A stretch of DNA of 64,000 bases, from the NCBI GenBank assembly GCA_903831595.1, contig CAIKXY010000004.1, positions 7,152-71,151 of the forward strand. The letters are read 5' to 3'. The translations under genes and the position numbers were made by a program. Below are positions 1 to 64,000 of this stretch, piece after piece. Source of the stretch: an uncultured bacterium. Its GTDB lineage: Bacteria > Patescibacteriota > Minisyncoccia > Phycocordibacterales > GWA1-40-21. Numbering within the stretch: the stretch's first letter is position 1; each line of letters opens with the position of its first letter. A model generated the notes under the pieces. The model searched no databases. It saw only the letters and a list, made by a program, of their open reading frames with translations, and was not told where the DNA came from.

Positions 1-112
1 CCCAAAGTTTCTTTACAACTTCTGATCTTGGCATTGGTCCCTTACCAACTATTTTCTCAAGGTCAGCACTAACTTTTAAAGGCTTCATAAATGCAGAATT
101 TTCTTTTGCCAT
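1..112 (-). CDS. SWIB/MDM2 domain protein, N-terminal fragment (gene continues beyond window start)
   Basis: Minus-strand ATG at 112..110 reads MAKENSAFMKPLKVSADLEKIVGKGPMPRSEVVKKLW, typical of bacterial SWIB-domain proteins. The ORF runs off the window edge. Confidence 0.45.
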   Translation of the reverse strand, partial: MAKENSAFMKPLKVSADLEKIVGKGPMPRSEVVKKLW

Positions 113-236
113 ATTTTTGTTTGCCGTCCACCTGTCGGAGGATGAGGCTTAAATTATTAAAACTATTAATAAAAGAATTATACTCCTTTATGCTAAGTCT
201 AGCAATACCTTGAAAAAGACGCATAAATAGGTCTAA

Positions 237-656
237 TTATAAGTCTAAAAGATTCAAACCTACTTCATCACTAAATTTTCTATCAACTTCACCCTCAATT
301 GAGTCAATTATAACTTCAAAAGTGGCGCTGACTAGTGCTGAAGTGAGATGCCCACCAAATGAATTGTGTTTTGTGTCAGCGATATTAGCGTGTAAATGCA
401 AATATATTTCTCCATTCATGGTTGAAATATTTCCGACAAGTGGAACAATTTCAAAATCACCACTAAACTCTTTCGAATGATATTTTTTTGTCCCTGTTTC
501 AAATAGACCAATGATAATTTTATTTGCTGCACCAATACCAGAAACTGAGCCAAGCTTAATTTGATTTTCTTTACAAATATTTTTTAGCGTTTCAACAATT
601 TCTTCACCTTTATCAATTCTGACAATGTATTTTGTTGCGATTTTTTTATATTGCAT
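237..656 (-). CDS. PPC/DUF296 domain (AT-hook-like DNA-binding) protein
   Basis: 139-aa ORF. The sequence pattern (IVRIDKGEEIVETL...GSVSGIGA...ISTMNGEIYLHLH) matches the PCC/DUF296 fold. Confidence 0.5.
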   Translation of the reverse strand: MQYKKIATKYIVRIDKGEEIVETLKNICKENQIKLGSVSGIGAANKIIIGLFETGTKKYHSKEFSGDFEIVPLVGNISTMNGEIYLHLHANIADTKHNSFGGHLTSALVSATFEVIIDSIEGEVDRKFSDEVGLNLLDL

Positions 657-663
657 TTATATA

Positions 664-1266
664 TTATTTAAAAGGAACTTTATTGTCTTTAAATTTATCC
701 TCTGTAATTTGAATACCAATTTTTCTTGAAAGGACTGAGCGAATTTCTTCAGCAATAAATTTATCAACTTTATCAATAACGACCTCATCCATAACATGAC
801 CAGATTCTTGTTCGGTGCTTAGCATTTTTATATCAACAGTGCTCAAACCGAGTACCTGATATATTAGTGAACGTTTAATATGGACATCTTGTATTTGACG
901 ATATGGAATTAGGGTTTCATATTTATTTATAATACCTGTCTTTATTAAAAAATTAAATTCATCAAATCTGTATGTATAATTTTTGTGTTCAAGCCATGCA
1001 ACTAAAAGCCCAATCGCTGTAGTAAAAACGCCGAACAAAAAAAGTATTATATCTAGAAACATCACAATTGAGGTAACGTTTATATTTGCTGTACTTAAAA
1101 AATTTAAATTTTCAACAACACTGGAAATACCTATAACAATGAACTGTCTCAATAGGCCAACGATCAACGCAAGTAAAAGTATGATTACTCCAACCGTAAC
1201 TCTTCTTAGAGCAAAAAGAAAAAGCGCTTTGTATTCAAGATGCTGTTCTTTGCCCATTGGAATCAT
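664..1266 (-). CDS. membrane protein with bacterial PH (bPH_2/YdbT-like, DUF304) domain
   Basis: 200 aa with two N-terminal TM helices followed by a PH-like region (YRQIQDVHIKRSLIYQVLGLSTVDI). Confidence 0.45.
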   Translation of the reverse strand: MIPMGKEQHLEYKALFLFALRRVTVGVIILLLALIVGLLRQFIVIGISSVVENLNFLSTANINVTSIVMFLDIILFLFGVFTTAIGLLVAWLEHKNYTYRFDEFNFLIKTGIINKYETLIPYRQIQDVHIKRSLIYQVLGLSTVDIKMLSTEQESGHVMDEVVIDKVDKFIAEEIRSVLSRKIGIQITEDKFKDNKVPFK

Positions 1267-1575
1267 ACTGGTATTATATAATATGTTTGCTAATTATGTA
1301 AATACCTTTGCTAATGTTAATGGTAATGGCGCAACCTTTTATTGGTTGCGCCGTTTTATTTCTTTTTTTTCTTCAATATTTTCCCGGTTTTAAGGAAATG
1401 TTCTGCACCCCTTTTTCCTCCCAATTTCTGAATTACTTCTACTATAAAATCAATGCTTATATTTCTTAAAACTGATTTTTTCATATCAATCTCCTTGATT
1501 GAATTTTGTACTAACCCCTACAATGATATCAAGAAAGAAATAATTATCAATAATAATTTGTTATAATTAAACTAT

Positions 1576-2814
1576 ATGCAAGTGAAAAAAGAAAAAACGA
1601 TTTTACACATTGATGGGGATGCATTTTTTGTGGGTGTTGAAATGGCAAAAAATCCAAAACTTAAAGGAAAGCCGGTTGTTACTGGTGAAGAAAGAGGTAT
1701 TGTTTCTGCACTTTCATATGAGGCAAAGGCACTTGGTATAAAAAGAGGCATGCCGATATTTAGGGTAAAGCGTGATTTTCCAAAAGTCACAATTCTTCCT
1801 GGAGATTATAAAGCTTATGTTCAATATTCAGGGAAAATGTTTGATATTGTCCGTAGATATGCTGATGATGTTGAGGAATATAGTATTGATGAATGTTTTG
1901 CTGACCTTACTGGAATTGAGCGTTTACATAAAATGAATTATAGGCAAATAGCTGAGCAAATTAAAAAAGAAATAAATGATGAGCTAAATATTTCCGTCTC
2001 GATTGGCCTTGCGCCGACAAAAGTACTATCAAAAGTAGCATCAAAATATGTTAAACCAAATGGCCTTACAATAATTACAAAAGATACCACTTTGGATTAT
2101 CTTTCAAAAACACCAATAGAAAAAATATGGGGTATTGGCCCAAAAACGTCTGACTACTTAAAAAGAAAAGGAATTATAACTGCAAAAGATTTTATCCAAA
2201 AAAATGTTACGTGGATTAGAGAAAATTTATCAAAGCCATACGAAATACTTTGGAATGAATTAAACGGTGAATATCTGATGAAAATTGATCCAATTACAAA
2301 GACTATTTATTCTTCAATACAAAAAACGAGGTCTTTTTATCCGGCAACTAATGAAAAAATATTTTTGCTTTCTCAGCTTTCTAAACACGTGGAAGAAGGT
2401 TGTGCAAAAGCAAGATATTATAAACTTGTTCCAAAAAAAGTTTCATTTTTTCTTAAAACAAAAGATTTTGTAATTAATGAACATCAAATTACACTTAATT
2501 CAACGACAAATGTTCCTGAAATATTAATACCATTGATTGAAGAGAATTTTAATAAAGTTTATAAGAAAAATATTTTGTATAGAACTGCAGGTGTAACTTT
2601 TAATGAACTTATTTCAGATGATATTAATCAGGGTGATTTATTTGGTAATAATAATTTGTCAAAGAAATTTGAAGTGATTCACAAACAAATTGATTCACTT
2701 GAAAATAAATTTGGCAAACATATTGTCTATCTTGCTTCCACGCAAAAAGCAATTAAAAGAAAAGTGAAGGGAACTGACTCAGATGATTTTGATAGAGATT
2801 TGTTGTTTTTGTAA
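1576..2814 (+). CDS. dinB: DNA polymerase IV (Y-family translesion polymerase)
   Basis: Starts ILHIDGDAFFVGVEM and carries conserved Y-family palm and little-finger motifs. Length 412 aa. Confidence 0.85.
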   Translation: MQVKKEKTILHIDGDAFFVGVEMAKNPKLKGKPVVTGEERGIVSALSYEAKALGIKRGMPIFRVKRDFPKVTILPGDYKAYVQYSGKMFDIVRRYADDVEEYSIDECFADLTGIERLHKMNYRQIAEQIKKEINDELNISVSIGLAPTKVLSKVASKYVKPNGLTIITKDTTLDYLSKTPIEKIWGIGPKTSDYLKRKGIITAKDFIQKNVTWIRENLSKPYEILWNELNGEYLMKIDPITKTIYSSIQKTRSFYPATNEKIFLLSQLSKHVEEGCAKARYYKLVPKKVSFFLKTKDFVINEHQITLNSTTNVPEILIPLIEENFNKVYKKNILYRTAGVTFNELISDDINQGDLFGNNNLSKKFEVIHKQIDSLENKFGKHIVYLASTQKAIKRKVKGTDSDDFDRDLLFL

Positions 2815-2841
2815 ATAATACTTATTTGATACAATACCAAT

Positions 2842-5800
2842 ATGGAAGGTGGACCAAAAAATACAAATGAATTAGAAAAACAGGCCTTGATTGATGAGGT
2901 GGTATTAAATCTTAAAGGTGGTTTTATTGATAAAGCTTATAAAATTATAAAAGATAAGCCATTTGCTGATGAAATTATTAAATTACCCATAATACAGAAA
3001 CTCGCAACTGAAGAAATGGTAAGTAAAATTGATTATTTAAAATTTAATGACGCTATTAGAGTTAAAAAAATTTATGATATTCCGGATAAAGTAATAGAGT
3101 CCAAAGATATACAACTCAGTATTAAAAAAAGTGTTTTTTCTTTATTAAGTTACTCATTGATTTTTAATGATAATTCAATTAGGGAAAATAATAAATATTT
3201 ACCTCTAATAACAAATGATGAAATTAAAAAAGAGATAATACTAAAAATTACGGATGCTATGGGTCATACTGACCTAATCAAGCAATTAGAAAATATAGCA
3301 GAAACATTTTCTATACCTGATAAAATAATTAATTCTCCGGAAGTACAAAAATCGGCAATAAAATCCATGATTTCAAATATTGATATTGGTAACTTTGATA
3401 TATTCATAAAAATAAAAAATAAATTTAATATTTCTGATGAAATTTTAAATTTAAATAAAATATACAAATCAGTAATTAGCGGAGTGAAACGTTGTATAGA
3501 ATCAAATTATAAAGATAAAGAATTAGCAGGTATTATTAAATATTTTAATGTCCCCCAAAATGAAATACAGAAAATTGCTATAAAAGCAATGATAGATACA
3601 TTTGTTAGTGACAGTAAAAATAATGAGTATAGTGAATATAAAAAAATTATAAAAAAATATTCTATATCTGATGAAATATTAAAAAAAATTAAAACACAAC
3701 ATGAAGTTTTAGATAAATTACTAAATGATGATTTTTTTCAACCAAAATTGATTCAAAAAGTTAAAGAGGCATTTTTTATTACTGATGAAACCTTAAAATC
3801 GCAAGGTGTCAAAAATATTGTTATCAATAGTATTGTGAATTCGCTTGCAGATGACAATGTTAATAGATTTATAAAAATTAAAAAAGCCTTTAAAATATCA
3901 GACAATGAACTAATATCTCCTGATATACAGCAAACTGGTTTGAAAAAAATATACGCAAATTTTTCTGATAATTATAAAGGTAGTTTTTCAGGAATTATAA
4001 ATCTAATTGAAAAATTATCTATTCCTGACGAAATATTAAATTCTAAAGAAATGCAGAGAAATGCTATTGATGGTATAGCACACAAACTTAATGATTTTAA
4101 AGAAGAAGGTAGCTCTTACATACTGAAGATAATTGATAAATTTCAAATAAATGATGACGTACTAAAATTACCAAGGATACAAAAAGCAGCAAAAAATGCT
4201 GTAATTAATTGCATATATTACTGGGATTCAAATGGGGCTTTGGAAATAATAAAAAGATTTGGATTATCAAATGAATTATTAAAATCTTCTAAAGCTCAAA
4301 AAACTATTATGACTAGTATTGGGCTTTCTCTTAGTCAAGGTTTCATTGATACTGCATTAGAAATACAAAAAAAGTTTTCAATAAGCGATGATATATTTAA
4401 ATTACCCGATATGCAAAAATATATTATTGATGGAGTCACTTATTTATTAAGTATTAATCATGGCAGAGAAATTGACCAAGTAGTAAAAATGCTAGAAAAA
4501 TTTCAAATCAATAAAGATATTTTATCTAAAATGTTAACAGAAGATATAATCAGTTTTTTAGTAAATTACGGCCGTGCTCCTGAATATGTAAAGAGAATCC
4601 AATCATTATCATTGTCTGATAAATTATTTCAGTCCACTGAAATACAAGAGGTAGCAATTCAAACTATAATTAATAAATTTAAAGATAATAAATATGTTGA
4701 TGCATTGGAAATAATAGAAAGACTAAATGTTGAGATTCCAATAGAAAAGCTATTTGCTTTGCTTCCAAAATTTAAAAAATTAATAATTGAAGTTGAAAAA
4801 ATATATCCGAAATTGAAAGAAAAAATATACAAATCAAAATCATCTGAATTAAAGTATGAACTAATAAAAATATCAATTAAAAATTCTGATACAAAAGAAT
4901 TTATTAGTGCAATTAAAGATAATCCGTTTTTAATGGATGCCGTTGATAGAAATGAACAGTATGGCCCACACCTTCTAGCTAAATACATTGAATTTGATGG
5001 ATATTCAAAAGAAAATATTTCAATGCTTTTTGATACAAAAAAGAAAATTATGTCTGAGAATCCTGATATTGACCCTGAATCAGTTGAATTTAGAATATTA
5101 ATGCAAGAATCGTTGATGGATTTCAAAGATAATAAAAAGATTATTGCTGAAATAGAGAAGTCAGGAATAAAATCACAAGAGTGGTTAAACTACGAAGAAA
5201 CAACGAATTTCACACTAAATTCAGCAGAAGGAACACTTTCTTTTGCAGAAACAGTACAAACTCCATTAAATAGAATAAAAGAAACTATTGGTAGTTATTC
5301 AAATAAGATAAAAGAAGTTCTCAAACAATACATTGAAGAACTCAAAAAAGCACAGATTCCGATTGAAGATGCATCACAAATACAGTCACAGATACAAAAG
5401 ATGGAGAGTGAGTTAGAAAAAGCCAAGGTAGAAGGTAATGAGAGAAAAGTGCAGGGGATTGAAAAAGGATTATTGGGAATGAGAAAGAAACTTGAAACAA
5501 TCAAAACTGTTTCAGTTTGGGAAAAAATACTTAGTGACATTAGTGGATTTGATATGTTGAAGAATGATATCTCTTCTGCACAAGAAAAACTTACTGATGC
5601 TGAAAACCAGATTTATTCAGCAATGTCCGAAAAAGAACCGTCTGGCAAAAAGATTACCGAACTCAAAAAGATTTTGGGCGATTCAAAACGTGATTTCCAG
5701 GATAAATTTATGATGCTTGGAAAAAGAATTGCTAATTTCAAAGAAAGTTTGCTTGATAGACTATCATCTCTTGGCAAAGAACGTGCAGAATCATTAATCC

Positions 5801-6996
5801 AAGAAATAGAACAAGGACTAGCTGAGCAATTTGCTCACTATGATACCGATAAAGATACATTGCAGAACTTATTTGGTGAAAAGATGGAAAAAGATAAAGA
5901 AGTACTTGAATCAAGACCTATGAGTATTTTTGTTTGGGCAAGAAACCCAGATGTAGACCTATATCAAGGTAATTATTCACCTTGTTGTATTTGTATAGAT
6001 AGCGCACATATGGGAGCAGAATCAACAATAGCAGACTACGCTACTGATCTTGGAGTACAGATTGTAAATATCTGGGATGAAACTACAAATAAACCGGTAA
6101 CGGCTGCTTGGTGTTGGATAGGTGAAGATGATGCAGGTAAGCCAGCACTTGTAGTGGACAATGTCGAGTCAAATACTTTGTATAGTTCAAATTATTCTGA
6201 ACAACTCTCAAAAGAGTTACTAGATTATATAAAAGGATACGGAAAAGCTATTGGCATAAATAAAGTAGTACTTGGTAAAGCAAACAACGATTTGCCTAGT
6301 GCAAGTATAATGTCAAAATTGAAAGATAACGAAAAAACATTTACTAAACTTGGTGGTGCAAACCGTGCAGATAGTTATTTCCTTGAAGCTGAAGATGAAA
6401 ATGTAAAAGTAATATGGGATAAAGCAGAAAAAATTGAAAAGAAATCAAAAACTGAAGAAAAAGAAAGAATAAAATTTAATGATATTAGTATAAAATCTAT
6501 TGAAAATACTGATTTTGATTCTATAAAAAAACTAGAGAAAATTATTTACAGTGATGATTTAGCAATAGGTCAAGAAATGATAGAGGAATTGAAACACAGT
6601 AATGGTATGGAATATTCATTTATTGTGGAGGGTGTTCCGGAAGGTAAAACTGAAGTAGAACCTATAGGATATTTGGTTGCCACAGAAGATGAAACAGATG
6701 AGGGTGAACCATGTGTATATTTGGATGACATAGCTGTATTACCAGAAGCACAAAAACAAGGAATCGGTTGGAAAATGTTCAAAAATATAATTGATATATT
6801 AAAAACGAAAGCACAAGCCAAAAACCAACCTATACTCTTTGATATGCACTTGAGAAATTCATCAAGGGAGATGCTGGACAAACACATTAATGACCTAAAA
6901 GCTCTTGGAGTTGAAATGACTGAAGAAGCATTCGTACCTGACCACTATGATGAAGGAGATGATGCGGTGTATAGGGTATATAAGGTTAGTATATAA
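2842..6996 (+). CDS. large multidomain protein: about 15 tandem ~38-40-aa helical repeats, a coiled-coil segment, a Cys-containing domain, and a C-terminal GNAT N-acetyltransferase domain
   Basis: 1,384-aa uninterrupted ORF. Recurrent units resemble F.ISDEIL..P.IQK.AI. The coiled-coil region spans aa 780-960. The C-terminal region contains a GNAT motif A (LPEAQKQGIGWKMFKNII). No signal peptide or TM helix. Confidence 0.6.
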   Translation: MEGGPKNTNELEKQALIDEVVLNLKGGFIDKAYKIIKDKPFADEIIKLPIIQKLATEEMVSKIDYLKFNDAIRVKKIYDIPDKVIESKDIQLSIKKSVFSLLSYSLIFNDNSIRENNKYLPLITNDEIKKEIILKITDAMGHTDLIKQLENIAETFSIPDKIINSPEVQKSAIKSMISNIDIGNFDIFIKIKNKFNISDEILNLNKIYKSVISGVKRCIESNYKDKELAGIIKYFNVPQNEIQKIAIKAMIDTFVSDSKNNEYSEYKKIIKKYSISDEILKKIKTQHEVLDKLLNDDFFQPKLIQKVKEAFFITDETLKSQGVKNIVINSIVNSLADDNVNRFIKIKKAFKISDNELISPDIQQTGLKKIYANFSDNYKGSFSGIINLIEKLSIPDEILNSKEMQRNAIDGIAHKLNDFKEEGSSYILKIIDKFQINDDVLKLPRIQKAAKNAVINCIYYWDSNGALEIIKRFGLSNELLKSSKAQKTIMTSIGLSLSQGFIDTALEIQKKFSISDDIFKLPDMQKYIIDGVTYLLSINHGREIDQVVKMLEKFQINKDILSKMLTEDIISFLVNYGRAPEYVKRIQSLSLSDKLFQSTEIQEVAIQTIINKFKDNKYVDALEIIERLNVEIPIEKLFALLPKFKKLIIEVEKIYPKLKEKIYKSKSSELKYELIKISIKNSDTKEFISAIKDNPFLMDAVDRNEQYGPHLLAKYIEFDGYSKENISMLFDTKKKIMSENPDIDPESVEFRILMQESLMDFKDNKKIIAEIEKSGIKSQEWLNYEETTNFTLNSAEGTLSFAETVQTPLNRIKETIGSYSNKIKEVLKQYIEELKKAQIPIEDASQIQSQIQKMESELEKAKVEGNERKVQGIEKGLLGMRKKLETIKTVSVWEKILSDISGFDMLKNDISSAQEKLTDAENQIYSAMSEKEPSGKKITELKKILGDSKRDFQDKFMMLGKRIANFKESLLDRLSSLGKERAESLIQEIEQGLAEQFAHYDTDKDTLQNLFGEKMEKDKEVLESRPMSIFVWARNPDVDLYQGNYSPCCICIDSAHMGAESTIADYATDLGVQIVNIWDETTNKPVTAAWCWIGEDDAGKPALVVDNVESNTLYSSNYSEQLSKELLDYIKGYGKAIGINKVVLGKANNDLPSASIMSKLKDNEKTFTKLGGANRADSYFLEAEDENVKVIWDKAEKIEKKSKTEEKERIKFNDISIKSIENTDFDSIKKLEKIIYSDDLAIGQEMIEELKHSNGMEYSFIVEGVPEGKTEVEPIGYLVATEDETDEGEPCVYLDDIAVLPEAQKQGIGWKMFKNIIDILKTKAQAKNQPILFDMHLRNSSREMLDKHINDLKALGVEMTEEAFVPDHYDEGDDAVYRVYKVSI

Positions 6997-7055
6997 ATTT
7001 ATAACTTTTAATTCCAATAAATCATTTTTTTACGCATCTCGAGCGTCGCTCGACT

Positions 7056-7129
7056 TGGCTGGGGAACAGGGACTCGAACCCCGATACCATGCGCCAAAGG
7101 CATGTGTCCTACCATTAGACGATTCCCCA
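7056..7129 (-). tRNA. tRNA-Gln (anticodon TTG)
   Basis: Reverse complement TGGGGAATCGTCTAATGGTAGGAC...CTTTGGC...GGTTCGAGTCCCTGTTCCCCAGCCA folds as a cloverleaf. Anticodon loop is CTTTGGC and the 3' CCA is encoded. Confidence 0.85.
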
Positions 7130-7227
7130 ATATTTGAAACGAATTAAGAATACAAGAAAAATCAATATTATTCAAGTTTAATTATAAATATTTGCGATAT
7201 AAAATATTAACTGTATAATCAATTACT

Positions 7228-8022
7228 GTGAATATAATTGAAGTAAAAAATCTTGTAAAAAAATTTGGAGACTTTATCGCTGTTGATAATATTTCTTTTG
7301 ATGTTAAACGCGGAGAAATATTTGCATTTCTTGGACCAAACGGAGCAGGGAAGTCAACAACGATTAAAATGCTTACAACTCTTTTAAATCCAACATCTGG
7401 AAGCTTACTTTTAGATGGAAATAATCCGGTGCTTGATTCCAATAAAGTTAGAAAGTCATTTGGTATAGTTTTTCAAGACCCAAGCCTTGATGATGAGCTT
7501 ACAGCTTGGGAAAATATGGAATTTCATGGTGTTTTATATGACGTTCCAAAGAAATTAAGAAGAGAAAGAATTGAATATCTATTAAAATTTGTGGAACTTT
7601 GGGATAGAAAAAATAGCTTAGTAAAAGAATTTTCTGGTGGAATGAAAAGAAGACTTGAGATTGCTCGTGGGCTTTTGCACCATCCTAAGATTATTTTTCT
7701 TGATGAACCCACTCTTGGTCTTGACCCACAAACAAGAAATCATATGTGGAATTATTTGAAAGAATTAAATAAAAATGAAGGAACAACAATTTTCTTTACA
7801 ACCCACTATATGGAGGAGGCAGAGAAAATTGCCCAAAGGATTTCAATTATTGATAATGGTAAAATTATCGCATCTGGAACCGCAGAAGAATTAAAAACAA
7901 AAGCTAACGCAAAATCACTTGAAGAAGCATTTTTGAGTTTAACTGGTAAAACAATTAGAAATGAAGATACTGGATCAAAAGACAGTATGAGAATGCATCG
8001 TAGAATGTGGACTAAAAGATAA
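7228..8022 (+). CDS. ABC transporter ATP-binding protein
   Basis: Walker A GPNGAGKST, ABC signature LSGGMKRRL, Walker B IIFLDEPT. GTG start. Confidence 0.85.
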   Translation: MNIIEVKNLVKKFGDFIAVDNISFDVKRGEIFAFLGPNGAGKSTTIKMLTTLLNPTSGSLLLDGNNPVLDSNKVRKSFGIVFQDPSLDDELTAWENMEFHGVLYDVPKKLRRERIEYLLKFVELWDRKNSLVKEFSGGMKRRLEIARGLLHHPKIIFLDEPTLGLDPQTRNHMWNYLKELNKNEGTTIFFTTHYMEEAEKIAQRISIIDNGKIIASGTAEELKTKANAKSLEEAFLSLTGKTIRNEDTGSKDSMRMHRRMWTKR

Positions 8023-8027
8023 ATATT

Positions 8028-8774
8028 ATGAAAACAATATATATACTTTGGTTAAGACAATTAAAAAGATATGTGAGATCAAAATCAAGAATGATTGGTT
8101 CTCTTGCTCAACCTTTGCTTTTTCTGGTTTCTTTGAGTTTTGGTTTTGGACCAATTTTCCAAAAAGCTGGTGATGGAAACTATCTAAATTTTCTTGTTCC
8201 GGGAATTATTGGAATGAGTATAATTTTTTCTGCAGTTTTTTCTGGTATGGAAATTATTTGGGATAGGCAATTTGGTTTTTTGAAAGAAACTTTAGTGGCT
8301 CCTGTGTCACGATTTAATATTATGTTTGGAAGAACACTTGGTGGAGCGACAATGTCAGTTGCCCAGGGTCTAATCGTATTTTTTATTTCATTATTTTTAG
8401 GTTTTAGACCTACAAGCTGGATAATATTTCCATTTGTACTTTTAGTAATGTTTTTAGTTGCTATTTTATTTACCGCACTTGGAACGATGATTGCATCGCT
8501 TCTTGAAGATATGCAAGGTTTTCAACTCATCATAAACTTTCTTGTTATGCCATTATTTTTCTTATCAGGAGCAATCTTTCCACTTCAAGGTTTACCAAAA
8601 GCTCTAAGTATAATCTCTTCGCTTGATCCACTTGCATATGGTATTGATGCTTTTAGAAGCCTGCTGATTAACGTCACACACTTTGGACTTGGGACTGACA
8701 TTTTAGTGTTATCTATTACATCACTCATTTTTTTGGGCTTAGGAAGTTATTTTTTCTCAAAAATTCAAATATAA
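8028..8774 (+). CDS. ABC-2 type transporter permease
   Basis: 248 aa with six predicted TM helices, immediately downstream of the ATPase gene. Confidence 0.75.
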   Translation: MKTIYILWLRQLKRYVRSKSRMIGSLAQPLLFLVSLSFGFGPIFQKAGDGNYLNFLVPGIIGMSIIFSAVFSGMEIIWDRQFGFLKETLVAPVSRFNIMFGRTLGGATMSVAQGLIVFFISLFLGFRPTSWIIFPFVLLVMFLVAILFTALGTMIASLLEDMQGFQLIINFLVMPLFFLSGAIFPLQGLPKALSIISSLDPLAYGIDAFRSLLINVTHFGLGTDILVLSITSLIFLGLGSYFFSKIQI

Positions 8775-8805
8775 ATACTAGACACTTTTTGTGATAGAAT
8801 AATTC

Positions 8806-9390
8806 TTGATGAATAAATCTGACATAGAAATTATTATTAAATATCTAAATGGCGACAAAAATAGTTTTACTGAAATTGTAAATCGCTATTTAAAGGTAAT
8901 ATATAATTTTATATATAGGTTTGTTGGTAATGAAAAAATTGCAGAGGATATTACCCAAGAAACTTTTTTAAAAGCATGGAAAAATCTGAAGAAATTTGAT
9001 GCAACAAAAAGTTTTAAAACTTGGGTTTTTTCTATTGCAAAAAACACAGCTATTGATTATTTACGAAAAAAGAAAGATATTCCAATTTCAATGTTTGATA
9101 ATGATAATGGTGAAAATATTATAGAAGACACACTTACTGATGAAGAATTAAAAGCTGATGAAGTATACATAATGGCAGAAAATAAAAAACAGGTTGAGAA
9201 TGTTTTAACTAAATTAACACCAATTCAAAAAGAAGTTGTGATATTAAAATATGTAAGTGAACTGTCTTTGTCAGAAGTCTCAGAAATAATGAATATACCA
9301 AGAGAAACAGTAAAAAGTCACCACAGAAGGGCTTTAATAAAAATGAAGAAATTACTTGAAGAAAAACATGCACCCAAATTATCAAAATGA
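8806..9390 (+). CDS. RNA polymerase sigma factor, ECF (sigma-70 family group 4)
   Basis: Region 2 (ITQETFLKAWKNLKKF) and region 4 HTH (LSLSEVSEIMNIPRETVKSHHRRALIKMKK). Confidence 0.85.
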   Translation: MMNKSDIEIIIKYLNGDKNSFTEIVNRYLKVIYNFIYRFVGNEKIAEDITQETFLKAWKNLKKFDATKSFKTWVFSIAKNTAIDYLRKKKDIPISMFDNDNGENIIEDTLTDEELKADEVYIMAENKKQVENVLTKLTPIQKEVVILKYVSELSLSEVSEIMNIPRETVKSHHRRALIKMKKLLEEKHAPKLSK

Positions 9391-9406
9391 GCGTATAAAC
9401 AAATGT

Positions 9407-9808
9407 ATGGATAGCAAAAATCAATTATTTAATATTATAGAGCCTAAAAATCAGCTAAAAAAATCAGTTATTGGCAAGATTAAGGCGTTAGAAATGAAAA
9501 AAACTATTAATAATGTGGTTTTTAGCTCATTAATTTCGCTTGCTTCGATAGCTTCGATTGTTTTTTTTATAATAAATATTATTAATGACGCAAGCAAATC
9601 TGGGCTATCACAATATTTATCACTCATATTTTCTGACGGAAAGTTAATTGCTTCTTATTGGCAAACATATGTTTTGTCTGTTGTAGAGTCACTACCAATA
9701 ATTCCAATCGCAATAGTTGTTGCTTCATTTTCAATTTTTGTATGGTCACTAAATAAGTTCTTAGAAAATATTAGAAATACAAAGTCGGTATTTTATAAAA
9801 TTAATTAA
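9407..9808 (+). CDS. putative membrane anti-sigma factor (hypothetical, 2 TM helices)
   Basis: ORF directly after the ECF sigma gene. The start was moved to the first ATG after the sigma stop (MDSKNQLF...). No recognisable domain; the anti-sigma role is inferred only from position. Confidence 0.3.
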   Translation: MDSKNQLFNIIEPKNQLKKSVIGKIKALEMKKTINNVVFSSLISLASIASIVFFIINIINDASKSGLSQYLSLIFSDGKLIASYWQTYVLSVVESLPIIPIAIVVASFSIFVWSLNKFLENIRNTKSVFYKIN

Positions 9809-9821
9809 TTATAAATATTAT

Positions 9822-10310
9822 ATGCAAGAAATAAAAACGGTCTTAAAAAATTCAAAAGTAAGATTAGCAATATGCATTTTTGTTAGTGTTTTTTTCGCTC
9901 TTATAATCTTTCAAGCTGGAGTTTTTGTTGGTTTTAAAAAAGCAAGTTTTTCTTTTAGGACAGGTGAACAATGCTTTCGCCAAGTGAACGGCAGGTTAAA
10001 CGGAGCATTTGTGGGAATTGGAAAGGATGATTTTCCAAATTCACATGGTGCAATTGGTAAAATACTTTCAATTAAACTTCCTATAATTGTAGTTTCTGAT
10101 AGAGATAATGTTGAAAAAACAATAATTGTTGGTACAAGTACTGATATAAGACAGATGAGAAATCAATTGGGTGCAAAAGATTTAAGAGTTAATGATTTTA
10201 TTACTGTAATTGGTGAACCAAATACAAATGCTGAAATAGAAGCTAAACTTATAAGATTGATGCCTACACCAGAAATTTTACTAAATAATAGTACAAGTAC
10301 AATTAAATAA
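9822..10310 (+). CDS. hypothetical membrane-anchored protein
   Basis: 162 aa with an N-terminal TM helix and no recognised motif. Confidence 0.35.
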   Translation: MQEIKTVLKNSKVRLAICIFVSVFFALIIFQAGVFVGFKKASFSFRTGEQCFRQVNGRLNGAFVGIGKDDFPNSHGAIGKILSIKLPIIVVSDRDNVEKTIIVGTSTDIRQMRNQLGAKDLRVNDFITVIGEPNTNAEIEAKLIRLMPTPEILLNNSTSTIK

Positions 10311-10312
10311 AT

Positions 10313-12232
10313 ATGAAAAACTTTACTAAAAAAATAATAATATTTACAAAATTACACAAGTTTTGGTCAGCTATAATTAGTATTGCAATAATTTTTGTAT
10401 TATATTTTTTATACACAATAATTTTCCCTGCAAGCACAACTGTTCAATATACTTTTAGTCGAGTAAAAAAGGGGGACTTAGTTATAAGCGTTGCTGGTTC
10501 TGGACAAGTTTCAACTCTTAGTAAAGTTTCTATCAAACCAAACACGACTGGCCAAACTCAAACGCTAGGTCAAATTATTTCTGTAAAAGTTCAAAATGGA
10601 GATTCTGTAAAAGCCGGACAAATTGTGGCTATTCTTGATGGGAAAAACGCTTTACAAACATTAAATCAGGCAAAAGCGAGCGTTACAAGCGCGCAGGCTA
10701 GTTACGATAAACTTGTTAATGGTCTCACCGATTTTCAATTATTATCACTAAATAATGCCTTAACATCTGCTCAAATATCATTAGATAATACTAAACAAAA
10801 TATTTTAATTAAACTAAAAAATGCATATACATTAGCAGCAAACAGTGTATATTTAAATACTGATCAATTTATTATTGATTCTTCGAGTAACAATCCGAAT
10901 ATTTTTGTCGAAGGAGTAAATTTTACAGATCAACAATTACAAAATAATGTTAACCAAGGTAGATATAATATTGGCTCTATTTTAGATAATTGGAAAAAAA
11001 TTATTGATTCTCAGTCAACTTCAGATAATTTGGTTTTAAATTTAAATACTGCAATATCAAATTTAAATGTTATTAGAAGTTACTTTGATGATATGACAAT
11101 GTTGTTTGGGGTGAATAGTGTTGGTTTAGATTTAGCTTCCCAATCAGCTATTGATTCTGATAAAAATTTATCAGCAAGTGCAAGAAGCGCGATGGATTCA
11201 TCAATTAGTGACTTAACTTCAGTACTTCAATCATATAATAGTGCTATATTTTCTCTACAACAAGCAAAAGATAATTTAGCAATCCAACAAAAACCACCTT
11301 TAGCAGATGATTTGGCCGTATCACAAGCCAACCTTGATAATGCAAAAGCAAATTTGTCTAACGCACAAACAGCTTATGATAGCAGAATTATTACTGCACC
11401 ATTTGATGGGCAAATTGGTGGGCTCACTGCAAGTATAGGACAACAAGTTTCATCATCAGACTCATTAGCCACACTTATTACTGCTGAAAAAGTTGTTAAT
11501 GTTACGCTTAATGAAGTTGATGCAGCAAAAGTATCTGCTGGAAATCCTGTAAATATAACTTTTGATTCACTACCAAACGTCTCACTTACTGGAAGCGTAA
11601 GTTACATTGACCCACTTGGCACAGTAACACAGGGAGTTGTTAGTTATTCTGTACAAATAAAAATGGATTCACAAAATGATCAAATTAAAACAGGAATGAC
11701 TGCAACTGTAAGTATAGTCACTACCACACACGCTAATACACTAATCATTCCAAATTCTGCAATAACTACTACTGGTGGCAAAAAATATGTTCTTGTGGCT
11801 GATACTTCTTCATCAACAATGCCAAACTTTAGTGGAAACTTTAACAATGGTTCATCAACAGACGCATTTAGTACTTCATCAAGAAGATATTTTGCTTCAT
11901 CTACTTTTGCATCTTCAGTGGGAACAAGCACAGGAAGACAGTTTAGAAATAGTGCAAGTAGTTCAAGATCATCCCAAGGAATTACAATGCAATTCCCAGT
12001 TACACAGGTTGAGATAACTACAGGTCTTTCAAACAATACAACCACTGAAGTACTTTCAGGACTAAATGAAGGACAATTGGTTGTTACAAAAAAGACAACG
12101 GTTAGTGGAACTACAACAAAAACAACAGCTTCGACTGCAACAACAAATACCAGGGGTGGATTTGGCGGAGGGTTTGGTGGCGGTGCAGCAGGTGCAGTGG
12201 GTGGACTCGGTAGAACTCTCGGCGGAAACTAA
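10313..12232 (+). CDS. HlyD/MacA-family periplasmic adaptor subunit with a long S/T/G-rich C-terminal tail
   Basis: N-terminal TM helix, coiled-coil hairpin region, and a lipoyl/beta-barrel motif (RIITAPFDGQIGGL). The C-terminal ~140 aa are low-complexity Ser/Thr/Gly and end in GGFGGGFGGG. Confidence 0.7.
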   Translation: MKNFTKKIIIFTKLHKFWSAIISIAIIFVLYFLYTIIFPASTTVQYTFSRVKKGDLVISVAGSGQVSTLSKVSIKPNTTGQTQTLGQIISVKVQNGDSVKAGQIVAILDGKNALQTLNQAKASVTSAQASYDKLVNGLTDFQLLSLNNALTSAQISLDNTKQNILIKLKNAYTLAANSVYLNTDQFIIDSSSNNPNIFVEGVNFTDQQLQNNVNQGRYNIGSILDNWKKIIDSQSTSDNLVLNLNTAISNLNVIRSYFDDMTMLFGVNSVGLDLASQSAIDSDKNLSASARSAMDSSISDLTSVLQSYNSAIFSLQQAKDNLAIQQKPPLADDLAVSQANLDNAKANLSNAQTAYDSRIITAPFDGQIGGLTASIGQQVSSSDSLATLITAEKVVNVTLNEVDAAKVSAGNPVNITFDSLPNVSLTGSVSYIDPLGTVTQGVVSYSVQIKMDSQNDQIKTGMTATVSIVTTTHANTLIIPNSAITTTGGKKYVLVADTSSSTMPNFSGNFNNGSSTDAFSTSSRRYFASSTFASSVGTSTGRQFRNSASSSRSSQGITMQFPVTQVEITTGLSNNTTTEVLSGLNEGQLVVTKKTTVSGTTTKTTASTATTNTRGGFGGGFGGGAAGAVGGLGRTLGGN

Positions 12233-12244
12233 AACACATTAAAG

Positions 12245-12946
12245 ATGATTGAATGCAAAAATATTAAAAAAACTTATATAAATGGGGAAGCAGAAACTCA
12301 AGCTCTTAAAGGTGTCACTTTCACAATTAAAGATGGGGAATTTGTCGCCATTATGGGTCCATCTGGTTCAGGTAAGTCAACGCTGATGCATATTCTTGGT
12401 GCTCTTGATACACCAACTGGTGGACAATATTTTCTTGATGGTGAAGATGTTTCAAAACTTACAGATGATGAACTTGCTGATATCCGAGGGAATAAAATAG
12501 GTTTTGTTTTTCAATCATTTAATCTTTTACCTAGGTCAGAAGTCATACGAAATGTAATTTTACCTTTAGTATATTTAAAAGTTCCACCAGAGGAAAGAGA
12601 AAAAAGAGCAAAAGAGGCATTAGCATCTGCTGGCCTTGAAGAAAATAGATGGCATCATCTTTCAAATCAGCTTTCCGGAGGGCAAATTCAACGTGTTGCC
12701 ATAGCGCGTGCGCTTGTAAATGACCCTTCACTTATTATGGCGGACGAACCAACTGGAAATCTTGATACGAGAACTGGTGAAATTGTTTTGAAAACATTTC
12801 AAGATTTAAATAAAAAAGAAGGACACACAATTATTCTTATTACGCATGAACTCGACGTTGCAGAACACGCCGACAGAATTATTCATATCAGAGATGGATT
12901 AATTGTAAGTGATGAGATAAATAAAAATAAAAGAATTGTAAATTAA
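12245..12946 (+). CDS. MacB/LolD-type ABC transporter ATP-binding protein
   Basis: Walker A GPSGSGKST, signature LSGGQIQRVAIARAL, Walker B IMADEPT. Confidence 0.85.
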   Translation: MIECKNIKKTYINGEAETQALKGVTFTIKDGEFVAIMGPSGSGKSTLMHILGALDTPTGGQYFLDGEDVSKLTDDELADIRGNKIGFVFQSFNLLPRSEVIRNVILPLVYLKVPPEEREKRAKEALASAGLEENRWHHLSNQLSGGQIQRVAIARALVNDPSLIMADEPTGNLDTRTGEIVLKTFQDLNKKEGHTIILITHELDVAEHADRIIHIRDGLIVSDEINKNKRIVN

Positions 12947-12950
12947 ACGT

Positions 12951-14174
12951 ATGACAATAAATGATATTTTAAAAGAAACTTCATCAGGATTATTATCGAA
13001 CAAAGTTCGTACAGGCCTTACTATGCTTGGTATTGTCATTGGTATTGCTTCTGTAATTGCTATGCTTGGTATTGGTAATGGCGCAACAAATTCTATTCAA
13101 GCAAGAATTGAATCTATTGGTGCAAACCTTGTTGTCATTTCTCCTGGAGCTCCGAGCACACCTGGAAGCCAGGTTAGAGCAAGTAGAGGTTCAGCAAACA
13201 CATTAACTATGGCTGATGTTGCAGCGCTAGAAAGTGGAATCACAAGTGCAAAAGCAGTTGCGCCGTCTGTCACATCAAGGTTACAAGTTGTGGCTGGGGG
13301 CATGAATACTAACACTTCTATTATTGGAACTACGCCAGCTTATACAGACATAAGAGATGTTAAGATTGACTCAGGAACTTTTTTTTCTGAAGACCAAGTT
13401 ACACAACTTGCAAGAGTTGCAGTATTAGGACCAACTACGAGAGATGATTTGTTTGGTACAGGTGTTGATACCATCGGCCAAAGTATAAGAATAAATGGAA
13501 ATATTTTTACAGTGATAGGGATAACTGTGGCAAAAGGCGGCTCAGGTGGAAATAGCACAGATGATGTTGTTTATATTCCAATTACAGTCGCTCAACAATT
13601 TTTCACCGGTAATCAATATGTTTCTTCTATAAATATTTCCGCACAAACTTCTGACCTTGTTACTGATGTTCAAAATCAGGCAACAGATATTTTACTTGCA
13701 AGACATAATATTACAGACCCAACAAAAGCAGATTTTAGCACAATGAATCAGTCAGATATGCTTGCAACTGCCTCTTCTATCACAGGGACTATGACAGCAC
13801 TTTTAGCTGCCATAGCTGGCATATCTTTACTCGTCGGAGGAATTGGTATTATGAATATGATGCTCACAACCGTGACAGAAAGGACACGGGAAATTGGTTT
13901 GAGAAAAGCTGTTGGTGCAAAAAAAAGAGATATCAGAGTACAATTTTTAACAGAATCAGTAATGCTGACAGCTATCGGTGGAATAATTGGGATTATTTTT
14001 GGTATTGGTATTGCCTGGGTAATAACTCTGACAGGGCTTCTTACTGCACAAGTCTCAGTAATGTCTGTGATATTATCTTTCGGGGTTTCAGCAATAATTG
14101 GGATTATTTTTGGATATTATCCAGCGGCACGAGCTTCAGATTTAAATCCTATTGATGCATTAAGGTATGAATAA
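12951..14174 (+). CDS. ABC transporter permease, FtsX-like/MacB transmembrane domain
   Basis: N-terminal TM helix, a large periplasmic domain, and a C-terminal FtsX-type 3-TM bundle (TRTREIGLRKAVGAKKRDI). Confidence 0.8.
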   Translation: MTINDILKETSSGLLSNKVRTGLTMLGIVIGIASVIAMLGIGNGATNSIQARIESIGANLVVISPGAPSTPGSQVRASRGSANTLTMADVAALESGITSAKAVAPSVTSRLQVVAGGMNTNTSIIGTTPAYTDIRDVKIDSGTFFSEDQVTQLARVAVLGPTTRDDLFGTGVDTIGQSIRINGNIFTVIGITVAKGGSGGNSTDDVVYIPITVAQQFFTGNQYVSSINISAQTSDLVTDVQNQATDILLARHNITDPTKADFSTMNQSDMLATASSITGTMTALLAAIAGISLLVGGIGIMNMMLTTVTERTREIGLRKAVGAKKRDIRVQFLTESVMLTAIGGIIGIIFGIGIAWVITLTGLLTAQVSVMSVILSFGVSAIIGIIFGYYPAARASDLNPIDALRYE

Positions 14175-14213
14175 CGCTAGCAAAATATTTGTAATATCTA
14201 TATAATTACAAAT

Positions 14214-14597
14214 ATGAATGATAATAAAATTACAAAAAAATTTTCAATAATTCAGAGAGCAAAAAGTTTTGTTCATGCGGGGAGGGGGTTATATGTTTTT
14301 TTTAAATCAACACATAACGCTTGGGTGCATGTTTGTATTTTTCTACTCATAATAATTGCTTCAATATTTTTTAAAATTACAAAAACTGAATGGATTTTAG
14401 TGTTGATTGTTTCTTCGATTGTTTTTATTTCAGAGGCATTTAACACTGCAATAGAAATTGACATGGATTTAACGTCTCCAACCTATCATCCATACGCAAA
14501 AGACACAAAAGATGTGGCTGCGGGTGCTGTACTATTAGCTTCGGTATTGGCTGTTGTTGTGGGTTTAATAATTTTTGTTCCATACGTATTTAACTAG
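14214..14597 (+). CDS. dgkA: diacylglycerol kinase/undecaprenol kinase family protein
   Basis: 127 aa with three TM helices. Conserved EAFNTAIE and AKD..AGAVLLA motifs. Confidence 0.7.
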   Translation: MNDNKITKKFSIIQRAKSFVHAGRGLYVFFKSTHNAWVHVCIFLLIIIASIFFKITKTEWILVLIVSSIVFISEAFNTAIEIDMDLTSPTYHPYAKDTKDVAAGAVLLASVLAVVVGLIIFVPYVFN

Positions 14598-14621
14598 TTA
14601 TCATTGAAAATATATAATAAC

Positions 14622-14650
14622 TTGACAGTCTTTCATATATAGACTATAAT
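14622..14650 (+). promoter_or_regulatory. near-consensus sigma70 promoter (TTGACA-17-TATAAT) upstream of the RRM protein gene, with a ~95-nt leader
   Basis: TTGACA at 14622-14627, a 17-nt spacer, and TATAAT at 14645-14650. Confidence 0.5.
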
Positions 14651-14748
14651 TGTTGCAATTAAGAAGTAAGTTGATTTTTGTAAGGATTAGTCGTCTTTCG
14701 TTTCAAGTGATATCTTAAGGTTTATTAAGTGCGAGTAATATATAAAGA

Positions 14749-15015
14749 ATGAAGAAATTATATGTAGGTGGTGTTTCTTATAGCACTACAGAGCAAGGTT
14801 TATCAGACGCTTTTTCTAAAGCAGGAGAAGTTGCATCAGTTGCTATCATCATGGACAAAATGACAGGTAGATCAAAAGGATTCGGATTTGTTGAAATGAC
14901 AACCGAGGAAGGTGCAAAAGCAGCTATAGAAATGTGGAATGGTAAAGAACTTGATGGTAGAAAATTGACCGTCAACGAAGCAAGACCAAGAGAAGAAAGA
15001 CCAGCAAGATACTAA
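14749..15015 (+). CDS. RNA-binding protein with RRM domain
   Basis: RNP-2 (LYVGGV) and RNP-1 (KGFGFVEM) motifs. 88 aa. Confidence 0.85.
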   Translation: MKKLYVGGVSYSTTEQGLSDAFSKAGEVASVAIIMDKMTGRSKGFGFVEMTTEEGAKAAIEMWNGKELDGRKLTVNEARPREERPARY

Positions 15016-15034
15016 TCTCAAAAACTTCAAAAAA

Positions 15035-15063
15035 AGACCCGCTAACTGTGGGTCTTTTTGTTT
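15035..15063 (+). terminator. rho-independent terminator
   Basis: AGACCC-gctaactgt-GGGTCT hairpin followed by a T-run. Confidence 0.7.
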
Positions 15064-15081
15064 GCATAAAAATTTTGTATA

Positions 15082-15546
15082 ATGAGTTTAATGAAAAATA
15101 AAGTAAGTATAATTTTAATTTGCATTTTAGTTGTAATGGGAATTTGTTTTTTATATTTGTATCAAAAAAACTGCAATAATAATTTGCCAAATTCTATAAA
15201 TGGAAATGGTGTAATAGTCGGTGGTGACAGAGATGTTCATGGATGTATTGGAAGTGCTGGATATTCTTGGTGCCAAATTAAAAATAAATGTCTAAGAATT
15301 TGGGAGGAGAAATGCGACTCGATTGTAGTAAGTCCAGCAACAACCACTAAAAATATAGAGAGCTTATGCCAACAGAAAAATGGTTTATATTTTCCTACTG
15401 AGAAGATATGTGAGGTAAATCAGCTATCAAAAACACAATGTTTATCTCAAAATGGCCAATTTAATGAGTGTGCGTCTGCTTGTAGACATGATCCGAAGGC
15501 TGAAATATGCACTATGCAGTGTGTCTTAACCTGTACATTTAAATAA
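15082..15546 (+). CDS. small secreted/membrane-anchored cysteine-rich protein
   Basis: N-terminal TM or signal peptide, then a domain with about 14 Cys residues. No recognised family. Confidence 0.4.
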   Translation: MSLMKNKVSIILICILVVMGICFLYLYQKNCNNNLPNSINGNGVIVGGDRDVHGCIGSAGYSWCQIKNKCLRIWEEKCDSIVVSPATTTKNIESLCQQKNGLYFPTEKICEVNQLSKTQCLSQNGQFNECASACRHDPKAEICTMQCVLTCTFK

Positions 15547-15547
15547 T

Positions 15548-16762
15548 ATGTATAAACCATCAAAAAAGATTTTAGAAAATTATGCAAATGTATTGGTAAA
15601 TTTTGCACTCGGTAGAGGAAAGGGAATTAAGAAAGGCGATGTCGTCCATCTTGTTGTGGATGAAATTGCAAAACCATTATATATCGAATTAAGAAAAGCA
15701 ATATGGAAAGCTGGTGGCCATGTTATTTCAGATTATCGTCCATCAAATGATACTGAATACAACATAGATCAAGATTTTTATCTTCACACAGAGGGCCATC
15801 AGATTGAATTTTTTCCTTCGAAATATTTAAAAGGAATTGTTGATGAGGTAGATCATTCTCTGCATATTCTTAGTGATACAGATTTAAAATCATTACAAAA
15901 TATTGATTCAAAAAAAATTATTACAAGAACTAAAATATTCAAACCTTACAAAGAATGGCGAAATCAAAAAGAGAATGCAGGAAAATTTACTTGGACAATC
16001 GCTTTGTATGGTACGGAGGCTTTAGCTAAAGAAGCTAGAATGTCTGAAAAGGAATACTGGAAGCAAATTATTAATGCGTGTTTTTTGAATGAAAAGAATC
16101 CAATTAAAAAATGGAGGTATATAGCAAATAATATAAAAAAATATATAAAAAAACTGAATAATCTACAAATTGAAAAAGTGCATATCAAAGGGGATGATGT
16201 TGATTTATATATTACAATTGGAGAAAAAAGACAGTGGCTTGGAGGACGTGGGGCAAATATTCCAAGTTTTGAGATTTTCACTTCTCCCGATTGGAGAGGC
16301 ACAAATGGTTTTATAAAATTTAATCAACCACTTTATACAAATGGAAATCTTATAGAAGGAATTGAACTTGAATTTAAAGACGGAATAGTTGTAAGAAGTA
16401 AAGCAAAGAAAAACGAAAAACTATTAAAAGAAATTATTTCCACTGAAGGTGCAAATATGATTGGAGAATTTTCTATGACAGACAAAAGATTCTCTAAAAT
16501 AACAAAGTTTATGGCAGAAACGCTTTACGATGAAAATGTTGGTGGTAAATATGGAAATTGTCACATTGCCATTGGTAGCTCATACCATGAATGTTTTAAA
16601 GGTAATTTAAGTAAAATTTCTAAAAATGCATTGAAAAACCTAGGTTTTAACGAGTCAATTATACATTCTGACATAATAACGACGACTGACAGAACCATAA
16701 CTGCATACCTAAAACATGGAAAAAAGACTGTTATTTTTAAAAATGGCCAGTTTTGCATATAA
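15548..16762 (+). CDS. aminopeptidase, M29 (AmpS/PepS) family
   Basis: 404 aa. N-terminal region and overall length match the thermophilic metalloprotease M29 family. Confidence 0.65.
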   Translation: MYKPSKKILENYANVLVNFALGRGKGIKKGDVVHLVVDEIAKPLYIELRKAIWKAGGHVISDYRPSNDTEYNIDQDFYLHTEGHQIEFFPSKYLKGIVDEVDHSLHILSDTDLKSLQNIDSKKIITRTKIFKPYKEWRNQKENAGKFTWTIALYGTEALAKEARMSEKEYWKQIINACFLNEKNPIKKWRYIANNIKKYIKKLNNLQIEKVHIKGDDVDLYITIGEKRQWLGGRGANIPSFEIFTSPDWRGTNGFIKFNQPLYTNGNLIEGIELEFKDGIVVRSKAKKNEKLLKEIISTEGANMIGEFSMTDKRFSKITKFMAETLYDENVGGKYGNCHIAIGSSYHECFKGNLSKISKNALKNLGFNESIIHSDIITTTDRTITAYLKHGKKTVIFKNGQFCI

Positions 16763-16768
16763 ATAGGC

Positions 16769-16797
16769 TTGACTCTCAAACGATAATAGATTATATT
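16769..16797 (+). promoter_or_regulatory. candidate sigma70 promoter (TTGACT-17-TATATT) starting a ~260-nt leader ahead of rpoB
   Basis: TTGACT at 16769-16774 and TATATT at 16792-16797. Confidence 0.4.
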
Positions 16798-17056
16798 ATG
16801 AGTAACTTTAAATAGAATGTGTTGCGGGCGTAAAGTGCCATATTAGGCTAGGTTAAGTTGCTAAAAATCTTGCTTAGAAAAATAAGATAAAATTTAAGAG
16901 GAATAAAGAAACCTTTGTGGATAGGGTTGTCTTTTTTTTATTAAATTTTTGGTCAGGTTATAAACATTTAAACTTGACAATCGCAATTATTTTTTTGTGC
17001 GAGAAACAACTTCTTCAGTTTAATTTTATTAATTATTATTAATTTTAAATAACAGA

Positions 17057-20000
17057 ATGAAAAAACCCGCAAATATTTTGGCAGATGGAGTACTCGGAGG
17101 TGAACTGAAAAAAAAATATTTCAGTAAATACAAAAAGCCTCTTATAGATATGCCAAATTTGGTAGACCACCAAATGAAGTCATACAAATGGCTTTTGAAA
17201 GAAGGTATTGGTGAAATTTTTAAAGAATTTTCTCCAATTAAAGATTACGCTGACAAAAAGTTTGAATTGTCTTTTACAGGATTTGAAGTAAGTCCTGCAA
17301 AGTATGACGAGTTTCAATCAAAAGAAAAGAAAATTTCTTACGAAGGTCAACTCAAAGCAAAAGTTAAACTAAAGAATAAAACCGTTGCTTCTGAAAATGA
17401 ACAAGAAATATTCTTGTCAGAAATTCCACTTATGACAGACCACGGCACCTTTATTATAAACGGTGTTGAAAGAGTTGTTATTCCACAACTCGCAAGATCT
17501 TATGGTATCTTTTTTACATTAAATGATTCCAAAGGTAAGAACTTGTTTGGTGCCAAAATACTACCATCAAGAGGAGCTTGGATTGAAATTGAATCAGAAT
17601 CAGACGGTGCTATATATGTAAAAATCGATAAGAAGAGAAAATTTGCGATTTCCTCACTTCTTAGAGTTTTTGGTGCAAAAACAGATAAAGAAATTTGTGC
17701 ACTATTTAAAGACAATGAAGAATATCTAAAAGTTATTGAAACAACCATTCTAAAAGATCATGCCAAAACACAAGATGATTCTTATATAGAAATTTATAAA
17801 AGATTGAGAGACGGAGACCTAGCTGCACTTGAAAACGCAAAAGAATATGTTAACTCAATTTTTAATGCAGACAGATACGATATTTCAAAAGTTGGTAGAG
17901 CAAAATTCAACAAGAGATTTAATTTACCTATGGATGAAAAAACTCTTGAGAAAAAACATATTACTTTGGAAGATTTAGTTATTGTTGCAAAGAAAATTGT
18001 TGATTTGAACAACGACCCAGAAGCTCATGAAGATGATATCGACCACTTAGGTTCAAGAAGAGTTCGTTTCGTAGGAGAACTTCTTCAACAAAAAGTCCGT
18101 GTTGGTATGGCACAAATGAAAAGAAACATTCAAGACAGAATGTCTACTGTAGACCCTGACATAAAAATGCCAGTGCAGTTTATTTCTGCAAGACCACTTC
18201 AAGCAAGAATTAAAGAGTTTTTTGCTACCGGCCAAATGTCTCAGTTTATGCAACAGACAAACATTCTTGAAGAGCTTGAACACTTGAGAACTTTATCAGC
18301 TCTAGGTCCTGGAGGTTTAACAAGAGAAAGAGCAGGATTTGAAGTCCGCGACGTACACCCATCACACTATGGAAGAGTTTGTCCTATTCACACGCCAGAA
18401 GGTCAGAACATCGGTCTTATTTTGAGACTTTCAACATATGCAAAAATAAATGATTTTGGAATGATTGAAACTCCATATGCAAAAGTAAAAAATGGAGTTA
18501 TAACAAATGAAATAAAATATTTTAACGCAGTTGAAGAAGAAAACCATAAAATTGCTCACGGTGCTACCGCATATGATGACAACGGGAAAATTACTGAGAA
18601 AGAAGTTGAGGTACGTGTAAACGGTGAACCAAAACTTGTTAAAAGAGAAGAGGTGGACCTTATAGACGTTTCCGCAAATCAAGCATTTTCTGTTGCAACA
18701 TCTATGATGCCATTCTTAAACCACGACGATGCATCAAGAGCTTTGATGGGAACAAACATGCAAAAACAAGCTGTCCCTTGTATTATTCCAGAAGCACCAC
18801 TTGTCGCTACTGGTATTGAAGCAACAGCTGCTAGATATACAGGTAGAGTTGTTTATTCTGAAGAAGAAGGAACAGTTACTGCAGTTGACGCACAAAAAAT
18901 AATTGTTAAATCTTCTAAGACAGGAAAAGAAAAAGAATATAGATTAATTTCATTTTCAAGAACAAACGGATTTACTCCATTCCACCAGAGACCAAGTGTT
19001 ACTTTAGGACAAAAAGTTAAGAAAAATGAATTGCTAGCTGACACCTCATCTACAGTAAATGGGGAAATGGCTATCGGTCAAAACGCACTTGTCGCATTTA
19101 TGACTTGGAGCGGTTCAAACTATGAAGACGCAATTATTCTTTCTGAAAGATTGGTAAAAAATAGCAAATTCTCATCAGTTCACATTGAACCATTCGTAGT
19201 AAATGTTCGCGATACAAAACTTGGACCAGAAATTACTACTCATGATATTCCAAATGTTGGAGAAACGAAATTAAAAAATCTTGATGAAGATGGAATCATT
19301 AGAATTGGAGCAGAAGTTGGTCCAGGAGATATTCTTGTAGGTAAAATTACACCAAAAGGAGAAACACAACTTACACCAGAAGAAAGACTTCTAAGATCAA
19401 TCTTCGGTGAAAAAGCTCGTGATGTAAAAGATACTTCAAAGAGGCTTGAGTCTGGAAAGAGAGGAAGAGTCATTTCAGTAAAAATATTCTCAAGAGAAAA
19501 TGGAGACAAGCTTGAATCAAGTATCATAAAGAGTATCCACATTGAAATTGCACAATTAAGAAATATTTCTGTTGGAGACAAACTTGCAGGAAGACACGGA
19601 AACAAAGGTGTCATCTCAAGAATATTACCAGTTGAAGATATGCCATACATGGCAGACGGTACACCTGTTGACGTAATTCTTACACCACTTGGAGTTCCAA
19701 GCCGTATGAACCTTGGACAGATTCTTGAACTTCACCTGGGACTTGCCGCAAATACATTAAATTATCAGGCAATTGTTCCTCCATTTATGGGAGCATCCGA
19801 TAAAGAAATTAAGGAAGAATTAGTCAAAGCCGGATACAACGAAAACGGAAAGATGAAACTCTTTGATGGAAGAAATGGCTTGGCATTCGAACAAGACATT
19901 GCTGTCGGTTATATGTATATCTTGAAACTTCACCACGAAGTTGAAGATAAGATTCACATGAGATCTATTGGACCTTACTCAATGATTACTCAGCAACCTT

Positions 20001-20272
20001 TAGGAGGAAGAGCACAAGGAGGAGGACAGAGATTTGGAGAAATGGAGGTGTGGGCACTTCTTGGTTACGGCGCTGCATACACACTTCGTGAAATGCTTAC
20101 AATAAAATCTGACGATATTATAGGAAGATCATCAGCATTCGATTCTATTGTTAAAGGAGAGAGAATTAAATCACCAAACTTGCCAGCATCATTCAACGTA
20201 TTATTAAACAGCTTGAGAGGTCTTGCACTTAACGTCGAACTCAAGAATGAGAAATTAGAAGATGAAAGATAA
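17057..20272 (+). CDS. rpoB: DNA-directed RNA polymerase subunit beta
   Basis: 1,071 aa with highly conserved beta-subunit motifs. Confidence 0.95.
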   Translation: MKKPANILADGVLGGELKKKYFSKYKKPLIDMPNLVDHQMKSYKWLLKEGIGEIFKEFSPIKDYADKKFELSFTGFEVSPAKYDEFQSKEKKISYEGQLKAKVKLKNKTVASENEQEIFLSEIPLMTDHGTFIINGVERVVIPQLARSYGIFFTLNDSKGKNLFGAKILPSRGAWIEIESESDGAIYVKIDKKRKFAISSLLRVFGAKTDKEICALFKDNEEYLKVIETTILKDHAKTQDDSYIEIYKRLRDGDLAALENAKEYVNSIFNADRYDISKVGRAKFNKRFNLPMDEKTLEKKHITLEDLVIVAKKIVDLNNDPEAHEDDIDHLGSRRVRFVGELLQQKVRVGMAQMKRNIQDRMSTVDPDIKMPVQFISARPLQARIKEFFATGQMSQFMQQTNILEELEHLRTLSALGPGGLTRERAGFEVRDVHPSHYGRVCPIHTPEGQNIGLILRLSTYAKINDFGMIETPYAKVKNGVITNEIKYFNAVEEENHKIAHGATAYDDNGKITEKEVEVRVNGEPKLVKREEVDLIDVSANQAFSVATSMMPFLNHDDASRALMGTNMQKQAVPCIIPEAPLVATGIEATAARYTGRVVYSEEEGTVTAVDAQKIIVKSSKTGKEKEYRLISFSRTNGFTPFHQRPSVTLGQKVKKNELLADTSSTVNGEMAIGQNALVAFMTWSGSNYEDAIILSERLVKNSKFSSVHIEPFVVNVRDTKLGPEITTHDIPNVGETKLKNLDEDGIIRIGAEVGPGDILVGKITPKGETQLTPEERLLRSIFGEKARDVKDTSKRLESGKRGRVISVKIFSRENGDKLESSIIKSIHIEIAQLRNISVGDKLAGRHGNKGVISRILPVEDMPYMADGTPVDVILTPLGVPSRMNLGQILELHLGLAANTLNYQAIVPPFMGASDKEIKEELVKAGYNENGKMKLFDGRNGLAFEQDIAVGYMYILKLHHEVEDKIHMRSIGPYSMITQQPLGGRAQGGGQRFGEMEVWALLGYGAAYTLREMLTIKSDDIIGRSSAFDSIVKGERIKSPNLPASFNVLLNSLRGLALNVELKNEKLEDER

Positions 20273-20302
20273 TCTGATAAAAATAACTAACAAAACAAAC
20301 AT

Positions 20303-23300
20303 ATGATAAAAACTAAACAATCATCAGATCAAAATTTCAACACCATTTCCATTCGAGTTGCTTCACCAGAAGTTATTGCAAAATGGTCTTTTGGAGAAAT
20401 TACAAAACCAGAAACTATAAACTATAGAACTCAAAGATCAGAAAGAGGTGGTCTTTTTGATGAAAAAATATTTGGACCAGATAAAGATTACGAATGTTAT
20501 TGCGGAAAATACAAAGGGATCAGATACAAAGGAATCATTTGTGAAAAATGCGGAGTTGAAATCACAAGATCAATTGTTAGAAGAGAGAGAATGGGACACA
20601 TAGAATTGTCTACACCTGTTTCTCATATTTGGTTTTTAAGAGGTATTCCATCAAGACTTGGAGCAGTTATGGGAATGTCAGTCGCTGACCTTGAAAAAGT
20701 TATTTACTTCGCTGGATACATTATTACAAAAATTTCTCAACCAGAAAAAGATAGGATTATCAAAGAAATTGAAAATGAATTCAAAAACAAAGTAAAAAAT
20801 GTCACCGATGACAAGACAAAAGAGGCTTTGAAAGAAATGGCACAAAATGCCAAGAAAGAAGTTGAAAGTATTGTCGAAGGAAAAGTTTTAGATGAAGCAA
20901 ACTATCATAAATTCTCAATAAAATATGGTGCAGCATTCGAAGCGGGCATCGGGGGAGAAACAATTTTTGAAATCCTAAAGAAAATTAATCTTGAAGATTT
21001 AGAAAAGAAAATTGTTGCCGGACTAGAAAAATCAAATACTGCTGATACAGAAAAATTAAACAAGAGATTGAGCTTAATTAGAATGATGATTGCATCAAAA
21101 TCAAGACCAGAATGGATGTTTCTTACAAAAATTCCAGTTATTCCACCAGCACTTCGCCCTATGGTTCCGCTTGATGGAGGAAGATTTGCTACATCAGACG
21201 TAAACGATCTTTATAGAAGAGTTATAAATAGAAATAACAGACTTTTGAAATTGAAAGAAATCAGCGCACCAGATGTTATTTTGAGAAACGAAAAAAGAAT
21301 TCTTCAAGAAGCAGTTGATGCTTTGATCGACAATTCTATTAGACACGGAAACGCATTATTCTCAGCAATGGGTTCTGCTTCAAGCAAGAGACCATTAAAA
21401 TCACTTGCAGACAATTTGAAAGGAAAGAGAGGTTTGTTTAGACAAAACCTTTTGGGTAAACGTGTAGATTATTCTGGTAGATCAGTTATCGTCGTTGGTC
21501 CAGAATTAAATCTTGACCAGTGTGGACTTCCAAAACACATGGCTCTTGAATTATTTAGACCATTTATTATTTCTGAACTTTTGAAAAAAGAACTTGCTTA
21601 CAATATAAGAGGTGCTGGCAGACTTATCGACGATGGCGCACCTGAAGTTTGGGCAATTCTTGAAGAAGTAATCAAAGACAAATACGTTCTCTTAAACAGA
21701 GCTCCAACCCTTCATAGACTTGGTATTCAAGCATTTAGACCTATTCTTATTGAAGGACACGCTATTCAGGTTCACCCACTTGTATGTTCTGCTTTCAACG
21801 CAGACTTCGACGGAGATCAAATGGCAGTTCACGTTCCACTTGGAGAAGAAGCACAAAAAGAAGCAAAAGAAATTATGGCTTCCGACAAAAACGTTCTCAA
21901 ACCAGGAGACGGAGATCCAACAATTTCATTTAAACTTTTGGATATCGCGCTTGGTTGTTATTGGATGACAAAAATTATTCCTGGAGAAAAAGGTGAAGGA
22001 AAATATTTTCAATCAACAAACTCAGCTATTACGGCAAGAGACTTTGGAATAATTACATACAGAACAAAAATTCACGTTTTGCCTTCGACGAAAGCAAAAT
22101 ATGCACAATTTGAAGGAAAGCTTTTTGAAACAACTGTTGGAAGATTATTGTTCAACAGTGTACTTCCATCAGATTATCCATTCGTAAATAAAGAAGTTGA
22201 TATAAAACTTTTGAGAAAAATTATTGATGACCTTATCATTCAACACGGACCAGACAATATTGCTCCTATCATGGACAAGATTAAAAACTTTGGATTCAAG
22301 TTTGCAAGCGTCTCAGGTATCACATGGGGTATTGATGATGTTCAAGTTCCAAAAGAAAAAGACAGTGTTATAAATTCTGCAAAAACAAAATCAATAGAAG
22401 TTTCTGACCAATTCACAGAAGGTTTACTTACTGATGAGGAAAGAGTTAGAAAAAATGTTGAAATTTGGCAAGGTGCAAAAAATGAATTGGAAAAACTTAT
22501 TCCAGACACTCTAGACCACAACAGCTCTGTATACGACATGTGGAAGTCAGGAGCAAGAGGATCTTTGGGATCTCTTGTACAGATGGTTGGTATGAAAGGT
22601 ATGATTCAAAATACAATGGGAGAAACTATTGAGTTCCCAGTTATCAATTCATCAAAAGAAGGTTTTACTCCGATTGAATACTTCATTACCACTCACGGCT
22701 CAAGAAAAGGTCTTACAGATACAGCGCTAAACACTGCAAAAGCCGGTTATCTTACAAGAAGATTGTTTGATATCGCACAAGATATCATTATCAAAGAAGA
22801 GGACTGCGGTACAAAAGATTCTATTATTGTCAGCAGAAATACTGGAAAAGATACTGGTTCATCTGTTGCAAAAAATATTAGAGGAAGAATTTTGGCCGAA
22901 GATGCTATCGGTAATGATGGAAAAGTATTATTCAAGAAAGGTACTCTTCTTACAAAGAATGATGCACAAGCAATAGAAAAAGCAGAAGTCGAAAATATTT
23001 CTGTTAGATCACCACTTGTTTGTAAAACACTTCACGGTATTTGTGCAAAATGTTACGGTATGGATCTTGGAAAAGGAATTCTTATCGATGTTGGAGAAGC
23101 TGTCGGTACTATCGCAGCTCAAGCTATCGGTGAACCAGGAACTCAGCTTACAATGAGAACATTCCACGCCGGAGGAGCAGCATCAGCAGGTGGAGATATT
23201 ACACAAGGTTTGCCTAGAGTTGAAGAAATCTTTGAAAAGAGAAGACCAAAAAATCCAGCTATCATTGCAACAGTCAACGGTGTTGTTACATCAGTAAAGG

Positions 23301-23977
23301 ATTTTGGAAAAGAAAAAATAATTACAGTCATTCCAGATCTTGAAGACAAAGGTAAATCAAAAAAATCAGGAGAAATTGAATACGTATTCAATCCAAAGAG
23401 AGTTGTACACGTAAAACAAGGAGACAAGATTACAAAAGGACAATTACTTACAGACGGTTCTGCAGATGTTGATGAAATATTTGAATTTGCTGGAAGAAAT
23501 AAAGCAATTGAATATATTATCACTGAGGTCAGCAAACCTTACGAATTGCAAGGTGCTGCTGTTGCAAGAAAACACATTGAGATTATTGTTAAACAAATGT
23601 TCTCAAAAAAAGTTGTATCAAATCCTGGTTCTTCAAATCTTTGCGTTGGCGACATTATAGACGAGCTAGATTTGAAACTTGAAAATGAAGAAATAAAAGA
23701 AAATAAAGGTGAGTTACTAGAAGCAAAGCCTGTAGTCATGGGTATCACCGAATCATCACTTTCAAGAAGAAGCTGGTTGTCAGCCGCATCATTCCAACAC
23801 ACAGTAAGAATCCTTATTAACGCTGCAATCAAAGGTACAAACGATAGCCTTATCGGTCTAAAAGAAAATGTTATAATTGGTAGAATAATTCCAGCAGGAA
23901 CAGGTTTCGTCGGAAGCAAGAAACACGAAATGATTCAAGAAGTTCAAAAGCAGTTTGAAGACGAAGCTGAGTACTAA
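20303..23977 (+). CDS. rpoC: DNA-directed RNA polymerase subunit beta'
   Basis: Zn-finger CYCGKYKGIRYKGIICEKCG, catalytic NADFDGDQMAVH, and the bridge and trigger regions. Confidence 0.95.
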   Translation: MIKTKQSSDQNFNTISIRVASPEVIAKWSFGEITKPETINYRTQRSERGGLFDEKIFGPDKDYECYCGKYKGIRYKGIICEKCGVEITRSIVRRERMGHIELSTPVSHIWFLRGIPSRLGAVMGMSVADLEKVIYFAGYIITKISQPEKDRIIKEIENEFKNKVKNVTDDKTKEALKEMAQNAKKEVESIVEGKVLDEANYHKFSIKYGAAFEAGIGGETIFEILKKINLEDLEKKIVAGLEKSNTADTEKLNKRLSLIRMMIASKSRPEWMFLTKIPVIPPALRPMVPLDGGRFATSDVNDLYRRVINRNNRLLKLKEISAPDVILRNEKRILQEAVDALIDNSIRHGNALFSAMGSASSKRPLKSLADNLKGKRGLFRQNLLGKRVDYSGRSVIVVGPELNLDQCGLPKHMALELFRPFIISELLKKELAYNIRGAGRLIDDGAPEVWAILEEVIKDKYVLLNRAPTLHRLGIQAFRPILIEGHAIQVHPLVCSAFNADFDGDQMAVHVPLGEEAQKEAKEIMASDKNVLKPGDGDPTISFKLLDIALGCYWMTKIIPGEKGEGKYFQSTNSAITARDFGIITYRTKIHVLPSTKAKYAQFEGKLFETTVGRLLFNSVLPSDYPFVNKEVDIKLLRKIIDDLIIQHGPDNIAPIMDKIKNFGFKFASVSGITWGIDDVQVPKEKDSVINSAKTKSIEVSDQFTEGLLTDEERVRKNVEIWQGAKNELEKLIPDTLDHNSSVYDMWKSGARGSLGSLVQMVGMKGMIQNTMGETIEFPVINSSKEGFTPIEYFITTHGSRKGLTDTALNTAKAGYLTRRLFDIAQDIIIKEEDCGTKDSIIVSRNTGKDTGSSVAKNIRGRILAEDAIGNDGKVLFKKGTLLTKNDAQAIEKAEVENISVRSPLVCKTLHGICAKCYGMDLGKGILIDVGEAVGTIAAQAIGEPGTQLTMRTFHAGGAASAGGDITQGLPRVEEIFEKRRPKNPAIIATVNGVVTSVKDFGKEKIITVIPDLEDKGKSKKSGEIEYVFNPKRVVHVKQGDKITKGQLLTDGSADVDEIFEFAGRNKAIEYIITEVSKPYELQGAAVARKHIEIIVKQMFSKKVVSNPGSSNLCVGDIIDELDLKLENEEIKENKGELLEAKPVVMGITESSLSRRSWLSAASFQHTVRILINAAIKGTNDSLIGLKENVIIGRIIPAGTGFVGSKKHEMIQEVQKQFEDEAEY

Positions 23978-24025
23978 TTGTTAGTGTTTAGAATTGGAAT
24001 TTGATTTTTTAAGTTAATTTAAAAC

Positions 24026-25759
24026 ATGTCATCTTCCGTAGAACAAATAAAAGAAAGATTAAGCATACAAGATGTTGTTGGCTCATATCTAAAATTAGAG
24101 AAAGCCGGCAATAGCTTGAAAGCAAGGTGTCCTTTTCACAATGAAAAGACGCCATCTTTCTTCGTGTCACCAGACAGATCAAGCTATTACTGTTTTGGAT
24201 GCGGAAAAAATGGAGATATTTTTACATTTGTTCAAGAATTCGAAGGAATTGACTTTATTGGCGCATTAAAAATACTTGCAGACAAAGCTGGCGTCACACT
24301 AGAAAAATTCACATCAAAAACGGGCGATAAAAAAGAAAGATTGTATCAGCTCATGGAAGCTGTAACATTATTTTTGCAAAGAAATTTGCAGTCAGAGGAG
24401 ATACCATTAAGCTACTTGAAAAAAAGAGGGCTTAAAGACGAAACAATTAAAAATTGGAGAATCGGCTATGTCCGCGATGAATGGCGTACAATTTCCGACC
24501 ACTTAAAATCAAAGGGCTTCTTAGATGACGAGATTGAAAGGGCAGGAATATCAAAAACTGAAGGAAAAAATACCTATGACAGATTCCGTGGAAGAATTAT
24601 GTTTCCAATTTTTGACAGCGCCAGCAGAGTTATCGCATTTTCTGGAAGAATACTTCACGACGATGGACAGTCCGCAAAATATTTAAATTCACCCCAAACT
24701 GAGCTTTTTGACAAATCAAAAGTTCTTTACGGATACGACAAAGCAAAACAATCAATCAGAAAATTTGATTTCTCAATTTTAGTTGAAGGACAAATGGATA
24801 TTTTGATGGCTCATCAAGCTGGATTTACAAACACAGTCGCATCATCCGGCACCGCGCTCACAAGCGAACACCTATCGCTTCTAAAAAGAATTTCAAATAA
24901 AATAATCATGTCTTTTGATTCCGACAATGCCGGAGCAAAAGCTGCAGAAAGGGGATGGGCACTGGCACTTTCTTGCGGAATGGATGTCAAAATCGCCGAA
25001 ATTCCAAAAGGTTTTGATCCAGCCGATTTAATTTTGAAAGACAAAGAAGAATTCAAAAACACCATTAAATACTCAATTTTCCTTATAGACTTCTTACTAA
25101 ATAGAGTAAAAGCGGAAATATCAGACAAAAAGAAGCTTTGGCAAACAATAAAAACAAAAGTTTTGCCTTACATTTATTTACTAGATGGAAATACCGAAAG
25201 AAGCAGATATGTCAAAAAAATATCTGAAATGATTGATACGAAAGAAGATTTTATTTGGGACGACCTAAAGAAAGTGAAGCTCGACGAAGAATTCCAGCCA
25301 AAAACACAGACGGAAAATAAAACGATTGAGAAACAAATGGGAGAAGAAATATTAAAAAATGGTTCAGTTGAGAAAAATCTTGCCGTAATACTCGCAAAAC
25401 AAGAAAGTTTAAAAATAAACACTTCAAAAGTACAAGAACAAATCAAAAATATTACTGGTGAAGAAAAATTTAATAATTTTCTAAAAGAATACAAAGAAAA
25501 AATAGACGAGTTAACTTTTGAAGCAGAAAATTATTATGGCGATGTAAAAGAAGAAAAATTAATCAAAGAAACAGAATATCTGATCTTAAATCTTCGCGAA
25601 GAATATTTCAAAAAAGAACTTGAAAAACTTCTTATAAATCTAAAAGTCGCAGAGAAAGAAAAAACGATAGAAAAAATAAACGCAATATCAATCCGCTTAA
25701 AAGAAATTATGCAAAAATTGAGTGATATAAAAAAAGAGAAGCATGAATTTTATAAATAG
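24026..25759 (+). CDS. dnaG: DNA primase
   Basis: CHC2 zinc finger (CPFHNEKTPSFFVSP...YYCFGCG) and a TOPRIM domain (EGQMDILMAHQAG...SFDSDNAG). Confidence 0.9.
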   Translation: MSSSVEQIKERLSIQDVVGSYLKLEKAGNSLKARCPFHNEKTPSFFVSPDRSSYYCFGCGKNGDIFTFVQEFEGIDFIGALKILADKAGVTLEKFTSKTGDKKERLYQLMEAVTLFLQRNLQSEEIPLSYLKKRGLKDETIKNWRIGYVRDEWRTISDHLKSKGFLDDEIERAGISKTEGKNTYDRFRGRIMFPIFDSASRVIAFSGRILHDDGQSAKYLNSPQTELFDKSKVLYGYDKAKQSIRKFDFSILVEGQMDILMAHQAGFTNTVASSGTALTSEHLSLLKRISNKIIMSFDSDNAGAKAAERGWALALSCGMDVKIAEIPKGFDPADLILKDKEEFKNTIKYSIFLIDFLLNRVKAEISDKKKLWQTIKTKVLPYIYLLDGNTERSRYVKKISEMIDTKEDFIWDDLKKVKLDEEFQPKTQTENKTIEKQMGEEILKNGSVEKNLAVILAKQESLKINTSKVQEQIKNITGEEKFNNFLKEYKEKIDELTFEAENYYGDVKEEKLIKETEYLILNLREEYFKKELEKLLINLKVAEKEKTIEKINAISIRLKEIMQKLSDIKKEKHEFYK

Positions 25760-25879
25760 TTTGTAAAGGTCAATATTTATTAGCAGTGTGTCATTCCCGC
25801 GTAGGCGGGAATCCAGTGTAAATTAAATTAATACTGGATCCCCGCATCCGCGAGGATGACAAAAATATAATAACAATTT

Positions 25880-27082
25880 ATGAAGAAACACAAAAAAACA
25901 AAGAAAATTTCAAAGGGTAAGCCTAAGGTCAAAAAGACCAAGAAAACCCCTAAAAAGGCCGTTTCTAAGGCCAAAAAGGCACAAAAAACGCCTAAGGTTA
26001 CCTTAAAACAGCGAGATTTGGACCTCAAAGCCGACAAGCTCATCTCAAAAGGACGAGAGCGTGGCTTTATTACCTATGACGAAATTTTGAAAGAATTTCC
26101 AAAAGTTGAAGACGATGTAATGTTTCTTGATGACCTTTACAACAAATTAGTTGTCGCCGGCATAGACGTGCTTGAAGGAGGTGGAATGCTCGAAGTTGAT
26201 GAAGAGCAAATAAAAAAATATTCTACATATGGCACAAGAAGTGCGGACGCTGGCTACGATTCTATCCAAATATATTTGAAAGAAATAGGGCAATATCCGC
26301 TCATCAACGCTTCAATGGAAAAAGATCTTGCAAGAAAAATCCAGCAAGGTGATATGGAAGCAAAAAATCTTCTCGCAAAAGCCAACTTGCGTCTCGTCGT
26401 TTCTATCGCAAAAAAATATGTTGGAAGAAGTGCAGACCTTACACTTTTGGACCTCATTCAAGAAGGAAATCTTGGTTTGTTTAAAGCTGTAGATAAATTT
26501 GACTGGACAAAAGGTTTCAAATTCTCCACATATGCAACTTGGTGGATTCGCCAAGCCATCACAAGAGCACTCGCAGACCAATCAAGAACAATCCGTGTCC
26601 CGGTGCACATGGTGGAAACAATCGCAAAATACAAACAAGTTTTCAGAAGATTGTCACAAGATTTGGGTAGAGAACCTCTTTCAGAAGAAATAGCAACAGA
26701 AATGGGACTTGAAATAGAAAAAGTTTATATGATTGAAAAAATCGACCAAGACACAGTTTCTTTGGAAGCTCCTGTTGGTGAAGATGATGACGGCAAATCA
26801 ACTCTCGGAGATTTTGTCGCGGATGATAAAATACTTTCTCCCGACCAAGAATCTTCAAGAAGAATTCTTTCCGACCAAGTCAAAGAAATTTTGAATGACC
26901 TTTCACTTAAAGAAAAGAAAATTCTTGAAATGAGACACGGTTTGAATGATGGTATCACTCACACCCTTGAAGAAGTAGGCCTTGAATTCGGCGTCACAAG
27001 AGAGCGTATTCGACAAATTGAAGCTAAGGCTCACGAAAAAATAAGACAGCATGAGAAGATAAATCGGCTACAAAGTTATTAA
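25880..27082 (+). CDS. rpoD: RNA polymerase sigma factor RpoD with an N-terminal lysine-rich (histone H1-like) extension
   Basis: Regions 1.2-4 are conserved ([20 protein letters not shown], and the region 4.2 HTH). The first ~55 aa are K/P/A-rich ([25 protein letters not shown]...). Confidence 0.9.
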
Positions 27083-27091
27083 AACAAAAAA

Positions 27092-27117
27092 ACAGCTCAA
27101 AATGAGCTGTTTTTTTA
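27092..27117 (+). terminator. rho-independent terminator after rpoD
   Basis: ACAGCTCA-aaat-GAGCTGT hairpin followed by TTTTTTT. Confidence 0.7.
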
Positions 27118-27150
27118 AATGAATAATAATACAATTATGTTAAAATATAA

Positions 27151-28740
27151 GTGATGAAACAGCTAACCAAAACAGACTTTATACTATATAGAGAATGTGC
27201 CAAAAATGTTTGGATTAAATGGCATATGCCGGAAGAATATAAAAAATTCCCAATTTCAAAATTTGAACAATCTTTGGGTGTGATGGGAAATGAAGTTGAA
27301 AAGCTAGCACGGGGAATGTTTCCAGATGGCTATTTGGTTGAAAAAAGAAGTGAAGGGGCGCAGGAGCTTACGAAGAAGCTGATGCTCGTGCATACGCCCA
27401 TCATATTTCAAGCGGTTTTCAGTACCGACAAGTATTTGGCCGCAACAGACGTCCTAAAATGGAACAAAGAAGCAAAAGCCTACGATTTGTACGAAATTAA
27501 AATGTCTTCCACAGAAGGCGAGAACGACGATGTATTGGAGGATGGTAAAGAGCCTAAGGTCAACAAAAAGAAAGAACTTCAATACGAATACGACTTGGCC
27601 TTTCAAACAAATGTTGCCAAACTTTGCGGTGTAAATTTTAATAAAAAATACCTTGTTCGTTTAAATAAAAAATACAAAAGAGTAGGGGATTTAGATTATT
27701 CAAAATTATTTGAAATTACAGACAAAACAGAAGTCTTAAACGAAACTTTTTTATCAATCGCTCTCACAGAAATGAATTCTGCTTATGAATATTTATCTGC
27801 GAAAAATACACCAATCGGCAGATGTTCTTGTTATTACAAAGGCCGTTCATCACACTGCACATCTTTCAGTATAAGCAATCCTGATGTGCCAACATACAGC
27901 GTTCACGATTTAAATAGAATTGGAAATAGTAAAAAATTGCTTGGCGAATTACTAAATGAAGGAATATTAAAAGTTGATGACGTTCCAGAAGAAATGGTAA
28001 AGCCCAAGAAGGCGAAAAAAGGTGAGGAAGATAAAAAACCAATCAAGCTCAACCAAGTCCGAGTTTATAAAACAAAACAGCCAATAATTGATATTGAAGC
28101 CATTAAAATGGAGCTAAATTCGCTCAAATTCCCCCTATATTTCCTTGATTATGAGACATACCCGACAGCTATTCCGCCATTTAGCGGTTATCATCCATAC
28201 CAGCACATTGTCTTTCAATATTCTTTACATATTTTAAAAAGTAAAGATGCAGAACTTGAACACAAAGAATGTTTGATACTAGAAGGAGATCCTGCAGAGA
28301 AAATCGTTGCAAGCTTGAGAGAAAATATTGGAGATACCGGAAGCGTAATTTCTTGGTATAAAAGTTTTGAAAATTCTAGAAACAAAGAACTCGCGGGGCT
28401 TGTGCCAGAGCAAGCAGAATTTTTGCATTCTGTAATTGAGCGCACTTATGATTTGATGGATATTGTTGATAAGCAGTATTATGTCCATCATGGATTCAAA
28501 GGAAGCTCATCAATCAAAAAAGTTCAGCCAGTAATAGCTCCCAATTTTTCATACAAAGACCTTGATGTTCAAAATGGAACTATGGCGATAGAAGCATACA
28601 GACAAATATCAGTAGGGGAACTCAAAGGCAAGGAAGTGGAAGAAAAAAGAAAACAAATGCTCAAATACTGCGAGTATGATACTTTGATTATGTATAAAAT
28701 TTGGAAATTCTTTATTGATTTGGTGGCTAAGAAAGAGTAA
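27151..28740 (+). CDS. DUF2779-family protein (predicted Cas4/RecB-like PD-(D/E)XK nuclease N-domain plus DUF2779 C-domain)
   Basis: N-terminus reads LTKTDFILYRECAKNVWIKWH with an N-terminal Cys. A Cys cluster follows (CSCYYKGRSSHC). The C-terminal half carries YFLDYETYPTAIPPF...YQHIVFQYSLH, characteristic of DUF2779. Confidence 0.55.
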   Translation: MMKQLTKTDFILYRECAKNVWIKWHMPEEYKKFPISKFEQSLGVMGNEVEKLARGMFPDGYLVEKRSEGAQELTKKLMLVHTPIIFQAVFSTDKYLAATDVLKWNKEAKAYDLYEIKMSSTEGENDDVLEDGKEPKVNKKKELQYEYDLAFQTNVAKLCGVNFNKKYLVRLNKKYKRVGDLDYSKLFEITDKTEVLNETFLSIALTEMNSAYEYLSAKNTPIGRCSCYYKGRSSHCTSFSISNPDVPTYSVHDLNRIGNSKKLLGELLNEGILKVDDVPEEMVKPKKAKKGEEDKKPIKLNQVRVYKTKQPIIDIEAIKMELNSLKFPLYFLDYETYPTAIPPFSGYHPYQHIVFQYSLHILKSKDAELEHKECLILEGDPAEKIVASLRENIGDTGSVISWYKSFENSRNKELAGLVPEQAEFLHSVIERTYDLMDIVDKQYYVHHGFKGSSSIKKVQPVIAPNFSYKDLDVQNGTMAIEAYRQISVGELKGKEVEEKRKQMLKYCEYDTLIMYKIWKFFIDLVAKKE

Positions 28741-28865
28741 TTTTAGTAATTGAAAATATTTATCGGTATGCTAATATTTAATTACCACCCAGTTGTTTGG
28801 GAGTTAGGAAGTGTGTTTACCGGAAAAAACATACTTCAAACCTCCAAAATTGTTGGTTGTATTTA

Positions 28866-28902
28866 AAGAGTCGTTCAGCCGGGTGAACGACTCCTTTTTT
28901 TA
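28866..28902 (+). terminator. rho-independent terminator
   Basis: 10-bp stem GAGTCGTTCA / TGAACGACTC with loop GCCGGG, followed by a run of 8 T. Confidence 0.65.
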
Positions 28903-28953
28903 TGTTAAATATTATTACAATTGCCGAGGCTCTACCTCGGCGAATTATATAAT

Positions 28954-28984
28954 ATTTTTCCCCGAGGTGGAGCCTCGGGGAAGT
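28954..28984. repeat. 31-bp perfect direct repeat, copy 1 (ATTTTTCCCCGAGGTGGAGCCTCGGGGAAGT), containing an 8-bp-stem palindrome
   Basis: Identical to 29371-29401. A related inverted variant, GCCGAGGCTCTACCTCGGC, lies at 28923-28941. Confidence 0.7.
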
Positions 28985-29000
28985 GTGATCAATTGTGTGC

Positions 29001-29028
29001 TTGACAAATATTTTACTTGTCCTATAAT
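29001..29028 (+). promoter_or_regulatory. near-consensus sigma70 promoter (TTGACA-16-TATAAT) with no protein gene downstream on this strand
   Basis: TTGACA at 29001-29006 and TATAAT at 29023-29028. Confidence 0.55.
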
Positions 29029-29034
29029 ATGTTC

Positions 29035-29365
29035 ACGGCAATCGGAGGCGGGTCCGAGCAGTGCACCCATGTTGCACTTGCGAAAAGCCAGTAGTTCTTT
29101 TATTTTTCACGAAGTCAGTCTGGTATTTAATGCCCGCTACATATCCAGACTGATATTTGGGAAAGGGGGAAATGAGTATAACCGGTCATATCTATACTTG
29201 TTTCTCAAACTTATGAAGTATCGGGAGTAGTTTCAAACGGTTGGAACTACTCCTAAGCATTAATATAACGGGCAAACAGGCGACTGTCACCGAGGATAAT
29301 ACCTGTTTGTATGACCAAGTGCTTCAATTAAGCTAGTCACATCGGTGTAGACTAGCTTATTTTAT
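29035..29365 (+). ncRNA. candidate structured non-coding RNA (about 330 nt; identity unknown)
   Basis: Runs from the promoter-predicted TSS to a hairpin plus T-rich tract (GCTAGTC...GACTAGC TTATTTTATT). Contains at least five stable hairpins of 6-9 bp. The termini can pair (GGCAAU with AUUGCC). The longest ORFs inside are trivial. A strong terminator follows at 29407-29437. Confidence 0.35.
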
Positions 29366-29370
29366 TGCCA

Positions 29371-29401
29371 ATTTTTCCCCGAGGTGGAGCCTCGGGGAAG
29401 T
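29371..29401. repeat. 31-bp perfect direct repeat, copy 2
   Basis: Identical to 28954-28984. The two copies bracket the promoter and the ncRNA candidate. Confidence 0.7.
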
Positions 29402-29406
29402 AAAAT

Positions 29407-29437
29407 GGCGGGCGCTTCGCGCCCGCCTAATTTTTTT
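29407..29437 (+). terminator. strong rho-independent terminator (GGCGGGCGC-ttcg-GCGCCCGCC plus T-run), possibly also acting on convergent dsbA
   Basis: 9-bp GC-only stem followed by TAATTTTTTT. Confidence 0.75.
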
Positions 29438-29438
29438 A

Positions 29439-30224
29439 TTACTTATTCAATATCGTATCAAGTATTGTCTTTACCATCTCAAATGGCAACGCGCCACTCA
29501 ACACAACGTCTTTTTTATCAGAAGAAATTATTACATTCTGTCCCAAACCATTTTTTACAATATAATCAGTCAAAGTACTTTCTGCACTTCCCGACAAAGC
29601 GGCTTTCAAAACCAAAACACTGTAAGGTGTTCCTTGTGCTCCTGCTTTTATGCCATCTTGAAAATCAGCTTCAACAGCAGCTGCATATTTTCCACTAGAT
29701 AAACAAGTATTAAATTTCGTGACATCAACACCAACAGATTTTGCAAATTCAGGGAGTTTTGCTGGATCAAGCTGATTGTTTGAAGGTGTATTTGTATAAA
29801 TTGTATCAAGCATTTTCCAGAAAGCTGTTTGCCCGCCAAGTTCATTTACACATTCTGTTGCTTCAGCTTCTTTTCTTGTTTTTGGATGGATAGAATCAAG
29901 AGGGAAATGTCTGTAAACCCAAGCCACTGTGCCAGCCTTAATATATGATTCTTTTACTGAATTCATTGTAGTTTGAAATACTTTACAATATGGGCATTCG
30001 GTATCGGAAAATTCTATAAGTGTAACCGGCGCATTTGGATTTCCAAGAAGATGATCGGTTGATGTTGCTGGACTTATAACAATGTCAGATGAATTATTTT
30101 GATTTGTATCAGCAACTGGTGCTGGAGAATTGCCTTTGTTTGATAAATATATACCTGCGGCCACGACAAACCCTGCCAAAATTATCGCTGCTGGAATTAC
30201 TAAATTATTTTTCTGCTCGTTCAT
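29439..30224 (-). CDS. DsbA-family thiol:disulfide oxidoreductase, membrane-anchored
   Basis: N-terminal TM helix. Thioredoxin fold with a CPYC active site (DTECPYCKVF). Confidence 0.8.
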   Translation of the reverse strand: MNEQKNNLVIPAAIILAGFVVAAGIYLSNKGNSPAPVADTNQNNSSDIVISPATSTDHLLGNPNAPVTLIEFSDTECPYCKVFQTTMNSVKESYIKAGTVAWVYRHFPLDSIHPKTRKEAEATECVNELGGQTAFWKMLDTIYTNTPSNNQLDPAKLPEFAKSVGVDVTKFNTCLSSGKYAAAVEADFQDGIKAGAQGTPYSVLVLKAALSGSAESTLTDYIVKNGLGQNVIISSDKKDVVLSGALPFEMVKTILDTILNK

Positions 30225-30292
30225 TTTATTTTATTTTGTTAATTATTAAAATTGTGCGATAATTATATCATATAAATTAATAAATAATAAAG

Positions 30293-31096
30293 ATGTCAAT
30301 TTTTAGTTCAATAATATTGGGGATTATACAAGGTGGAGCAGAATTTTTACCAATTTCTTCCTCAGGACATTTGATAATTGCTCGTGATATTTTTGGGTGG
30401 CATGGAAGTACAGACTTAGCTTTTGATGCAGTTTTGCAACTCGCAACAGTCATCGCTCTTATAGTTTATTTTCATAAAGATATTTGGAATATATTGAAAG
30501 CTTTTTTTGCAATGATACAAGGAAAGTTTGTTGAACAGAAAGAGAAAGTAATGATTTGGGCTATTATTATAGGCACAGTACCAGCAGTCATAGCCGGATT
30601 GGTTTTACAAAAATATATGGAAACAACTTTCCGCAGTGCAGTGCTTGTCTGTATAATTTTACTTATTGGAAGTGGGGTAATGTTTTTTGCAGAAAAGTTC
30701 GCTAGCAAAAATAAAGAACTAACAATCAAAAAGGGATTCTGGGTTGGAGTATTTCAATGTCTTGCGCTTGTTCCTGGATTTTCTCGTTCGGGTGCAACAA
30801 TTTCTGGAGGACTTATATTTGGACTTACTCGGGAAGAGGCAACAAGATTTAGTTTTTTACTTTCTGTCCCAATTCTATTAGGTTCAAGTCTTAAAGAATT
30901 GGTAAGTATTATTCGTTCTGGTGCCTTTGCGACAAACTCAATCAATTTATTATTTGGAACAATAGTAGCTTTTATTGTCGGACTTTTAGCAATCAAGTTT
31001 ATGATAAAATTTTTAAAAAATAATTCTTTAAATATTTTTATTTACTATCGTGTAATATTGGCAGTTGTAGTTTTGGGGATAATATTTTTTAAATAA
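30293..31096 (+). CDS. uppP: undecaprenyl-diphosphatase
   Basis: AEFLPISSSGHLII and SRSGATISGGL motifs. 267 aa. Confidence 0.9.
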   Translation: MSIFSSIILGIIQGGAEFLPISSSGHLIIARDIFGWHGSTDLAFDAVLQLATVIALIVYFHKDIWNILKAFFAMIQGKFVEQKEKVMIWAIIIGTVPAVIAGLVLQKYMETTFRSAVLVCIILLIGSGVMFFAEKFASKNKELTIKKGFWVGVFQCLALVPGFSRSGATISGGLIFGLTREEATRFSFLLSVPILLGSSLKELVSIIRSGAFATNSINLLFGTIVAFIVGLLAIKFMIKFLKNNSLNIFIYYRVILAVVVLGIIFFK

Positions 31097-31112
31097 AAAT
31101 TAAATACACGGA

Positions 31113-31143
31113 GAGAGACCGCGAAGCGGTCGGTCTTTTGTAT
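31113..31143 (+). terminator. rho-independent terminator after uppP
   Basis: GACCGC-gaa-GCGGTC hairpin followed by GGTCTTTTGTATT. Confidence 0.55.
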
Positions 31144-31232
31144 TACTTTATGACTTTTAACTTTTAAACTTTTGACTAAAAACAAAGGCTGCTACTTGCA
31201 AAATCTTTGTTTTTTGTGTAGTATATTGTCCT

Positions 31233-31550
31233 ATGGAATTTGCAGTAATAAAAACAGGAGGAAAGCAATATAAAGTAGCAAAAGGTGATTCTATCAAGAT
31301 AGAAAAGCTTTCAAATACAGCCAAAATTGGTGATAAAATAGCCTTTGAAGAGGTCCTTTTGGTAGATAATGGCAAAGACACAACTATTGGAACACCTTTT
31401 ATAAAAGGGGCAAAAGTTGAAGCTACTATTGAAGAAATAGGTAAGCTTCCAACCGTTACTGTCATCCACTACAAACAGAAAAGCAGATACTTCAAGAAAA
31501 ACGGACACAGACAACCATTCTTTAAAGTAAAAATAAATTCAATCAAGTAA
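31233..31550 (+). CDS. rplU: 50S ribosomal protein L21
   Basis: Starts MEFAVIKTGGKQYKV, typical of bL21. 105 aa. Confidence 0.9.
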   Translation: MEFAVIKTGGKQYKVAKGDSIKIEKLSNTAKIGDKIAFEEVLLVDNGKDTTIGTPFIKGAKVEATIEEIGKLPTVTVIHYKQKSRYFKKNGHRQPFFKVKINSIK

Positions 31551-31554
31551 TTTT

Positions 31555-31588
31555 AGAGTCGCGCCCTTCGGGCGCGACTCTTTATTTT
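31555..31588 (+). terminator. rho-independent terminator after rplU
   Basis: AGAGTCGCGCCC-ttcg-GGCGCGACTCT hairpin followed by TTTATTTT. Confidence 0.75.
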
Positions 31589-31633
31589 AATTTAGCATTT
31601 CATTTATTAAATTTTTTTGTTAGAATAAGAGCC

Positions 31634-33304
31634 GTGGAAAATAAATCTAAAAAATCTCATAAATATATTTTCGTTATCGGAGGTGTGATGTCTGGTGTGG
31701 GGAAAGGTATCGCAACTTCTTCTATTGGTGCGATTTTGCAATCAAAAGGCTTCGCCGTAAATCTTCTAAAAGTTGATCCTTATTTAAACGTCGATGCTGG
31801 AACTATGAATCCGGTTGAACACGGAGAAGTGTTTGTTTTAGATTCAGGACTTGAGACCGACCAAGATATGGGCAACTATGAAAGGTTCCTAAATAGAAGC
31901 CTTACAGGAGATGATTATATTACCTCAGGTATGGTCTATAAACACGTTATAGAGGCCGAAAGGGCCCTAAAATACGGGGGAAAATGCGTAGAGGCAATTC
32001 CACACATAAGAGACGAGATCATCCATAGATTCCAAAAATCAGGCAGAGTAAATGAGTCTGATATTACAGTTGTTGAGATAGGGGGAACTGTTGGTGACTA
32101 TCAAAATATTATGTTTATTGAAGCTGCACGTGTTATGAAAGTTATGCATCCAAATGATGTTGCATTTGTGATGGTCAGCTATATGCCTGTCCCATCAAAG
32201 CTCGGAGAAATGAAATCTAAACCAACGCAAAATGCTATTCGCCAACTTTATTCTTATGGAGTAAACCCTGATGTAATTATTGCAAGAAGCGAGGTTCCAA
32301 TGGATCAAAAAAGAAGAGAAAAAATTGCTGTATCTTGTAGCTTGCCAGTAGAACAAGTTATTTCTGCACCAGATATTGAAAGTGTTTTTGATGTCCCATT
32401 AAATTTTGAAAAAGATAATATGGGCAAAATGTTGATGAAGCTTTTGCATTTGAGAAAAAAACAAAATGAAACTGGAATCCACGCTTGGGTAAATTTTGCA
32501 AATAAAGTTAAAAATACAAAAGACACAGTTGATATAGCTATTGTAGGAAAATATTTTAATACTGGAGATTTTGTGCTTACCGACGCTTATGTTTCAGTGC
32601 TTGAAGCAATTAAATATTCTTCATATGCTCAAGGCAAAAAAGCTGTGATCCACACTATAAATTCAAGAGATTATGAAGGCAAACACAAGAGCCATGCTGA
32701 TTTTAAGGCACTAGAAAAATTTGATGGAATAATTGTTCCCGGTGGCTTTGGAGAAAGTGGAATAGAAGGGAAGCTTTCTGTTATTGAATATGTTAGAGAA
32801 AATAAAATTCCATATTTTGGACTTTGTTATGGTATGCAACTTATGGTGATTGAATATGCGAGAAATGTTTTGGGTCTTAAAGATGCAAATACTGCTGAAA
32901 TAAATCCAAACTCAAAAAATCTTGTCATAGATATTATGCCTGACCAAAAGAAGAAGCTTGAAATGTGTGATTACGGTGGAAGCATGCGACTTGGTGCATA
33001 CGACGCAAATCTAGTAAAGGGAACTGTTGCACATTCTGCATACAGTAAAGATATTATTCAAGAAAGACATAGACATAGATATGAAGTAAATACAGAATAC
33101 ATAGAACAACTTACAGACGCAGGACTTGTCTTTTCTGGCAAATCTCCAAGCGGAGTTCTTATGGAAATTGCAGAACTTCCAAAGAAAGTTCACCCATTCT
33201 TTTTAGGAACACAATTTCACCCTGAATTTTTAGCAAGACCACTTGCTCCACATCCTTTGTTTACTGAATTTATCAAAGAGGCTATTAAGAGAAAAGAAAA
33301 ATAA
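31634..33304 (+). CDS. pyrG: CTP synthase
   Basis: GTG start. N-terminal synthase domain (YIFVIGGVMSGVGKGI) and a C-terminal glutamine amidotransferase domain (GLCYGMQ). Confidence 0.95.
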   Translation: MENKSKKSHKYIFVIGGVMSGVGKGIATSSIGAILQSKGFAVNLLKVDPYLNVDAGTMNPVEHGEVFVLDSGLETDQDMGNYERFLNRSLTGDDYITSGMVYKHVIEAERALKYGGKCVEAIPHIRDEIIHRFQKSGRVNESDITVVEIGGTVGDYQNIMFIEAARVMKVMHPNDVAFVMVSYMPVPSKLGEMKSKPTQNAIRQLYSYGVNPDVIIARSEVPMDQKRREKIAVSCSLPVEQVISAPDIESVFDVPLNFEKDNMGKMLMKLLHLRKKQNETGIHAWVNFANKVKNTKDTVDIAIVGKYFNTGDFVLTDAYVSVLEAIKYSSYAQGKKAVIHTINSRDYEGKHKSHADFKALEKFDGIIVPGGFGESGIEGKLSVIEYVRENKIPYFGLCYGMQLMVIEYARNVLGLKDANTAEINPNSKNLVIDIMPDQKKKLEMCDYGGSMRLGAYDANLVKGTVAHSAYSKDIIQERHRHRYEVNTEYIEQLTDAGLVFSGKSPSGVLMEIAELPKKVHPFFLGTQFHPEFLARPLAPHPLFTEFIKEAIKRKEK

Positions 33305-33402
33305 TAAATCGTTTGACTTATTTTTTATTGCTGGTAAAGTATTCTACCAGGTGTACAAAAAACTAACTTTATTGTTAGTTATTTCTGTTTAAGGGGGCTA
33401 AA

Positions 33403-33588
33403 ATGGCAAAGACAAAGAAAAGAAGAGCGAAAAGGCAGTTTTTCAAGTACAGAAGAAAGCCAAAACTGATATTGATAGAAAAGCAGGAAAAGGAAAAAAT
33501 CGCGATAGAAGAGAAAGAAGGGAGAGAGCTACTTGAGAGGTTTACGGCCCAATGTCAAAAAGCGTGGCCTCCATATGCAAAGATCTAA
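33403..33588 (+). CDS. small highly basic protein (hypothetical)
   Basis: 61 aa reading MAKTKKRRAKRQFFKYRRKPK.... Preceded by a strong SD (AAGGGGG) 7 nt upstream, and the following hairpin could serve as a terminator. Confidence 0.45.
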   Translation: MAKTKKRRAKRQFFKYRRKPKLILIEKQEKEKIAIEEKEGRELLERFTAQCQKAWPPYAKI

Positions 33589-33596
33589 AGATTCAA

Positions 33597-33644
33597 TAAA
33601 AAAACCTCGAGGTAGCAATACCTCGAGGTTCTTTTTTTTATTTT
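33597..33644. terminator. bidirectional rho-independent terminator
   Basis: AACCTCGAGG-tagcaat-ACCTCGAGGTT hairpin with an A-run upstream and a T-run downstream. It lies between convergent genes. Confidence 0.7.
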
Positions 33645-33877
33645 AGTACCATCTTTAATATAGCAATCAGGCCAACAATAGCCCAAAGAATATTTACGAC
33701 TGCTACTTGATATGCTTTTTTATGAATAGATAAGGTTGCAAGTCCAATCCCTCCTGTAACATTTAATATTTGATACCAAATATTGGTTGGAGACAAGACA
33801 GAAAAAATTGCGAGCGAATACGTAAGTAAAATTGCAATTGTTCCATACCAACCAAAAAATTCAATAAATTTTTTCAT
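33638..33877 (-). CDS. small membrane protein (hypothetical)
   Basis: Start trimmed to an internal ATG (MKKFIEFFGW...) to avoid overlap with recR. Two to three TM helices. Confidence 0.4.
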   Translation of the reverse strand: MKKFIEFFGWYGTIAILLTYSLAIFSVLSPTNIWYQILNVTGGIGLATLSIHKKAYQVAVVNILWAIVGLIAILKMVLK

Positions 33878-33881
33878 AATT

Positions 33882-34499
33882 TTATTTTCTATTTTGAAAT
33901 GCGTTTTTAATAGTTTCTGGGTCTGAATATTCAAGCTCTGTACCCGTAGAAAGACCTCGACCGAGCTCTGAGATTTTTATTGAATATTTGCTCATTAAAG
34001 AAGATAGGGAAGTTTTTAAAATATTTGCTGTATATTCTCCCTCAGAATTGGCATCGAGACCAAGAATAATTTCTTTTAGGCCTTTTTCTGACATTCTGCT
34101 AACCAAAGCGAGAAGCTCTTTTAAACGAATTTTTTGCTCTGGGTTTTTATCAAGAATCGGCACAAGGCCACCAAGTACAAAGTATTTTCCAAAAAATGGA
34201 TGACTTCGCTCAACATTTTCCAAATCAACATCTCGGCTAACAATCATGAGAATGCTTTCATCTCTTTTTTTATCAGAACATATATCACATAAATTTTGAT
34301 TTTCGTGTTTAGAAAAATAATACCTTTTGCAATCAAAGCATGAGGAAACATTTTTTCTTAGTTCAACAATTTCATTTTTTAATTCATCAATATAGCCAAT
34401 ATTTTTGTTAATCAAAAAATATACAAACCTTCTGGCTTGTTTTGGCCCAATTCCTGGAAATTCAGAAAATATTTTAATTAGTTTATCAATACTATCCAT
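33882..34499 (-). CDS. recR: recombination protein RecR
   Basis: HhH domain (FPGIGPKQARRFVYFL), C4 zinc finger (CFDCKRYYF...CDICSD), and a Toprim domain. Start set at MDSIDKL, 4 nt after the dnaB stop. Confidence 0.88.
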   Translation of the reverse strand: MDSIDKLIKIFSEFPGIGPKQARRFVYFLINKNIGYIDELKNEIVELRKNVSSCFDCKRYYFSKHENQNLCDICSDKKRDESILMIVSRDVDLENVERSHPFFGKYFVLGGLVPILDKNPEQKIRLKELLALVSRMSEKGLKEIILGLDANSEGEYTANILKTSLSSLMSKYSIKISELGRGLSTGTELEYSDPETIKNAFQNRK

Positions 34500-34503
34500 T
34501 TTT

Positions 34504-35886
34504 TTAGAAGACCCCTTCAGGATTATTAAATTCTCCAAATTGTGCAGAATTGTCTATTGAAAGGAATGATGATTTGTCTTTATCAAAGAATAGTTTAACG
34601 ACACCTGTTGGACCGTTTCTGTGCTTTTCAATCAATATTTCAGCCTCTTGTTTTTTACCGCCACCTTCTTCATTTGCATCGCGGTGGATAAACAAAACAA
34701 CATCGGCATCTTGTTCAATTGAACCAGAATCTCTCAAGTCTGAAAGTCTTGGTTTTCCACCTCTTTGCTCAACCGCACGAGAAAGCTGTGAAAGAGCAAG
34801 GACAGGGACATCAAACTCTTTTGCAAGTTGTTTTAAAGAATGAGAAATTTCCGTAATCTGTTGGACCATATTATCTCCACCCCTTGTATGAATTGGCGTC
34901 ATGAGTTGTAAATAGTCTACAATTATAAGACCGAGTTTCTTTTCGTGTTTTAATCTGCGAACAATTGCACGAATTTTTAAAATATTATTTCCAGCTTGAT
35001 CATCAATAAATAGTGGTGCTTTTGAAAGGGGATCGAGCGCTGCAGAAATCCTTCCAAACTCTTCTTCAAGCTTTAGATTTCCAGTTCTTAATTCCCAAGC
35101 ACTAACTTTTGATTCAGCAGAAAGCATTCTATCTACAAGCTGATGTGCACTCATTTCAAGAGAAAATATTACGGTTGGGATACCATGTCTAATAGCTGCA
35201 TTTCTTGCAATGTCTAAGGCTAGAGAAGTTTTTCCGATAGATGGTCTTGCGGCAAGAATAATCAGGTCAGAGTTTTGAAGCCCAGAAAGTTTTGTGTCTA
35301 AATCTCTAAAGCCCGTTGGTACACCACGAAGAACACCTTTTGATTTGTGAATCCTATCAAGTCTTTCCATCGCTTCACCAAGGACATCTTTCATTTCAAA
35401 ATATTTACCTGAAATATTTTTTGTTGTAACCTCATATATTCTCTTTTCAGCTTTATCTAAAAGCTCGGCAATTTCAGTTTCTTCATCATAACCAATTTTT
35501 GCAATATGCTCAGCAGCTTCAATAAGCTTTCTCATTGTATGTTTTTTGGAAACAATTTCTGCGTAGTGTTCAACATTTGATGCGGAAGGAACTGAATTTA
35601 CAATTTCTGTAAGATAGCTCATCCCACCAATCCTATCTAAATCTACTGATTCTTTTAATTTTGAGGATAATGTAAGAATATCTATTGGTTCTCTTTTTTC
35701 ATAAAGTCTGAGCATCGCATCAAAAATCGTTCTATGTTTGTCTGCATAAAAAGCATCTGGTCGAAGGATATCCATCACTTCTACTATAACTTCAGGACGC
35801 AATAATATTGAGCCCAAAAGTGCCTGCTCTGATTCAACATTTTGTGGAGGGATTCTTATATTAATTTTTCTGTGTTCTGTTGTCAT
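34504..35886 (-). CDS. dnaB: replicative DNA helicase
   Basis: Walker A GARPSIGKTSLAL, plus DnaB N-terminal and RecA-like C-terminal domains. Confidence 0.92.
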   Translation of the reverse strand: MTTEHRKINIRIPPQNVESEQALLGSILLRPEVIVEVMDILRPDAFYADKHRTIFDAMLRLYEKREPIDILTLSSKLKESVDLDRIGGMSYLTEIVNSVPSASNVEHYAEIVSKKHTMRKLIEAAEHIAKIGYDEETEIAELLDKAEKRIYEVTTKNISGKYFEMKDVLGEAMERLDRIHKSKGVLRGVPTGFRDLDTKLSGLQNSDLIILAARPSIGKTSLALDIARNAAIRHGIPTVIFSLEMSAHQLVDRMLSAESKVSAWELRTGNLKLEEEFGRISAALDPLSKAPLFIDDQAGNNILKIRAIVRRLKHEKKLGLIIVDYLQLMTPIHTRGGDNMVQQITEISHSLKQLAKEFDVPVLALSQLSRAVEQRGGKPRLSDLRDSGSIEQDADVVLFIHRDANEEGGGKKQEAEILIEKHRNGPTGVVKLFFDKDKSSFLSIDNSAQFGEFNNPEGVF

Positions 35887-35971
35887 TGATTTATTTTATA
35901 TACTCATATTATCACGTGCAGTAAAATAACTGCAATAGAAAAACACTGAATAATATGTTGTTAATTTGTGG

Positions 35972-36008
35972 AGAAAAAAGAAGGGTTTCTGCAAAGCAGA
36001 AACCCTTC
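35972..36008 (-). terminator. rho-independent terminator downstream of the corA-like gene
   Basis: 13-bp stem GAAGGGTTTCTGC / GCAGAAACCCTTC. On the minus strand it is followed by TTTTTTCTCC. Confidence 0.65.
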
Positions 36009-36055
36009 AATTCACATTTGTACATCTTGACTTGTAGCCAACTTTTTAATCTAAA

Positions 36056-36970
36056 TTAAATCCACTTTTTTAATTTTGCAAATATAAATAATGATAATGA
36101 AACAACTATTTCAATGCCTATGACAACAAACCACGTGTAATGAAATTGTGAAAATGGTATATGTTCAATATTCATCTGAAAATAACCGGTAATAATTGAG
36201 AATGGTATTGTGATAAACGCAAAAACAGTAAGAACCTTCATTGTTTCGTTTTGTTTTGCAGAAAGAAGAGAATCATTTGTACTTCTAAGCTCGCGCAAAA
36301 AATCAATGCTATTTTTCAAAACCTTTATGATTCGATGGTATTCATTTAATATTTTTGCAAAATTTTCTGTAAAATTTTTATCAAATAATTTACCTCCGGA
36401 AGAAATAAGTGAACTTATTACCTCATGCGTAAGAATTATATTATTAAAATTAATTAAATCTTTATTAACATGAGAGATCTCCGTTACCATTTCTTTCTCC
36501 ATTCCTTTAAAAATATTCCTCTCTATCTCTTTCAAAATATCGTTTATACTATCAACCTCATCAGACATTGCCTTGTAAAGTTCTTTTACAAGGTAATATA
36601 GGACGTATCCAGCATCATCTTTCATTAACCCATTTTGAAGTATATTGTTCATTTCGAAAGTCTTAGCAAATCTTTCAAGTGCATCAATGTGTTCATACCT
36701 TGTAGTAATAATAAAATCCCTTCCAACAATAAAATCAATTTCCTGCTCAGAAGAATTATGTGAGTGTGTATGGCGTATACTTGGGAAGTGTAAGACCATA
36801 TAAAGATAATCTTTCGACAAAAGGACTTTTTCTTTATAAGTTGGAAGTTGAAGTTCGCGAGCTACATCTGGATTGATATCATATTGCTCCATCAAATCGT
36901 GTATTTCTTCTGGCGTTGGGTTTTCAGCGTCAATCCATGTTATTGAATTATTTGTATATTTTTTGAGCAT
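36056..36970 (-). CDS. CorA-family divalent cation transporter (variant FQMN in place of GMN)
   Basis: 304 aa. Cytoplasmic N-domain plus two C-terminal TM helices with YFQMN at the first TM. Confidence 0.6.
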   Translation of the reverse strand: MLKKYTNNSITWIDAENPTPEEIHDLMEQYDINPDVARELQLPTYKEKVLLSKDYLYMVLHFPSIRHTHSHNSSEQEIDFIVGRDFIITTRYEHIDALERFAKTFEMNNILQNGLMKDDAGYVLYYLVKELYKAMSDEVDSINDILKEIERNIFKGMEKEMVTEISHVNKDLINFNNIILTHEVISSLISSGGKLFDKNFTENFAKILNEYHRIIKVLKNSIDFLRELRSTNDSLLSAKQNETMKVLTVFAFITIPFSIITGYFQMNIEHIPFSQFHYTWFVVIGIEIVVSLSLFIFAKLKKWI

Positions 36971-37080
36971 TTTATTATAATAATTATTAAACTTACATAT
37001 ATATTATATATCGTATGGCAAAGTATAACAATAGCTATTATGTTGGACATAAACAATATTTTTTGAGATAATACGTTGAC

Positions 37081-38319
37081 ATGAATAATAATATTTATAG
37101 ATATAAATTAGTATTAATTATTTTAATTCTAATAGCAGTTTCATTCGAAATTGGCATATATTTTGGTAAATCAACGAAATATAATGGTAATTTAAATAAT
37201 ATTATTTTAAATGGCACAACCTCAACACAGTATATCTCAACTTCTACAGCAAATATGGATGCTTTTTGGGAAACTTGGAATATTTTAAGTAATAAATTTG
37301 TCTATACGCATAAGGATGCTAAAAAAATAACAGACCAAGACAAAATTTGGGGAGCAATTCAAGGATTGACGGCGGTTTATGGAGATCCATACACAGTATT
37401 TATGCCTCCAGAAGAAAGTAAAGCGTTTGCTGGAGACATAAGTGGAAATTTTGAGGGCGTAGGAATGGAATTAGCCATAAAGGAAAAAAACATTGTTGTT
37501 GTTGCGCCGTTAAAAGGAACGCCGGCTTATAATGCTGGTGTACAAAAAGGTGATGTTATTCTTTCAATTGACGGGAAAAAAACAGATGGGATGAACGTAG
37601 ATGAGGCGGTAAAACTTATTCGTGGAAAAGCCGGTACAATTGTTACTATTAAATTTGCTAGAGTAGGAAAGACTGAACCAATTGAAATAAAAATTACTCG
37701 AGGTATCATTGACGTTCCAACAGCAGACACAGAAATAAAAGGGGATATATTTGTAATTAAACTATACAATTTTTATGCACCGTCAGCTGACAAGTTTAGA
37801 TTGGCACTTCGTGATTTTATTGCATCAGGAAAAACAAAATTAATTCTTGACCTTCGAGGAAACCCTGGTGGTTACTTAGAATCAGCCGTAGATATGGCAA
37901 GCTGGTTTCTCCCTTTGGGCAAAACAGTTGTAAAAGAAAATTTTGGTCCAAACATTGAAGAACAAATATATAGAAGCAAAGGTTATGATGTTTTTAATAG
38001 CAATTTACAAATGATCATTCTTGCTGATAGTGGTTCAGCATCAGCGTCTGAAATTTTAGCTGGAGCACTTCAAGAACACAAAATTGCAAAACTCGTTGGT
38101 ACAAAAACTTTTGGAAAAGGTTCTGTACAAGAATTGATCAACATAACACCAGATACTTCATTAAAAGTAACAGTTGCAAGATGGCTTACGCCAAATGGAA
38201 TATCTATATCAGATGGAGGTTTAACTCCTGACTATGAAGTAAATATGACAGCAGATGATCTAAAAGCAAATAAAGATCCTCAGATGGACAAAGCGATAAA
38301 TTTATTAGATAACAAATAA
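37081..38319 (+). CDS. ctpA: carboxyl-terminal processing protease (S41, PDZ domain)
   Basis: N-terminal TM helix, a PDZ domain, and an S41 catalytic region (GNPGGYL, ...[15 protein letters not shown]...). Confidence 0.85.
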
Positions 38320-38323
38320 TATA

Positions 38324-38770
38324 ATGAAGATTATACTTATCAAAGATGTCAAAAAAATTGGGAAAAAATATGAAATAAAGGAAGTCGCAGATGGCTACGC
38401 GCTGAACGCCCTTATCCCTTATGGACTTGCAGTACCTGCAACACAAAATTATTTAAAAGGAATCGAGGAAAGAAAGAAAAGAGATGCAATTTTAAAAGAA
38501 GATTTCAAAAAAGCTTTTGAATATGCAGTTAGTAAACTTCCAGACGGCAAGCTTCACATAAGTGGAAAAGTAAATGAAAAAGGACACCTTTTTGCTGGTA
38601 TTCATGAAGGGCAAGTAATTGATGAATTTAAGAAAGAAACTGGAGTTATTCTTTCTCCAGAACATTTTGATCTAGAAAAACCAATCAAAGAGGTTGGAGA
38701 ACATCCAATTGAGTTAAAAGTTGAAGGTCAAGTCTACAAACTAAATATTGTAATAAAAGCAGGGAAGTAA
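38324..38770 (+). CDS. rplI: 50S ribosomal protein L9
   Basis: Starts [32 protein letters not shown], typical of bL9. Confidence 0.9.
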
Positions 38771-38782
38771 GTTAATAAAATA

Positions 38783-38820
38783 CAAAAAGGCGGCGCCGTT
38801 GGCGCCGCCTTTTTGTATTT
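38783..38820. terminator. bidirectional rho-independent terminator between rplI and rpmA
   Basis: AGGCGGCGCC-gtt-GGCGCCGCCT hairpin flanked by an A-run and a T-run. Confidence 0.75.
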
Positions 38821-38822
38821 TA

Positions 38823-39095
38823 TTATAAAACGTGAACTATATTTCTTCTTGTAACCGTTGAGTCAAAATTATTTTTTCTTTTTGTTCCGTATTCAACAAC
38901 TCCATCTTTTAGTGCAAAAAGTGTATGGTCTTTACCAACACCAACATTCTTACCAGCGAGAGTGTCTCTGCCTTTTTGTCTTAAAATTATTTGTCCAACT
39001 TTTGTTTTTTCTCCAGAGTTAATTTTAACACCAAGGTATCTTGGATTGGAGTCTCTTCCGTTTTTGGACGAACCTGCTGCTTTTTTATGTGCCAT
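38823..39095 (-). CDS. rpmA: 50S ribosomal protein L27
   Basis: Starts [24 protein letters not shown]. Confidence 0.92.
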
Positions 39096-39152
39096 GATTA
39101 ATTATTTACTTAACAAACTATCCCTTTTCGCAGGGATTTCTGATACAATAAC

Positions 39153-39596
39153 GTGCATATGAGTATAAAAGATTTTACAGAAAAAATCAAGCTCTTTTTG
39201 GGTGATATTAAAAATAGAGTATATAGCAGAGAAAAAGGCCTTAAAATTAAAGACGACATATATATCATAATTACTATAATACTTGTCGGAACGGCCTCTT
39301 TTGGGCTTGGTAAGCTATCAAGTTTTGAGAAAAACAAAGTCCCAATTTCAATATTTAAGACTCAAGATGCGATGTACGCAACTGTTATGAAAGACACTTT
39401 AAATAATCCGCAACCAAACTCAATAGCTCAAACAAGCGGGGGAGTCGTTGCTTCCAAATCTGGAACAAAATATTACTATCCTTGGTGTTCTGGAGTATCA
39501 AAAATCAAAGAAGGAAACAAAGTTTGGTATAAAAGTATTGAAGAGGCTAGGTCGGCAGGGCTTACTCCAGCCTCAAATTGTGTTGGGTTGAAATAA
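39153..39596 (+). CDS. membrane-anchored protein with a C-terminal Ada-like/sunset-type putative metal-binding motif
   Basis: N-terminal TM helix. C-terminal KYYYPWCSG...EEARSAGLTPASNC resembles the sunset/Ada-like Zn-ribbon pattern. Weak assignment. Confidence 0.35.
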   Translation: MHMSIKDFTEKIKLFLGDIKNRVYSREKGLKIKDDIYIIITIILVGTASFGLGKLSSFEKNKVPISIFKTQDAMYATVMKDTLNNPQPNSIAQTSGGVVASKSGTKYYYPWCSGVSKIKEGNKVWYKSIEEARSAGLTPASNCVGLK

Positions 39597-39720
39597 TATG
39601 TAGCTTTAACAATTATTTGCTATAAACTATACCACAAATATCTGGTATAATCAACTAATATATGGCTTAGCTAAGCCATATTTTCTTGTTTGACTAATAC
39701 AAAAATAAGTGCCGTAACCA

Positions 39721-39749
39721 TTGACTTTTAAAGATGGGCATGATAATAT
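39721..39749 (+). promoter_or_regulatory. candidate sigma70 promoter (TTGACT-17-TAATAT) overlapping the annotated ORF start at 39734
   Basis: TTGACT at 39721-39726 and TAATAT at 39744-39749. An upstream extended -10 (TGGTATAAT, about 39642) is immediately followed by a perfect palindrome ATATGGCTTAG/CTAAGCCATAT. Confidence 0.4.
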
Positions 39750-39781
39750 ATGTAGGAATCAGAGACATCTCTGATTTTTAT

Positions 39782-40258
39782 ATGATAGAACTTTTAACTA
39801 CTTCAGTTTTTGTACTTTCTTCAATCTATGGAGGACCTACAACTACTGCAGATGCGGGCATTGTAGCAACAACTACAGCACCAGGAGCAACAACAAGATT
39901 AGAAGAAAAGGCAACTAGCACGATAACAACAAGCAAGGAATTAGAAAAAAAAGTTAAAGCTTATTTTAAAGATGATCCAATACTTGTAGATATAGCTAGA
40001 TGCGAATCGAGATTTAGACAATTAGATTCAAACGGAAACATTTTAAGGGGATTAATCAATAAAGGCGACTTAGGTATAATGCAGATAAATGAATATTATC
40101 ATGCAGATAAGGCAGCCAAACTAGGTTATAATCTTAAAACAGTTGATGGTAACCTAGCTTATGCAAAGTACTTGTATAACAAAGAAGGTGTTCAGCCATG
40201 GATTTCGTCATCAAAGTGTTGGAATCAAACAGGAGATGAAGTTGCTCTAAATAGATAA
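39782..40258 (+). CDS. lytic transglycosylase-like (lysozyme-fold) secreted protein
   Basis: Start moved to an internal ATG (MIELLTTS...) because the track start lies inside the promoter. Motifs ARCESRFRQ and GIMQINEYYH resemble the SLT catalytic region. Confidence 0.5.
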   Translation: MIELLTTSVFVLSSIYGGPTTTADAGIVATTTAPGATTRLEEKATSTITTSKELEKKVKAYFKDDPILVDIARCESRFRQLDSNGNILRGLINKGDLGIMQINEYYHADKAAKLGYNLKTVDGNLAYAKYLYNKEGVQPWISSSKCWNQTGDEVALNR

Positions 40259-40447
40259 TTTAATAATAAAAATAAAAGACTTCCAGTAAAAATGCTGGGA
40301 GTTTTTTATTTGAATAGATTAATATTAATTATGATTTAGATAGTTATATTGATGGGGAGTGGCAGATTTGTATATTATGTATGTGTCGCACAATATATCT
40401 TTGCGACACTATATAGGTACACCCTCTAGAGTACAATATAACAAAAC

Positions 40448-40472
40448 AAAAGACCGCTGATGTGGTCTTTTG
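40448..40472. terminator. bidirectional terminator hairpin
   Basis: AAAGACC-gctgatgt-GGTCTTT with flanking A-rich and T-rich tracts. Confidence 0.45.
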
Positions 40473-40495
40473 TAATAAATATACTATGAGCTTCT

Positions 40496-40753
40496 CTATT
40501 GAACTCCAAGTGCAGATAAACCCCCCTGTAAAGTTTTCCAGAGTATTCCTAAGACAATTTTATCCCAGAAAAAAGTAAACGGCACTGAAAGATAGTGCGT
40601 CCAAATATTTGATATAAAGTTCCACGCTGTGTGTAAATTTGACTGAACTGTTTGCCCATTAATAATGTCACCAACATTAAAACCAAAATAACCTAAAATG
40701 ATTAGTGCTATAACGATAACTATAATAGTTTTTATTAATCCTTGTTTAGTCAT
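40496..40753 (-). CDS. small membrane protein (hypothetical)
   Basis: 85 aa with one N-terminal TM helix. Confidence 0.35.
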   Translation of the reverse strand: MTKQGLIKTIIVIVIALIILGYFGFNVGDIINGQTVQSNLHTAWNFISNIWTHYLSVPFTFFWDKIVLGILWKTLQGGLSALGVQ

Positions 40754-40806
40754 AATTTTTATTTAAATAATTATTAATCTAACTTACCTATTATTTTACA
40801 ACTTTA

Positions 40807-42102
40807 TTAAAGATACTGCAACGGATCAAGATACGCTCTTAAATCGGCGACTGGCATAGTATACGTTCCATTACAAACATTACTTTTTCTACTCATTATT
40901 TTAACTCCTTGAGTAGCATAAAGACCAAAATGTAAATGCGGGCCAGTACTAAAGCCTGTATTGCCAGAATAGCCTATGACATCGCCAGTAGTCACTATAT
41001 CCCCTGCTGAAACCTTGATAAGTGAAAGGTGCCCATATAAAGTTGAAAGCCCATTATTGTGTTCAATAAAAACCCACTGCCCAAAAGATGCTCCAGGGCA
41101 AACTGAATCTGTGTTACCAGTGCCTTTTATAACACCACTTAAAGCAGCCTTAACTGAGGTACCAATTGATGCAGAAAAATCAACACCATTATGTCCTTGT
41201 CCATTATATGCATTCGTAGTTTTAGAAAAATCTGTAATTCCAAATTTCTGAGTAATTTTTATTGAATCCAGTGGCCATGATAAAATTCCTTTTCCAATAT
41301 GAGGTATAGCATTCAAATCCATTGTAAACTTAAGCTGTGACTCAAACATCAACAATTCATTATCAAAAGCATCAGCGAGAGTCTTTTTATCTGAAAGTAA
41401 TTTTTTGTATGCAGTTTCTGAATTCTTAGTATCAGCAAGTAATTTATTTTTTTCTTTCTTGGTGATGGCAAGAACACTTTTTTTATCAAGCAATGTAGCT
41501 TTCAATTTTAGCAAATCAGCTTTTTTCTTTTCAGCAAGCTTTTTGTTATTTTCTAAAATAGTTTTTGTATCCCTTGTCTCATTAATCTTTTCTCTAATCT
41601 GATTTTGGACAAGAAAAATATTTTGCTGTTCATTCCAAAATTCAGAAAGATTTTTATATGTTAATAAGTTTTCAATAGTAGAAGAATTGTCATAATTATT
41701 AATTTGTTTAACAAGTATTGAGATTGCTTCAGTGTCTTTGTTAATTAAATCAATATTTTTTTCAATGTTTAGTGATAAAGAATCTATTTCAAGAGAAGTT
41801 GAATTAATATTGTTTTGAGTAAGCTTTATGTCTAGTGCGTTTTTATTTATTGTAGCATCGAGAGATTTAATAGTATTTTTTAATGATACAGCTTGTTGAC
41901 CGATATCTTTCAATTGCTGCTCGTATTGAGCAATTTCTTGTTCTATCTGAATTTTATTTGAAGTAATTTGCTGAATCTGTAATTTTATTTCATCAGATGA
42001 TATTGAATTAACTATTTTATAATTTATAAGTAAAAACGTCAGGAAAATAATTCCAAAAAATAATTTTATTGATAAATATTTTGACTTTTTATTAAAAAAC
42101 AT
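40807..42102 (-). CDS. M23 family metallopeptidase (LytM domain) with N-terminal coiled coil, EnvC/NlpD-like
   Basis: HNGVDFSA...YGHLS...GNTGFSTGPHLHFGLY metal-binding motifs. A long coiled-coil N-region with a TM anchor. Confidence 0.85.
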   Translation of the reverse strand: MFFNKKSKYLSIKLFFGIIFLTFLLINYKIVNSISSDEIKLQIQQITSNKIQIEQEIAQYEQQLKDIGQQAVSLKNTIKSLDATINKNALDIKLTQNNINSTSLEIDSLSLNIEKNIDLINKDTEAISILVKQINNYDNSSTIENLLTYKNLSEFWNEQQNIFLVQNQIREKINETRDTKTILENNKKLAEKKKADLLKLKATLLDKKSVLAITKKEKNKLLADTKNSETAYKKLLSDKKTLADAFDNELLMFESQLKFTMDLNAIPHIGKGILSWPLDSIKITQKFGITDFSKTTNAYNGQGHNGVDFSASIGTSVKAALSGVIKGTGNTDSVCPGASFGQWVFIEHNNGLSTLYGHLSLIKVSAGDIVTTGDVIGYSGNTGFSTGPHLHFGLYATQGVKIMSRKSNVCNGTYTMPVADLRAYLDPLQYL

Positions 42103-42113
42103 TTTGGTAAAAA

Positions 42114-43526
42114 CTATATGGATTCAACTGCCTTTTTTATCCTATTTATAGATTCATTTTTACCTAAAACAAATAAAAGAGTAAATGGATCGGGTGATTT
42201 TTCCTTGCCTGACAAAGCAACTCTTAAAGGCCAGAGCACGTTCCCCTTCCCTTTCTCGTCCGCAAATTTCATGAGTTTTTCTTTTAATTTTTCTAAATCA
42301 AAATCTTTATCAGAAATTTTATTTAAAATATCAGAAATTAAAGATAAATTTTCTTTTGCCTGTTCTATTGTTCCCCCTTTTTTCCAAACAATCATTTCTT
42401 TTGAAATAACCGGCATTTCAAAATAATATTGTATATCTCCATCCACCACCATTTTATCTATATCTGAAAAAATATTTATTCTTTCAACTACTAAATCAGA
42501 AATCTTATTAATAATTTTTTCATCCTGAAATTCCTTTGGAAATCTATTTTTAATTTCAGTAATAATCCTCTCTTTTGGAAATTTCTTTATATATTCTTTG
42601 TTAAACCAAAGCAACTTTTCCATGTTAAAAATTGCGCCTGCTTTTTGCACTTTTGAAATATTAAATAACTTAATTAATTCATCAATGCTAAAAATTTCTT
42701 GCTCTGTTCCTGAATTCCACCCAACCAAAGATAAAAAATTTGAAAAAGCTTCTGGAATATATCCCATTCTTTCATAATATTTTACAGATGTCATTTCACC
42801 ATGTTTTCTTTTTGAAAGTTTAGCCCTATCTTCAGCAAGTATTAATGGTAGATGTGCATAAATAGGTATTGGAGCCCCAATAGCTTCTTGGATAAGAATG
42901 TGCCTGGGTGTATTTGATATATGGTCTTCGCCACGAATTATATGAGTCACACCCATTTCAAAATCATCAATAACAACTACTAAATGGAAAATTGGTTCAT
43001 CAAAACTTTTTGCTATCACAAAATCTCCAAGATCTGTTGTGTCAAATTCTATTTCCCCTCTTATAAGATCTTTAAATTTGACTTTTTTATTTGGATTTTT
43101 AAATCTTATTACTTCATTTCGCAAATTTATTACTTGATCCATACCGCCTTTTCTTTCTTTATTTAGATCAATAATTTCTTTTGAAATATATGCCTTTCCT
43201 TCTGCAATAAGTTTTTCTATATATTTTTTATATATACTTCCTCTTTCAGACTGGTGATAAAGTTCATCATACGAAAACCCTAACCATTTCATTCCACTTA
43301 AAATATCATCTTCGTATTCCTTTTTTGATCTTTCTTTATCAGTATCCTCTATTCTTAATATTAATTTACCTTTATGTTGCTTAGCAAAAATATAATTATA
43401 AAGCGCAACCCTTGCACTTCCAACGTGAAAAAGACCAGTAGGACTTGGTGCAAATCTAACAACAATATTTTCTCCTATTAAATTATTTTTCATGTTGTAA
43501 ACCAATTTTAATAATTTCTCGTGCAA
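42114..43526 (-). CDS. gltX: glutamate--tRNA ligase
   Basis: HIGH motif (PSPTGLFHVG) and KMSKS motif (KLSKRK). The start may be an internal ATG near 43493 (MKNNLIGENIVVRF...), which would reduce the overlap with murG. Confidence 0.88.
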   Translation of the reverse strand: MHEKLLKLVYNMKNNLIGENIVVRFAPSPTGLFHVGSARVALYNYIFAKQHKGKLILRIEDTDKERSKKEYEDDILSGMKWLGFSYDELYHQSERGSIYKKYIEKLIAEGKAYISKEIIDLNKERKGGMDQVINLRNEVIRFKNPNKKVKFKDLIRGEIEFDTTDLGDFVIAKSFDEPIFHLVVVIDDFEMGVTHIIRGEDHISNTPRHILIQEAIGAPIPIYAHLPLILAEDRAKLSKRKHGEMTSVKYYERMGYIPEAFSNFLSLVGWNSGTEQEIFSIDELIKLFNISKVQKAGAIFNMEKLLWFNKEYIKKFPKERIITEIKNRFPKEFQDEKIINKISDLVVERINIFSDIDKMVVDGDIQYYFEMPVISKEMIVWKKGGTIEQAKENLSLISDILNKISDKDFDLEKLKEKLMKFADEKGKGNVLWPLRVALSGKEKSPDPFTLLFVLGKNESINRIKKAVESI

Positions 43527-44613
43527 TCAAATCTGAAGCATCAGTTTTAATAAAATTTTTAGCTGCTTCGCTCATTTTTTGTGATATTTTTTTGTCATCA
43601 ATTATTCTTATAATTTCTGATAACAAGATATTAGGAGAAAGATTAGACTCCTCAATGACAACTGCGCCACCGGATCGGGCGTAATTGTAAGCATTTTGAC
43701 GCTGGTGATCACCATTTGTTTCTGTAATTGGAATGATAATACTTGGAACACCCCAAGTAGCTATTTCAAAAATCGCGGAGCCAGCACGTGAAATGATAAG
43801 GTTTGATGCACCCGCTGTCATACTCATATTTAAATTATCTAAATAATCAAAAGTCCTGTATCTATTTTTATATTGGTTGTTTGTCAAAATCACATCTGCG
43901 GTAGCATTTACTTCCAGAATATTATCCTTACCAGTCTGGTGCAACACATAATATTTTTCTACAAGACTATTTAAAATACTTAGTATCTTTTCATTAATAA
44001 TTTTTGCTCCAAGAGACCCGCCTAAAATTAGCACTGCTGGAATATTTTCATCCAGCTTTAAATATTGTCTAGCGTCATCTTTTGTAGGAATCATCTTTAT
44101 ATTATTTCTAACAGGGTTTCCAGTAACTGCTACCTTCATTTTGTCAAAAAACTGGCTTGCTTCAGAATAAGAAACGGCAATCCTCTTTGCAAATTTCCCA
44201 GCCCAAAGATTGGTTCTACCTGGTACACTATCAGACTCATGAATTATCACAGGTATTCTCAATAATTTAGCGGCTACTAATACTGGGAAACTTGAATAAG
44301 CACCTTTACTAAAAATTACGTCAGGGTAAATGTTAAAAACCTTGAAGGTCGCACCAATTATCCCAAAAAATGTTTTAAATAAATCAAAAAAATTTTGTAA
44401 AGAAAAATATGTCCTCATTTTACCTGCAGAAATATTTATATATTCAATATTATTTTCAAGCAACATGTCTACATCATGGGGCGAATCTGACATATAATAA
44501 AGCTTAATAGGAAGAAGCTTTTCTTCTTTTACTATTTGATTAATTTTTTCTGCAACTGCAATAAGTGGATAAAAATGCCCACCTGTTCCACCACCTGTCA
44601 ATAATATTTTCAT
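43483..44613 (-). CDS. murG: undecaprenyldiphospho-muramoylpentapeptide beta-N-acetylglucosaminyltransferase
   Basis: Starts MKILLTGGGTGGHFYPLIAV. GT28 N- and C-domains. Confidence 0.9.
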   Translation of the reverse strand: MKILLTGGGTGGHFYPLIAVAEKINQIVKEEKLLPIKLYYMSDSPHDVDMLLENNIEYINISAGKMRTYFSLQNFFDLFKTFFGIIGATFKVFNIYPDVIFSKGAYSSFPVLVAAKLLRIPVIIHESDSVPGRTNLWAGKFAKRIAVSYSEASQFFDKMKVAVTGNPVRNNIKMIPTKDDARQYLKLDENIPAVLILGGSLGAKIINEKILSILNSLVEKYYVLHQTGKDNILEVNATADVILTNNQYKNRYRTFDYLDNLNMSMTAGASNLIISRAGSAIFEIATWGVPSIIIPITETNGDHQRQNAYNYARSGGAVVIEESNLSPNILLSEIIRIIDDKKISQKMSEAAKNFIKTDASDLIAREIIKIGLQHEK

Positions 44614-44622
44614 AATAAAATT

Positions 44623-45738
44623 TTAAGCTTTAAATACTTTACTAAACTTAGACACGTTCAATACTATTCCCATTTCAAGTAAAACCAAAAGCATTGCTGT
44701 ACCACCTTGACTAAAAAATGCTAGAGGTAAACCCGAAAAAGGTATAATACCAAGAACTGAAGCCATATTTGTAAAAGACTGCAGTACTGTAAGTATAACA
44801 ATTCCAACCACCAAAAGTCCACCAAAAATATCGGGTGATCTGATTGCAATTCTAAAACCCCGAAAGCAAAAAAATAAGAATATAATAATAATGGCGACAC
44901 ATGCAACGAAGCCACCCTCTTCAGCAAGAACTGCAAAAATAGTGTCACTTATAGATTCTGGTAAGAATTTATACTTTTGTACACTTTGGCCAAGTCCTTT
45001 TCCAAAAAACTGGCCAGAACCGACAGCAATTAATGATTGTTGAACTTGATAACCAGATGTTTGAGAATTTGCCCCAGGATTTATAAAAGTTTCAATTCTT
45101 GACATAACATATGGTCGTGTAAATGCAAGAAAAGCAATAACTGCGACTCCAAGTGCACCGAGTATCAAAACATGTTTTACTTTCCCCCCTGCCACAAGAA
45201 ACATAGTGGTACAAGTAGCAGCAATAATTAAGAATGAATCAGTATCGGGCTGGCTTAATAAAATTAAACCGGAAATTGCGATAAAAACCAATAATGGAAT
45301 AAAACCAAACTTTAATGTAGAAACTTTTTCTTTTACTGAAGAGAGCCACGCTGACCAATAAATAATAAAACCAAGATTTAAAATCGTAACTGGCTGAAAA
45401 GAAAAACCAAAAACAGAAATCCATCGTTTTGCAAATGAGTTAAGATTTGTACCAATATGTGGCACAAAGACAAGTGCTGTTAAAATAATAGACCCAATAA
45501 AAATTACTAGTGCGTATTTTTTGTAAATTCTATAATCAATTTTTGAAAAAACAAAACACGCAAGTAAACCGAAAACTATCCCAAAAAATAACTGTTTTAA
45601 TGCAACAGATGTAAATTGCACACTATCTTTCGCTAAAATTCCCATTGAGGCTGATATAAAAATTACAAAACCAAAAATCAAAAGGGCTATCACGATACCC
45701 AAAAATACTTTATCAATATTTTTTTTAGTTCCTGTCAT
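44623..45738 (-). CDS. ftsW: FtsW/RodA/SpoVE (SEDS) family peptidoglycan glycosyltransferase
   Basis: About 10 TM helices and conserved SEDS motifs (GSGQFFGKGLG). Confidence 0.85.
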   Translation of the reverse strand: MTGTKKNIDKVFLGIVIALLIFGFVIFISASMGILAKDSVQFTSVALKQLFFGIVFGLLACFVFSKIDYRIYKKYALVIFIGSIILTALVFVPHIGTNLNSFAKRWISVFGFSFQPVTILNLGFIIYWSAWLSSVKEKVSTLKFGFIPLLVFIAISGLILLSQPDTDSFLIIAATCTTMFLVAGGKVKHVLILGALGVAVIAFLAFTRPYVMSRIETFINPGANSQTSGYQVQQSLIAVGSGQFFGKGLGQSVQKYKFLPESISDTIFAVLAEEGGFVACVAIIIIFLFFCFRGFRIAIRSPDIFGGLLVVGIVILTVLQSFTNMASVLGIIPFSGLPLAFFSQGGTAMLLVLLEMGIVLNVSKFSKVFKA

Positions 45739-45739
45739 C

Positions 45740-46813
45740 TTAAATTTTAATCAAAGCCAAAATTACTCCAAAAATTGCGCAAACAATACTCACAATCCAA
45801 TACCTCATTGTAACTTTATATGCTGGCCAACCAACTGCTTCAAAATGATGGTGAACGGGTGCTACAAGAAAAACTTTTTTACCATGCCTAAATTTCTTGG
45901 AAATAACCTGAACAATTACAGACAACGACGTAATAACTAATGGTAAGGCTATTACAGGCAATACCGCAATTCCCTTTCCTTCACCCATAGAATCGGTCAT
46001 AAAAGCAACAATAGAAAGTGTTATTGCAAGTGCCATACTTCCAGTTTCAGACATGTAAAATCTAGCTGGTGAAATATTAAACCACAAGAAGGCCAAAATT
46101 GACCCGACAACGACCGCACAGAAAGCCGCAAGGTTAATTTGATTTTGAAAGAAAGCGATTCCTGCATATGCAGCAAAAATTGCAGCAAAAACACCGCCAG
46201 CAAGTCCATCTATTCCATCAATAACTCCCCCAGAATAAATAAATAAAGTCACTAAAACAAAAATAGGAATAAATAATATCCCAAAATTAATTCCTCCCAA
46301 AAATGGAATACTAATTGTGTTAACGTCCAATTTAAAATAAAACCAGAGTGCAATTAAAAAAGAAATTATGCTTACAAAAAACAATCTTTTTTTAAGTGAA
46401 AGACCACCAGCATAATTTCCACCTGCCCCCTTTATTTCTAAAATATCATCTATCAAACCGACTAATGCGCCTAAAATAAGAACACATAGAGGAATCCATG
46501 TTTGATCTCTGCTTAAAAAATCTAGTTTTATAAATGTTCCATCAAAAATTTTTGCAAGTAGCCAAAATGCTGCTGTGGTTATAAAAGCTGAAGCCCAAAT
46601 GACAATACCTCCCATTCTCGGTGTACTGACTTCCCTATCGGCATGCAAACTATTAAAAATAGGTGTTCCTCCTCCATCAATAGAGACAGTTTTAACCTTC
46701 TTCTTCCACATTTTATATTTATAAAGATATTTTGTAAGTAATGGAGTACCAAGCATCCCAATAATGAAAGCTATAACTGAAGGTAATATCACTTTGATTA
46801 AATTTATTGTCAT
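45740..46813 (-). CDS. mraY: phospho-N-acetylmuramoyl-pentapeptide-transferase
   Basis: Motifs DDILEIKG...GLIDD and VIDGIDGLAGG, plus HHHFE. Confidence 0.92.
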   Translation of the reverse strand: MTINLIKVILPSVIAFIIGMLGTPLLTKYLYKYKMWKKKVKTVSIDGGGTPIFNSLHADREVSTPRMGGIVIWASAFITTAAFWLLAKIFDGTFIKLDFLSRDQTWIPLCVLILGALVGLIDDILEIKGAGGNYAGGLSLKKRLFFVSIISFLIALWFYFKLDVNTISIPFLGGINFGILFIPIFVLVTLFIYSGGVIDGIDGLAGGVFAAIFAAYAGIAFFQNQINLAAFCAVVVGSILAFLWFNISPARFYMSETGSMALAITLSIVAFMTDSMGEGKGIAVLPVIALPLVITSLSVIVQVISKKFRHGKKVFLVAPVHHHFEAVGWPAYKVTMRYWIVSIVCAIFGVILALIKI

Positions 46814-46902
46814 TGTTTTATATTATTTATATTTTTATTATAACTCCAAATCTGAGTGCTGCTTTTCATAACACATCACTTTGAATCGAAACTTCCAATT
46901 GA

Positions 46903-47262
46903 TTATGGGGTTATCTTTTTCAATAGCAATTGGAACAAAGCGTAAAAATCTTTTTGGACTTCGGCTGAATCTTTTGCTTTTGTAAAAATCTGCCAAGATT
47001 CTAGAATTTGTTTATCATTTAAACTTCTCACAGCATTCTCTAGCTGTAATCTATCATCAAATGAAACTTCCTTTGAACCACCCAAAACTTTATCCATAAA
47101 AAGCTGAGTAAAATTTAATATGTCAGCATTTACCTTTTGATTAGAAGCCTTTGTTTTCAAATCTCTTACTGACATTTTGGCAGAAATAAACATCCAAGCA
47201 AAAAACACATTGCTTATCAATAAAACTATTACTATTATCCATAAAACTTTTGTTTTTTGCAT
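46903..47262 (-). CDS. small bitopic membrane protein (possible FtsL/DivIC-like division protein; hypothetical)
   Basis: 119 aa with a single N-terminal TM helix. Located between the giant surface gene and mraY. Confidence 0.3.
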   Translation of the reverse strand: MQKTKVLWIIVIVLLISNVFFAWMFISAKMSVRDLKTKASNQKVNADILNFTQLFMDKVLGGSKEVSFDDRLQLENAVRSLNDKQILESWQIFTKAKDSAEVQKDFYALFQLLLKKITP

Positions 47263-47271
47263 TTTGATGTG

Positions 47272-50200
47272 CTAATTATATAATAAATTTTTTCTTTTAT
47301 CACCCTTACCACGACGAATAGTAAAAATGGTGCCAATATAAACCAACGCTACAAAAATACCTAATAATAAAATGTTTTGTAAGTTAAGTATTTTTGCTAC
47401 AGAAAATATCGCCTTTAATTCAAGATTCATAAATACCCCTTTGCTCTCATCCACCTGGAATGGATCTCCTTTGTAATCTACGTACCCGTCAAGATGTGCT
47501 GTCATATAATATATACCAGCAGGGACAAGGAATGAGTATCTGCCTGTTACATCCGTCGTCTGTGGATTGGTTTGTCTATAATCTTTTGCTGGCCATAATT
47601 CATAATTTTTTGTCTTTGGATTTTGCCAATAAATAGATACTTCAACGTTATTCAAACGAGTTTCTTTTCCATCTGATTGTTTTTCATAAACATACCCCTC
47701 TGGGTCCACCAAAACGACCATGCTTATTTTTTCTGGAGCTTTTGACGCTGCTTTGAAATTGACGACTGTCCTCAATTCATATTGACCAATTGCAAGTGGT
47801 GATGCAACATCTGCTGTCCAAATACCATCGACATTTTCTTTATAATTAAATTTGGTCAAAACAAGATCTGTTTCACTTGTAATTCCTGAGTCATTTGTTT
47901 GAGTACCCTGACTTTCACCAATTATTGTACTTGCGACTGTTGCGACTTGTGAAAGAGTAGATTTCTTTGAAACAGCATTTGATTTGAATATAATATAACC
48001 TTGAATATTTTTTGCTGGTGCTGTTGGTTTTACAATAAGCTTCATTGTCTGGCCTTGGATTGTATTTAGGGTTTGTAATGCCAAACCATCATTTCCGATT
48101 GAAAGTTTTACATTCAAGTCTATCTTTTCATCTTGCGTTCTTGCAAAAACTATACCTGTAGGTATTTTAGCTTTTTGTGTATCAGATAAGCTAGCTATTG
48201 GTAAAGTATTTGAAGATAGTGTAGCTGCTTCCGTAATACCTGGTAATGATATAGGATTTGCATTCAACTTTAATATGGAATTCATATTATTTACTCCAAT
48301 TTTACTCAAAGCCGAACTTACTTCAGGAAACTTAGAAACAATATCCGTGTAATCACTTGGGAGTTTGGTATTAATTAAATCTGTCAAAGAAGAAGGAGTT
48401 ATAATTTTCCACGAATTTAATATTGCAAATGGCGCGACGGAAGGGAGTGTTGTCTTAACTTCAGTAAGTGCAAGTGGTTCTATTTTCTTTGGTGGAAGAA
48501 TTACCGTAAGAATATCAGCAGTTGTACTTGCTATGTTTCCGACAATACTTTGCGTTGTATTTGATATACTATTTATTATAGAAACAGTAGAAAGAGTAAT
48601 TGATTGGGACACTGCTGGTGAAGAAATTCCTTGTGCATCTAGAAATTTAGCATAAACATAATATTTTCCGTCTGGACATGTTGTACTATTTTGACATAAA
48701 TCATAAGTGGTTGTTGTTATATTATTTGCGGAATATGGAATGGTAACAGTATTTGTGAAATCTGGATTATTGGAAAAGATTATTGCAGTTGCACTACCAA
48801 GCTGATCTGTAGAAAATTGCAAAGTTACTTTTCTGTCATCTGTTGTCCATGCTCCACCGTTTATAGATACGGAATATCTTGGAGAGGATGAACCACCTCC
48901 AGATATAGAACTGAGTGATGAGCTTGCAGTTGTATAATTTTTTCTTCCTGATGGTACTGCATATGTCATATGTGTAGCAGAGGATGACGTGTCTTTATTA
49001 CCAAGATAATCCTGACATGCTATATAGACATTCTTAGGTCCTGGAGTCCCAAGAGTAGGTAGTATACAAGACATTTGTATTCCATTATTTACAGAACAAG
49101 ATACTCCAGAGGACATTTGATCATACGATTGCGCTGTATCGGAAACTACAAGACGACAATCTCCTACTTTACTCAAAGTAAATGTGACTAGATTTCCAGT
49201 ATAAATATTTGAATTATCAACAGGACTAATGTTTGAAATTGTAGCTAGTGTTTTGTCTATATTAATTATTCTAGAAACTATTGTTTGAATATTTCCAGCA
49301 TTATCAATAGAAGAATATCTGAAATAATTTGTACCTCCATTTGAAACAACTACTGATGCAACATAGCTAATGCTTGGTGTACAGGTATTAGCGTTATCAA
49401 TACAATAACTGGTAGTTGCAATTCCGGATGTTGTATCAGCTGGATTTAAGGTAATTGTAATATTACTATTTGTCCATGCGCTGTATGTATAAGGTTGGGT
49501 TTGACTTGTCACAGCTGTATCTGTTGTCATTGGTGCAACAGTATCTATCTTTACAATCCTACTGACCGTGGTTTGTATATTGTTAGCATTATCTTCTGAT
49601 GCATAACGGAAATATGAAATACCTTCAAATGGTATAACTACTGGAGCAGAATAATCTGTACCATCAGCTGGAGAGCATGTGTTATTTGTATCAACACAAT
49701 ATCTAGTCCATAAAATTCCAGAACTTGGTGCAGGATCATTTGGTGTCAAAGTAATTGTCTGATTGCCATTTACCCAAATATTATTGTTTGTAAAATTATC
49801 AGATGTATTTGGTGCTGTTTTGTCTACATGTCTATGTCCTGTTATTATTTGTCCTGAATTACCAGCGATATCAACTGGGAAATATTTCAAAACATAATCT
49901 CCTTCTGATGTAATAGTAAACTGCCAGCTTGATGATGCCTCTACATATTGTGATGCAAGACTTGGATTTGTATTATCAGTTGTATAGTAAATTCTGTAAC
50001 AACCAGAACCAACTACTCCATCATCACAGGTGAAAGTAACTGTGCTTGCATTTGCAAAAGTAGATGTTGCAACAGTTACTGTTGGTAATTGATTATCAAA
50101 CTTCAAGTCATTTGAATCTGTATATATACTGGTAGTGTTTCCTGCAAAATCATTTGCTTTATATCTCAGTACAGAATCACCTTCTGTAGAGTACGTAAAT

Positions 50201-53200
50201 GCAAATGATGTACCAGATGTTGCATAATTTGTATCTGGAGTACATGGAGTAGTTGAAGCTAAATATGTACAATAATAAACTTGATTACAACCGGATGTAC
50301 TATCAGTACAACTCAAAGTGACAACAATTGGACTTGTATGCCAATTGTTATCAGCATTAGATGATACTGATGATGGTGCTACTGTATCCCATGTCAAACT
50401 AAATGTAGATGAAGCTAAATTACCTGCATTGTCTGTTGCAAGAAGTTTAATTACATATGTACCATCTGTATTAGCAGAAATTGTTGTGTTTGCTGATGTT
50501 GATGAACCAAAAGTAATTGTCCCTGGTCCAGAAACTTTTGACCATAGATACGATGCTATTCCTGAAGTGAGGTCACTAGAGCTAGCACTTGTTGTAAATG
50601 TAGAGCTTGAAGTCATGTTTGAACCAGCACTTACAACTGGAGATGTCGTGTCCCAAATTAGGTTGAATGTTGATGAAGAAGAGTTACCTACATTATCAGT
50701 CACAAGAAGTTTAATTACATATGTACCATCTGTGTTTGCAGAAATTGTTGTGTTTGCTGATGTTGATGAACCAAAAGTAATTGTCCCTGGTCCAGAAACT
50801 TTTGACCATAGATACGATGCTATTCCTGAAGTTACATCACTTGCAGTGGCCGTTGTTGTAAATGTAGAATTTGCAGTTTTGTTTGCACCGGCATTTACTG
50901 TTGGTGGTACAGTATCAACAGTAAATGTACTAGTGGCTGCATTTGCATTAGATGTTGTATTACTATAAGCATCAGTTGCTCTTACATATATCGTATGACT
51001 TCCATCCGCAAGCGTAGAAGCAGTGCAACTAAATCCTTCCGTAGAAGAATTAAAAGCTCCATCAGCTGCAGTACAGTTTATCCAGCTGCCACTCGTTCCA
51101 TCGATTTGATATTGAACATTCGAAACTATTCCTGGATTTGAAAGTGTCCCTGCATCAGTAGATGTTCCGTAAATAGTTGGCGTAGTATTACTCGTGAAAG
51201 CAGCGACACTACCTAAATTAATTGTTGGTGGAGTAATATCAAAAGTCCAGTTTGTATTTCCGCCACCATCAACACAACCAGTGGTACAAAGAAATGCGGT
51301 AGAACTTAAATTTGTTGAGCTTGCGACGTTTAGATATGATAGATTGGTTGTACCAGCTCCGGTTTGGACAAGATTAAAAGTATTTGCAAGAAAATATGAA
51401 CTAGTTGGTGGCGTAAAGTTTGAAGTCCAACGAGCAACACCTTTTGATATTCTAAATTCATCTAAATGTCCATCTAAATAATAAGGACTTCCTGTATAAT
51501 AACCTTCCCACCCAATACGAAGTGGAGTAGATGGTGTATATATAGTGGCTGTGAAAGTGGTACCTCCAACATTTTGTAACACCCCATTAACAAAGAAATA
51601 TATCTTTCCACCTGTTCTTGAAATAGCAATATGGTACCAAGTATTGGTAGAAAAAGCATAAGATACACCTAGTGTGGTAGCAGAGCTTCCTGTTGTAGTG
51701 TACGCAAATTGAAGATGTGTTCCATCTTGCATATTTACATTAAAAGAAAAATCATTAGCACTCACCTCTTGCCCATAAAATGTTACAAAATGGTAAGAAC
51801 CGCCAGTAGAATTTAATCTAACTCTAAAATCTATAGTAAAATCACCCGACCCTAAATTAAAATCGGAACTTGCTGGAGTACTTATATATTTATTTACTGG
51901 AAAATTTCCCGACGCTCCTCCGAATACACTTGTAGAAGTATCAATAGTGCTACTATAAGATGTAAAAGTGTGAAGACCAGATGAACTATCTGTAAAGGTA
52001 GAGGAATTGTTTGCTCCATCCATATGCAACATTAATTTTGTATAACTATCTATTCCACCTGGAATTGGACTAATACTTAAAAGATTATTGAGAGCACCAT
52101 TTAGTGTAAGGTTATTTGTTATTGTAGTTGTATTTAAAGAATCAAGAAGTAAAGATGTTGCTGCTGATGTTGTTTTGGTCAAATTATTAAAAGAATTTGC
52201 ACCAATAATTGATTGTGCTGTTCCATTCAAATTTACACTTCCACTATTACTTGAAAAGGTACCTCCGGAATTTGTCCAGTTGCCACCAACATTAAGCGTA
52301 CCAGATGGAGCTGTAAATGTTCCAGCAGAAAGTGTTAAATTTCCTGGGATTGTTAAATTACTAGTTCCTACAGTGAATGTCCCTCCGGAACCATTAATAG
52401 TCAAATTATTATAAGACCAGTCTTTGATTGCTCTTGTACTTGTAGTCGCCGTATAAGTCACAGTTGAACTAGTAAGGGTTGGCGTGGCAAGTGCACTACC
52501 ACCAACAGCAGTTTCATCCCCAGTAAGTTTAAGATTTGCACTAACATTAAATACGGTCGGAGAAAATTGATACCCAGCTAAATTCAAAGTTCCACTTCCA
52601 GATACTGTAGTAGTTGCAGAATATTGATTTCCTACAAGTGTAACAGTGTTTGAATCAATAGTTGCAATATCATATGGACCAGGATACGCGACGCCTTCTA
52701 TTGTTCCTGATGTTCCCCATGTGGTACTCGCCTGCCAATTACCATTTGCGACGTCATTAAATGTTGTTGGTGCAACAGAACCTCCGTCATTAATGGTCCA
52801 TCCTTTTGCAACAATTGCTGCACGAGCAGTTGCTGGTGTGCCAGTATAATATTGCGATGAACCACCAGTAAAGGTTACGGGGCTTTTTAATGTTTGTGTA
52901 GACCAACCTTGTAAAATTTTACTATAATTTATCGTTGATAATGTATCCCCAGTAAACATGTTTGACATATTTGTAGAACTTGAAACAACCCAATTACCCA
53001 AATTTTGGTTAAAAGCAGAGTCAAATCCAAACATATAATTCATGGTAGTAACTTTGGCTGTATTCCATCCAGAAATATTTTGATTAAATGCACTGTAGTA
53101 AAACATCTGTGACATGTCAGTAACATTCGAAGTATTCCAATTACCTATTGAAGAACTAGCGGCATTGTTAAAAACACCACCAGCACCAGAAAACATGCCA

Positions 53201-55992
53201 CCCATATTTGTAACATTTGAAACATCCCATGAACCCACATTTTGATTAAATTTGGCATCACCGTTAAACATAGAGTACATGTCAGTAACTTTTGAAGTGT
53301 TCCATTTTGAAACATCATAATTAAATTTAGTACTCATAAACATGTAACGCATACTCGTAACATTACCTGTGTTCCAATTTGAAAGATCTTGATTAAAATT
53401 GCTATCATTTCCAAACATACTGGCCATGCTTGTAGAACTTGCTGTATTCCATCCAGAAATATCCTGATTGAATTTTGACTGGTAAAACATCTGTGACATG
53501 TCAGTAACTTTTGATGTATTCCAATTACCTATTGGTTGATTAAATACAACAGTTTGACCGTTGTTATAAAAAACACCTTGCATATTGGTGACATTGCCTG
53601 TATTCCAAGTGTTAATGTTTTGATTAAAGCTATTAGCTGAATCAAACATGTAGGCTATATTTGTAACATTACTTGTATTCCAACTACCGATTGGTTGGTT
53701 AAATAATTTTGTATATTCAAACATATAACTCATATCTGTGGTACTTGCGGTTACCCAATTATTTATTGTTGATGAGCTAGCGTTATTAAATGCAAGAGCA
53801 CTATCAAACATATGTGCCATATTTATCACTTTACTTGTATTCCATGCGCCTAGGTTTGCATCAAACAAATTAGTGTTTTGAAACATATAACTCATATTTG
53901 TAACATTTCCAGTATTCCATCCGCTTATGTCTTGATTGAATGACCCAGCACTATCAAACATATGTGCCATATTTGTTACATTAGACATATCCCAGCTGTT
54001 GATTGACGGTATTGATGTAATTGAACCAGCCCCATCAAAAGCATAGGACATGTTTGTTGTCCCCGTCATGTCTAATGTGTCAGTAGCTGTAATTGTTAAA
54101 TTTGGAGCACCGTAAAAGTATGCCCCACTATTACCAAGTTTTAATATCCCCCATTGACTGATATTTTTTATTTTTCGGTAATCACCAGTATAATTGAAAC
54201 AAATACTTGTTGGTGTTCCTGTAATACTAATAGTGACTGAAGTTGTGCCTGTATTTCCACCAGTGTATGTGTGCGTAGCAGTACTACTTGTACTATTGTC
54301 TCCCCAATCTACAACATATGTTCCAGTTATAGGTAAAACAATAACGCTTGAAGCACTCCCCGCTTTTGTAGTATCCCACGTAGAAATAAAAGGATTGGAT
54401 GGATCCACAACATAATCCACATCTATATTCCCAATAACCTTGAGGTCAAACATGTCTGTGGGAGTTTGTAGGTTTTGTAGAAGTATTCTGTATTTACCAT
54501 TATGATTAATATTATCAAAATTTGGATTTACATTATCATCAACTAAAGCAAGTTGTGGTCCTTCTGTTTGATCACCATTTGCATCTGTGTAAACTGGGTA
54601 AACTTCTATACTTGCTGATGTAGTTGTACCAGATGGTCTTGCATAAATAGTAATGTCATTTTTGTTGGATAAAATAGAATTGAAAGTTGTACGTATATAT
54701 TGTCCATCATTGATGGTAGCGTAGTTTCCATCTTTAGTTGCTACTGTGTCATAGATATCTGCAAGAATACTTTGGTCTGTATCAAGCTGGAAAGCTTTTG
54801 ATATGAAAATAATTTCAAATGTTTGTGTTGAAAGGTGTGGAACTGTCCATTCTACATAGTCGAGCCATCCATCTTTGTTTAGGTCATATGCCTTAAAAAC
54901 AACATTTTGGTCGCCGTTGTTCACCCATTTTATTTTTATCTTATCTTCTTGGCCTACTTTATATATTTTGGGAATGTTTGTAAATGCTAGAACATCTGTT
55001 ATTTGTGTTTCTGGGGTATCTGTAGCAGAGATTGTAACAATCTTTCCTGTATCTGTATTTGCTTCTGTAATAGTTGGTGCTGGAGTCTCAAATGTGACGT
55101 CTACTGTTGTTGATGCAGTAGATGTTCCTGTAGAAGTAGCAGTTGATTGATCAGAGCTTGTGGATGTTGTTGATGAAGATTGTGAATTGTCAGTTGAGGT
55201 GGATGTAGTTGTAGTTGATTGATCTATGGTTGTTGATGCAGAGGTGGTTGATTGATCTTCGGTCGTTGACGCAGTTGTAGTTGATTCATCTTCTGTTGTT
55301 GAAGCGGTAGATGAAGATTGTGAATTGTCAGTTGAGGTGGATTGTACTGATGCAGAATTATCTGGAGTTAGAGTAGAAGAATTATCTGTAGGTGTTGGTG
55401 TTGGTGTTTGATCTGGTGTTGGTGAAACTACTGGTGCAACATCGACAACAGTTGTCTCTGGTTCTGGTGCTGGAGCTACAGCATCTTCAACTGTGGCAAA
55501 CATATTTGATATTGTGTTTGCAATATTATGGAATATTTTTCCCAAAAAACTTAATTTTTTATTTGCTGCAGCATTTTGTTGTTTTATTTTTTCTGCAAAT
55601 TCAAGTGTAGAAGTAGAGTGTATTCTTTTTGCAGCTAATGCTGAAAGTTTCTTTCTGTCTGCATTTGTGAGTTTGGAAATTTTTATTTTAGAAATATTTT
55701 TTAGGGTTGAAGTAGAGACTGTGACTTTTGTTGCAACTTTTGGTATCTCTACTAGGTGTGAGTCTTTATTAATTTGATTTACTGCAATTTTCTTTATCCA
55801 TTTGATTGGCTGGCCTGGGGCTGATGGAATTTGAGTGATAGAAAAGCCTTTCACTATACTGCTAGTAACTTGTGAATTGTTTTGTAAGCCAGAAATTTTA
55901 TAGACACCAAAGACAACAAGAAAAATAGCAATAAAAAAACCAAGAATAGTGCCTGATTTCTTGATTATTTTTAATAAACTGTCTTTAGTCAT
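47272..55992 (-). CDS. giant cell-surface protein (2,906 aa): N-terminal TM/signal, S/T-rich linker, DUF285/BspA-type repeats, beta-helix-like region, LamG/concanavalin-like domain, repeated Ig/CHB_HEX-C-like domains, C-terminal CarboxypepD_reg-like domain and TM anchor
   Basis: Continuous ORF. An FISTW...VDWGDNS...QWG leader is followed by about 14 repeats of the type WNTSNVTNMSYMF (aa 540-1075). LamG-like region KLMLHMDGANNSS...LDEFRISKGVARW. Duplicated Ig-like units. C-terminal hydrophobic helix followed by RRGKGDKRK. Confidence 0.8.
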   Translation of the reverse strand: MTKDSLLKIIKKSGTILGFFIAIFLVVFGVYKISGLQNNSQVTSSIVKGFSITQIPSAPGQPIKWIKKIAVNQINKDSHLVEIPKVATKVTVSTSTLKNISKIKISKLTNADRKKLSALAAKRIHSTSTLEFAEKIKQQNAAANKKLSFLGKIFHNIANTISNMFATVEDAVAPAPEPETTVVDVAPVVSPTPDQTPTPTPTDNSSTLTPDNSASVQSTSTDNSQSSSTASTTEDESTTTASTTEDQSTTSASTTIDQSTTTTSTSTDNSQSSSTTSTSSDQSTATSTGTSTASTTVDVTFETPAPTITEANTDTGKIVTISATDTPETQITDVLAFTNIPKIYKVGQEDKIKIKWVNNGDQNVVFKAYDLNKDGWLDYVEWTVPHLSTQTFEIIFISKAFQLDTDQSILADIYDTVATKDGNYATINDGQYIRTTFNSILSNKNDITIYARPSGTTTSASIEVYPVYTDANGDQTEGPQLALVDDNVNPNFDNINHNGKYRILLQNLQTPTDMFDLKVIGNIDVDYVVDPSNPFISTWDTTKAGSASSVIVLPITGTYVVDWGDNSTSSTATHTYTGGNTGTTSVTISITGTPTSICFNYTGDYRKIKNISQWGILKLGNSGAYFYGAPNLTITATDTLDMTGTTNMSYAFDGAGSITSIPSINSWDMSNVTNMAHMFDSAGSFNQDISGWNTGNVTNMSYMFQNTNLFDANLGAWNTSKVINMAHMFDSALAFNNASSSTINNWVTASTTDMSYMFEYTKLFNQPIGSWNTSNVTNIAYMFDSANSFNQNINTWNTGNVTNMQGVFYNNGQTVVFNQPIGNWNTSKVTDMSQMFYQSKFNQDISGWNTASSTSMASMFGNDSNFNQDLSNWNTGNVTSMRYMFMSTKFNYDVSKWNTSKVTDMYSMFNGDAKFNQNVGSWDVSNVTNMGGMFSGAGGVFNNAASSSIGNWNTSNVTDMSQMFYYSAFNQNISGWNTAKVTTMNYMFGFDSAFNQNLGNWVVSSSTNMSNMFTGDTLSTINYSKILQGWSTQTLKSPVTFTGGSSQYYTGTPATARAAIVAKGWTINDGGSVAPTTFNDVANGNWQASTTWGTSGTIEGVAYPGPYDIATIDSNTVTLVGNQYSATTTVSGSGTLNLAGYQFSPTVFNVSANLKLTGDETAVGGSALATPTLTSSTVTYTATTSTRAIKDWSYNNLTINGSGGTFTVGTSNLTIPGNLTLSAGTFTAPSGTLNVGGNWTNSGGTFSSNSGSVNLNGTAQSIIGANSFNNLTKTTSAATSLLLDSLNTTTITNNLTLNGALNNLLSISPIPGGIDSYTKLMLHMDGANNSSTFTDSSSGLHTFTSYSSTIDTSTSVFGGASGNFPVNKYISTPASSDFNLGSGDFTIDFRVRLNSTGGSYHFVTFYGQEVSANDFSFNVNMQDGTHLQFAYTTTGSSATTLGVSYAFSTNTWYHIAISRTGGKIYFFVNGVLQNVGGTTFTATIYTPSTPLRIGWEGYYTGSPYYLDGHLDEFRISKGVARWTSNFTPPTSSYFLANTFNLVQTGAGTTNLSYLNVASSTNLSSTAFLCTTGCVDGGGNTNWTFDITPPTINLGSVAAFTSNTTPTIYGTSTDAGTLSNPGIVSNVQYQIDGTSGSWINCTAADGAFNSSTEGFSCTASTLADGSHTIYVRATDAYSNTTSNANAATSTFTVDTVPPTVNAGANKTANSTFTTTATASDVTSGIASYLWSKVSGPGTITFGSSTSANTTISANTDGTYVIKLLVTDNVGNSSSSTFNLIWDTTSPVVSAGSNMTSSSTFTTSASSSDLTSGIASYLWSKVSGPGTITFGSSTSANTTISANTDGTYVIKLLATDNAGNLASSTFSLTWDTVAPSSVSSNADNNWHTSPIVVTLSCTDSTSGCNQVYYCTYLASTTPCTPDTNYATSGTSFAFTYSTEGDSVLRYKANDFAGNTTSIYTDSNDLKFDNQLPTVTVATSTFANASTVTFTCDDGVVGSGCYRIYYTTDNTNPSLASQYVEASSSWQFTITSEGDYVLKYFPVDIAGNSGQIITGHRHVDKTAPNTSDNFTNNNIWVNGNQTITLTPNDPAPSSGILWTRYCVDTNNTCSPADGTDYSAPVVIPFEGISYFRYASEDNANNIQTTVSRIVKIDTVAPMTTDTAVTSQTQPYTYSAWTNSNITITLNPADTTSGIATTSYCIDNANTCTPSISYVASVVVSNGGTNYFRYSSIDNAGNIQTIVSRIINIDKTLATISNISPVDNSNIYTGNLVTFTLSKVGDCRLVVSDTAQSYDQMSSGVSCSVNNGIQMSCILPTLGTPGPKNVYIACQDYLGNKDTSSSATHMTYAVPSGRKNYTTASSSLSSISGGGSSSPRYSVSINGGAWTTDDRKVTLQFSTDQLGSATAIIFSNNPDFTNTVTIPYSANNITTTTYDLCQNSTTCPDGKYYVYAKFLDAQGISSPAVSQSITLSTVSIINSISNTTQSIVGNIASTTADILTVILPPKKIEPLALTEVKTTLPSVAPFAILNSWKIITPSSLTDLINTKLPSDYTDIVSKFPEVSSALSKIGVNNMNSILKLNANPISLPGITEAATLSSNTLPIASLSDTQKAKIPTGIVFARTQDEKIDLNVKLSIGNDGLALQTLNTIQGQTMKLIVKPTAPAKNIQGYIIFKSNAVSKKSTLSQVATVASTIIGESQGTQTNDSGITSETDLVLTKFNYKENVDGIWTADVASPLAIGQYELRTVVNFKAASKAPEKISMVVLVDPEGYVYEKQSDGKETRLNNVEVSIYWQNPKTKNYELWPAKDYRQTNPQTTDVTGRYSFLVPAGIYYMTAHLDGYVDYKGDPFQVDESKGVFMNLELKAIFSVAKILNLQNILLLGIFVALVYIGTIFTIRRGKGDKRKNLLYN
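50420..50947. repeat. tandem duplication (two ~264-bp units, about 85-90 percent identical with a near-identical ~140-bp core) inside the giant surface gene
   Basis: DNA units begin TTACCTGCATTGTCTGTTGCAAGAAG and TTACCTACATTATCAGTCACAAGAAG. They encode the duplicated Ig-like segment SYLWSKVSGPGTITFGSSTSANTTISANTDGTYVIKLL. Confidence 0.8.
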
Positions 55993-56118
55993 TTATTTTT
56001 TGTGAAAAACTAGATTAAAAATACCTGTGTCATATTTAGGCTTTAATTTTATCATTATAATAAGGAAAATCCAAGGGTTTTTATCAACAAAACCCCGCTT
56101 GAAAGCCAGACTTCCAAG

Positions 56119-57048
56119 TTACTCAGAAAATTTTTGTAGAGTTATCTGCTCCAACTTGACGATATCACTGAATCTACCTTCCGTAGTTGAACCCAAAACA
56201 ACTATAATAACTGGGTGCATAAAACCAGCATCAAAAATTACTGCAAGATTGCCTCCAGCAAGGTTTGTAAAACCAGTTTTTGAAGCAATCAAACCAGATA
56301 TTTTACTCAACGCCTCGTTGGTATTTACGGCACTATGCTTAATATTACTTTCTGAAATAAATGTTTCCTCTTTTTTATTTGTGCTTGAAATTAAAGTAGG
56401 ATCTTTTTTAAGAATAGACTGGAAAAGCGTGGAAACATCATAAGCTGAGCTATACGCACCACTCATATTTGTATCAATATCTAGTCCGGTTTCGTTTATG
56501 AAAATTGTATCATTCATTCCCAAGTTTGCTGCTTTTTCGTTCATTATTTTTACAGTATCTTTATTGTTTACTGCCTCATAATAATTTAGAACCGAAGCTA
56601 CGGCGTGCATTCCATCATTTGACGAAGTAATTAATGAAAAATCTAACAAATCTTTCAATTTCCATTTTTCCCCAACAACAAGTCCTGTGTCACCTTCCAT
56701 TGCTACGTCATCTCTTGTTATTGTAACAATTGTTGTCTCCGGCATAATATCAAAAACGACAAGTCCAGACATGAGTTTTGTAATTGAAGCTAGTGGTAAT
56801 TTAACATGCTCATCCTTAGCAAAAATTGGCTTTTGAGCAACAATGTCATAAACATAATATGATTTTGCTTCAATACTATTTAAAACTGAATCATAATCAA
56901 ACTTTTTTTGTTCAATTGTTTGACCTGATATTATTTTGGTATTTTCACTTTCTTTTTTTGAAGAAAAAACAATACACAAAATAATTACAGCAACTATTGC
57001 TGAAATTATCAGTAATTTATTTTCTTTTATAAAATTTTTGAAATACAT
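56119..57048 (-). CDS. dacA: D-alanyl-D-alanine carboxypeptidase (S11, low-molecular-weight PBP)
   Basis: SxxK (SITK), SxN (SSN) and KTG (ASKTG) motifs. N-terminal TM helix. Confidence 0.8.
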   Translation of the reverse strand: MYFKNFIKENKLLIISAIVAVIILCIVFSSKKESENTKIISGQTIEQKKFDYDSVLNSIEAKSYYVYDIVAQKPIFAKDEHVKLPLASITKLMSGLVVFDIMPETTIVTITRDDVAMEGDTGLVVGEKWKLKDLLDFSLITSSNDGMHAVASVLNYYEAVNNKDTVKIMNEKAANLGMNDTIFINETGLDIDTNMSGAYSSAYDVSTLFQSILKKDPTLISSTNKKEETFISESNIKHSAVNTNEALSKISGLIASKTGFTNLAGGNLAVIFDAGFMHPVIIVVLGSTTEGRFSDIVKLEQITLQKFSE

Positions 57049-57671
57049 TATTCTTTTATAGTATCAGTCGGAGTTTCCATCTGACTTTCTAAATCTGCGT
57101 TTGTCTCATCTTGATTTTCTTTTTGTTCTTCAGCTTGTTGTGAATTTTTATAACTTTCAATCTCATTTCTTGCTTCAGTATAATTTGGCATATCTTCTAT
57201 TTTTGTAATACCCATAAAACTCAACATTTCAAATGTAGGTTTGTATAGGAAAACTCTTTGGTCTTTTGGATTTGGAACTTTTTCAATAAGACCGCGAATC
57301 ATCAAATTCCTAATAATAAAACTTGATTGAACTCCACGAATATAATCAATTTCTGAGCGTGATATTGGTCCTTGATAAATAATAATTGAAAGAGTCTCAA
57401 GCCCAGCCCTGCCCAAATCTCGAACAAGCTCTTCTTTTGTAAGTTTTTCAATGAGTTCTGATGTATCTTTTGATGTTCCGAGTGTGACTTCATCATCTTT
57501 AAAAATTAAAACGATCCCTCTATTTGAAAGTGTTGTTTCAAGATTTTTTAATGAAGCTAGAATTTCTTCTTCTTTTTTTTCAAAAATTTGCCCAAGTTTT
57601 TTTATTGAAACTGGCTCACCTTTCCAAAAAAGAACTGATTCTATTTGTTTTTCTAAATTATTTTCTTGCAT
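57048..57671 (-). CDS. scpB: segregation and condensation protein B
   Basis: Tandem winged-helix domains: IESVLFWKGEPVSIKKL and GLETLSIIIYQGPISRSEIDYIRGV. Confidence 0.85.
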   Translation of the reverse strand: MQENNLEKQIESVLFWKGEPVSIKKLGQIFEKKEEEILASLKNLETTLSNRGIVLIFKDDEVTLGTSKDTSELIEKLTKEELVRDLGRAGLETLSIIIYQGPISRSEIDYIRGVQSSFIIRNLMIRGLIEKVPNPKDQRVFLYKPTFEMLSFMGITKIEDMPNYTEARNEIESYKNSQQAEEQKENQDETNADLESQMETPTDTIKE

Positions 57672-57683
57672 AATATTTTTTAA

Positions 57684-58166
57684 TTATAAAATATTTCTTT
57701 CCATCCTCTTACTAACTTCTTTGAAACCAAAACTTGTCCAAACACTTACGCCTAATTTATTCTTTGTATCTACCAGGAGTTCAATTTTTTTAATTCTCTT
57801 TTTCTTAAGAATATCTACTATGTAATTAAAAATCATTTTCCCTAATCCCAATCCTCTATATTTCTTTTGAAGATACATCGTGTCCAAAAAAGCAATCTTA
57901 TCTAAAATAAATATTGACGTTGATTTGTGAATTTTAAAAGAAAAAAATCCAATTGATTTTTCATTTTTCTCAACAACATAATAATATGTATTTGATTTTT
58001 TAATGTCTCTAGATATAAACTTTTTATATATTGGTGCAAGTGCTCCACCTTTTTTATATCGCTTATCAAAATTACGATGGTAATCTAAAATTTCCTGATC
58101 ACTTTCAACAAGAAATGGTATATCTTTTTTTGTCGCTCTATAAATATTAATTTTATCTTTCTGCAT
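57684..58166 (-). CDS. GNAT family N-acetyltransferase
   Basis: Motif A (QKKYRGLGLGKMIF). Start trimmed to an internal ATG (MQKDKINIYRA...) to avoid overlap with scpA. Positions in this stretch may be off by 1 nt. Confidence 0.6.
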   Translation of the reverse strand: MQKDKINIYRATKKDIPFLVESDQEILDYHRNFDKRYKKGGALAPIYKKFISRDIKKSNTYYYVVEKNEKSIGFFSFKIHKSTSIFILDKIAFLDTMYLQKKYRGLGLGKMIFNYIVDILKKKRIKKIELLVDTKNKLGVSVWTSFGFKEVSKRMERNIL

Positions 58167-58176
58167 TTTTTTATAA

Positions 58177-58905
58177 TTAATACGACGGCACACCAACGTG
58201 CTTTGTTTCCATATGTATATCTTCAAATTTATCTCTCTGATTGACTTCTATTATACCTTGTTTTACAAGCTCTAGCATGGCTAAAAAACTAACAATTACA
58301 TTGATTTTTTCTGCTTTTCCCATACCTGAAAAATCTTTAAAACTCATTTTTAATGACGACTTGACTCTTTCTGTAAGACTAACAATCATTTCTTCCAAAC
58401 TCACCACCTTTGTTACTTTTAATTTTGGTTTTACTTCAAATTTTGGCAAATTTTTAATAACATCAAAAATTGCGCTTGAGATATTTTCTTTAGTCATTTT
58501 ATTGTCTGGAGAAAACACTGGCTCCATTTTTCTAGCGTTTGGAAAGAAAATTATTTGTTTACCAAAATTCTTTTTTATGAAAACACTAAGCTCTTTTATT
58601 TTTTTGTAAATTTTTAATTTCAACTCCAAATCTCGCATATCAGTTTGCTCTTCTTCAGAAAGATTTAGACTTGGAATCAAAGATCTTGATTTAATAAGTA
58701 AAAGTGTAGATGCAACAACTAAAAATTCTGAGGTATCTTTTATCGAATATGCTTCCCTATTTTGTAAATGAGCAATAAAATCATCTGTTACCTTTGCCAA
58801 AGAAACATCATTGATAAGCAGTTTTCTTTTTTCTATAAGAGAAAGCAGCAAGTCTAGTGGACCCTCAAAAACTTCTGTCTTAATTTTAAATTGATTATCG
58901 TTCAT
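58177..58905 (-). CDS. scpA: segregation and condensation protein A (kleisin)
   Basis: N-terminus FEGPLDLLLSLIEKRKLLINDVSLAKVTDDF and a C-terminal winged helix. Confidence 0.85.
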   Translation of the reverse strand: MNDNQFKIKTEVFEGPLDLLLSLIEKRKLLINDVSLAKVTDDFIAHLQNREAYSIKDTSEFLVVASTLLLIKSRSLIPSLNLSEEEQTDMRDLELKLKIYKKIKELSVFIKKNFGKQIIFFPNARKMEPVFSPDNKMTKENISSAIFDVIKNLPKFEVKPKLKVTKVVSLEEMIVSLTERVKSSLKMSFKDFSGMGKAEKINVIVSFLAMLELVKQGIIEVNQRDKFEDIHMETKHVGVPSY

Positions 58906-59294
58906 TATTTTTTAAGTATTTTATCAGCAATTTTCTTTAATTCTTCAATTTCCACAGATTTTTTATTTTTTGAGTCCATCTCATTCATTTTATTGATTGG
59001 TATTAAATGAATATGGATATGCGAGACCCCAAAACCTTCGACAACCATACCAATACGTTTTGATTGTAATTTTAATTTTAATATTTTTGCGAGGTTTTTT
59101 GCTTTTAATAATAACTCGCAGTATTTATTGTCTTCTATATCAAAAATATACTCATCATGTTGTTTTGGTATTAGTAATGTGTGTCCAGTGTTTATTGGGT
59201 TTACATCTAAAAATGCAAGATAATTCTCGTCTTCCCAAATCTTCACGCAAGGAATTTCTCCCTTAATTATTTTACAAAAAATACAATCTTCCAT
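58905..59294 (-). CDS. HIT (histidine triad) family protein
   Basis: HIHIHL histidine triad, plus NTGHTLLIP. Confidence 0.85.
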   Translation of the reverse strand: MEDCIFCKIIKGEIPCVKIWEDENYLAFLDVNPINTGHTLLIPKQHDEYIFDIEDNKYCELLLKAKNLAKILKLKLQSKRIGMVVEGFGVSHIHIHLIPINKMNEMDSKNKKSVEIEELKKIADKILKK

Positions 59295-59295
59295 A

Positions 59296-60693
59296 TTATT
59301 TTTTCTTTTTTATTTCAATTCCCAACTCTCTTAGTTGCTCTGTTGAAACTTCTGTGGGTGCATCCATCATAAGATCTCTGCCCTCCCCAGTTTTTGCAAA
59401 AGCAATTACCTCACGGATATTTGGTTCGTTTTCTAAAATCATAATCATTCTATCGAGTCCCCAGGCAATTCCACCATGCGGAGGTGTCCCGGTTTCAAAC
59501 GCTTTAAGCATATGACCATATTCTCTTTCAATTTTTACATCATCAAAATCCATAATTTCAAGAACTTTTCTTAAAGCTTCTGGTCTATGATTTCTAATGC
59601 TTCCACCACCCATTTCATTGCCGTTTAAAGCAAGGTCATATTGTGCTGCCATTATTTTTTCAATATTTTTTTTGGCCATTAAATCATCAAACGACTCTGT
59701 TTTTGTTGCTGAAAATGGATTGTGCGTAAATGTCCATTTTCCATTATCTGCTTTTTCAAACATAGGAAAATCTACAATCCAAGCAAAAGCTAGCAAATCT
59801 TTATCATTTTTGTCTTTTCTTATATCTGGTTTATCTGTTCCATATTTTTCCATAGCTTCTTTATAAGAAATTTTTGGGAAAGGAATTTCCTGGATTTTTT
59901 TATGAGGATAAAGTTTATTTATTATTTCAATTATAATTTTTTCATTAACATTCATTACATCTTCTTCTGTTGCAAAACTCATTTCCAAGTCCATCTGAGT
60001 AAACTCTGGCTGTCTGTCGCCTCTTGAATCCTCATCTCGAAAACATCTTGCAAATTGAAAATACTTTTCAAACCCAGAAGCCATCAAAAGTTGTTTATAT
60101 TGTTGTGGAGATTGTGGAAGAACATAAAATTTTCCTTGTTCAAGTCTTGAAGGAATTATAAAATCTCTTGAACCTTCAGCGGTTGCTTTTGTAAGATTTG
60201 GGGTTTCAATTTCACAAAAACCTTCTTTTTCTAACAAAATTCTTGTGAGTGTCATGACCTTGCTTCTATTTCGAATATTTTTCTGCATTCTTGGTCTTCG
60301 TAAATCCAAATATCTGTATTTCAAACGAGCGTCCTCACCAATTTCAATTCCGTCAGAACGCACATCAATAGCTGGAGTAATTGCTTCATTCAAAACATTT
60401 ATAGATAAAACTTCAATTTCGACACCACCATTTAATTCATCTTTATTTACCATTTTTTCAGGGCGGGCATTTACTTTTCCAGAAACTTCAAGAACCCATT
60501 CTGAACGAACGGTGTTTGCTAAAGTGTGAGCTTCTTTATGGTTTGGTAATGCAACCATCTGAACTTTTCCAGACATGTCGCGAAGGTCAATAAAAATAAG
60601 TTTGCCGTGGTCACGTCGAACATCCACCCAGCCACAGATTTTTACTTCCTCTCCAACCTTCTTATTTAATTCTCCAATGTATGTTCGTTGCAT
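59296..60693 (-). CDS. aspS: aspartate--tRNA ligase (short form, apparently lacking the GAD insertion)
   Basis: N-terminal OB fold (CGWVDVRRDHGKLIFIDLRD). Class II motif 2 (FRDEDSRGDRQPEFTQMDLE) and motif 3 (GGGSIRNH...GTPPHGGIAWGLDR). Start set at an internal ATG (MQRTYIG...). The upstream ORF extension overlaps the T-box leader. Confidence 0.85.
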   Translation of the reverse strand: MQRTYIGELNKKVGEEVKICGWVDVRRDHGKLIFIDLRDMSGKVQMVALPNHKEAHTLANTVRSEWVLEVSGKVNARPEKMVNKDELNGGVEIEVLSINVLNEAITPAIDVRSDGIEIGEDARLKYRYLDLRRPRMQKNIRNRSKVMTLTRILLEKEGFCEIETPNLTKATAEGSRDFIIPSRLEQGKFYVLPQSPQQYKQLLMASGFEKYFQFARCFRDEDSRGDRQPEFTQMDLEMSFATEEDVMNVNEKIIIEIINKLYPHKKIQEIPFPKISYKEAMEKYGTDKPDIRKDKNDKDLLAFAWIVDFPMFEKADNGKWTFTHNPFSATKTESFDDLMAKKNIEKIMAAQYDLALNGNEMGGGSIRNHRPEALRKVLEIMDFDDVKIEREYGHMLKAFETGTPPHGGIAWGLDRMIMILENEPNIREVIAFAKTGEGRDLMMDAPTEVSTEQLRELGIEIKKKK

Positions 60694-60699
60694 AAAAAT

Positions 60700-60890
60700 T
60701 TTAATTAATCTATTAAAAACAAATCGCCCTCGCAAGAACCGAAAATATTTTCGATTTTTGCGAGGGCGAACGAGTCGCGGTGCCACCTCACTTACTTCTC
60801 ATTTATGGGTTCTACTTGCCAAAAGGCTTTCTTCCCAAGCTCCGCTGTTGTTTTCAGCATCAACGCTTATATCTATATAATACAACTATT
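60700..60890 (-). promoter_or_regulatory. T-box riboswitch leader upstream of aspS (T-box sequence plus intrinsic terminator/antiterminator)
   Basis: The minus-strand RNA contains AGGUGGCACCGCGACUCG (T-box consensus GGUGGNACCGCG). An 11-bp terminator stem CGCCCUCGCAA / UUGCGAGGGCG with a 22-nt loop follows immediately, then AUUUGUUUUU, 20-30 nt before the aspS start. Confidence 0.6.
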
Positions 60891-60891
60891 A

Positions 60892-61887
60892 TTAATAAAT
60901 TTCCACTCCCACTTTCTCTCTTACATCCTTCATTTTCTTTTCTGCATTTGCTGATGCTTTTTTGGCACCATTTTTAAGAATTTCAAAAACTGCATCCAAA
61001 TCTTTAGCTAATTTTTCTCTTTTTTCTCGCATTGGTTTTATAAAGGCAGACAAATCTTTTATGAGTAACTCTTTTGCTTCTTTATAACCCATTCCTCCTT
61101 TTTGGTATTTTTCTCTCAAAGTTTTTTGTTTATCTGTGTCCAAAAGTAATTTATGAATTGCAAAAATAATTGACTCATCTGGATTTTTTGATTCAGCCAC
61201 ACCTTTTGAATCTGTTGGAATTTTCATCACCAGTTTTTTTATTTCTTCATCAGTAGCAAAAAGTGGAATTTCATTGTCATAACTTTTACTCATTTTTCTT
61301 CCATCTATTCCAGGAACAGTTTCTACATTAGAAAGAATCAGTGGTTCTGGTAATCTAAAAGTCTCTCCAAAAATTCTATTAAACTTTTGCGCTGTGTCTC
61401 TTGCATATTCCACGTGCTGTTTTTGATCTTGCCCCACAGGAACGATATCTGCATCCTGCATCAAAATATCTGAAGCCATAAGCATTGGATAATCAAAAAG
61501 CCCAACATTTATTTCTTTATTTTTTGCTTCAGCATCTTTGAAAGCATGTGCACGCATCAGATAAGGCATCGTTGTAAGACAATTAAAAATCCAAGTGAGT
61601 TCTGTCACTTGTGGAATATCGGATTGTTTAAAAAGTGTAATTTTCTTTGGATCAAGTCCTATCGCTAAATAATTTAATGCGACATCAATAATCCCTTGCT
61701 TAAGCTCTTCTTTATTTTGGACTGTTGTCATTGCATGATAATCGGCAATAAAAATATAGCTTTCATATTTATCTTGGAGGTCTACCATTTGTTTCATCGC
61801 TCCAAAGTAATTTCCAATATGAACTCTACCTGTTGGTTTAACTCCTGATAAAAGGATTTTTTTATTATTTATTTGATTTATTTTCAT
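60892..61887 (-). CDS. trpS: tryptophan--tRNA ligase
   Basis: HIGH-class motif (SGVKPTGRVHIGNYFGA) and KMSKS. Confidence 0.9.
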   Translation of the reverse strand: MKINQINNKKILLSGVKPTGRVHIGNYFGAMKQMVDLQDKYESYIFIADYHAMTTVQNKEELKQGIIDVALNYLAIGLDPKKITLFKQSDIPQVTELTWIFNCLTTMPYLMRAHAFKDAEAKNKEINVGLFDYPMLMASDILMQDADIVPVGQDQKQHVEYARDTAQKFNRIFGETFRLPEPLILSNVETVPGIDGRKMSKSYDNEIPLFATDEEIKKLVMKIPTDSKGVAESKNPDESIIFAIHKLLLDTDKQKTLREKYQKGGMGYKEAKELLIKDLSAFIKPMREKREKLAKDLDAVFEILKNGAKKASANAEKKMKDVREKVGVEIY

Positions 61888-62110
61888 TAATGTATAATAG
61901 CAAACTTAATTTTTTTTTCAAAGCACAACAATAAACCACTTGTAAAATGAGGAAAGTGTGTTAACATACTACCAGATGGTCCTCTAAATATTTTAAGTGG
62001 AAGACTTATGTTTCTGATTTATTTTTAATTGGAAATATAATCCTTCCACTTAATAAGGATAATAATAATGGTAAATCCCATAAACGTAATCTACTAACAA
62101 GGAGGCTTTT

Positions 62111-63109
62111 ATGTCACAGGTTATTTTGTCAGGTATACGAGCAACCGGAAGACTACATTTTGGTAATTTTCTCGGCGCAGTTCAAAACTTTGTAAAGTTT
62201 CAAGAGCAAATCGATGCTACCTGCATGTATTTTGTGGCTGATTGGCACACATTAACGACCCTTAAGGATCCGGAGGTATTGCGTTCAAACTTGATTGAGA
62301 TGATTAAGGATTATATTGCAGCTGGGCTCGATCCAAATAAGTCAATAATTTATACCCAATCAAGCATTCCAGAGATTGCTGAGCTAGCTTTATATTTGAG
62401 TATGTTTCAGCCAATTAATGAGCTGAACCTTATTCCTACTTATAAAGAATTGGTTCGCAAAAATCCAGATCAGGTGAGTCTTGGACTCCTGTCATATCCA
62501 ATCCTTATGGCAGCAGATATCCTTGGTCCACGGGCAACAATGATCCCCGTTGGAGAGGATCAAATACCAAATGTGGAATTGGCCCGATCACTTGCTCAAC
62601 GTTTTAATCGTCGTTTTGGAGAAATATTTGTAATACCAGAGATGATGGAGCAAATGATAAAAGTTCCTGGTCTTGATGGTAACAAAATGGGTAAATCAGA
62701 TAATAATTCCATTGAGATTGGTGCACCAATGAATATTATTGGTAAGCTGTACATGAAAAAAGGTATTACCGATCCAGAAAGAAAACACTTGATGGATTTG
62801 GGTGATCCTTATAACCGTTGTAAATCAGTTTACGGAATTCATGAGCTCATTACTCAAGATGAAAAAGATCTCCGCGTCATTGCAAACAAATGCATGAAAG
62901 CTGAAATTAGCTGCGTTGAATGCAAAAAGATATTAGTCGAAAGTATCGCAAAGATACTTATACCTTTTCAAGAAAAAAGGAAAGAATTAACTGATAAGGA
63001 TGACTATGTGAGTGAAATACTTTACGAAGGTGGAAAACGAGCTCGTTCAATAATTGCAAAAACTGTAGCGGTTGTTCGAGATAAAATGGGGATCGTTCTC
63101 TACAGTTAG
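62111..63109 (+). CDS. tryptophan--tRNA ligase paralog (TrpRS-II) with a C-x23-C-x6-C-x2-C putative Fe-S motif
   Basis: SGIRATGRLHFGNFLGA and KMGKS motifs. C-terminal Cys motif NRC...(23 aa)...CMKAEISCVECKK. RBS GGAGG. Third-position GC is visibly higher than in neighbouring genes. Confidence 0.85.
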   Translation: MSQVILSGIRATGRLHFGNFLGAVQNFVKFQEQIDATCMYFVADWHTLTTLKDPEVLRSNLIEMIKDYIAAGLDPNKSIIYTQSSIPEIAELALYLSMFQPINELNLIPTYKELVRKNPDQVSLGLLSYPILMAADILGPRATMIPVGEDQIPNVELARSLAQRFNRRFGEIFVIPEMMEQMIKVPGLDGNKMGKSDNNSIEIGAPMNIIGKLYMKKGITDPERKHLMDLGDPYNRCKSVYGIHELITQDEKDLRVIANKCMKAEISCVECKKILVESIAKILIPFQEKRKELTDKDDYVSEILYEGGKRARSIIAKTVAVVRDKMGIVLYS

Positions 63110-63119
63110 AACAAATTAT

Positions 63120-63199
63120 GGCTCCGTCTCAAAGGCGGAGCCATTTTATAAAATGTTTTATTAAAAACCCCCTCATTAAATTGAGGGGGTTTATTTTTA
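63120..63199. terminator. two terminator hairpins (GGCTCCG-tctcaaag-CGGAGCC and AACCCCCTCA-ttaaat-TGAGGGGGTT, the second flanked by A and T runs)
   Basis: Located between the trpS paralog (+) and tRNA-Trp (-). Confidence 0.6.
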
Positions 63200-63203
63200 T
63201 AAT

Positions 63204-63277
63204 TGGCGGACGCGGTGGGACTCGAACCCACGGTACTGGTTTTGGAGACCAGAAGTTTACCACTAACCAACGCGTCC
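63204..63277 (-). tRNA. tRNA-Trp (anticodon CCA)
   Basis: Reverse complement GGACGCGTTGGTTAGTGGTAAACTTCTGGTCTCCAAAACCAGTACCGTGGGTTCGAGTCCCACCGCGTCCGCCA. Anticodon loop CTCCAAA, a 7-bp acceptor stem, and an encoded 3' CCA. Confidence 0.85.
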
Positions 63278-63469
63278 ACACAACAAATGTAATGAAATCT
63301 ATAAATAGATTACACTTTAAATACTTTTTTGTCAAACATAATAAAATGTTATGTATATATTAAAGGGTAAAATTATTTACTACATTGCTTATTTTATAAA
63401 CATATGATAGCATTTTTTTAGATTTACAAAGTACTTTAATATAATAATCTTATAAAAAGGAGACGAAAA

Positions 63470-63985
63470 ATGACAAAGTCTAATTTTCTTTTTGAAGCAG
63501 TCGTTAAAAAGCTTGAATCAAACAAAGTATTTTTTAACATTATTGAACATAAGCCATTATTTATCATGGAAGATGTGTACAATACACTAAATGTTAAGCC
63601 TGAAAAAACAGCCAAGACCATTCTGTTGTCTGTCGATGATTATGGATTAATTGCAGTGGTAGTTCCAGGACTTTCTAAGGTAGATTTAGCTAAGATAGCT
63701 AAATCAATTATTAAACCACGCAATAAAATTAAATTTGCGGAAAAAAAGGAGGTTGAAAAAATAGGGATTTCAATTGGCTCTGTTTCTCCGTTTTTTGATT
63801 GTTTTGCAAAAATGATAGTTGACAAAAGTCTTCTATCACAAGATATAGTTTTCTGTGGGTCAGGTGACCTCAGTAAAACTATTTCTGTCCAAATTCATAA
63901 TTTATTAAAAATCACATCTGCTGAAATAGCAGACGTGATCAAAGACAAACAACCTACAGGAGGAATTGAAAATGAAAACATATAG
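63470..63985 (+). CDS. YbaK/ProX-like aminoacyl-tRNA deacylase domain protein
   Basis: 171 aa. The ...KTILLSVDD..LIAVVVPG...KVDLAKIAK...VSPFF... pattern fits the YbaK/ProX editing-domain fold. Confidence 0.55.
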   Translation: MTKSNFLFEAVVKKLESNKVFFNIIEHKPLFIMEDVYNTLNVKPEKTAKTILLSVDDYGLIAVVVPGLSKVDLAKIAKSIIKPRNKIKFAEKKEVEKIGISIGSVSPFFDCFAKMIVDKSLLSQDIVFCGSGDLSKTISVQIHNLLKITSAEIADVIKDKQPTGGIENENI

Positions 63986-64000
63986 GGATGATGATTGGTG

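Follow-up and report, generated by a model that had tools for sequence, protein, structure and literature searches.

A divergent, predicted GNAT-fold domain with an invariant cysteine pair defines a protein family found across Patescibacteria

A single open reading frame in a 64,000-nucleotide stretch of DNA from an uncultured bacterium (the window) encodes a 1384-residue protein whose core belongs to a family already seen in databases, yet without a Pfam entry for its defining domain or its repeats. New here are the definition of this family by a divergent domain predicted to adopt a GNAT fold, which we call CC-GNAT, together with the variable N-terminal scaffolds that accompany it and an optional second, canonical GNAT domain (GNAT2). 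The features discussed below are as follows.

1576..2814, plus strand: dinB (DNA polymerase IV), upstream neighbour on the same strand, 27 nt gap
2842..6996, plus strand: complete open reading frame, stop included, 1384 aa
2917..4683, plus strand: repeats of ~39 aa in tandem (13 strong, 2 weak), aa 26-614
4762..5241, plus strand: 'mid' helical domain, aa 641-800, kept in 106 aligned family members
5242..5841, plus strand: long-helix bundle, aa 801-1000, called a coiled coil in an earlier reading
5842..6426, plus strand: CC-GNAT, divergent domain with a predicted GNAT fold, aa 1001-1195, family-defining
5983..5988, plus strand: Cys1048-Cys1049 pair in D-L-Y-x-G-N-Y-x-x-C-C, 100% conservation among 140 and among 46 sequences
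6157..6168, plus strand: invariant D1106-N1107-V-E1109, strand b4 of CC-GNAT
6487..6993, plus strand: GNAT2, aa 1216-1384, Pfam PF00583 above cut-off
6751-6768, plus strand: motif A of GNAT2, QKQGIG, aa 1304-1309
7056..7129, minus strand: tRNA-Gln(UUG), opposite strand, downstream limit of the gene

The gene and its surroundings

The 4.2-kb reading frame starts at the first ATG following an in-frame stop. NCBI/ENA assemblies contain an identical protein, P0001. Its source genome is likely that of a member of the Patescibacteria (CPR). Because dinB, read in the same direction, ends only 27 nt before the gene, the two could be co-transcribed; this adjacency is not kept beside homologs, and the homolog loci that we compared share no conserved gene neighbourhood that would hint at a pathway. 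Scanning the AT-rich DNA of the locus for promoters and terminators gave signals at background level only. An earlier reading of the sequence alone (the sequence-only reading) had described a protein lacking a signal peptide and built of repeats, a helical region, a Cys-containing domain and a GNAT domain, in that order. Our analysis agrees on both counts: the domains follow in this order, and neither a signal peptide nor a transmembrane segment was found, the highest 19-residue Kyte-Doolittle mean being 1.15.

Two GNAT folds in one chain

The C-terminal domain was assigned directly, as the sequence-only reading had anticipated. Its match to Pfam Acetyltransf_1 (PF00583) scores 32.1 bits, the cut-off being 20.7 (E 1.5e-7), and the domain contains the pyrophosphate-binding loop Q/R-x-x-G-x-G/A that follows strand b4 in GNATs, here Q1304-K-Q-G-I-G1309, in which the Q and both G residues are invariant in 13 aligned domains. 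A profile of the GNAT2 family searched against the PDB found SSAT2 (2bei) first, with E 1.5e-4, and then GNA1, RimI and Naa10; homologs carry precomputed PF00583/PF13508 matches. Judged by its sequence, GNAT2 appears to be a canonical acetyltransferase with an intact acetyl-CoA motif A.

For the Cys-containing domain that precedes it, the sequence-only reading had offered either a degenerate second acyltransferase fold or a thiol enzyme. The predicted model of aa 1001-1195 has GNAT topology and resembles solved GNATs, which points to a second acyltransferase fold. The term 'degenerate' fits poorly, however: CC-GNAT is the most conserved part of the protein family, with some 30 residues, most of them polar, that are invariant or nearly so, and most relatives carry it without GNAT2. 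The thiol-enzyme option was not upheld, since the domain models as a GNAT and has no conserved His; a papain-like or other thiol enzyme, suggested by the pattern Q-x5-C-C, was rejected on the same grounds. An ATE1-like role for the 'CC' motif found no support either, ATE1, Bpt and L/F-transferase being absent from the top structural matches. The GNAT toxins TacT, AtaT and KacT are among the Foldseek matches, at the level of the fold only. These toxins are stand-alone proteins of ~170 aa with an adjacent antitoxin, whereas the protein described here has 1384 aa, dinB and a tRNA gene as neighbours, and no PADLOC match.

Sequence profiles do not place CC-GNAT in any described GNAT family: Pfam and NCBIfam gave no match to this part of the protein, no consistent Pfam family emerged among 46 members, and the best match in a PDB profile search with the domain had an E of only 0.086. 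Aligned with GNAT2 of the same protein by hhalign it scored a probability of 0.2, and the two domains thus have no sequence-detectable relation. The clustered Cys and His residues noticed in the sequence-only reading are indeed present, but only C1048 and C1049 are invariant, while C1051 and H1056 are not. In the model the pair lies, at low confidence, in the loop that connects strand b1 to helix a2 (pLDDT <50 at aa 1045-1047). The other invariant residues include D1106-N1107-V-E1109, an N-D after b5, an R and a K. Taken together, the invariant residues sit at the C-terminal end, on the b1-a2 segment, on b4 and just past b5, all regions that in GNATs form the lining of the catalytic cleft. An hhalign alignment, itself non-significant, places D1106-N1107-V-E1109 against the strand before motif A of the canonical GNAT. 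The Q/R-x-x-G-x-G/A loop itself is absent: the equivalent segment after b4 reads E-S-N-T-L-Y-S-S-N-Y (family consensus E-a-n-t-x-Y-s) and is glycine-free.

Without motif A, CC-GNAT could be non-catalytic despite its conservation, and characterised tandem GNATs offer a precedent. In MshD (mycothiol synthase), VipF (the Legionella effector Lpg0103), GlmA and CBG, one chain holds two GNAT folds, the C-terminal one canonical and the N-terminal one off-consensus, and in characterised tandem GNATs just the C-terminal domain is active (PMC10936415). The protein studied here likewise carries two adjacent GNAT folds, and its first lacks the Q/R-x-x-G-x-G loop. By this analogy GNAT2 alone would be catalytic, and CC-GNAT, as a non-catalytic pseudo-GNAT, would give the substrate cleft its shape or bind a cofactor allosterically. 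We consider this unlikely. A degenerate N-terminal duplicate should be found only alongside an active C-terminal fold, but most family members have CC-GNAT with no second GNAT, either fused or adjacent, so that the domain seems to work on its own. Its invariant C-C, D-N-x-E, N-D, R and K are likewise unexpected for a degenerate partner. The protein differs from the tandem GNATs further in that its N-terminal fold is conserved, ancestral and usually alone, contains an invariant Cys-Cys insert, and follows ~1000 residues of repeats and helical bundle.

The missing CoA pyrophosphate loop would also suit a different chemistry, in which CC-GNAT is an aminoacyl-tRNA- or peptide-dependent transferase (similar to Fem or L/F-transferase) or modifies cell-envelope precursors, rather than being an acyl-CoA transferase. 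To our knowledge, tRNA-dependent GNAT-fold transferases lack this loop as well. The surroundings of two homologs point in the same direction: L003 is flanked on both sides by Mur ligase genes, and P0002 is surrounded by glycosyltransferase and Wzy_C genes. Even so, we regard this alternative as improbable.

Other known systems resemble parts of the protein. Among the closest are eukaryotic and archaeal N-terminal acetyltransferases with helical auxiliary subunits (NatA, Naa10 with Naa15; also NatD/Naa40, Naa80 and Naa60, and bacterial RimI). The bacterial protein lysine acetyltransferase Pat/PatZ combines a large N-terminal NDP-forming acyl-CoA-synthetase-like domain with a C-terminal GNAT. 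It is similar in being a large, multidomain cytoplasmic protein with a canonical C-terminal GNAT that presumably acts on proteins. However, Pfam and NCBIfam detect no acyl-CoA-synthetase-like domain in the 1384-residue protein, and Pat has neither a CC-GNAT nor a repeat array.

A conserved core with variable scaffolds

The N-terminal region contains tandem repeats with the approximate consensus F-x-I/L-S/P-D-E-I/V-L-x-S-x-E-I/V-Q-x-A-x-x-x-x-I. A motif scan found 13 units, 12 of them consecutive from aa 156 with a spacing of 35-42 aa, and an HMM built from 12 units recovered 13 strong units (E 1e-12 to 1e-19) and 2 weaker, N-terminal ones. The count of about 15 in the sequence-only reading is therefore confirmed. 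Its estimate of ~700 aa for the region was too long: the HMM units span aa 26-614, or ~590 aa, and aa 641-800 form a separate conserved helical domain outside the repeats. The same HMM finds ~20 units in P0002, an independent protein of 1921 aa, and BLAST of the two proteins gives several register-shifted alignments. Compared with the closest homologs, the repeats are 20-32% identical or undetectable, while the core is 40-52% identical; the repeats evolve fast and vary in copy number.

The 39-aa period, with two amphipathic segments per unit, suggests a helix-hairpin repeat. No Pfam repeat family matches these repeats at E<=1, nor those of P0002. Four distant family members (P0139, P0142, P0145 and P0151) carry Pfam HEAT repeats N-terminal to CC-GNAT, and the period and paired amphipathic segments recall HEAT-repeat proteins. 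The repeats described here nevertheless differ from HEAT and HEAT_2: they lack a Pfam match, and hhalign against the HEAT units of P0142 returned a probability of 0, with no profile similarity, so we rejected a HEAT identity. From the periodicity and by analogy, a solenoid scaffold is plausible. The scaffold role proposed in the sequence-only reading likewise remains plausible, given the Pfam HEAT repeats at the same position in distant members.

Between the repeats and CC-GNAT lies a helical region that the sequence-only reading had described, for aa 780-960, as a coiled coil or charged segment. It is long-helical as proposed, AlphaFold2 (AF2) predicting six long helices over aa 801-999, but it is a conserved module and not a generic charged linker; the helices are conserved family-wide and are more than low-complexity sequence. 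The preceding 'mid' domain has the motifs PFL..A...N.R.G.KLL, EFR..MQE.L and WLNY..E..F.L, and is modelled as short helices; its loop at aa 784-797 has low confidence. Scans with Pfam, NCBIfam, PADLOC and PDB sequences gave no match over the repeats, the helical region or CC-GNAT.

CC-GNAT and the preceding helical region make up the family core, which comprises at least 477 clusters at 50% identity; one homolog, P0163, consists of this core alone. The family surfaced only in an exhaustive search with aa 985-1384. When the full-length protein was used in a word-index search, low-complexity words crowded the list of candidates, so that nothing but P0002 and the protein itself came back. Even for P0002, BLAST of the C-terminal halves gave no match, and only weak colinear profile matches connect them. 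The family is represented throughout Patescibacteria and, by more distant members, in Melainabacteria. Some members come from MAGs labelled Bdellovibrionales, Gammaproteobacteria or Planctomycetia, which may be mis-binned Patescibacteria. The sequence-only reading did not recognise the architecture; since it recurs in hundreds of Patescibacteria proteins, we are dealing with an unannotated family, not an isolated oddity. Database labels of its members read only "hypothetical" or generic "GNAT", and our literature search found no description of the CC-GNAT family.

The N-terminal scaffold differs among members, being 39-aa repeats, HEAT repeats or a methyltransferase, and such swapping fits a targeting or accessory module. 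A Pfam scan of the giant Melainabacteria proteins found no informative partner domains. GNAT2 is optional: it is fused in all close relatives, encoded separately once and missing in most others. Every close relative with a complete end (L008-L022) has it fused, L010 ending at a contig edge, and at L004/L018 an overlapping adjacent gene encodes it. The distant HEAT-type branch (P0142, L040) also carries GNAT2. Its fusion or adjacency in close relatives, together with its presence in the HEAT branch, suggests a functional link with the core.

The distribution of the family raises the possibility of a host-directed effector, delivered by an episymbiont or predator into its host, where the variable repeats would attach to host proteins or other targets for modification by the GNAT folds. 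A tandem-GNAT effector is already known in VipF (PMC10936415). The family is concentrated in Patescibacteria, among them Minisyncoccus archaeiphilus, a cultured parasite of archaea (strain PMX.108, locus NZ_AP038758.1:908736-921206), and is also found in Vampirovibrionales. Fast-evolving repeats of variable copy number, paralogs within single genomes (L029/L030; L068/L074/L086) and an unconserved neighbourhood would fit such a role. On the other hand, no secretion signal, secretion-system or toxin-immunity context was found, and the gene sits between two housekeeping genes, dinB and tRNA-Gln. Gastranaerophilales, regarded as free-living gut bacteria, also carry the family. On balance we doubt the effector reading.

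Proposed function and significance

The reading that we favour, tentatively, is that of a soluble cytoplasmic multidomain enzyme, a scaffold with two GNAT centres that acylates a macromolecule, most probably a protein. Recruitment of this substrate would fall to the repeat array and the helical bundle, and GNAT2 would transfer acetyl from acetyl-CoA to an amine on it. CC-GNAT would be the second, ancestral catalytic centre, using the usual GNAT cleft. Since it lacks the pyrophosphate-binding loop, its acyl donor may be bound non-canonically or be something other than a CoA thioester, and the reaction might pass through a Cys thioester intermediate. The core function would thus reside in the helical module and CC-GNAT, the repeats and GNAT2 having been added in particular lineages to adjust targeting and supply a second modification. 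RNA, cell-wall precursors and small molecules are options as substrates other than protein. That the protein serves chiefly as a structure or scaffold, resembling a cytoskeletal element or a platform for assembly, with the GNAT folds as binding modules only, seems to us very improbable: the intact motif A of GNAT2 and the many invariant polar residues of CC-GNAT are typical of enzymes.

A bolder version of the favoured reading, which we put forward as speculation, would make CC-GNAT a new GNAT branch, devoid of the CoA pyrophosphate loop, in which the invariant Cys-Cys pair carries or relays the acyl group as a covalent thioester. Together with the helical bundle it would form a machine for protein modification specific to the Patescibacteria and Melainabacteria lineages, cooperating in this protein's subfamily with the fused acetyltransferase and possibly modifying host or self proteins in episymbiosis.

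The genomes of Patescibacteria are very small, and few of the proteins specific to this lineage have been given a function. For one such family, a core with a predicted divergent GNAT fold and invariant Cys-Cys, D-N-x-E and N-D suggests an enzymatic role that can be tested and allows the domain to be defined for annotation, and the member in cultured M. archaeiphilus makes its function open to experiment. Should CC-GNAT prove an ordinary protein acetyltransferase, the main benefit would be improved annotation; non-canonical chemistry, or targets among host proteins, would make it relevant to self-regulation in ultrasmall episymbionts or to their manipulation of hosts.

Domain organization of the query protein

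The query protein is the product of a single reading frame:

2842-6996, + strand: ORF of 1384 aa, beginning at the first ATG past an in-frame stop

It is a real protein, and metagenome assemblies at NCBI and ENA contain an identical sequence (P0001), in contigs as long as 172 kb. The sequence-only reading had described tandem helical repeats, a coiled coil, a Cys-containing domain and a C-terminal GNAT acetyltransferase; this domain order is correct, apart from adjustments to the end of the repeats and to the Cys/His conservation. The protein is soluble, and a check of hydrophobic segments found nothing compatible with a signal peptide or transmembrane helix. G+C content is 0.25-0.29 at 2001-6000, which covers the query gene, compared with a higher 0.29-0.38 in the remaining window; the Lys/Ile/Asn-rich repeats alone may account for this. 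Between the stop codon and the convergent tRNA-Gln gene lies a short G+C-rich inverted repeat (ctcgagcg tc gctcgac, 7035-7055), which may be a terminator-like hairpin and was not called by a terminator pattern scan.

A motif scan identified 13 repeat units, of which 12 (from aa 156) are consecutive with a spacing of 35-42 aa. An HMM built from 12 units returned 13 strong units (E 1e-12 to 1e-19) and two weaker N-terminal ones, together covering aa 26-614; the proposed tandem repeats are present, and the array stops at about aa 614 rather than about aa 700. Applied to P0002, a 1921-aa protein that looks unrelated, the same HMM found about 20 units, and BLAST of the query against P0002 gave several register-shifted alignments, as expected of tandem repeats. 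A Pfam search with the repeats gave no match. Their 39-aa period, with a pair of amphipathic segments in each unit, is consistent with helix-hairpin repeats. HEAT repeats occupy the equivalent position in distant relatives, and profile similarity between the query repeats and the HEAT units of one of these, P0142, was absent.

The region that follows was modelled with AlphaFold2 (aa 641-1000, 18 sequences; pLDDT 81.4, pTM 0.48), which predicted an all-helical structure in three parts:

up to aa 783: short helices
aa 784-797: loop, low-confidence but conserved in sequence
aa 801-999: six long helices of 19-43 residues each

The single Pfam domain above threshold in the query is Acetyltransf_1 (aa 1268-1323, E 1.5e-7, 32.1 bits vs a cut-off of 20.7), with the motif A sequence QKQGIG at aa 1304-1309. 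This C-terminal domain (GNAT2, aa 1216-1384) is an ordinary member of the GNAT superfamily.

A divergent GNAT fold with conserved cysteines

The Cys-containing domain (aa 1001-1195) had no match in Pfam or NCBIfam and no significant match to PDB sequences. Its AlphaFold2 model (aa 996-1197, 35-sequence alignment; pLDDT 83.4, pTM 0.83) is a GNAT fold, the second in the protein, and we refer to the domain as CC-GNAT. Across two alignments, with 140 and 46 sequences, the invariant or >90% conserved residues were R1034, D1039, G1043-N1044-Y1045, C1048-C1049, D1065-Y1066, D1069, Q1073, D1079, W1090, D1106-N1107-x-E1109, G1145, N1149-D1150, K1169, G1171 and Y1179-x-L-E1182. Of the Cys/His cluster noticed in the sequence, only C1048 and C1049 are conserved. 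On the model, the conserved residues fall in the b1-a2 segment, in strand b4, just past b5 and at the C-terminal end of the domain. The b1-a2 segment stands in for the usual a1-a2 acceptor flap; the loop that contains the CC pair is modelled there with low confidence. These placements suggest that the conserved residues occupy positions that line the b4/b5 cleft in GNATs.

Profile-profile comparison of CC-GNAT with GNAT2 of the same protein was not significant (probability 0.2). In this non-significant alignment, b4-a3 of one domain paired with b4-a3 of the other, as their topology predicts, and E-S-N-T-L-Y-S-S-N-Y of CC-GNAT stood opposite A-Q-K-Q-G-I-G of GNAT2, so CC-GNAT lacks the pyrophosphate-binding loop. 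The acetyl-CoA motif is intact in the second GNAT only, and the first carries an invariant constellation of its own. Judged from the model, CC-GNAT belongs to the GNATs by its fold alone, since neither sequence profiles nor motif A place it there, and a new divergent family of the GNAT superfamily describes it best. The closest architectural analogues of the query are the tandem GNATs MshD and VipF and the scaffold-plus-GNAT systems NatA Naa15/Naa10 and Pat, with homology not extending beyond the fold. No description of the family was found in the literature searched.

A conserved core with variable additions

When aa 985-1384 were searched exhaustively with phmmer against 1.84 billion representative proteins, 477 matched at E<=1e-3, 127 of them at E<=1e-30. 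A constant core emerged once segments of the query were mapped onto these matches: a 'mid' helical segment (aa 641-800), the long helices (aa 801-1000) and the Cys domain (aa 1001-1195). The majority of the proteins terminate directly after the Cys domain. Some (P0003-P0012, P0153-P0162, loci L008-L022) extend, like the query, into a canonical GNAT, as do P0142 and L040 of the distant HEAT-type branch, and in a Hainich groundwater MAG (L004 6466-8809, L005 5776-8119) the core-only P0163 (592 aa) and a separate downstream GNAT2 gene (206 aa) overlap by 56 nt. This distribution shows that the association of GNAT2 with the core is recurrent but dispensable. The separation in the groundwater MAG could also come from a split gene, from a frameshift or from a sequencing error, the architecture being fused otherwise. 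At another locus (L007 379-4400), an 838-aa ORF without a Pfam match directly precedes the 465-aa P0155 (bundle end, CC-GNAT and GNAT2), probably a split or interrupted full-length gene.

Over aa 641-1384, the query is 40-52% identical to its closest full-length homologs, compared with 20-32% over partial stretches of the repeat region, or no detectable similarity there. The N-terminal modules are variable across the family: 0 to 17 units of the query's repeats were detected, Pfam HEAT repeats occur in P0139, P0142, P0145 and P0151, and a SAM methyltransferase domain is found in a member from the cultured Minisyncoccus archaeiphilus. The latter (strain PMX.108, NZ_AP038758.1; L031 2242-6498) has 1418 aa, with the SAM-dependent methyltransferase domain at aa 107-246, and it lacks GNAT2; no 39-aa repeats were detected in it. 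The domain order of P0002 is that of the query: the CC motif, D-N-I-E and GNAT2 all have weak matches in it, and these are colinear.

The family was placed in many Patescibacteria lineages (Buchanan-, Falkow-, Moran-, Pacei-, Parcu-, Nealson-, Woese- and Gracilibacteria, Minisyncoccia) by the names of the sources and by scanning a single genome for every GTDB species, a collection that excludes the window's own genome. The top match to the query in that collection was a Candidatus Buchananbacteria MAG, with 78% identity in the CC domain. Melainabacteria members (Gastranaerophilales, Vampirovibrionales) are about 30% identical and sometimes lie in ORFs of about 4000 aa or more, with two copies. 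CC-GNAT was seen within giant ORFs of 2200 to >4000 aa at five loci of Melainabacteria/Gastranaerophilales MAGs (L066, L067, L074, L080, L082), twice each in L066 and L074; a Pfam scan of the L066 and L080 ORFs gave no informative domains. A few records are labelled as other phyla, all of them MAGs with labels as deposited. In a Candidatus Gracilibacteria MAG (L037 4306-6591), the homologous ORF is 762 aa by code 25 vs 170 aa by code 11; this fits UGA=Gly recoding in that lineage, which would explain some short 'fragment' matches.

Genomic context and possible function

In the window, the query gene neighbours dinB, tRNA-Gln and an ABC-2 transporter. Elsewhere, homologs lie near Mur ligases, glycosyltransferases, ribosomal protein genes and M14 peptidases, and comparison of these neighbourhoods found none of the window's neighbours again. 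PADLOC gave no match. With neighbours that differ by locus and no PADLOC match, genomic context therefore offers no functional clue. The window also encodes, at 8806-14174 (+), a short sigma-70-family factor (194 aa) that has regions 2 and 4 alone, two ORFs without Pfam matches (9356-9808 and 9822-10310) that could be an anti-sigma pair, and then an HlyD-like adaptor, an ABC ATPase and a MacB/FtsX permease. A 2906-aa ORF (47272-55992, -) contains five stretches of DUF285 and two of K319L-like PKD, and its matches to Y_Y_Y and Big_3_4 are sub-threshold; its product resembles a giant protein of the surface type.

We tentatively propose a composite enzyme. The repeats and helical bundle would recruit a macromolecular substrate, which GNAT2 would acetylate with acetyl-CoA as the donor, and CC-GNAT would be an independent catalytic centre with non-canonical donor binding, possibly acting via a Cys thioester. 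The query could instead be a tandem GNAT of the classical kind, its first domain being inactive. This is how characterised tandem GNATs work (PMC10936415), but it is ill-suited to a domain that is usually found by itself and is better conserved than any other part of the protein. Other competing readings are an effector directed at a host, a Fem-like transferase dependent on tRNA or peptide, and a purely structural protein. The interest of the query lies in the size of its family, its phyletic restriction and the unusual conserved CC-GNAT, and the M. archaeiphilus member provides an experimentally tractable way in to the family.

Follow-up and report, generated by a model that had tools for sequence, protein, structure and literature searches.

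We tentatively propose that the spacer between the convergent genes for a DUF2779 protein and a DsbA/thioredoxin-like protein holds a young, strain-specific and independently transcribed non-coding RNA (ncRNA) gene whose product belongs neither to the housekeeping RNAs nor to any described family, a reading to which we give a little less than an even chance. The predicted RNA folds more stably than its shuffled versions and better than its complement, no Rfam family matches it, the locus is present in several samples of the same strain, and it is absent from the relatives. The spacer, 698 bp in length, lies within the analysed 64-kb stretch of DNA (hereafter the window) from a small uncultured bacterium of the CPR/Paceibacteria type, and its neighbours encode, besides the DUF2779 and DsbA-like proteins, RpoD (two genes upstream) and BacA. 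The layout of the locus is as follows.

27151-28740, + strand: DUF2779 gene (Pfam PF11074)
28750-28777, + strand: P1, promoter-like site TTGAAA-16-TAATAT, TG-extended, score 9/12, directly 3' of the DUF2779 stop
28784-28900, + strand: S1, candidate small RNA of ~115 nt or 3'-UTR module, fold z -4.5
28924-28944, no strand assigned: hpA, inverted, slightly diverged hairpin copy CCGAGG-CUCUA-CCUCGG
28954-28984, + strand: hpB, left copy of a 31-nt perfect direct repeat, ATTTTTCCCCGAGGTGGAGCCTCGGGGAAGT
29001-29028, + strand: P2, perfect sigma-70 consensus promoter TTGACA-16-TATAAT, score 12/12
29035-29369, + strand: predicted structured RNA body of ~335 nt, with a closing helix around seven or eight hairpins in the MFE fold
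29144-29254, + strand: S2, central part of the RNA, putative diverged duplicate of S1 by gapped local alignment
29319-29369, + strand: right-hand copy of 'seg', promoter-like but degenerate
29371-29401, + strand: hpC, right-hand partner of hpB in the 31-nt direct repeat
29407-29437, bidirectional: T2, strong intrinsic terminator with 9 G-C pairs, a 3-nt loop and a T-run
29439-30224, - strand: DsbA/thioredoxin-like gene

The spacer is free of protein genes, as the earlier note had described it. The sole sizeable open reading frame (28811-29230, 139 aa) crosses both a terminator and a promoter and is not credible; it has no Pfam match and, among 5.8 billion proteins, matches its own strain only, and the small reading frames of the spacer match no family. 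Coding under a code in which UGA is sense was also considered, given that frame 2 of the RNA stays open for ~101 codons, and was rejected because the long reading frames of the genome are intact under code 11. Five assemblies of the same strain, independent of one another and from different samples, carry the locus at ~100% identity, so that an assembly artefact can be rejected; the Logan contig breaks at 29372, which the 31-nt repeat would explain if, as we presume, its length equals the k-mer size. A relation to the origin or terminus of replication or to a dif site was rejected too, as the skew takes no turn at the locus, and the spacer has no similarity to the strand-switch spacer near 40.3-40.8 kb.

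The promoter scan bears out the TTGACA-16-TATAAT promoter P2, with no credible reading frame downstream. Only two sites with the full score of 12/12 are found in the window (both strands, 128 kb scanned), and the other, at 14622, precedes the gene for an RRM RNA-binding protein, a typical highly expressed gene. Transcription from P2 would start at about 29035. On the - strand of the spacer, the sole promoter-like site scores 10/12 and has no terminator. The end of the RNA, too, was read correctly in the earlier note, as a hairpin with a T-tract followed by a terminator with a GC stem: both are present in the sequence, the first weak and the second strong. The first is the hairpin 29329-59 followed by UUUUAUU, which the terminator scanner did not call because of its 11-nt loop; the second, T2, has its GC stem at 29407-29427 followed by a T-run, is kept in the relatives with changed stem bases, and would stop both the read-through RNA of the + strand and the dsbA transcript of the - strand. 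P1 belongs to another small promoter and terminator unit upstream (28750-28900); the earlier note had missed this unit, as well as the 31-nt direct repeat, the possible internal duplications and the lack of the RNA in relatives. P1 represents the 'seg' element (GT..TTGA...ATCGGT) in its left-hand copy and aligns with promoter-like segments that follow the DUF2779 gene in relatives (TTGATA-18-TAGACT in L006, L011 and L012; TTGACT-17-TAAGAT in L018; L numbers denote the loci compared).

The hairpins listed in the earlier note and the pairing that it proposed between the two ends of the RNA can all be located in the sequence and recur in the MFE fold, which contains the following helices, all on the + strand.

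29037-41/29365-69: end-closing helix GGCAA/UUGCC
29061-65/29073-77: stem GUGCA/UGCAC
29114-23/29145-54: stem GUCAGUCUGG/CCAGACUGAU
29167-80/29193-206: 14-bp stem
29223-36/29241-54: 14-bp stem
29272-80/29302-10: stem GCAAACAGG/CCUGUUUGU
29329-38/29350-59: stem UAAGCUAGUC/GACUAGCUUA

The MFE of the RNA is -107.9 kcal/mol, compared with -81.6 +/- 4.7 for shuffled sequences (z -5.56), none of 100 shuffles being as good, and the longer segment 29035-29440 reaches z -7.8. The complement strand folds at z -3.71 and is 16.6 kcal/mol less stable than the promoter strand, with 13 of the 112 predicted pairs being G.U pairs that turn into A.C mismatches on the complement. When the whole 64 kb was scanned, the top composition-corrected windows of 327 nt all fell into this spacer. 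The hairpin loops measure 4-21 nt, and in the model GGCGGG (29047-52) and GCCCGCU (29132-38) might pair with each other, loop to loop. The one known variant of the RNA (P0122, C29133A) lies in the loop of this proposed kissing interaction, which argues against constraint on the contact; no compensating change is visible in P0122 at the protein level.

The earlier note could match the RNA to none of RNase P, tmRNA, SRP and 6S RNA, and Rfam and ARAGORN likewise gave no match. A cmscan of the whole window with Rfam at the gathering score returned two tRNAs only, and queries of 801 nt and 346 nt at E<=10 gave no match of any kind to the RNA body. ARAGORN found no tmRNA, the HEARO and IS605-orfB motifs of Rfam are not seen at the locus, and the literature on ncRNAs of CPR bacteria or Patescibacteria yielded nothing that matches the RNA. 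Taken with the gene-free spacer, the perfect promoter and the difference between the strands (z -5.6 vs -3.7), the Rfam blank makes the label of an unclassified promoter-driven structured RNA a fair one.

That the locus encodes a strongly diverged housekeeping RNA (RNase P RNA, 6S, SRP or tmRNA) or a stem-loop guide array of the TIGR type appears scarcely plausible. An RNase P-like RNA would be compatible with the size (~335 nt), with a closing helix and with a strong promoter, and GGAGGCGGGUCCGAGC and AGACUAGCUUAU, judged by eye against the consensus, are loosely similar to its CR-I and CR-V motifs. However, the would-be P4 strands are not mutually complementary, the 3' motif pairs locally instead, and even the 346-nt query at E<=10 left Rfam blank. 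Moreover, the loss or replacement of a housekeeping RNA is not expected where the flanks are 92% identical, yet this is what is seen: the syntenic spacers of the relatives examined all lack the RNA, and seeded scans found no copy elsewhere. Given that it is strain-specific and missing from these spacers, the RNA is most unlikely to be a missing housekeeping RNA. TIGR arrays share with it the tandem variable hairpins and are known in CPR (PMC12045711), but TRF reports no tandem repeat, there is no tandem periodicity, and no Nop-domain protein is encoded next to the locus or found among the window proteins scanned. In a TIGR unit, box C (CCA) and box D (UG) motifs flank each of two spacers of 8-12 nt (PMC12045711), and the loops of 4-21 nt are too short for such a unit. 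The blanks in Rfam and ARAGORN, the P4 mismatch, the lack of periodicity and the loop sizes largely refute both possibilities.

A conserved class of structured ncRNA is not supported: in none of the relatives examined does the equivalent spacer contain the RNA body. The synteny search covered contigs of DUF2779 relatives at 71-95% identity and a look-up with the DsbA protein of the window, the latter returning the same strain only. The sole copies of the RNA are the ~100% identical ones of a single strain, and the body (29036-29336) has no counterpart in the relatives, including strains whose DUF2779 gene is 89-92% identical in DNA. The RNA is thus not conserved in relatives, and its near-identical copies offer no covariation, the outcome that the earlier note had named as speaking against a functional RNA. 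Nor does the arrangement of promoter, RNA and repeat, for which the earlier note had suggested a search, recur beside DUF2779 or dsbA in other CPR genomes. The locus of the sister lineage (L011) shares only a 25-nt hairpin and the last ~30 nt, upstream of a different cargo; the shared part of the RNA starts at ~29337, and for the segment 29337-29402 the identity is 88% with L011 (68 nt aligned) and 94% with L006/L012 (32 nt aligned).

What occupies the equivalent spacer differs from strain to strain, so that the site looks like a hypervariable hotspot. In L018-L023, the flank of which is 92.5% identical, a 246-bp spacer carries a different promoter and an RNA of ~170 nt, and the latter (compared in L018) has no similarity to the RNA of the window. 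The spacer of L011 contains seg, the hairpin, a TTGACA promoter and a 60-aa membrane reading frame, and L006 and L012 are deletion derivatives in which the 3' end of an L011-type reading frame is retained. The spacers of L001, L002 and L017 measure 100-135 bp, and more distant relatives have 100-190 bp or other small genes; the other spacers at this site span 100-290 bp overall. Identity drops across the spacer, from 92% in the left flank to 82% in the right. Beside the DUF2779 gene, L001 encodes the PADLOC system PDC-S46 (E 1e-225) and L017 a GmrSD_N/HNH protein.

Wider searches agree with this picture. Scans of databases were seeded with either 8-residue degenerate or 18-21-nt exact seeds and reach down to about 85-90% identity; within this reach, the translated frames of the RNA used as degenerate DNA seeds found no homolog in IMG/VR, 185,579 species genomes (GTDB) or JGI metagenomes, and the exact hairpin pattern gave 0 matches in IMG/VR and in the 185,579 species genomes. 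An 18-mer from the 5' domain of the RNA returned only chance matches to GC-rich coding sequence in viral contigs, a 20-mer from its 3' end matched L011 and L012 only, both of which lack the RNA body, and blastn against phages and plasmids returned nothing.

The spacer also carries the marks of local duplication. The 31-nt perfect direct repeat formed by hpB and hpC flanks P2 and the RNA and has no further copies in the window, 0 being expected by chance. The stem of hpB is 8-10 bp long with a loop of 5 nt, its 3' end lies 16 nt upstream of the -35 box, and together with hpA it forms an inverted repeat with arms of 27 nt. In the hpC ortholog of L011 (CCCUGAGG...CCUCGGGG), a C-to-U change retains a G.U pair on the + strand. 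Three elements of the RNA come from the right 'seg' copy: the 3' arm of the hairpin 29329-59, the U-tract that makes it a weak terminator, and the 3' side of the closing helix. Segment 28754-29397 includes three promoter-like copies of the GTGCTTGA type, three copies of the hairpin and perhaps two sRNA-like modules, and judging from these repeats it looks locally duplicated.

S1 combines a hairpin of 11 bp, the loop of which reads ACCGG, with an intrinsic terminator (stem 28868-28893, followed by T7). It might be a paralog of S2, which contains a counterpart of the S1 terminator hairpin minus the T-run. The gapped local alignment of S1 (28785-28896) with S2 covers ~112 nt and scores 34, compared with 19.9 +/- 2.8 for shuffled sequences, while unrelated parts of the window score 33-36 (p roughly 0.005), and nhmmer detects no relationship between the two. 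We regard their paralogy, marginally above the genomic background, as tentative. Covariation between S1 and S2 is not counted here, since the register from MAFFT and RNAalifold is unreliable and a hand alignment can be read as showing three compensatory pairs or, alternatively, a register shift of 4 nt.

To account for these features, we propose that RNA polymerase with the primary sigma factor would start at ~29035 from the perfect consensus promoter and make an RNA of ~335 nt, the ends of which pair and the body of which consists of seven or eight long, nearly perfect hairpins. The majority of transcripts would end at the weak terminator (29329-29369), and read-through would add hpC and stop at the strong terminator (29407-29437). 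The ~640-bp segment 28754-29397, found in this strain only, appears to derive from a small ancestral spacer that was duplicated and rearranged locally, made up of the promoter-like 'seg', the hairpin, a small cargo and terminators, with sister strains carrying another small promoter-driven cargo in the equivalent spacer. Any benefit of the RNA would be limited to the strain, and the lineage could do without it. Its role would most likely be that of a trans-acting regulatory or protein-sequestering RNA. As counterpoints, the RNA is dispensable, given that it is absent in the closest lineages, and perfect stems of 9-14 bp can arise by mutational palindrome formation without selection. A bolder version of the proposal is a functional newborn large structured ncRNA, a closed multi-helix derived by duplication of a small-sRNA locus, which would be one of several alternative RNA or peptide 'alleles' that co-existing strains carry in a hypervariable hotspot, with defence genes nearby in relatives; we consider it rather improbable.

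The spacer content might instead be non-functional recent DNA from an indel or recombination hotspot, that is, hairpin-rich filler produced by duplication, template switching and palindrome formation, with P2 a relic of the ancestral promoter after DUF2779 that reached the consensus by chance and any transcript being noise. This appears unlikely, albeit far from negligible. It agrees with the lack of the RNA in all relatives, the wholesale exchange of spacer content between strains, the step in flank identity from 92% to 82%, which suggests a recombination breakpoint, the several internal duplicates, the unusual length and perfection of the stems, and the lack of homologs anywhere in the databases scanned. 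It does not sit well with a 12/12 promoter, of which the window has only two, with the better fold of the promoter strand and its 13 G.U pairs, which are not expected from template switching, or with a sequence that hardly differs (~100% identity) between five samples; moreover, CPR genomes are tiny, with little non-coding DNA, and the other spacers at the site are only 100-290 bp long. We see a slim chance that the locus is an excisable or mobilisable cassette, in which 31-bp direct sites of the lox/dif type, each with inverted arms around an asymmetric spacer, surround a 386-bp cargo of promoter and RNA that strains would exchange with the help of a recombinase encoded elsewhere. The perfect repeat (28954-84 and 29371-401, with inverted arms of 10 nt) brackets the promoter and RNA exactly, L011 has a single copy of the hairpin before a different promoter-driven cargo, the site is hypervariable among co-occurring strains, and accessory or defence genes lie beside DUF2779 in relatives (L001, L017). 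However, no recombinase, transposase or integrase is found among the ~40 window proteins scanned (six further reading frames lay outside the scan), and no further copy of the hairpin is found in the window, in the fetched loci (other than the L011 ortholog), in IMG/VR or in the 185,579 species genomes. The 5-nt central spacer is atypical for sites of tyrosine recombinases, which counts against a cassette. The relatives, furthermore, differ by the whole segment 28754-29397 and not by the 417-bp unit from repeat to repeat; since the right-side order of seg, hairpin and terminator is intact, the DNA peculiar to this strain is located upstream of seg, and a position simply between two att sites does not describe it. 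For modules of the IS200/IS605 type (ends such as PATE) or of the omega-RNA/bridge-RNA type, no TnpA, TnpB, IscB or IS110 gene is found among the window proteins scanned, and the element is single-copy.

Even slimmer is the prospect of a structured mRNA for a small peptide, either similar to a type I toxin or a small membrane protein, with a sequestered ribosome-binding site and start. A GGAGG at 29044-48 lies 12 nt before the GTG of a 30-aa reading frame (29061-29153) with a hydrophobic stretch, the Shine-Dalgarno (SD) sequence and start codon are both in predicted stems, the RNA ends pair, and in L011 the same hairpin and a TTGACA promoter are followed by a well-formed SD sequence and a 60-aa hydrophobic reading frame. 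Against this, the SD sequence lies far from the start codon, which is GTG, the small reading frames have neither family nor homolog, neither the peptide nor the gene of L011 shows similarity to the locus, and no convincing antisense unit of promoter and terminator is present, the - strand offering only the 10/12 site without a terminator. The mRNAs of hok/sok type I systems share with the RNA a stable fold of roughly 350-400 nt, pairing of the 5' and 3' ends, a buried SD and start, and variability among strains, and here a sister strain carries a small hydrophobic reading frame at the same place. Unlike those systems, the locus has no convincing toxin reading frame or antisense RNA gene and no sequence similarity to them.

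Returning to a strain-specific ncRNA gene as the reading that we favour, the closest parallels are partial. Orphan or sibling sRNA loci such as PrrF1-PrrF2/PrrH of Pseudomonas are likewise stand-alone units from promoter to terminator that lie between unrelated genes, contain no reading frame and turn over fast between strains; by analogy with them, S1 upstream would be a possibly paralogous neighbour, and short and long products are conceivable. Compared with base-pairing sRNAs, this RNA is much larger and more structured (~335 nt, seven or eight long hairpins and a closing helix). OLE, ROOL, GOLLD and raiA, all of which are in Rfam, also are promoter-driven, non-coding, multi-helix RNAs of several hundred nt, but those are widely conserved with covariation, whereas this one is confined to one strain and draws a blank in Rfam. 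The short GC-rich hairpin in three copies, with hpA and hpB as an inverted doublet after the 3' end of a gene, resembles REP/REPIN/BIME elements, the copies of which, in contrast, are dispersed and accompanied by a RAYT; here they are limited to one spacer of the 64 kb, no exact match exists in the 185,579 genomes, and no RAYT or IS200-like transposase is found among the window proteins scanned. With the stem-loop arrays of TIGR-Tas systems (PMC12045711), the locus has in common a run of hairpins with variable palindromic stems, a single transcript and a CPR host, and it differs in that no repeat unit, no conserved box C/D arrangement and no adjacent Tas gene with a Nop domain were identified.

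The RNA fills no gap in the set of housekeeping RNAs and defines no new conserved RNA class, so that its wider importance is limited for now. What the locus does offer is three different small promoter-driven cargos in one spacer between flanks that are about 92% identical. If the bolder version of the proposal, a functional newborn RNA, is true, the alternative cargos would be strain-specific determinants of interaction or immunity, possibly exchanged via the conserved 31-bp hairpin sites. If expressed, the RNA would be a natural example of the birth and replacement of a large structured RNA gene in a streamlined CPR genome, and would be useful for the study of the birth and turnover of ncRNAs and of strain-level variation in uncultured episymbionts.

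In the window, core-genome DNA of a Paceibacteria-type CPR bacterium, the genes run in the order rpoB, rpoC, dnaG, rpoD, DUF2779, spacer, dsbA-like, uppP/BacA, L21, pyrG; the source names on homologs of the DUF2779 protein are Paceibacterota, Nomurabacteria and similar. The DUF2779 and DsbA-like genes converge on a spacer of 698 bp, for which an earlier note had claimed a promoter-driven structured RNA region, an observation that is borne out here. The features of this locus are:

27151-28740, plus strand: DUF2779 gene, converging on the spacer
28750-28790, plus strand: seg, a promoter-like element containing promoter P1 (9/12, extended -10, GT..TTGA...ATCGGT...), found after the DUF2779 stop in sister lineages
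28784-28900, plus strand: S1, a small unit downstream of P1 (fold z -4.5), with a good terminator at 28868-28893 plus T7
28924-44: hpA, inverted copy of a hairpin element (sequence repeat)
28954-84, plus strand: hpB, perfect 31-nt direct repeat of hpC
29001-29028, plus strand: promoter P2
29035-29369, plus strand: candidate RNA body
29319-29369, plus strand: degenerate copy of seg (sequence comparison)
29371-401, plus strand: hpC, perfect 31-nt direct repeat of hpB
29439-30224, minus strand: DsbA/thioredoxin-like gene, converging on the spacer

On four counts, the promoter and the fold of the spacer RNA exceed chance. The TTGACA-16-TATAAT promoter is present as described at 29001-29028, and across both strands of the 64 kb the only perfect (12/12) promoters are P2 and a site at 14622. 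For the 327-nt RNA the minimum free energy is -107.9 kcal/mol versus -81.6 +/- 4.7 for dinucleotide shuffles (z -5.56), none of which folds as well. The reverse complement reaches -91.3 (z -3.71) and 13 of the 112 pairs in the RNA fold are G.U, so the structure is better as an RNA made from the promoter's strand. When the whole window was folded in 327-nt pieces on both strands, the top-ranked composition-corrected pieces fell in the DUF2779-dsbA spacer. All five hairpins proposed previously, as well as the pairing of the two ends (GGCAA/UUGCC), can be located in the sequence and form in the minimum-free-energy fold; the terminal hairpin with its U-tract forms the RNA end (29329-29369), and the strong terminator at 29407-29437 is a bidirectional, 9-bp all-GC stem.

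The other perfect promoter (TTGACA-17-TATAAT, 14622-14650) drives, through a ~100-nt leader, the gene of an RRM_1 RNA-binding protein of 88 aa (ORF 14749-15015, Pfam E 1.6e-22), behind which a terminator-like hairpin lies at about 15038-15060. The 550-bp spacer 40258-40807, where gene orientation and GC skew flip from plus to minus, has several hairpins, belongs to the more structured pieces (z about -4.2) and contains a short minus-strand ORF-like stretch at about 40500-40750; it could lie near a replication terminus or house another RNA.

The RNA body is missing from every relative examined. The loci L018-L023 (DUF2779 DNA 92.5% identical) align with the window as far as 28753 and from 29398 onward. 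Between these points they have 246 bp of other cargo (L018 4088-4333, identical in L019-L023): immediately behind the stop codon a TTGACT-17-TAAGAT promoter, then a structured RNA of ~170 nt (z -3.5), which matches no Rfam family and does not resemble the window RNA. In L011, from a sister lineage, seg after the stop is followed by the same hairpin (CCCUGAGGUGGAGCCUCGGGGAAGU) and a TTGACA promoter; read on the minus strand (about 360-60), this locus carries AAGGAGG, a good SD, and a hydrophobic ORF of 60 aa with two helices (MLNFVAILLG...), for which Pfam and PADLOC give no match. L006 and L012 derive from this arrangement by a ~225-bp deletion between short CCYTG repeats; hairpin and promoter are gone, and of the ORF, most of which is lost, the 3' end remains. 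The spacer of L007 contains two unrelated small genes, and those of L001, L002/L003 and L017 (73-78% DNA identity) consist of 100-135 bp and a terminator only. Only window 29337-29402 is common to L011 (88% identity) and, as far as 29367, to L006/L012; it comprises the 3' arm of the last hairpin, the U-tract, the closing helix's 3' strand and hpC.

In these relatives the rpoD-DUF2779 junction varies as well and carries accessory genes, with a 737-aa protein matching the PADLOC candidate defence family PDC-S46 (E 1e-225) and a KTSC-domain protein (L001 1785-3998), GmrSD_N/HNH and RNase H-like genes (L017 1-2461), an HNH protein (L002 3348-4004), and two unknown ORFs, of which one is weakly HEPN/Csx1-like (E 0.003; L018 1458-2508).

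The RNA locus itself is present, at 99.9-100% identity, in five further assemblies from several samples (three ENA assemblies and two Logan contigs). In both Logan contigs a break falls precisely on the 31-nt repeat, as expected from a 31-mer assembly graph, if this k-mer size is assumed. The Logan contig L005 (SRR8496323) ends at 28786, within the strain-specific segment, where no repeat explains the end, and the break at 29372 coincides with the 31-nt repeat; the end at 28786 may reflect population heterogeneity in this sample. A single variant was found in ENA, P0122, the protein of a spurious spacer ORF on a 1,321-nt contig, with one Ala-to-Asp change that corresponds, judging from the protein, to C29133A. 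This position falls in the apical loop GCCCGCU of the 29114-29154 hairpin, which could kiss the loop GGCGGG at 29047-52; given that no compensating change is visible, the variant tells mildly against such a tertiary contact.

Seeded scans, in which translated RNA frames served as a pseudo-protein with six degenerate 24-nt seeds per scan, yielded zero relatives in IMG/VR, 185,579 GTDB species genomes and 241 million JGI metagenome records; neither IMG/VR nor the species genomes contain an exact copy of the hairpin pattern, and blastn gave no matches in phages and plasmids. Because the seeded and exact searches are blind to homologs below about 85-90% identity, these results are a strong indication, not proof, that the RNA body is an orphan. 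The earlier reading stands as far as a promoter-driven, very structured, unclassified RNA candidate is concerned, but not as a conserved RNA class: the candidate is an orphan, specific to the strain and situated in a hypervariable spacer, and it is not a missing housekeeping RNA either.

That the RNA body is a known RNA in very divergent form, or a TIGR array, is highly improbable. The failure to match RNase P, tmRNA, SRP or 6S was reproduced: at gathering thresholds, Rfam 15 finds only two tRNAs in the whole window, the Rfam check that had been proposed leaves the RNA body without a match at E<=10 (permissive filters, 801-nt and 346-nt queries), and ARAGORN finds no tmRNA. Sub-threshold Rfam matches (ctRNA_pGA1 and others) are confined to the flanking hairpin-plus-terminator pairs. 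Together, hpC and the GC terminator (29372-29441) score 33.8 bits with ctRNA_pGA1, a plasmid antisense RNA model whose cut-off is 45 (E 8e-5, a value for a small search only); this is probably a generic two-hairpin-plus-U-tail likeness. A faint CR-I/CR-V likeness to RNase P was rejected, the 3' motif pairing locally and not with the 5' motif. TIGR arrays were a serious candidate, since their stem-loop type consists of runs of variable hairpins and is known in CPR, each unit having two 8-12-nt spacers with box C/D motifs (PMC12045711); unlike these, the RNA body shows no periodicity, its loops (4-21 nt) are too short and a Nop-domain gene is absent nearby. A structured mRNA that encodes a small peptide or is of type I toxin-like kind also appears quite unlikely: neither a homolog nor a family was found for ORFs inside the RNA body, and the spurious 139-aa ORF of the public annotation matches only itself among 5.8 billion proteins. 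Frame 2 of 29031-29336 has two in-frame stops ahead of TAG, both TGA, and is open for ~101 codons if UGA is sense, which we consider a coincidence, the remaining window reading well under code 11.

The strain-specific segment 28754-29397 is internally repetitive, with three copies of the hairpin element; what P2 has in common with seg is limited to the GTGCTTGAC core surrounding the -35 box. S1 aligns end to end with the RNA centre 29144-29254 (score 34 versus 19.9 +/- 2.8 for shuffles), and their paralogy is only tentative because unrelated window parts reach 33-36 and nhmmer does not detect the likeness. The S1 promoter (TTGAAA-16-TAATAT with TG) lies straight after the DUF2779 stop. The predicted S1 transcript of ~115 nt contains a CCUCC stretch as well as an 11-bp hairpin and may be either an sRNA in its own right or the 3' UTR of DUF2779. 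This anatomy suggests that a small ancestral spacer was duplicated and rearranged locally; insertion of a foreign cassette is less likely, given that the seg-hairpin-terminator order is intact on the right, with the new DNA upstream. DNA identity to L018 falls from 92-93% left of the spacer to about 82.5% on the right, and to the sister strains (L018, L011, L006) from about 89-93% (dnaG, rpoD, DUF2779) to about 81-83% (dsbA, uppP, L21), which suggests a recombination breakpoint at this spacer (window 28753 / 29398). An excisable cassette with the 31-bp sites as its boundaries is unlikely in view of the intact backbone order and of the Pfam scan of ~40 window ORFs, all spacer-flanking ones included and six others left out (among them the 1384-aa and 2906-aa ORFs), which found no recombinase, transposase, reverse transcriptase or Cas/Tas-like gene. 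The two very large ORFs lie at 2842-6996 (plus strand, 1384 aa) and 47272-55992 (minus strand, 2906 aa). Duplication-and-palindrome filler, transcribed or silent, is conceivable, if rather doubtful.

We tentatively favor a young, independently transcribed ncRNA, which would be made from its own promoter, with transcription and RNA ends as predicted from the sequence. Its role would be a dispensable, strain-level one, possibly of a regulatory or protein-sequestering type.

Follow-up and report, generated by a model that had tools for sequence, protein, structure and literature searches.

The 64-kb stretch of DNA analysed here (hereafter, the window) carries on its minus strand, at 47272..55992, a single ORF of 8,721 nt running from ATG to stop, 13.6% of the window, which encodes a protein of 2,906 aa followed by a stop codon. 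According to sequence similarity, this giant protein is a member of a large family without a name in Pfam or NCBIfam, which comprises about 2,400 clusters when grouped at 50% identity and is defined by a conserved N-terminal domain (N-domain), together with a C-terminal stalk/TM module (C-module) in many members, and by neither DUF285 nor LamG. In the loci examined, the giant gene is strictly paired with a gene for a small membrane protein, a pairing overlooked in the first reading of this DNA. Between its conserved ends, the protein presents a lineage-specific middle array composed of a 14-repeat DUF285 block, a G/T/N-rich region, a LamG domain and about eight Ig-like spacer domains. On balance, we favour its interpretation as a membrane-anchored display scaffold presenting variable binding modules, most likely for the surfaces or glycans of partner cells.

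A giant protein family and its small partner gene

The single 8.7-kb ORF of about 14% of the window in the original prediction agrees with the ORF list and the translation. A protein identical to it (P0001) was already recorded from a 172-kb contig, and full-length orthologs (P0002-P0004) were also found. As the whole architecture is common to orthologs with 69% identity, the 2,906-aa ORF is neither a chance ORF nor an assembly chimera.

The N-domain matches 2,425 clusters (50% identity, E<=1e-3) among 1.84 billion representatives, always near the N-terminus; it also occurs in DPANN archaea, and relatives of the giant protein are named Paceibacterota, Nomurabacteria and Staskawiczbacteria, which supports its origin in an ultra-small, Paceibacteria-type CPR bacterium. 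Among the 125 top homologs, the N-domain is present in about 99-100 (38-82% identity), the C-module in 42-48 (31-68% identity; about 48 by alignment coverage), and the middle of the protein in 9-30, and pairwise maps show that some of these matches share the N- and C-terminal parts alone. About 40% of the retrieved proteins with an N-domain also have a C-module, which therefore marks a subfamily. The giant protein combines the features of this group: its N-domain is located within the first ~900 residues and is preceded by an N-terminal hydrophobic segment, its C-module is followed by a TM segment and a basic tail, and a gene for a membrane protein of about 120 aa with the motif F-[DE]-D-R-L-x-L-E-N lies directly downstream. 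More than one family member can be present per genome: one MAG contains both L017 and L018, and the contigs of P0074 and P0076 have the same length.

The partner gene (46903..47262, minus strand) begins 9 nt past the stop codon of the giant gene and, according to its translation and to homologs in the loci of relatives, encodes a 119-aa single-pass membrane protein. Its invariant residues are R71, L74, E75, N76 and W90, several of them within the motif above. Homologs of the small protein form 343 clusters, none of them named, and Pfam, NCBIfam and PDB-profile searches retrieved nothing. Starting from the small protein, the giant C-module was encoded directly upstream in all 15 loci found; starting from the giant protein, the small gene was directly downstream in 7 of 7 loci, in six of them by homology and in the seventh as a gene of 116 aa. 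The wider neighbourhood of the pair differs between loci. In the window, the neighbours are mraY-ftsW-murG downstream and a DD-carboxypeptidase gene upstream of the giant gene, but a functional tie to these dcw genes was rejected because orthologs and relatives occupy unrelated neighbourhoods. A scan with the terminator consensus retrieved one site against 0.2 expected, a terminator-like hairpin behind this DD-carboxypeptidase gene (56074..56096, minus strand); this pattern match suggests that a separate transcription unit begins with the giant gene.

The conserved ends of the protein

All features of the giant protein described below are encoded on the minus strand. A hydropathy scan retrieved two hydrophobic segments only, one near each terminus (aa ~14-33 and aa ~2868-2892). 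The domains matched by Pfam and NCBIfam profiles are exclusively of extracellular type. These terminal segments, the basic C-terminal tail, the paired cysteines of the Ig-like domains and the extracellular-type domains agree with the surface location first proposed, and we infer from them that the protein is membrane-anchored and almost entirely extracellular.

The first segment (GTILGFFIAIFLVVFGVYKI, aa 14-33; 55894..55953) follows a Lys-rich N-terminus and could be either a signal-anchor or a signal peptide, in line with the predicted TM or signal sequence; a hydrophobic segment is found within the first 200 aa in 91 of 92 family members. Next is a conserved membrane-proximal region (aa 34-170; 55483..55893), where a strand-like stretch precedes helix-like sequence. 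This region has no Pfam match, is visible in the N-terminal alignment and is aligned in about 63 of the 125 homologs. The predicted Ser/Thr-rich linker was recovered as a Pro/Thr/Ser-rich segment (aa 171-295; 55108..55482) with 63% S/T/P, the composition of aa 201-300 reaching 34% Thr and 30% Ser, and its coding DNA is partly formed by imperfect repeats of 33 nt and 66-72 nt (positions 55135-55342).

The N-domain itself (aa 296-535; 54388..55107) consists of two beta-sandwiches and an EF-hand-like loop (D370-L-N-K-D-G-W-L-D-Y-V-E381), and was modelled by AF2 with a mean pLDDT of 83.8. No Pfam family matched it, and sub-threshold EF-hand matches were observed in 22 of 30 members; the loop probably binds Ca2+. 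Its fold matches against the PDB and viral structures were weak and restricted to generic beta-sandwiches or CBM/galactose-binding-like domains. The high conservation of the N-domain among very divergent lineages would suit the binding of a conserved structure of the cell itself, and would equally suit a structural role in a coat.

At the other end, the C-module (aa 2490-2860; 47413..48525) is composed of a Pro-rich linker, a helical subdomain, beta-sandwiches and a transthyretin-like domain (aa ~2761-2860). The mean pLDDT of its AF2 model is 72, with values of 80-94 in the transthyretin-like part. The carboxypeptidase-regulatory-like domain of the original prediction holds at the level of the fold, as Foldseek matched this part to 5aq0_B (probability 1.0, target-normalised TM-score, TMt, 0.80, rmsd 4.0) and further to 1qmu, 2nsm and 3mn8, but it does not hold at the sequence level, where CarboxypepD_reg (PF13620) scored 19.5 bits, under its cut-off of 32.3. 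With the C-module, Foldseek also retrieved Gram-positive pilins and the S-layer stalk SlaB (8qox_B, probability 1.0), the fold matches being weak overall (query-normalised TM-score, TMq, ~0.2).

The C-module is followed by a TM helix (aa 2868-2892) and the basic tail RRGKGDKRKNLLYN (aa 2893-2906), both encoded at 47275..47391. They correspond to the C-terminal anchor initially described, and the AF2 helix at positions 382-408 of the C-module model is this terminal TM helix. Of 42 family members, 37 end in a hydrophobic segment and a K/R-rich tail; in P0011, the C-terminus is divergent and shows no clear TM. The C-terminal TM is not preceded by LPXTG or a similar motif, the sole LPITG being located at aa 553, inside the DUF285 leader. 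Therefore, sortase anchoring was rejected, and the TM helix itself probably provides the anchor. Processing like that of type IV pilins was also rejected, the G|F-x-x-x-E motif being absent.

The variable middle array and its exchangeable parts

The middle of the protein begins with a DUF285/BspA-type (PARCEL) block (aa 536-1080; 52753..54387), formed by a leader, repeats and a C-terminal cap. The FISTW...VDWGDNS leader already recognised in the first reading is located at aa ~536-566, and the repeats, previously estimated at about 14, are exactly 14 canonical copies of the NVTNMxxMF type (aa 661-1030; 52903..54012), with cores at aa 671-1013 and a spacing of 24-30 aa; at the DNA level they correspond to repeat families D1 and D2. 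The profile scores are far above the cut-offs for both PF03382 (DUF285; 377.1 bits vs 25) and TIGR02167 (PARCEL; 147.6 bits vs 30, in 10 stretches), and a sequence search of the PDB retrieved no solved DUF285 relative. P0002 and P0003, ~96-100% identical in the rest of their sequence, differ in whether they carry the entire block, although misassembly of repeats could also explain this difference.

The block is followed by a G/T/N-rich repeat region (aa 1081-1300; 52093..52752), the stretch first read as beta-helix-like, which may be a beta-solenoid. Pfam and NCBIfam profiles matched neither this region nor seven homologous segments, and its periodicity is weak (7, 13, 20 and 26 residues, z 2-3.5). 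Stretches homologous to it are present in 48 family matches.

The LamG/concanavalin-like domain proposed next in order (aa 1301-1545; 51358..52092) was recovered with Laminin_G_3 (PF13385) at 71.7 bits vs a cut-off of 27.6 when the segment was scanned alone; the whole-protein scan gave a weak Laminin_G_2 match only. This domain is hypervariable. It is 20-40% identical to that of the ortholog P0003, whereas the flanks are 73-100% identical, and the drop is sharp-edged. In contrast, it is 81% identical to the LamG of L023, a more distant homolog whose flanks are 65-81% identical and whose upstream architecture differs from that of the giant protein. This pattern indicates that the LamG domain is an exchanged cassette and, together with the gain or loss of the DUF285 block, points to these two as the exchangeable parts of the protein, an aspect missed in the first reading. 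The origin of the LamG hypervariability in a diversity-generating retroelement (DGR) was rejected because the 64-kb window contains no template-like repeat: none of its repeats pairs with the LamG region as a template-repeat/variable-repeat pair. Likewise, no reverse transcriptase was found among the subset of window ORFs scanned.

Downstream of the LamG domain, a series of Ig-like domains begins with one of the Big_13/Big_7/Y_Y_Y type (aa 1585-1696; 50905..51240), for which the profile matches are marginal: Y_Y_Y reached 26.8 bits vs a cut-off of 26.6 in the whole-protein scan, and Big_13, Big_7 and Big_3_3 were all sub-threshold. It is followed by two tandem K319L-like PKD domains (aa 1697-1784 and 1785-1872; 50377..50904), matched by PF22352 (68.3 bits vs 27, in two stretches) and, in a PDB sequence search, by KIAA0319L (6nz0_Z, E=1.6e-6). 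Their DNA copies (50384-50634 and 50648-50898) are 264 nt apart and 85% identical, which indicates a recent duplication and accounts for the duplicated Ig-like domains of the original prediction. The CHB_HEX_C-like domains also announced there are four OmpL47-/CHB_HEX_C-type Ig-like domains (aa 1873-2255; 49228..50376), each containing a pair of cysteines, with D-x-x-x-P linkers between the domains. They are matched by NF047446 (OmpL47-type beta-barrel domain; 118.8 bits vs 40, in six stretches) and by CHB_HEX_C_1 (PF13290; 30.8 bits vs 22). The equivalog model of Leptospira OmpL47 (NF047441) scored 33.5 bits where 250 are required, so that only the domain type is in common. The array ends with a further beta-rich region (aa 2256-2489; 48526..49227), 73-90% identical to the orthologs and without a significant family match, which is presumably Ig-like. 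Overall, profile scores or fold matches upheld nearly every domain call of the initial inventory, the beta-helix-like stretch being the one exception.

Relation to known systems and possible function

Several known systems resemble parts of this architecture. The BspA-like/DUF285 (PARCEL-repeat) surface proteins of Mycoplasma, Listeria and other bacteria share with it the ~25-aa NVTxMxxMF repeats, the FISTW...VDWGD leader and an extracellular location, and a DUF285 protein of Mycoplasma bovis, MbovP0145, is a secreted protein that reportedly interacts with host beta-actin (PMC8707762). However, the mycoplasma proteins are lipoproteins of ~400 aa. The giant protein scored 210.2 bits with the Mbov_0838 family model (NF045896), under the 500-bit cut-off, and a pattern scan for the lipobox [LVI][AST][GA]C found none in it. 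Moreover, DUF285 is here one exchangeable block, and the conserved parts of the 2,906-aa scaffold are located outside it. The likeness to wall-anchored MSCRAMM/CnaB-type adhesins and pilins of Gram-positive bacteria concerns the overall plan: a signal for export at the N-terminus, binding modules placed ahead of an Ig-, CnaB- or transthyretin-like stalk, and a hydrophobic segment plus basic tail at the C-terminus. The C-module also matches pilin folds. In contrast to the sortase-dependent adhesins, the giant protein has no C-terminal LPXTG and its conserved partner is a small membrane protein instead of a sortase.

Among ultra-small bacteria, the giant proteins of Omnitrophota (Archaeovorins and Dockerin-type) are similarly mostly extracellular, with domains related to attachment and carbohydrates. 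Nevertheless, the largest of these typically exceed 30,000 aa, and all full-length ones have numerous TM regions, most of them with SecA DEAD domains (bioRxiv 10.1101/2023.11.21.568195), whereas the protein described here has two terminal hydrophobic segments and neither a SecA nor a dockerin match. Also comparable are the large surface proteins of CPR/Patescibacteria, for which contact with partner cells has been proposed (Nelson and Stegen 2015, PMC4508563; Castelle et al. 2017, PMC5220378; for Absconditicoccaceae, PMC13059738). These are also very large, membrane-targeted proteins of ultra-small bacteria, with lectin, concanavalin, Ig or fibronectin-type domains, and are considered candidates for attachment. 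The passages of these papers retrieved in a limited literature search give domain types only, and contain no description of the N-domain, the C-module, the small partner gene or the LamG exchange.

In the interpretation that we favour, the giant protein would be exported via the Sec pathway and its C-terminal TM would hold it in the membrane with the basic tail in the cytoplasm, while the N-terminal segment may likewise hold it there. The conserved end modules and the 119-aa membrane protein would fix and assemble the giant protein at the envelope, the role of the partner and its contact with the giant protein being suggested by synteny only. The Ig-like domains would then act as a stalk, and DUF285 and LamG as the ligand-binding parts, which would be diversified by cassette exchange and by the gain or loss of blocks, most likely binding the surfaces or glycans of partner cells. 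An adhesin for attachment to a host or partner cell, as first suggested, is a plausible reading.

The conserved ends could also belong to an envelope coat or S-layer-like structural protein, anchored through them to the cell's own membrane and wall and forming a protective or spacing layer, whose variable modules would change to evade phages or predators and not to bind a host. The resemblance of the C-module to SlaB, the membrane-anchored S-layer stalk of Sulfolobales in which beta-sandwiches also precede a C-terminal membrane anchor, is consistent with such a coat, as are the hydrophobic segments and Pro/Thr/Ser-rich linkers at both ends and the highly conserved, CBM-like N-domain, whose putative Ca2+-binding loop would suit the cell's own conserved wall polymer; in addition, selection by phages would equally yield cassette exchange. 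Nevertheless, the SlaB match concerns part of the C-module with a low TM-score, in a bacterium and without sequence similarity or a SlaA-like partner, and the fold matches in general are weak. Pfam and NCBIfam profiles detected no S-layer, SLH or lattice-type domain in the giant protein, DUF285, LamG and PKD are typical binding modules, and the presence of more than one family member in some genomes also argues against a coat, which we consider unlikely.

LamG, the CBM-like N-domain and the CHB_HEX_C-type domains are frequent in glycan-active proteins and could form a surface-tethered lectin array that scavenges environmental polysaccharides or detritus instead of attaching to cells. Neither a catalytic glycoside hydrolase nor a lyase domain was matched anywhere in the protein by Pfam and NCBIfam profiles, and no sugar-uptake genes are present among the neighbours, making carbohydrate capture rather improbable. 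Finally, the size and repetitiveness of the protein, its one hypervariable internal domain and some distant matches to RHS or PKD proteins could recall a protein that is released or delivers a toxin, as polymorphic toxins, RHS proteins or RTX adhesins do, or else a target diversified by a DGR. However, the RHS similarity spans 4-15% of the query and occurs in proteins carrying PKD-type Pfam domains, the C-terminus is a TM anchor and not a toxin, and there is neither an RTX motif (GGxGxD) nor an LPXTG near it. As these features and those of a DGR noted above are absent, this explanation is largely refuted and we regard it as very improbable.

More tentatively, and with less than even confidence, we propose that the N-domain, the C-module and the ~120-aa membrane partner constitute an undescribed system of surface display and anchoring, widespread in Paceibacteria-type CPR and comparable in function to anchoring through sortase/LPXTG or SLH. 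Recombination would bring different binding cassettes, among them LamG, DUF285 and DUF2341, into this scaffold, and the cassette carried would determine the range of partners or hosts of the cell. Were this proposal wrong, the giant protein would simply join the large multidomain surface proteins already known from CPR genomes. To our knowledge, how CPR bacteria recognise and hold their partner cells is largely unknown beyond the type IV pili of a few cultured Saccharibacteria. In this respect, the N-domain, the C-module and the small partner gene provide a scaffold defined by sequence that can be searched across thousands of genomes, and the LamG domain and the DUF285 block, swapped between close relatives, are natural candidates for the determinants of specificity.

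Gene and domain inventory of the giant protein

At 8,721 nt, the giant ORF (47272-55992, minus strand) occupies 13.6% of the window, in agreement with the original prediction of a single 8.7-kb ORF covering about 14% of it; its product is 2,906 aa long. The gene is real, since an identical protein (P0001) is encoded on a 172-kb contig and the full-length orthologs P0002-P0004 (~69% identity) have the same architecture. Hydrophobic segments were detected by our hydropathy scan at two places only, aa ~14-33 and aa ~2868-2892, with the tail RRGKGDKRKNLLYN after the latter, as expected from the proposed N-terminal TM or signal sequence and C-terminal TM anchor with basic tail. The Ser/Thr-rich linker was recovered (34% Thr and 30% Ser at aa 201-300), and the approximately 14 predicted DUF285 repeats proved to be exactly 14 canonical ones by motif count (aa 671-1013). 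With family-model matches of 377 bits to DUF285 (PF03382) and 148 bits to PARCEL (TIGR02167), this block is, as judged from its sequence, a bona fide member of both. Matches were also obtained for the anticipated LamG/concanavalin-like domain (Laminin_G_3, 71.7 bits) and for the duplicated Ig-like and CHB_HEX_C-like domains, comprising two K319L-like PKD domains (a DNA duplication with copies 85% identical), OmpL47-type domains in six stretches (118.8 bits) and CHB_HEX_C_1 (30.8 bits). The carboxypeptidase-regulatory-like domain failed by sequence (CarboxypepD_reg, sub-threshold at 19.5 bits) but held by fold, the structure model of the C-terminal region resembling transthyretin-like carboxypeptidase D domains (Foldseek, 5aq0_B, TMt 0.80, probability 1.0). 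The G/T/N-rich stretch described as beta-helix-like (aa ~1081-1300) has weak periodicity, and no family match was retrieved for it or for seven homologous segments.

An LPITG motif at aa 553-557 (window 54334-54348), within the DUF285 leader (VLPITGTYVVDWGDNS), fits the sortase consensus; it lies ~2,300 residues short of the C-terminus, with no TM segment and basic tail after it, and is probably merely part of this conserved leader. The giant gene (window 48001-56000) has a GC skew close to zero or positive (+0.04 to +0.18; -0.06 at 52-54 kb), against -0.16 to -0.23 in neighbouring minus-strand genes, and a GC content of 34-37% versus 29-33% in the neighbours, probably reflecting a Thr/Ser/Asn-rich composition rather than foreign origin. 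Elsewhere in the window, the sole match of a second large ORF (2842-6996, plus strand, 1,384 aa) is a C-terminal GNAT acetyltransferase (aa ~1268-1323), the remainder carrying no annotation, and two divergent class-I Trp/Tyr-type tRNA synthetase genes (60892-61887, minus strand, and 62111-63109, plus strand; both PF00579) adjoin a tRNA-Trp gene (63204-63277).

An unnamed protein family conserved at both ends

Searching a large protein collection returned 130 homologs, most of 1,600-4,900 aa, and those that are named belong mostly to CPR bacteria (Paceibacterota, Staskawiczbacteria). When the alignments were mapped onto the query, the best-conserved part was, unexpectedly, not DUF285 but the unannotated region at aa ~300-540, found in ~99 of 125 matches, followed by aa 50-300 (~63/125) and aa 2500-2860 (~48/125), whereas the middle was covered by only 9-30 of the 125; many homologs have the N- and C-terminal parts in common and differ in everything between. 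No model for the N-domain (aa 296-535) exists in Pfam or NCBIfam. Every one of 92 giant proteins has it, at 38-82% identity, a few hundred residues in from the N-terminus, and a profile search over 1.84 billion cluster representatives retrieved 2,425 clusters at E<=1e-3 (1,152 at E<=1e-30). The domain contains a near-canonical EF-hand-type loop (D370-x-N-x-D-G-x-x-D378-x-x-E381) in which positions 1 and 9 are invariant and Gly 6 and Glu 12 nearly so, with sub-threshold EF-hand Pfam matches in 22/30 members. AlphaFold2 confidently models it as two beta-sandwiches (pLDDT 83.8), with only generic CBM/galactose-binding-like fold matches (Foldseek). The C-module (aa 2490-2906), 31-68% identical in 42 proteins, is modelled (pLDDT 72) as a helical subdomain with beta-sandwiches, ending in a TM helix, and shows Foldseek likeness to Gram-positive pilins, the S-layer stalk SlaB and transthyretin-like domains.

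Of the family proteins, 91/92 have the N-terminal hydrophobic segment, and 37/42 end in a hydrophobic segment and a short tail rich in K/R; no other such segments were found across the family proteins scanned. These sequence comparisons place the giant protein in a large, unnamed family whose ends are conserved, and show extracellular-type domains bounded by two terminal hydrophobic segments.

The N-domain also occurs, at ~38-40% identity, in giant proteins labelled Pacearchaeota/Woesearchaeota (P0112, P0115, P0120). P0112 (L022:4001-12001, GCA_016204145.1 contig JACQLK010000022.1) is probably truly archaeal, since its contig carries a TFIIB gene, and the gene downstream of it encodes 350 aa and is not the small partner. 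This suggests an N-domain common to CPR bacteria and DPANN archaea.

A small membrane-protein gene strictly paired with the giant gene

Nine nt past the stop codon of the giant gene begins a 119-aa ORF (46903-47262, minus strand), whose product has a TM segment at the N-terminus and no Pfam or NCBIfam family match. A terminator-like hairpin closely precedes the giant gene, and none was found between the two genes. The neighbourhoods of homologous giant genes (pheT, UvrA/GroES, TspO, among others) differ from that of the window (dacA, mraY-ftsW-murG), yet a 94-127-aa gene lies directly downstream of the giant gene in every homologous neighbourhood checked, and it is homologous to that of the window wherever DNA was compared, leaving out the 116-aa neighbour of the homolog P0012. 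Its invariant residues (R71, L74, E75, N76 and W90) occur in the context of an F-[DE]-D-R-L-x-L-E-N motif. Conversely, a reverse search with small-protein patterns, covering 185,579 species genomes, retrieved 15 loci, and in all 15 the giant C-module directly precedes the small gene on the same strand. At 90% identity, the small family forms 343 clusters or more; the best 120 are about 96-144 aa long, without Pfam domains or meaningful names. The pairing of the two genes is therefore strict and, as it is kept while other neighbours are unrelated, the conserved unit is a two-gene module whose dcw-cluster position in the window is incidental.

In the window, the pair is flanked by a DD-carboxypeptidase (S11) gene on one side and mraY on the other, in a dcw-type order of mraY, ftsW and murG (43483-46813, minus strand), with no murD between mraY and ftsW. 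This arrangement is the same in same-species assemblies (L019-L021), and the small protein is also followed by MraY in GCA_903954215.1 and GCA_903938855.1; a 69%-identical ortholog is located elsewhere, after pheT (L001). Two loci, L017 and L018, come from one MAG (CAYXRV01), and the homologs P0074 and P0076 are both listed with a longest contig of 92,686 nt, so some genomes seem to contain the module in two or more copies, and the family can be multi-copy within a genome. The homolog P0011 (L104:637-9078) has an 82% identical N-domain, DUF285 and LamG, and a divergent C-terminus without a clear TM helix; as it keeps the partner gene downstream (26% identical), the partner may be independent of a canonical C-terminal TM.

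Module exchange and possible role at the cell surface

Domain by domain, the giant protein and its ortholog P0003 are 78-93% identical in the Ig-like stalk domains, 79% in the solenoid-like region and 71% in the N-domain, but just about 49% in the DUF285 repeats and 30% in LamG. In sliding windows, identity is 73-100% up to aa ~1300, falls with sharp edges to 20-40% across aa 1301-1540 and returns to 90-100% from aa 1541 on. The closest LamG found (81% identical, JGI metagenome collection) belongs to L023, a locus encoding a more distant homolog with a different upstream architecture and flanking Big_13 and OmpL47-type domains just 65-81% identical. At the sequence level, this incongruence points to exchange of a cassette and not to gradual divergence, showing that the LamG module has been exchanged; the DUF285 block probably has been too. 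No DGR-type template repeat was found within the window. P0002 matches P0003 almost exactly over ~2,100 shared residues but differs from it by one whole extra DUF285 block (~660 aa), which could be an assembly error in repeats.

The giant protein would be exported by the Sec pathway and, in line with the positive-inside rule, retained by its C-terminal TM. Retention may also extend to the N-terminal segment, whose hydrophobic stretch of ~20 residues exceeds the usual length of a cleaved signal peptide and precedes a conserved region and a Pro/Thr/Ser-rich linker that possibly spans the wall. At the envelope, the protein would be fixed by its conserved ends and the small partner, with Ig-like domains as spacers and LamG and DUF285 as variable ligand-binding modules. 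This layout fits the adhesin originally proposed, with host binding putative, and agrees with general statements on CPR surface proteins in earlier work (PMC4508563, PMC5220378, PMC13059738). The candidate adhesin nevertheless has a serious rival, namely a coat or S-layer-like role in which phages drive the variation.

Large modular surface proteins of ultra-small bacteria are an already known kind. The giant protein falls outside the mycoplasma lipoprotein family (210 bits versus 500) and Leptospira OmpL47 (33.5 versus 250), is not of the LPXTG type, and is unlike the Omnitrophota giants, with their many TM regions and SecA domains. Its conserved-end scaffold, obligate small partner and documented LamG cassette exchange, not found in Pfam, NCBIfam or the literature searched here, are regarded as new for proteins of this kind, and on this computational basis the locus offers a useful handle on partner recognition in CPR bacteria.

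Follow-up and report, generated by a model that had tools for sequence, protein, structure and literature searches.

The gap between trpS and aspS in the genome of an uncultured, Paceibacteria/Taylorbacteria-like member of the Patescibacteria raises two questions: is the aspartyl-tRNA synthetase (AspRS) gene downstream governed by a T-box riboswitch, and if so, which tRNA does that riboswitch read? T-boxes are regarded mainly as a feature of Firmicutes and Actinobacteria. Here, we describe a computational analysis of this gap and of related leaders in other genomes; throughout, 'the window' denotes the whole stretch of DNA that was analysed, 64,000 nucleotides (64 kb) in length. We conclude, with a probability of about 0.9, that the leader at 60868-60715 on the minus strand is a T-box transcription attenuator upstream of aspS.

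The leader fills the minus-strand gap between trpS (60892-61887), which lies upstream, and aspS, which opens a run of genes on the same strand (HIT, scpA, GNAT, scpB and others). Of the aminoacyl-tRNA synthetase genes recognised in the window, namely two trpS, gltX and aspS, only the last has a T-box. The encoded protein matches NF001750, the NCBIfam equivalog for bacterial aspS, from residue 1, with 623 bits in two stretches. Its start codon is the ATG at 60693, where homologues align from MQRTY. The query is covered from this ATG in all 120 homologues among the matches listed, nearly all of them 463-470 aa long, and the window AspRS is 72-96% identical to proteins labelled Patescibacteria, Paceibacterota, Minisyncoccia or Taylorbacteria. 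The longer open reading frame that runs into the leader was suspected, in an earlier note on this DNA, of being an artefact of translation, and the lengths and alignment starts of the homologues bear this out. Hexamers resembling a -35 and a -10 box precede the leader and suggest that transcription starts near 60870, at the foot of Stem I. In 19 of the 25 leaders introduced below, Stem I is preceded by a -10-like hexamer at a distance of 5-8 nt, and in 22 if distances of 3-10 nt are counted; the relatives often have a TTG-type -35 hexamer ~17 nt upstream of the -10. The features of the locus are collected in Table 1.

Table 1. Features of the aspS locus and its leader in the window
Feature	Position	Strand	Basis
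aspS, 465 aa, bacterial-type AspRS without GAD insertion domain	59296..60693	(-)	NCBIfam match, homologue lengths
Spurious N-terminal ORF extension translating the leader, from GTG 60786 (MAPRLVRPRKNRKYF...)	60694..60786	(-)	Homologue comparison
-35-like hexamer TGGAAA, within trpS 3' end	60900..60905	(-)	Promoter scan; consensus match only
-10-like hexamer TATTAT	60877..60882	(-)	Promoter scan; consensus match only
Ultrashort Stem I, 31 nt	60837..60868	(-)	MFE fold, RF00230 alignment, covariation
Stem I base helix AAGC/GCUU	60868-60865 with 60840-60837	(-)	MFE fold
Stem I K-turn: GUU bulge, tandem G.A pairs	60861-60860 vs 60842-60841	(-)	Fold, conservation
Stem I upper helix, 5 bp, UGCUG/CAGCG	60859-60855 with 60847-60843	(-)	MFE fold
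Stem I apical loop AAAACAA, 7 nt	60854-60848	(-)	MFE fold
Probable specifier codon AAC (Asn), then conserved purine A60849	60850..60852	(-)	Loop register in homologous leaders
Stem II	60807..60836	(-)	MFE fold, covariation
Stem II base GGG/CCC	60836-60834 with 60809-60807	(-)	MFE fold
Purine-rich single-stranded linker AUAAAUGAGAAGUAA, 15 nt	60792..60806	(-)	Sequence; unpaired in folds
Antiterminator, helices A1 and A2	60760..60791	(-)	RF00230 alignment, MFE fold, covariation
Antiterminator helix A1	60791-60786 with 60765-60760	(-)	MFE fold, RF00230 alignment
T-box bulge UGGCACC, 7 nt, between A1 and A2	60785-60779	(-)	Fold, RF00230 alignment
Antiterminator helix A2, GCGA/UCGC	60778-60775 with 60769-60766	(-)	MFE fold, RF00230 alignment
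Terminator hairpin CGCCCUCGCAA...UUGCGAGGGCG, 20 bp, one internal mismatch	60724..60769	(-)	Folding
Terminator U tract UUUGUUUUU	60715..60723	(-)	Sequence reading, terminator comparison

The T-box sequence AGGUGGCACCGCGACUCG lies at 60788-60771 on the minus strand. Its exact core, GGTGGNACCNCG, occurs once in the 64 kb, and 0.37 matches would be expected by chance if one mismatch were allowed. The UGGC of the bulge is complementary to the 3' GCCA end of a tRNA. Directly 3' of the terminator hairpin comes AUUUGUUUUU, which holds the U tract. The full leader has a minimum free energy (MFE) of -57.7 kcal/mol (z = -4.7; none of 200 shuffles reaches this stability), a value dominated by the terminator. 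When the terminator 3' arm is left out, the MFE fold consists of Stem I, Stem II and the antiterminator with its 7-nt UGGCACC bulge. Since the antiterminator 3' strand (60769-60760) is also the terminator 5' arm, the two structures are mutually exclusive; the terminator is worth about -33 kcal/mol, as against -7.4 for the antiterminator alone. The sensing domain folded by itself is no stabler than shuffled sequence (z = +0.1 to +0.5). All three elements of the earlier proposal are therefore found at the locus: a conserved T-box sequence 5' of aspS, a long terminator hairpin with a U tract right after it, and two competing structures, each of which forms in an MFE fold, with or without the terminator 3' arm.

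The sensing domain is small. Stem I begins with a K-turn that is predicted from sequence, its 5' GA being invariant across the aligned leaders and its flanking helices covarying, and it closes in a 7-nt loop, so that the window leader has no distal platform of interdigitated T-loops. Stem II carries an S-turn internal loop (AAGAAA / AAGUAGAA) and an apical hairpin, GCC-UUUU-GGC, and the motifs GAA...AGUAGAA are kept in every leader that possesses a Stem II. The window leader has no Stem IIA/B pseudoknot and no Stem III, according to sequence reading, the folds and the alignment to the Rfam T-box model (RF00230), which places only 2 nt in the 17-position Stem III region. Many relatives of the GAC type described below show, by eye, an H-type pseudoknot after Stem II. 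Four relatives (L011, L048, L059 and L063) are without Stem II, and the stretch from their Stem I through the antiterminator is 85-93 nt long.

The reduced architecture is reflected in the response of the Rfam model, which had been suggested as a check on the T-box assignment. At its gathering score (93 bits), RF00230 has no match anywhere in the window, where only two tRNAs pass Rfam thresholds. A targeted scan of 60600-61000 gives a match at 60872-60759 with 30.2 bits and E = 4.6e-5; the match is thus significant but far under the score required for annotation. In the alignment, the antiterminator is complete and Stem I keeps its K-turn base, while 72 distal Stem I positions and most of Stem III are deleted, and the score reaches only ~30 bits because Stem I is so short. 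Seven of the nine relatives scanned score 29-47 bits and the other two have no RF00230 match at E <= 0.1, so the whole group is invisible to threshold-based annotation. Matches of miRNA and snoRNA models to the terminator hairpin are far below their thresholds and were rejected as generic hairpin matches.

To describe the group on its own terms, we used a sample consisting of the window and 80 aspS loci from species-representative genomes (598 kb). The exact T-box core occurs in 24 of the 80 loci; in 21 of these it lies at most ~275 nt upstream of aspS, and in the rest it is further off or on the opposite strand. Sixteen leaders were aligned and five helices annotated by hand to build a covariance model, R1, which replaced noisy regular-expression searches for Stem I; the window sequence is included in its training set. 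At E < 1e-4, R1 finds 25 leaders in the 81 Paceibacteria aspS loci, all of them upstream of an AspRS gene. At the loci that have no T-box (56 of 81), aspS abuts the upstream gene or follows a plain AT-rich spacer. Two weak R1 matches at E ~0.1 were put down to chance; the one in the window, at 38683-38811 (18.5 bits, E = 0.12), was inspected and comprises the end of a gene and an ordinary terminator. One-mismatch T-box cores at 28966 and 29383 in the window are likewise without R1 support.

The proposed helices are upheld by covariation. In the model-based alignment of the 25 leaders, 95.8% of cells in paired columns hold a standard pair, and shifting the 3' partners by 1-3 columns lowers this share to 36-48%; compensatory changes are seen in 17 of 21 pairs, and none of 500 shuffles matches the observed values. 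An alignment produced by MAFFT only gives a similar picture, with 93.7% paired and changes on both sides in 16 of the 21 pairs. Helices 1 and 2 of Stem I are 93% and 92% paired, with compensatory changes in six of seven pairs, and all five pairs of the Stem II basal helix show such changes. Antiterminator helices A1 and A2 are 100% and 98% paired over the 25 leaders (compensatory changes in 6/9 pairs). A further instance comes from close strains reached through 96%-identical AspRS: three near-identical strains from other metagenomes carry the same leader, with a compensatory change from GCC/GGC to ACC/GGU in the Stem II apical helix. Of the 25 leaders, 23 have a terminator with a U tract behind it, at -14 to -35 kcal/mol (-20 to -35 in 20 of these), and in these 23 the overlap of antiterminator and terminator is kept as well. 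Simple antiterminators across the leaders range from -5 to -11 kcal/mol. Insertions break up the terminators of L045 and L053. The T-box bulge reads UGGC in 23 leaders and UGGU in two.

The relatives also indicate how the Stem I loop is to be read. The earlier note had left it to be decided whether the specifier was an Asp or an Asn codon, and had pointed out that the latter would suit a non-discriminating AspRS; an AAC is found, in the apical loop of Stem I and not in an internal specifier loop. This apical loop reads NN-[A/G]AC-A in 24 of the 25 leaders. AAC occurs in 11 (the window, L001, L002, L004, L009, L010, L041, L052, L053, L055 and L058) and GAC (Asp) in 13, and L006 is aberrant. As the register of the loop is fixed by these relatives, we are confident, short of certainty, in assigning AAC (Asn) as the specifier of the window leader. 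Metagenome contigs, searched by a pattern scan and then with R1, contained further aspS leaders as well as leaders directly upstream of IleRS genes. The ileS leaders have the loop UUAUCA (AUC, Ile), the bulge UGGU, and terminators with U tracts. Because AUC takes the corresponding position in their loop, the register is independently fixed, with the codon at loop positions 3-5 and A next. The low-GC contigs that bear ileS are probably from Patescibacteria, the taxonomic hints given by a 59-aa IleRS query being weak. In one ileS leader, L082, Stem II and the linker are nearly identical to those of the window aspS leader, and the two therefore appear to be paralogues with swapped specifier and discriminator bases. 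The position of AAC, at about nt 17-19 of the window leader, can be set beside that of the codon in structures of actinobacterial ileS T-boxes, at nt 16-18 (PMC7583486). The 'C rule' associated with the Stem II S-turn predicts a codon ending in C (PMC7583486), as AAC does.

Could the same loop present a different codon? AAA (tRNA-Lys), ACA (Thr) and CAA (Gln) all occur within AAAACAA, and the close relative L006, with its loop UAAAAA and its UGGU, would fit a tRNA-Lys with A73. However, AACA is the sole part of the loop common to the 11 Asn-type leaders, the preceding bases being variously AA, CA, CC, UU or AU, and it stands where the 13 Asp-type leaders have GACA and the ileS leaders have AUCA. 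The regulated genes are, moreover, AspRS genes; UGGC would suit tRNA-Asn and tRNA-Asp, which have G73, but not tRNA-Lys, in which A73 is typical; and L006 has a rearranged, perhaps degenerate, Stem I. We consequently give another specifier very little chance. Less probable still is that the leader is a decayed T-box remnant; the hairpin would then serve to terminate trpS, and aspS would owe constitutive expression to read-through or to some other promoter. The missing elbow platform, pseudoknot and Stem III would agree with decay, as would the many related aspS loci that lack a T-box (trpS and aspS are directly adjacent in some), the disrupted terminators of L045 and L053, and the lack of a separate trpS terminator between 60892 and 60770. 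A remnant, however, would not be expected to have every helix maintained by compensatory changes, in the 25 leaders and again in a close strain, nor a codon, trailing A, UGGC and K-turn GA that are invariant or nearly so. The codon also agrees with the gene downstream, being Asp or Asn before AspRS genes and Ile before IleRS genes, and a constitutive -33 kcal/mol terminator before an essential gene would be deleterious unless antitermination exists.

The remaining alternative accepts a working T-box and places its control at translation, through sequestration of the ribosome-binding site as in the actinobacterial ileS T-boxes with ultrashort Stem I. All T-boxes with an ultrashort Stem I described so far are classed as translational (PMC7583486), and a GAGGG is found within the terminator 3' arm. 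That GAGGG, however, lies ~35 nt upstream of the start codon, too distant for a Shine-Dalgarno role; the hairpin ends ~30 nt before the AUG, with no Shine-Dalgarno sequence between the two; and a U tract stands behind the hairpin in 23 of 25 leaders. We regard translational control as the least probable of the three alternatives, and retain the reading of the leader as a transcription attenuator that would respond to tRNA-Asn.

A transcription attenuator of this kind suggests the following course of events. Computation supplies the sequence elements, the two alternative structures and their covariation, the register of the codon and the association with AspRS genes; tRNA binding, read-through and termination are what these would imply. 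RNA synthesis would begin at the dedicated promoter near 60870, and read-through from trpS may also enter the leader. The nascent RNA would fold into Stem I, in which the K-turn and a 5-bp helix support a 7-nt loop presenting AAC and then A, and into Stem II with its S-turn. The GUU anticodon of tRNA-Asn would pair with AAC, probably buttressed by purines of Stem II, and since there is no distal platform, the tRNA elbow would not be contacted. If the tRNA is uncharged, its 3' GCCA would pair with the UGGC bulge and hold the weak antiterminator (60791-60760), allowing read-through into aspS. If it carries any amino acid, whether Asp or Asn, the antiterminator would go unstabilised, and the terminator (60769-60724) and U tract would stop transcription. 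Given that platform, pseudoknot and Stem III are all missing, efficient co-transcriptional capture of the tRNA is not assured.

An Asn codon in front of an AspRS gene may seem misplaced, and its physiological logic lies in the indirect route to Asn-tRNA-Asn. A T-box detects the esterification of the tRNA 3' end and not the identity of the amino acid (PMC7583486), and an Asn specifier on aspS would therefore report the AspRS step on tRNA-Asn. Where AsnRS is lacking, a non-discriminating AspRS aspartylates tRNA-Asn and GatCAB then amidates the product (PMC4206432), so that uncharged tRNA-Asn would report AspRS activity as directly as uncharged tRNA-Asp. We consider it reasonably likely that the window AspRS is non-discriminating in this way and feeds the GatCAB route. 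On the AspRS tree, AAC and GAC are interleaved, with ~4-5 switches implied, and L045 (GAC) and L058 (AAC) are sister taxa. At L041, an AAC T-box is followed by an archaeal-type aspartate--tRNA(Asn) ligase (NF003483, 480 bits versus a cut-off of 353) and then by a bacterial-type aspS. The interleaving, the gene order at L041 and the reported precedent in Clostridium acetobutylicum all fit the logic of a non-discriminating AspRS. The window AspRS itself matches the bacterial aspS equivalog and falls under the cut-off of the non-discriminating models. No asnS, gatA or gatB is found among the 10 large ORFs scanned in the 64-kb window, and neither the window nor 60 related loci yielded a tRNA-Asn or tRNA-Asp gene. 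The ease with which Asp and Asn specifiers replace one another on aspS would point, on comparative grounds, to a dependence of these reduced genomes on a non-discriminating AspRS, and aminoacyl-tRNA supply would be among the few things that they still regulate.

The window leader, judged by its sequence and by that of its relatives, belongs to a family of aspS and ileS leaders that is missed by standard tools. A full-text literature search returned no paper reporting T-boxes in Patescibacteria, the candidate phyla radiation, Parcubacteria or Saccharibacteria. TBDB limited the use of its class II model to Actinobacteria and to those class I hits whose Stem I is truncated (PMC7778990). T-boxes in ultrasmall, host-dependent Patescibacteria that score far below the Rfam threshold escape routine annotation and are probably absent from T-box databases. 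We tentatively suggest, at somewhat short of even odds, that Patescibacteria carry an unannotated class of compact terminating T-boxes, before aspS and ileS, that have no elbow platform and in some cases no Stem II.

Such a class would bear on what is thought to be needed for tRNA sensing. According to a review of the field, transcriptional T-boxes require the elbow-binding platform of Stem I, and a truncated Stem I depends on Stem II and on the IIA/B pseudoknot alike: it scarcely binds tRNA without Stem II, and deletion of the pseudoknot costs about 1,200-fold in binding (PMC7583486). If the compact T-boxes work, contacts with the anticodon and the 3' end alone would suffice for co-transcriptional sensing, which would contradict the need for elbow contact and the need of truncated Stem I's for Stem II and the pseudoknot. 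These T-boxes would then also be the smallest in nature, the start of Stem I and the end of the antiterminator in L011, L048, L059 and L063 being about 86 nt apart. The window leader would unite a terminator-based (kinetic) switch with an ultrashort Stem I that has no platform, although the field treats the two as separate. It would also offer a natural test of which tRNA contacts co-transcriptional sensing needs and, for the engineering of tRNA-responsive switches, a scaffold of very small size.

In its features, the leader is best described as a compact terminator-type T-box, which has the core of a T-box and is without the canonical elbow platform, pseudoknot, Stem III and above-threshold Rfam score. 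With the canonical transcriptional T-box (RF00230; Bacillus subtilis tyrS and glyQS), it has in common a UGGN bulge, helices A1 and A2, a competing terminator with U tract, a K-turn at the base of Stem I, a codon ending in C and followed by a purine, a Stem II S-turn, and an aminoacyl-tRNA synthetase gene downstream. It differs in the length of Stem I (31 nt, compared with about 85-100), in presenting the codon in an apical loop instead of an internal specifier loop, in having no double T-loop elbow platform, IIA/B pseudoknot or Stem III, and in its Patescibacteria host. The A2 pair at the bulge is G-C in the window, whereas it is G.U in the canonical T-box; across the leaders, this pair is G-C in 22 and A-U in three, and never a G.U wobble. 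The wobble beside the bulge has been described as a steric sensor (PMC7583486).

An ultrashort Stem I with an apical specifier is otherwise the mark of translational, mostly actinobacterial, ileS T-boxes (PMC7583486), such as those of Mycobacterium and Nocardia (Sherwood et al. 2015; 6UFG, 6UFM), for which we draw on the part of that review that covers them. The window leader shares with these a K-turn and short helix, a codon in the apical loop followed by A, the absence of an elbow platform, and a Stem II S-turn. The actinobacterial leaders, however, are translational, acting by sequestration of the ribosome-binding site and depending on the IIA/B pseudoknot, whereas the window leader has a terminator and U tract, no pseudoknot and no sequestered Shine-Dalgarno sequence; unlike them, it stands before aspS and carries an Asn codon. 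In the choice of tRNA, its closest counterpart would be elsewhere: Saad et al. 2012 (J Biol Chem 287:20382; cited in PMC4206432) reportedly described, in Clostridium acetobutylicum, an Asn-specific T-box that controls the tRNA-dependent formation of asparagine. By analogy, both T-boxes would be specific for tRNA-Asn and would control the indirect route to Asn-tRNA-Asn. The clostridial leader is said to be a long, canonical Firmicute T-box before a multi-gene operon, whereas that of the window is a minimal leader before a single bacterial-type aspS without the GAD domain.

Compact T-box leaders like that of aspS in the window also occur 5' of ileS on the metagenome contigs L136, L082, L084 and L095. 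These ileS leaders have UUAUCA in the apical loop, which places AUC (Ile) as the specifier, and UGGU as the bulge; their terminator is followed by a U tract. Because their Stem II and linker are almost identical, the L082 ileS leader and the window aspS leader look like paralogous T-boxes whose specificity has been swapped. The IleRS fragments downstream of the compact leaders have their closest named matches in Patescibacteria, a weak hint from a 59-aa query.

Coordinates of leaders and genes in the window and at related loci
Locus	Feature	Position	Strand	Remarks
L136	ileS T-box leader	2299-2423	minus	compact architecture
L082	ileS T-box leader	1042-1155	minus	compact architecture
L011	aspS T-box leader	778-863		no Stem II
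L048	aspS T-box leader	2828-2917		no Stem II
L059	aspS T-box leader	2845-2929		no Stem II
L063	aspS T-box leader	615-707		no Stem II
L004	T-box leader	191-303		bulge UGGU
L004	ORF, 196 aa	554-1144		between T-box and aspS; weak similarity to C39-type peptidase
L006	leader	2558-2753		Stem I rearranged; loop UAAAAA; bulge UGGU
L041	AspRS, archaeal-type	1664-2962		predicted non-discriminating
L041	AspRS, bacterial-type	2962-4413
window	TrpRS paralogue	60892-61887	minus
window	TrpRS paralogue	62111-63109	plus
window	tRNA-Trp(CCA) gene	63204-63277	minus

Among the aspS loci of relatives, the leader of L006 could be Lys-reading or degenerate. In L019, L029, L041, L055, L058, L059, L063 and L078, the terminator 3' arm is GGAG(G/A)GG and CUCC comes after the U tract, and the L063 version of the pair is GAAG...CUUC; the two segments are predicted to form an extra covarying pairing in those relatives, one that is absent just downstream of the terminator in the window leader. 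Unrelated inserted sequence replaces the terminator 3' arm in L045 (~2760-2830) and L053 (~2765-2830), the latter being otherwise identical to L055, and the sensor domain is intact in both despite the altered terminators.

The near-identical strains L201-L203 (96% identical to the window) carry a hairpin of ~33 nt (CCGUCAAAAUUU...UUUUCUUCGG) within the A2 loop of the antiterminator, and a similar one precedes the antiterminator in L001 (~450-485). Neither occurs in the window leader. The ~33-nt hairpin has the appearance of a small insertion element, one that the leader can accommodate.

By profile, the window AspRS (59296-60693, minus strand) is of bacterial type, yet it has only 465 aa and no GAD insertion domain, which is described as the defining feature of bacterial AspRS; the same is true throughout its clade. 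In L041, both AspRS genes stand in tandem behind one Asn-specifier T-box. The window's TrpRS paralogues, which share 35% identity and carry KMSKS in one and KMGKS in the other, are arranged divergently and adjoin the tRNA-Trp(CCA) gene; two TrpRS are an unusual redundancy in a reduced genome, and neither gene has a T-box. A very large ORF of 2,906 aa (47272-55992, minus strand) also lies within this small genome.

In the aspS leaders of L011, L048, L059 and L063, a purine-rich linker of ~23-35 nt connects Stem I directly to the antiterminator. With sensors of 85-93 nt, these may be the smallest natural T-boxes.
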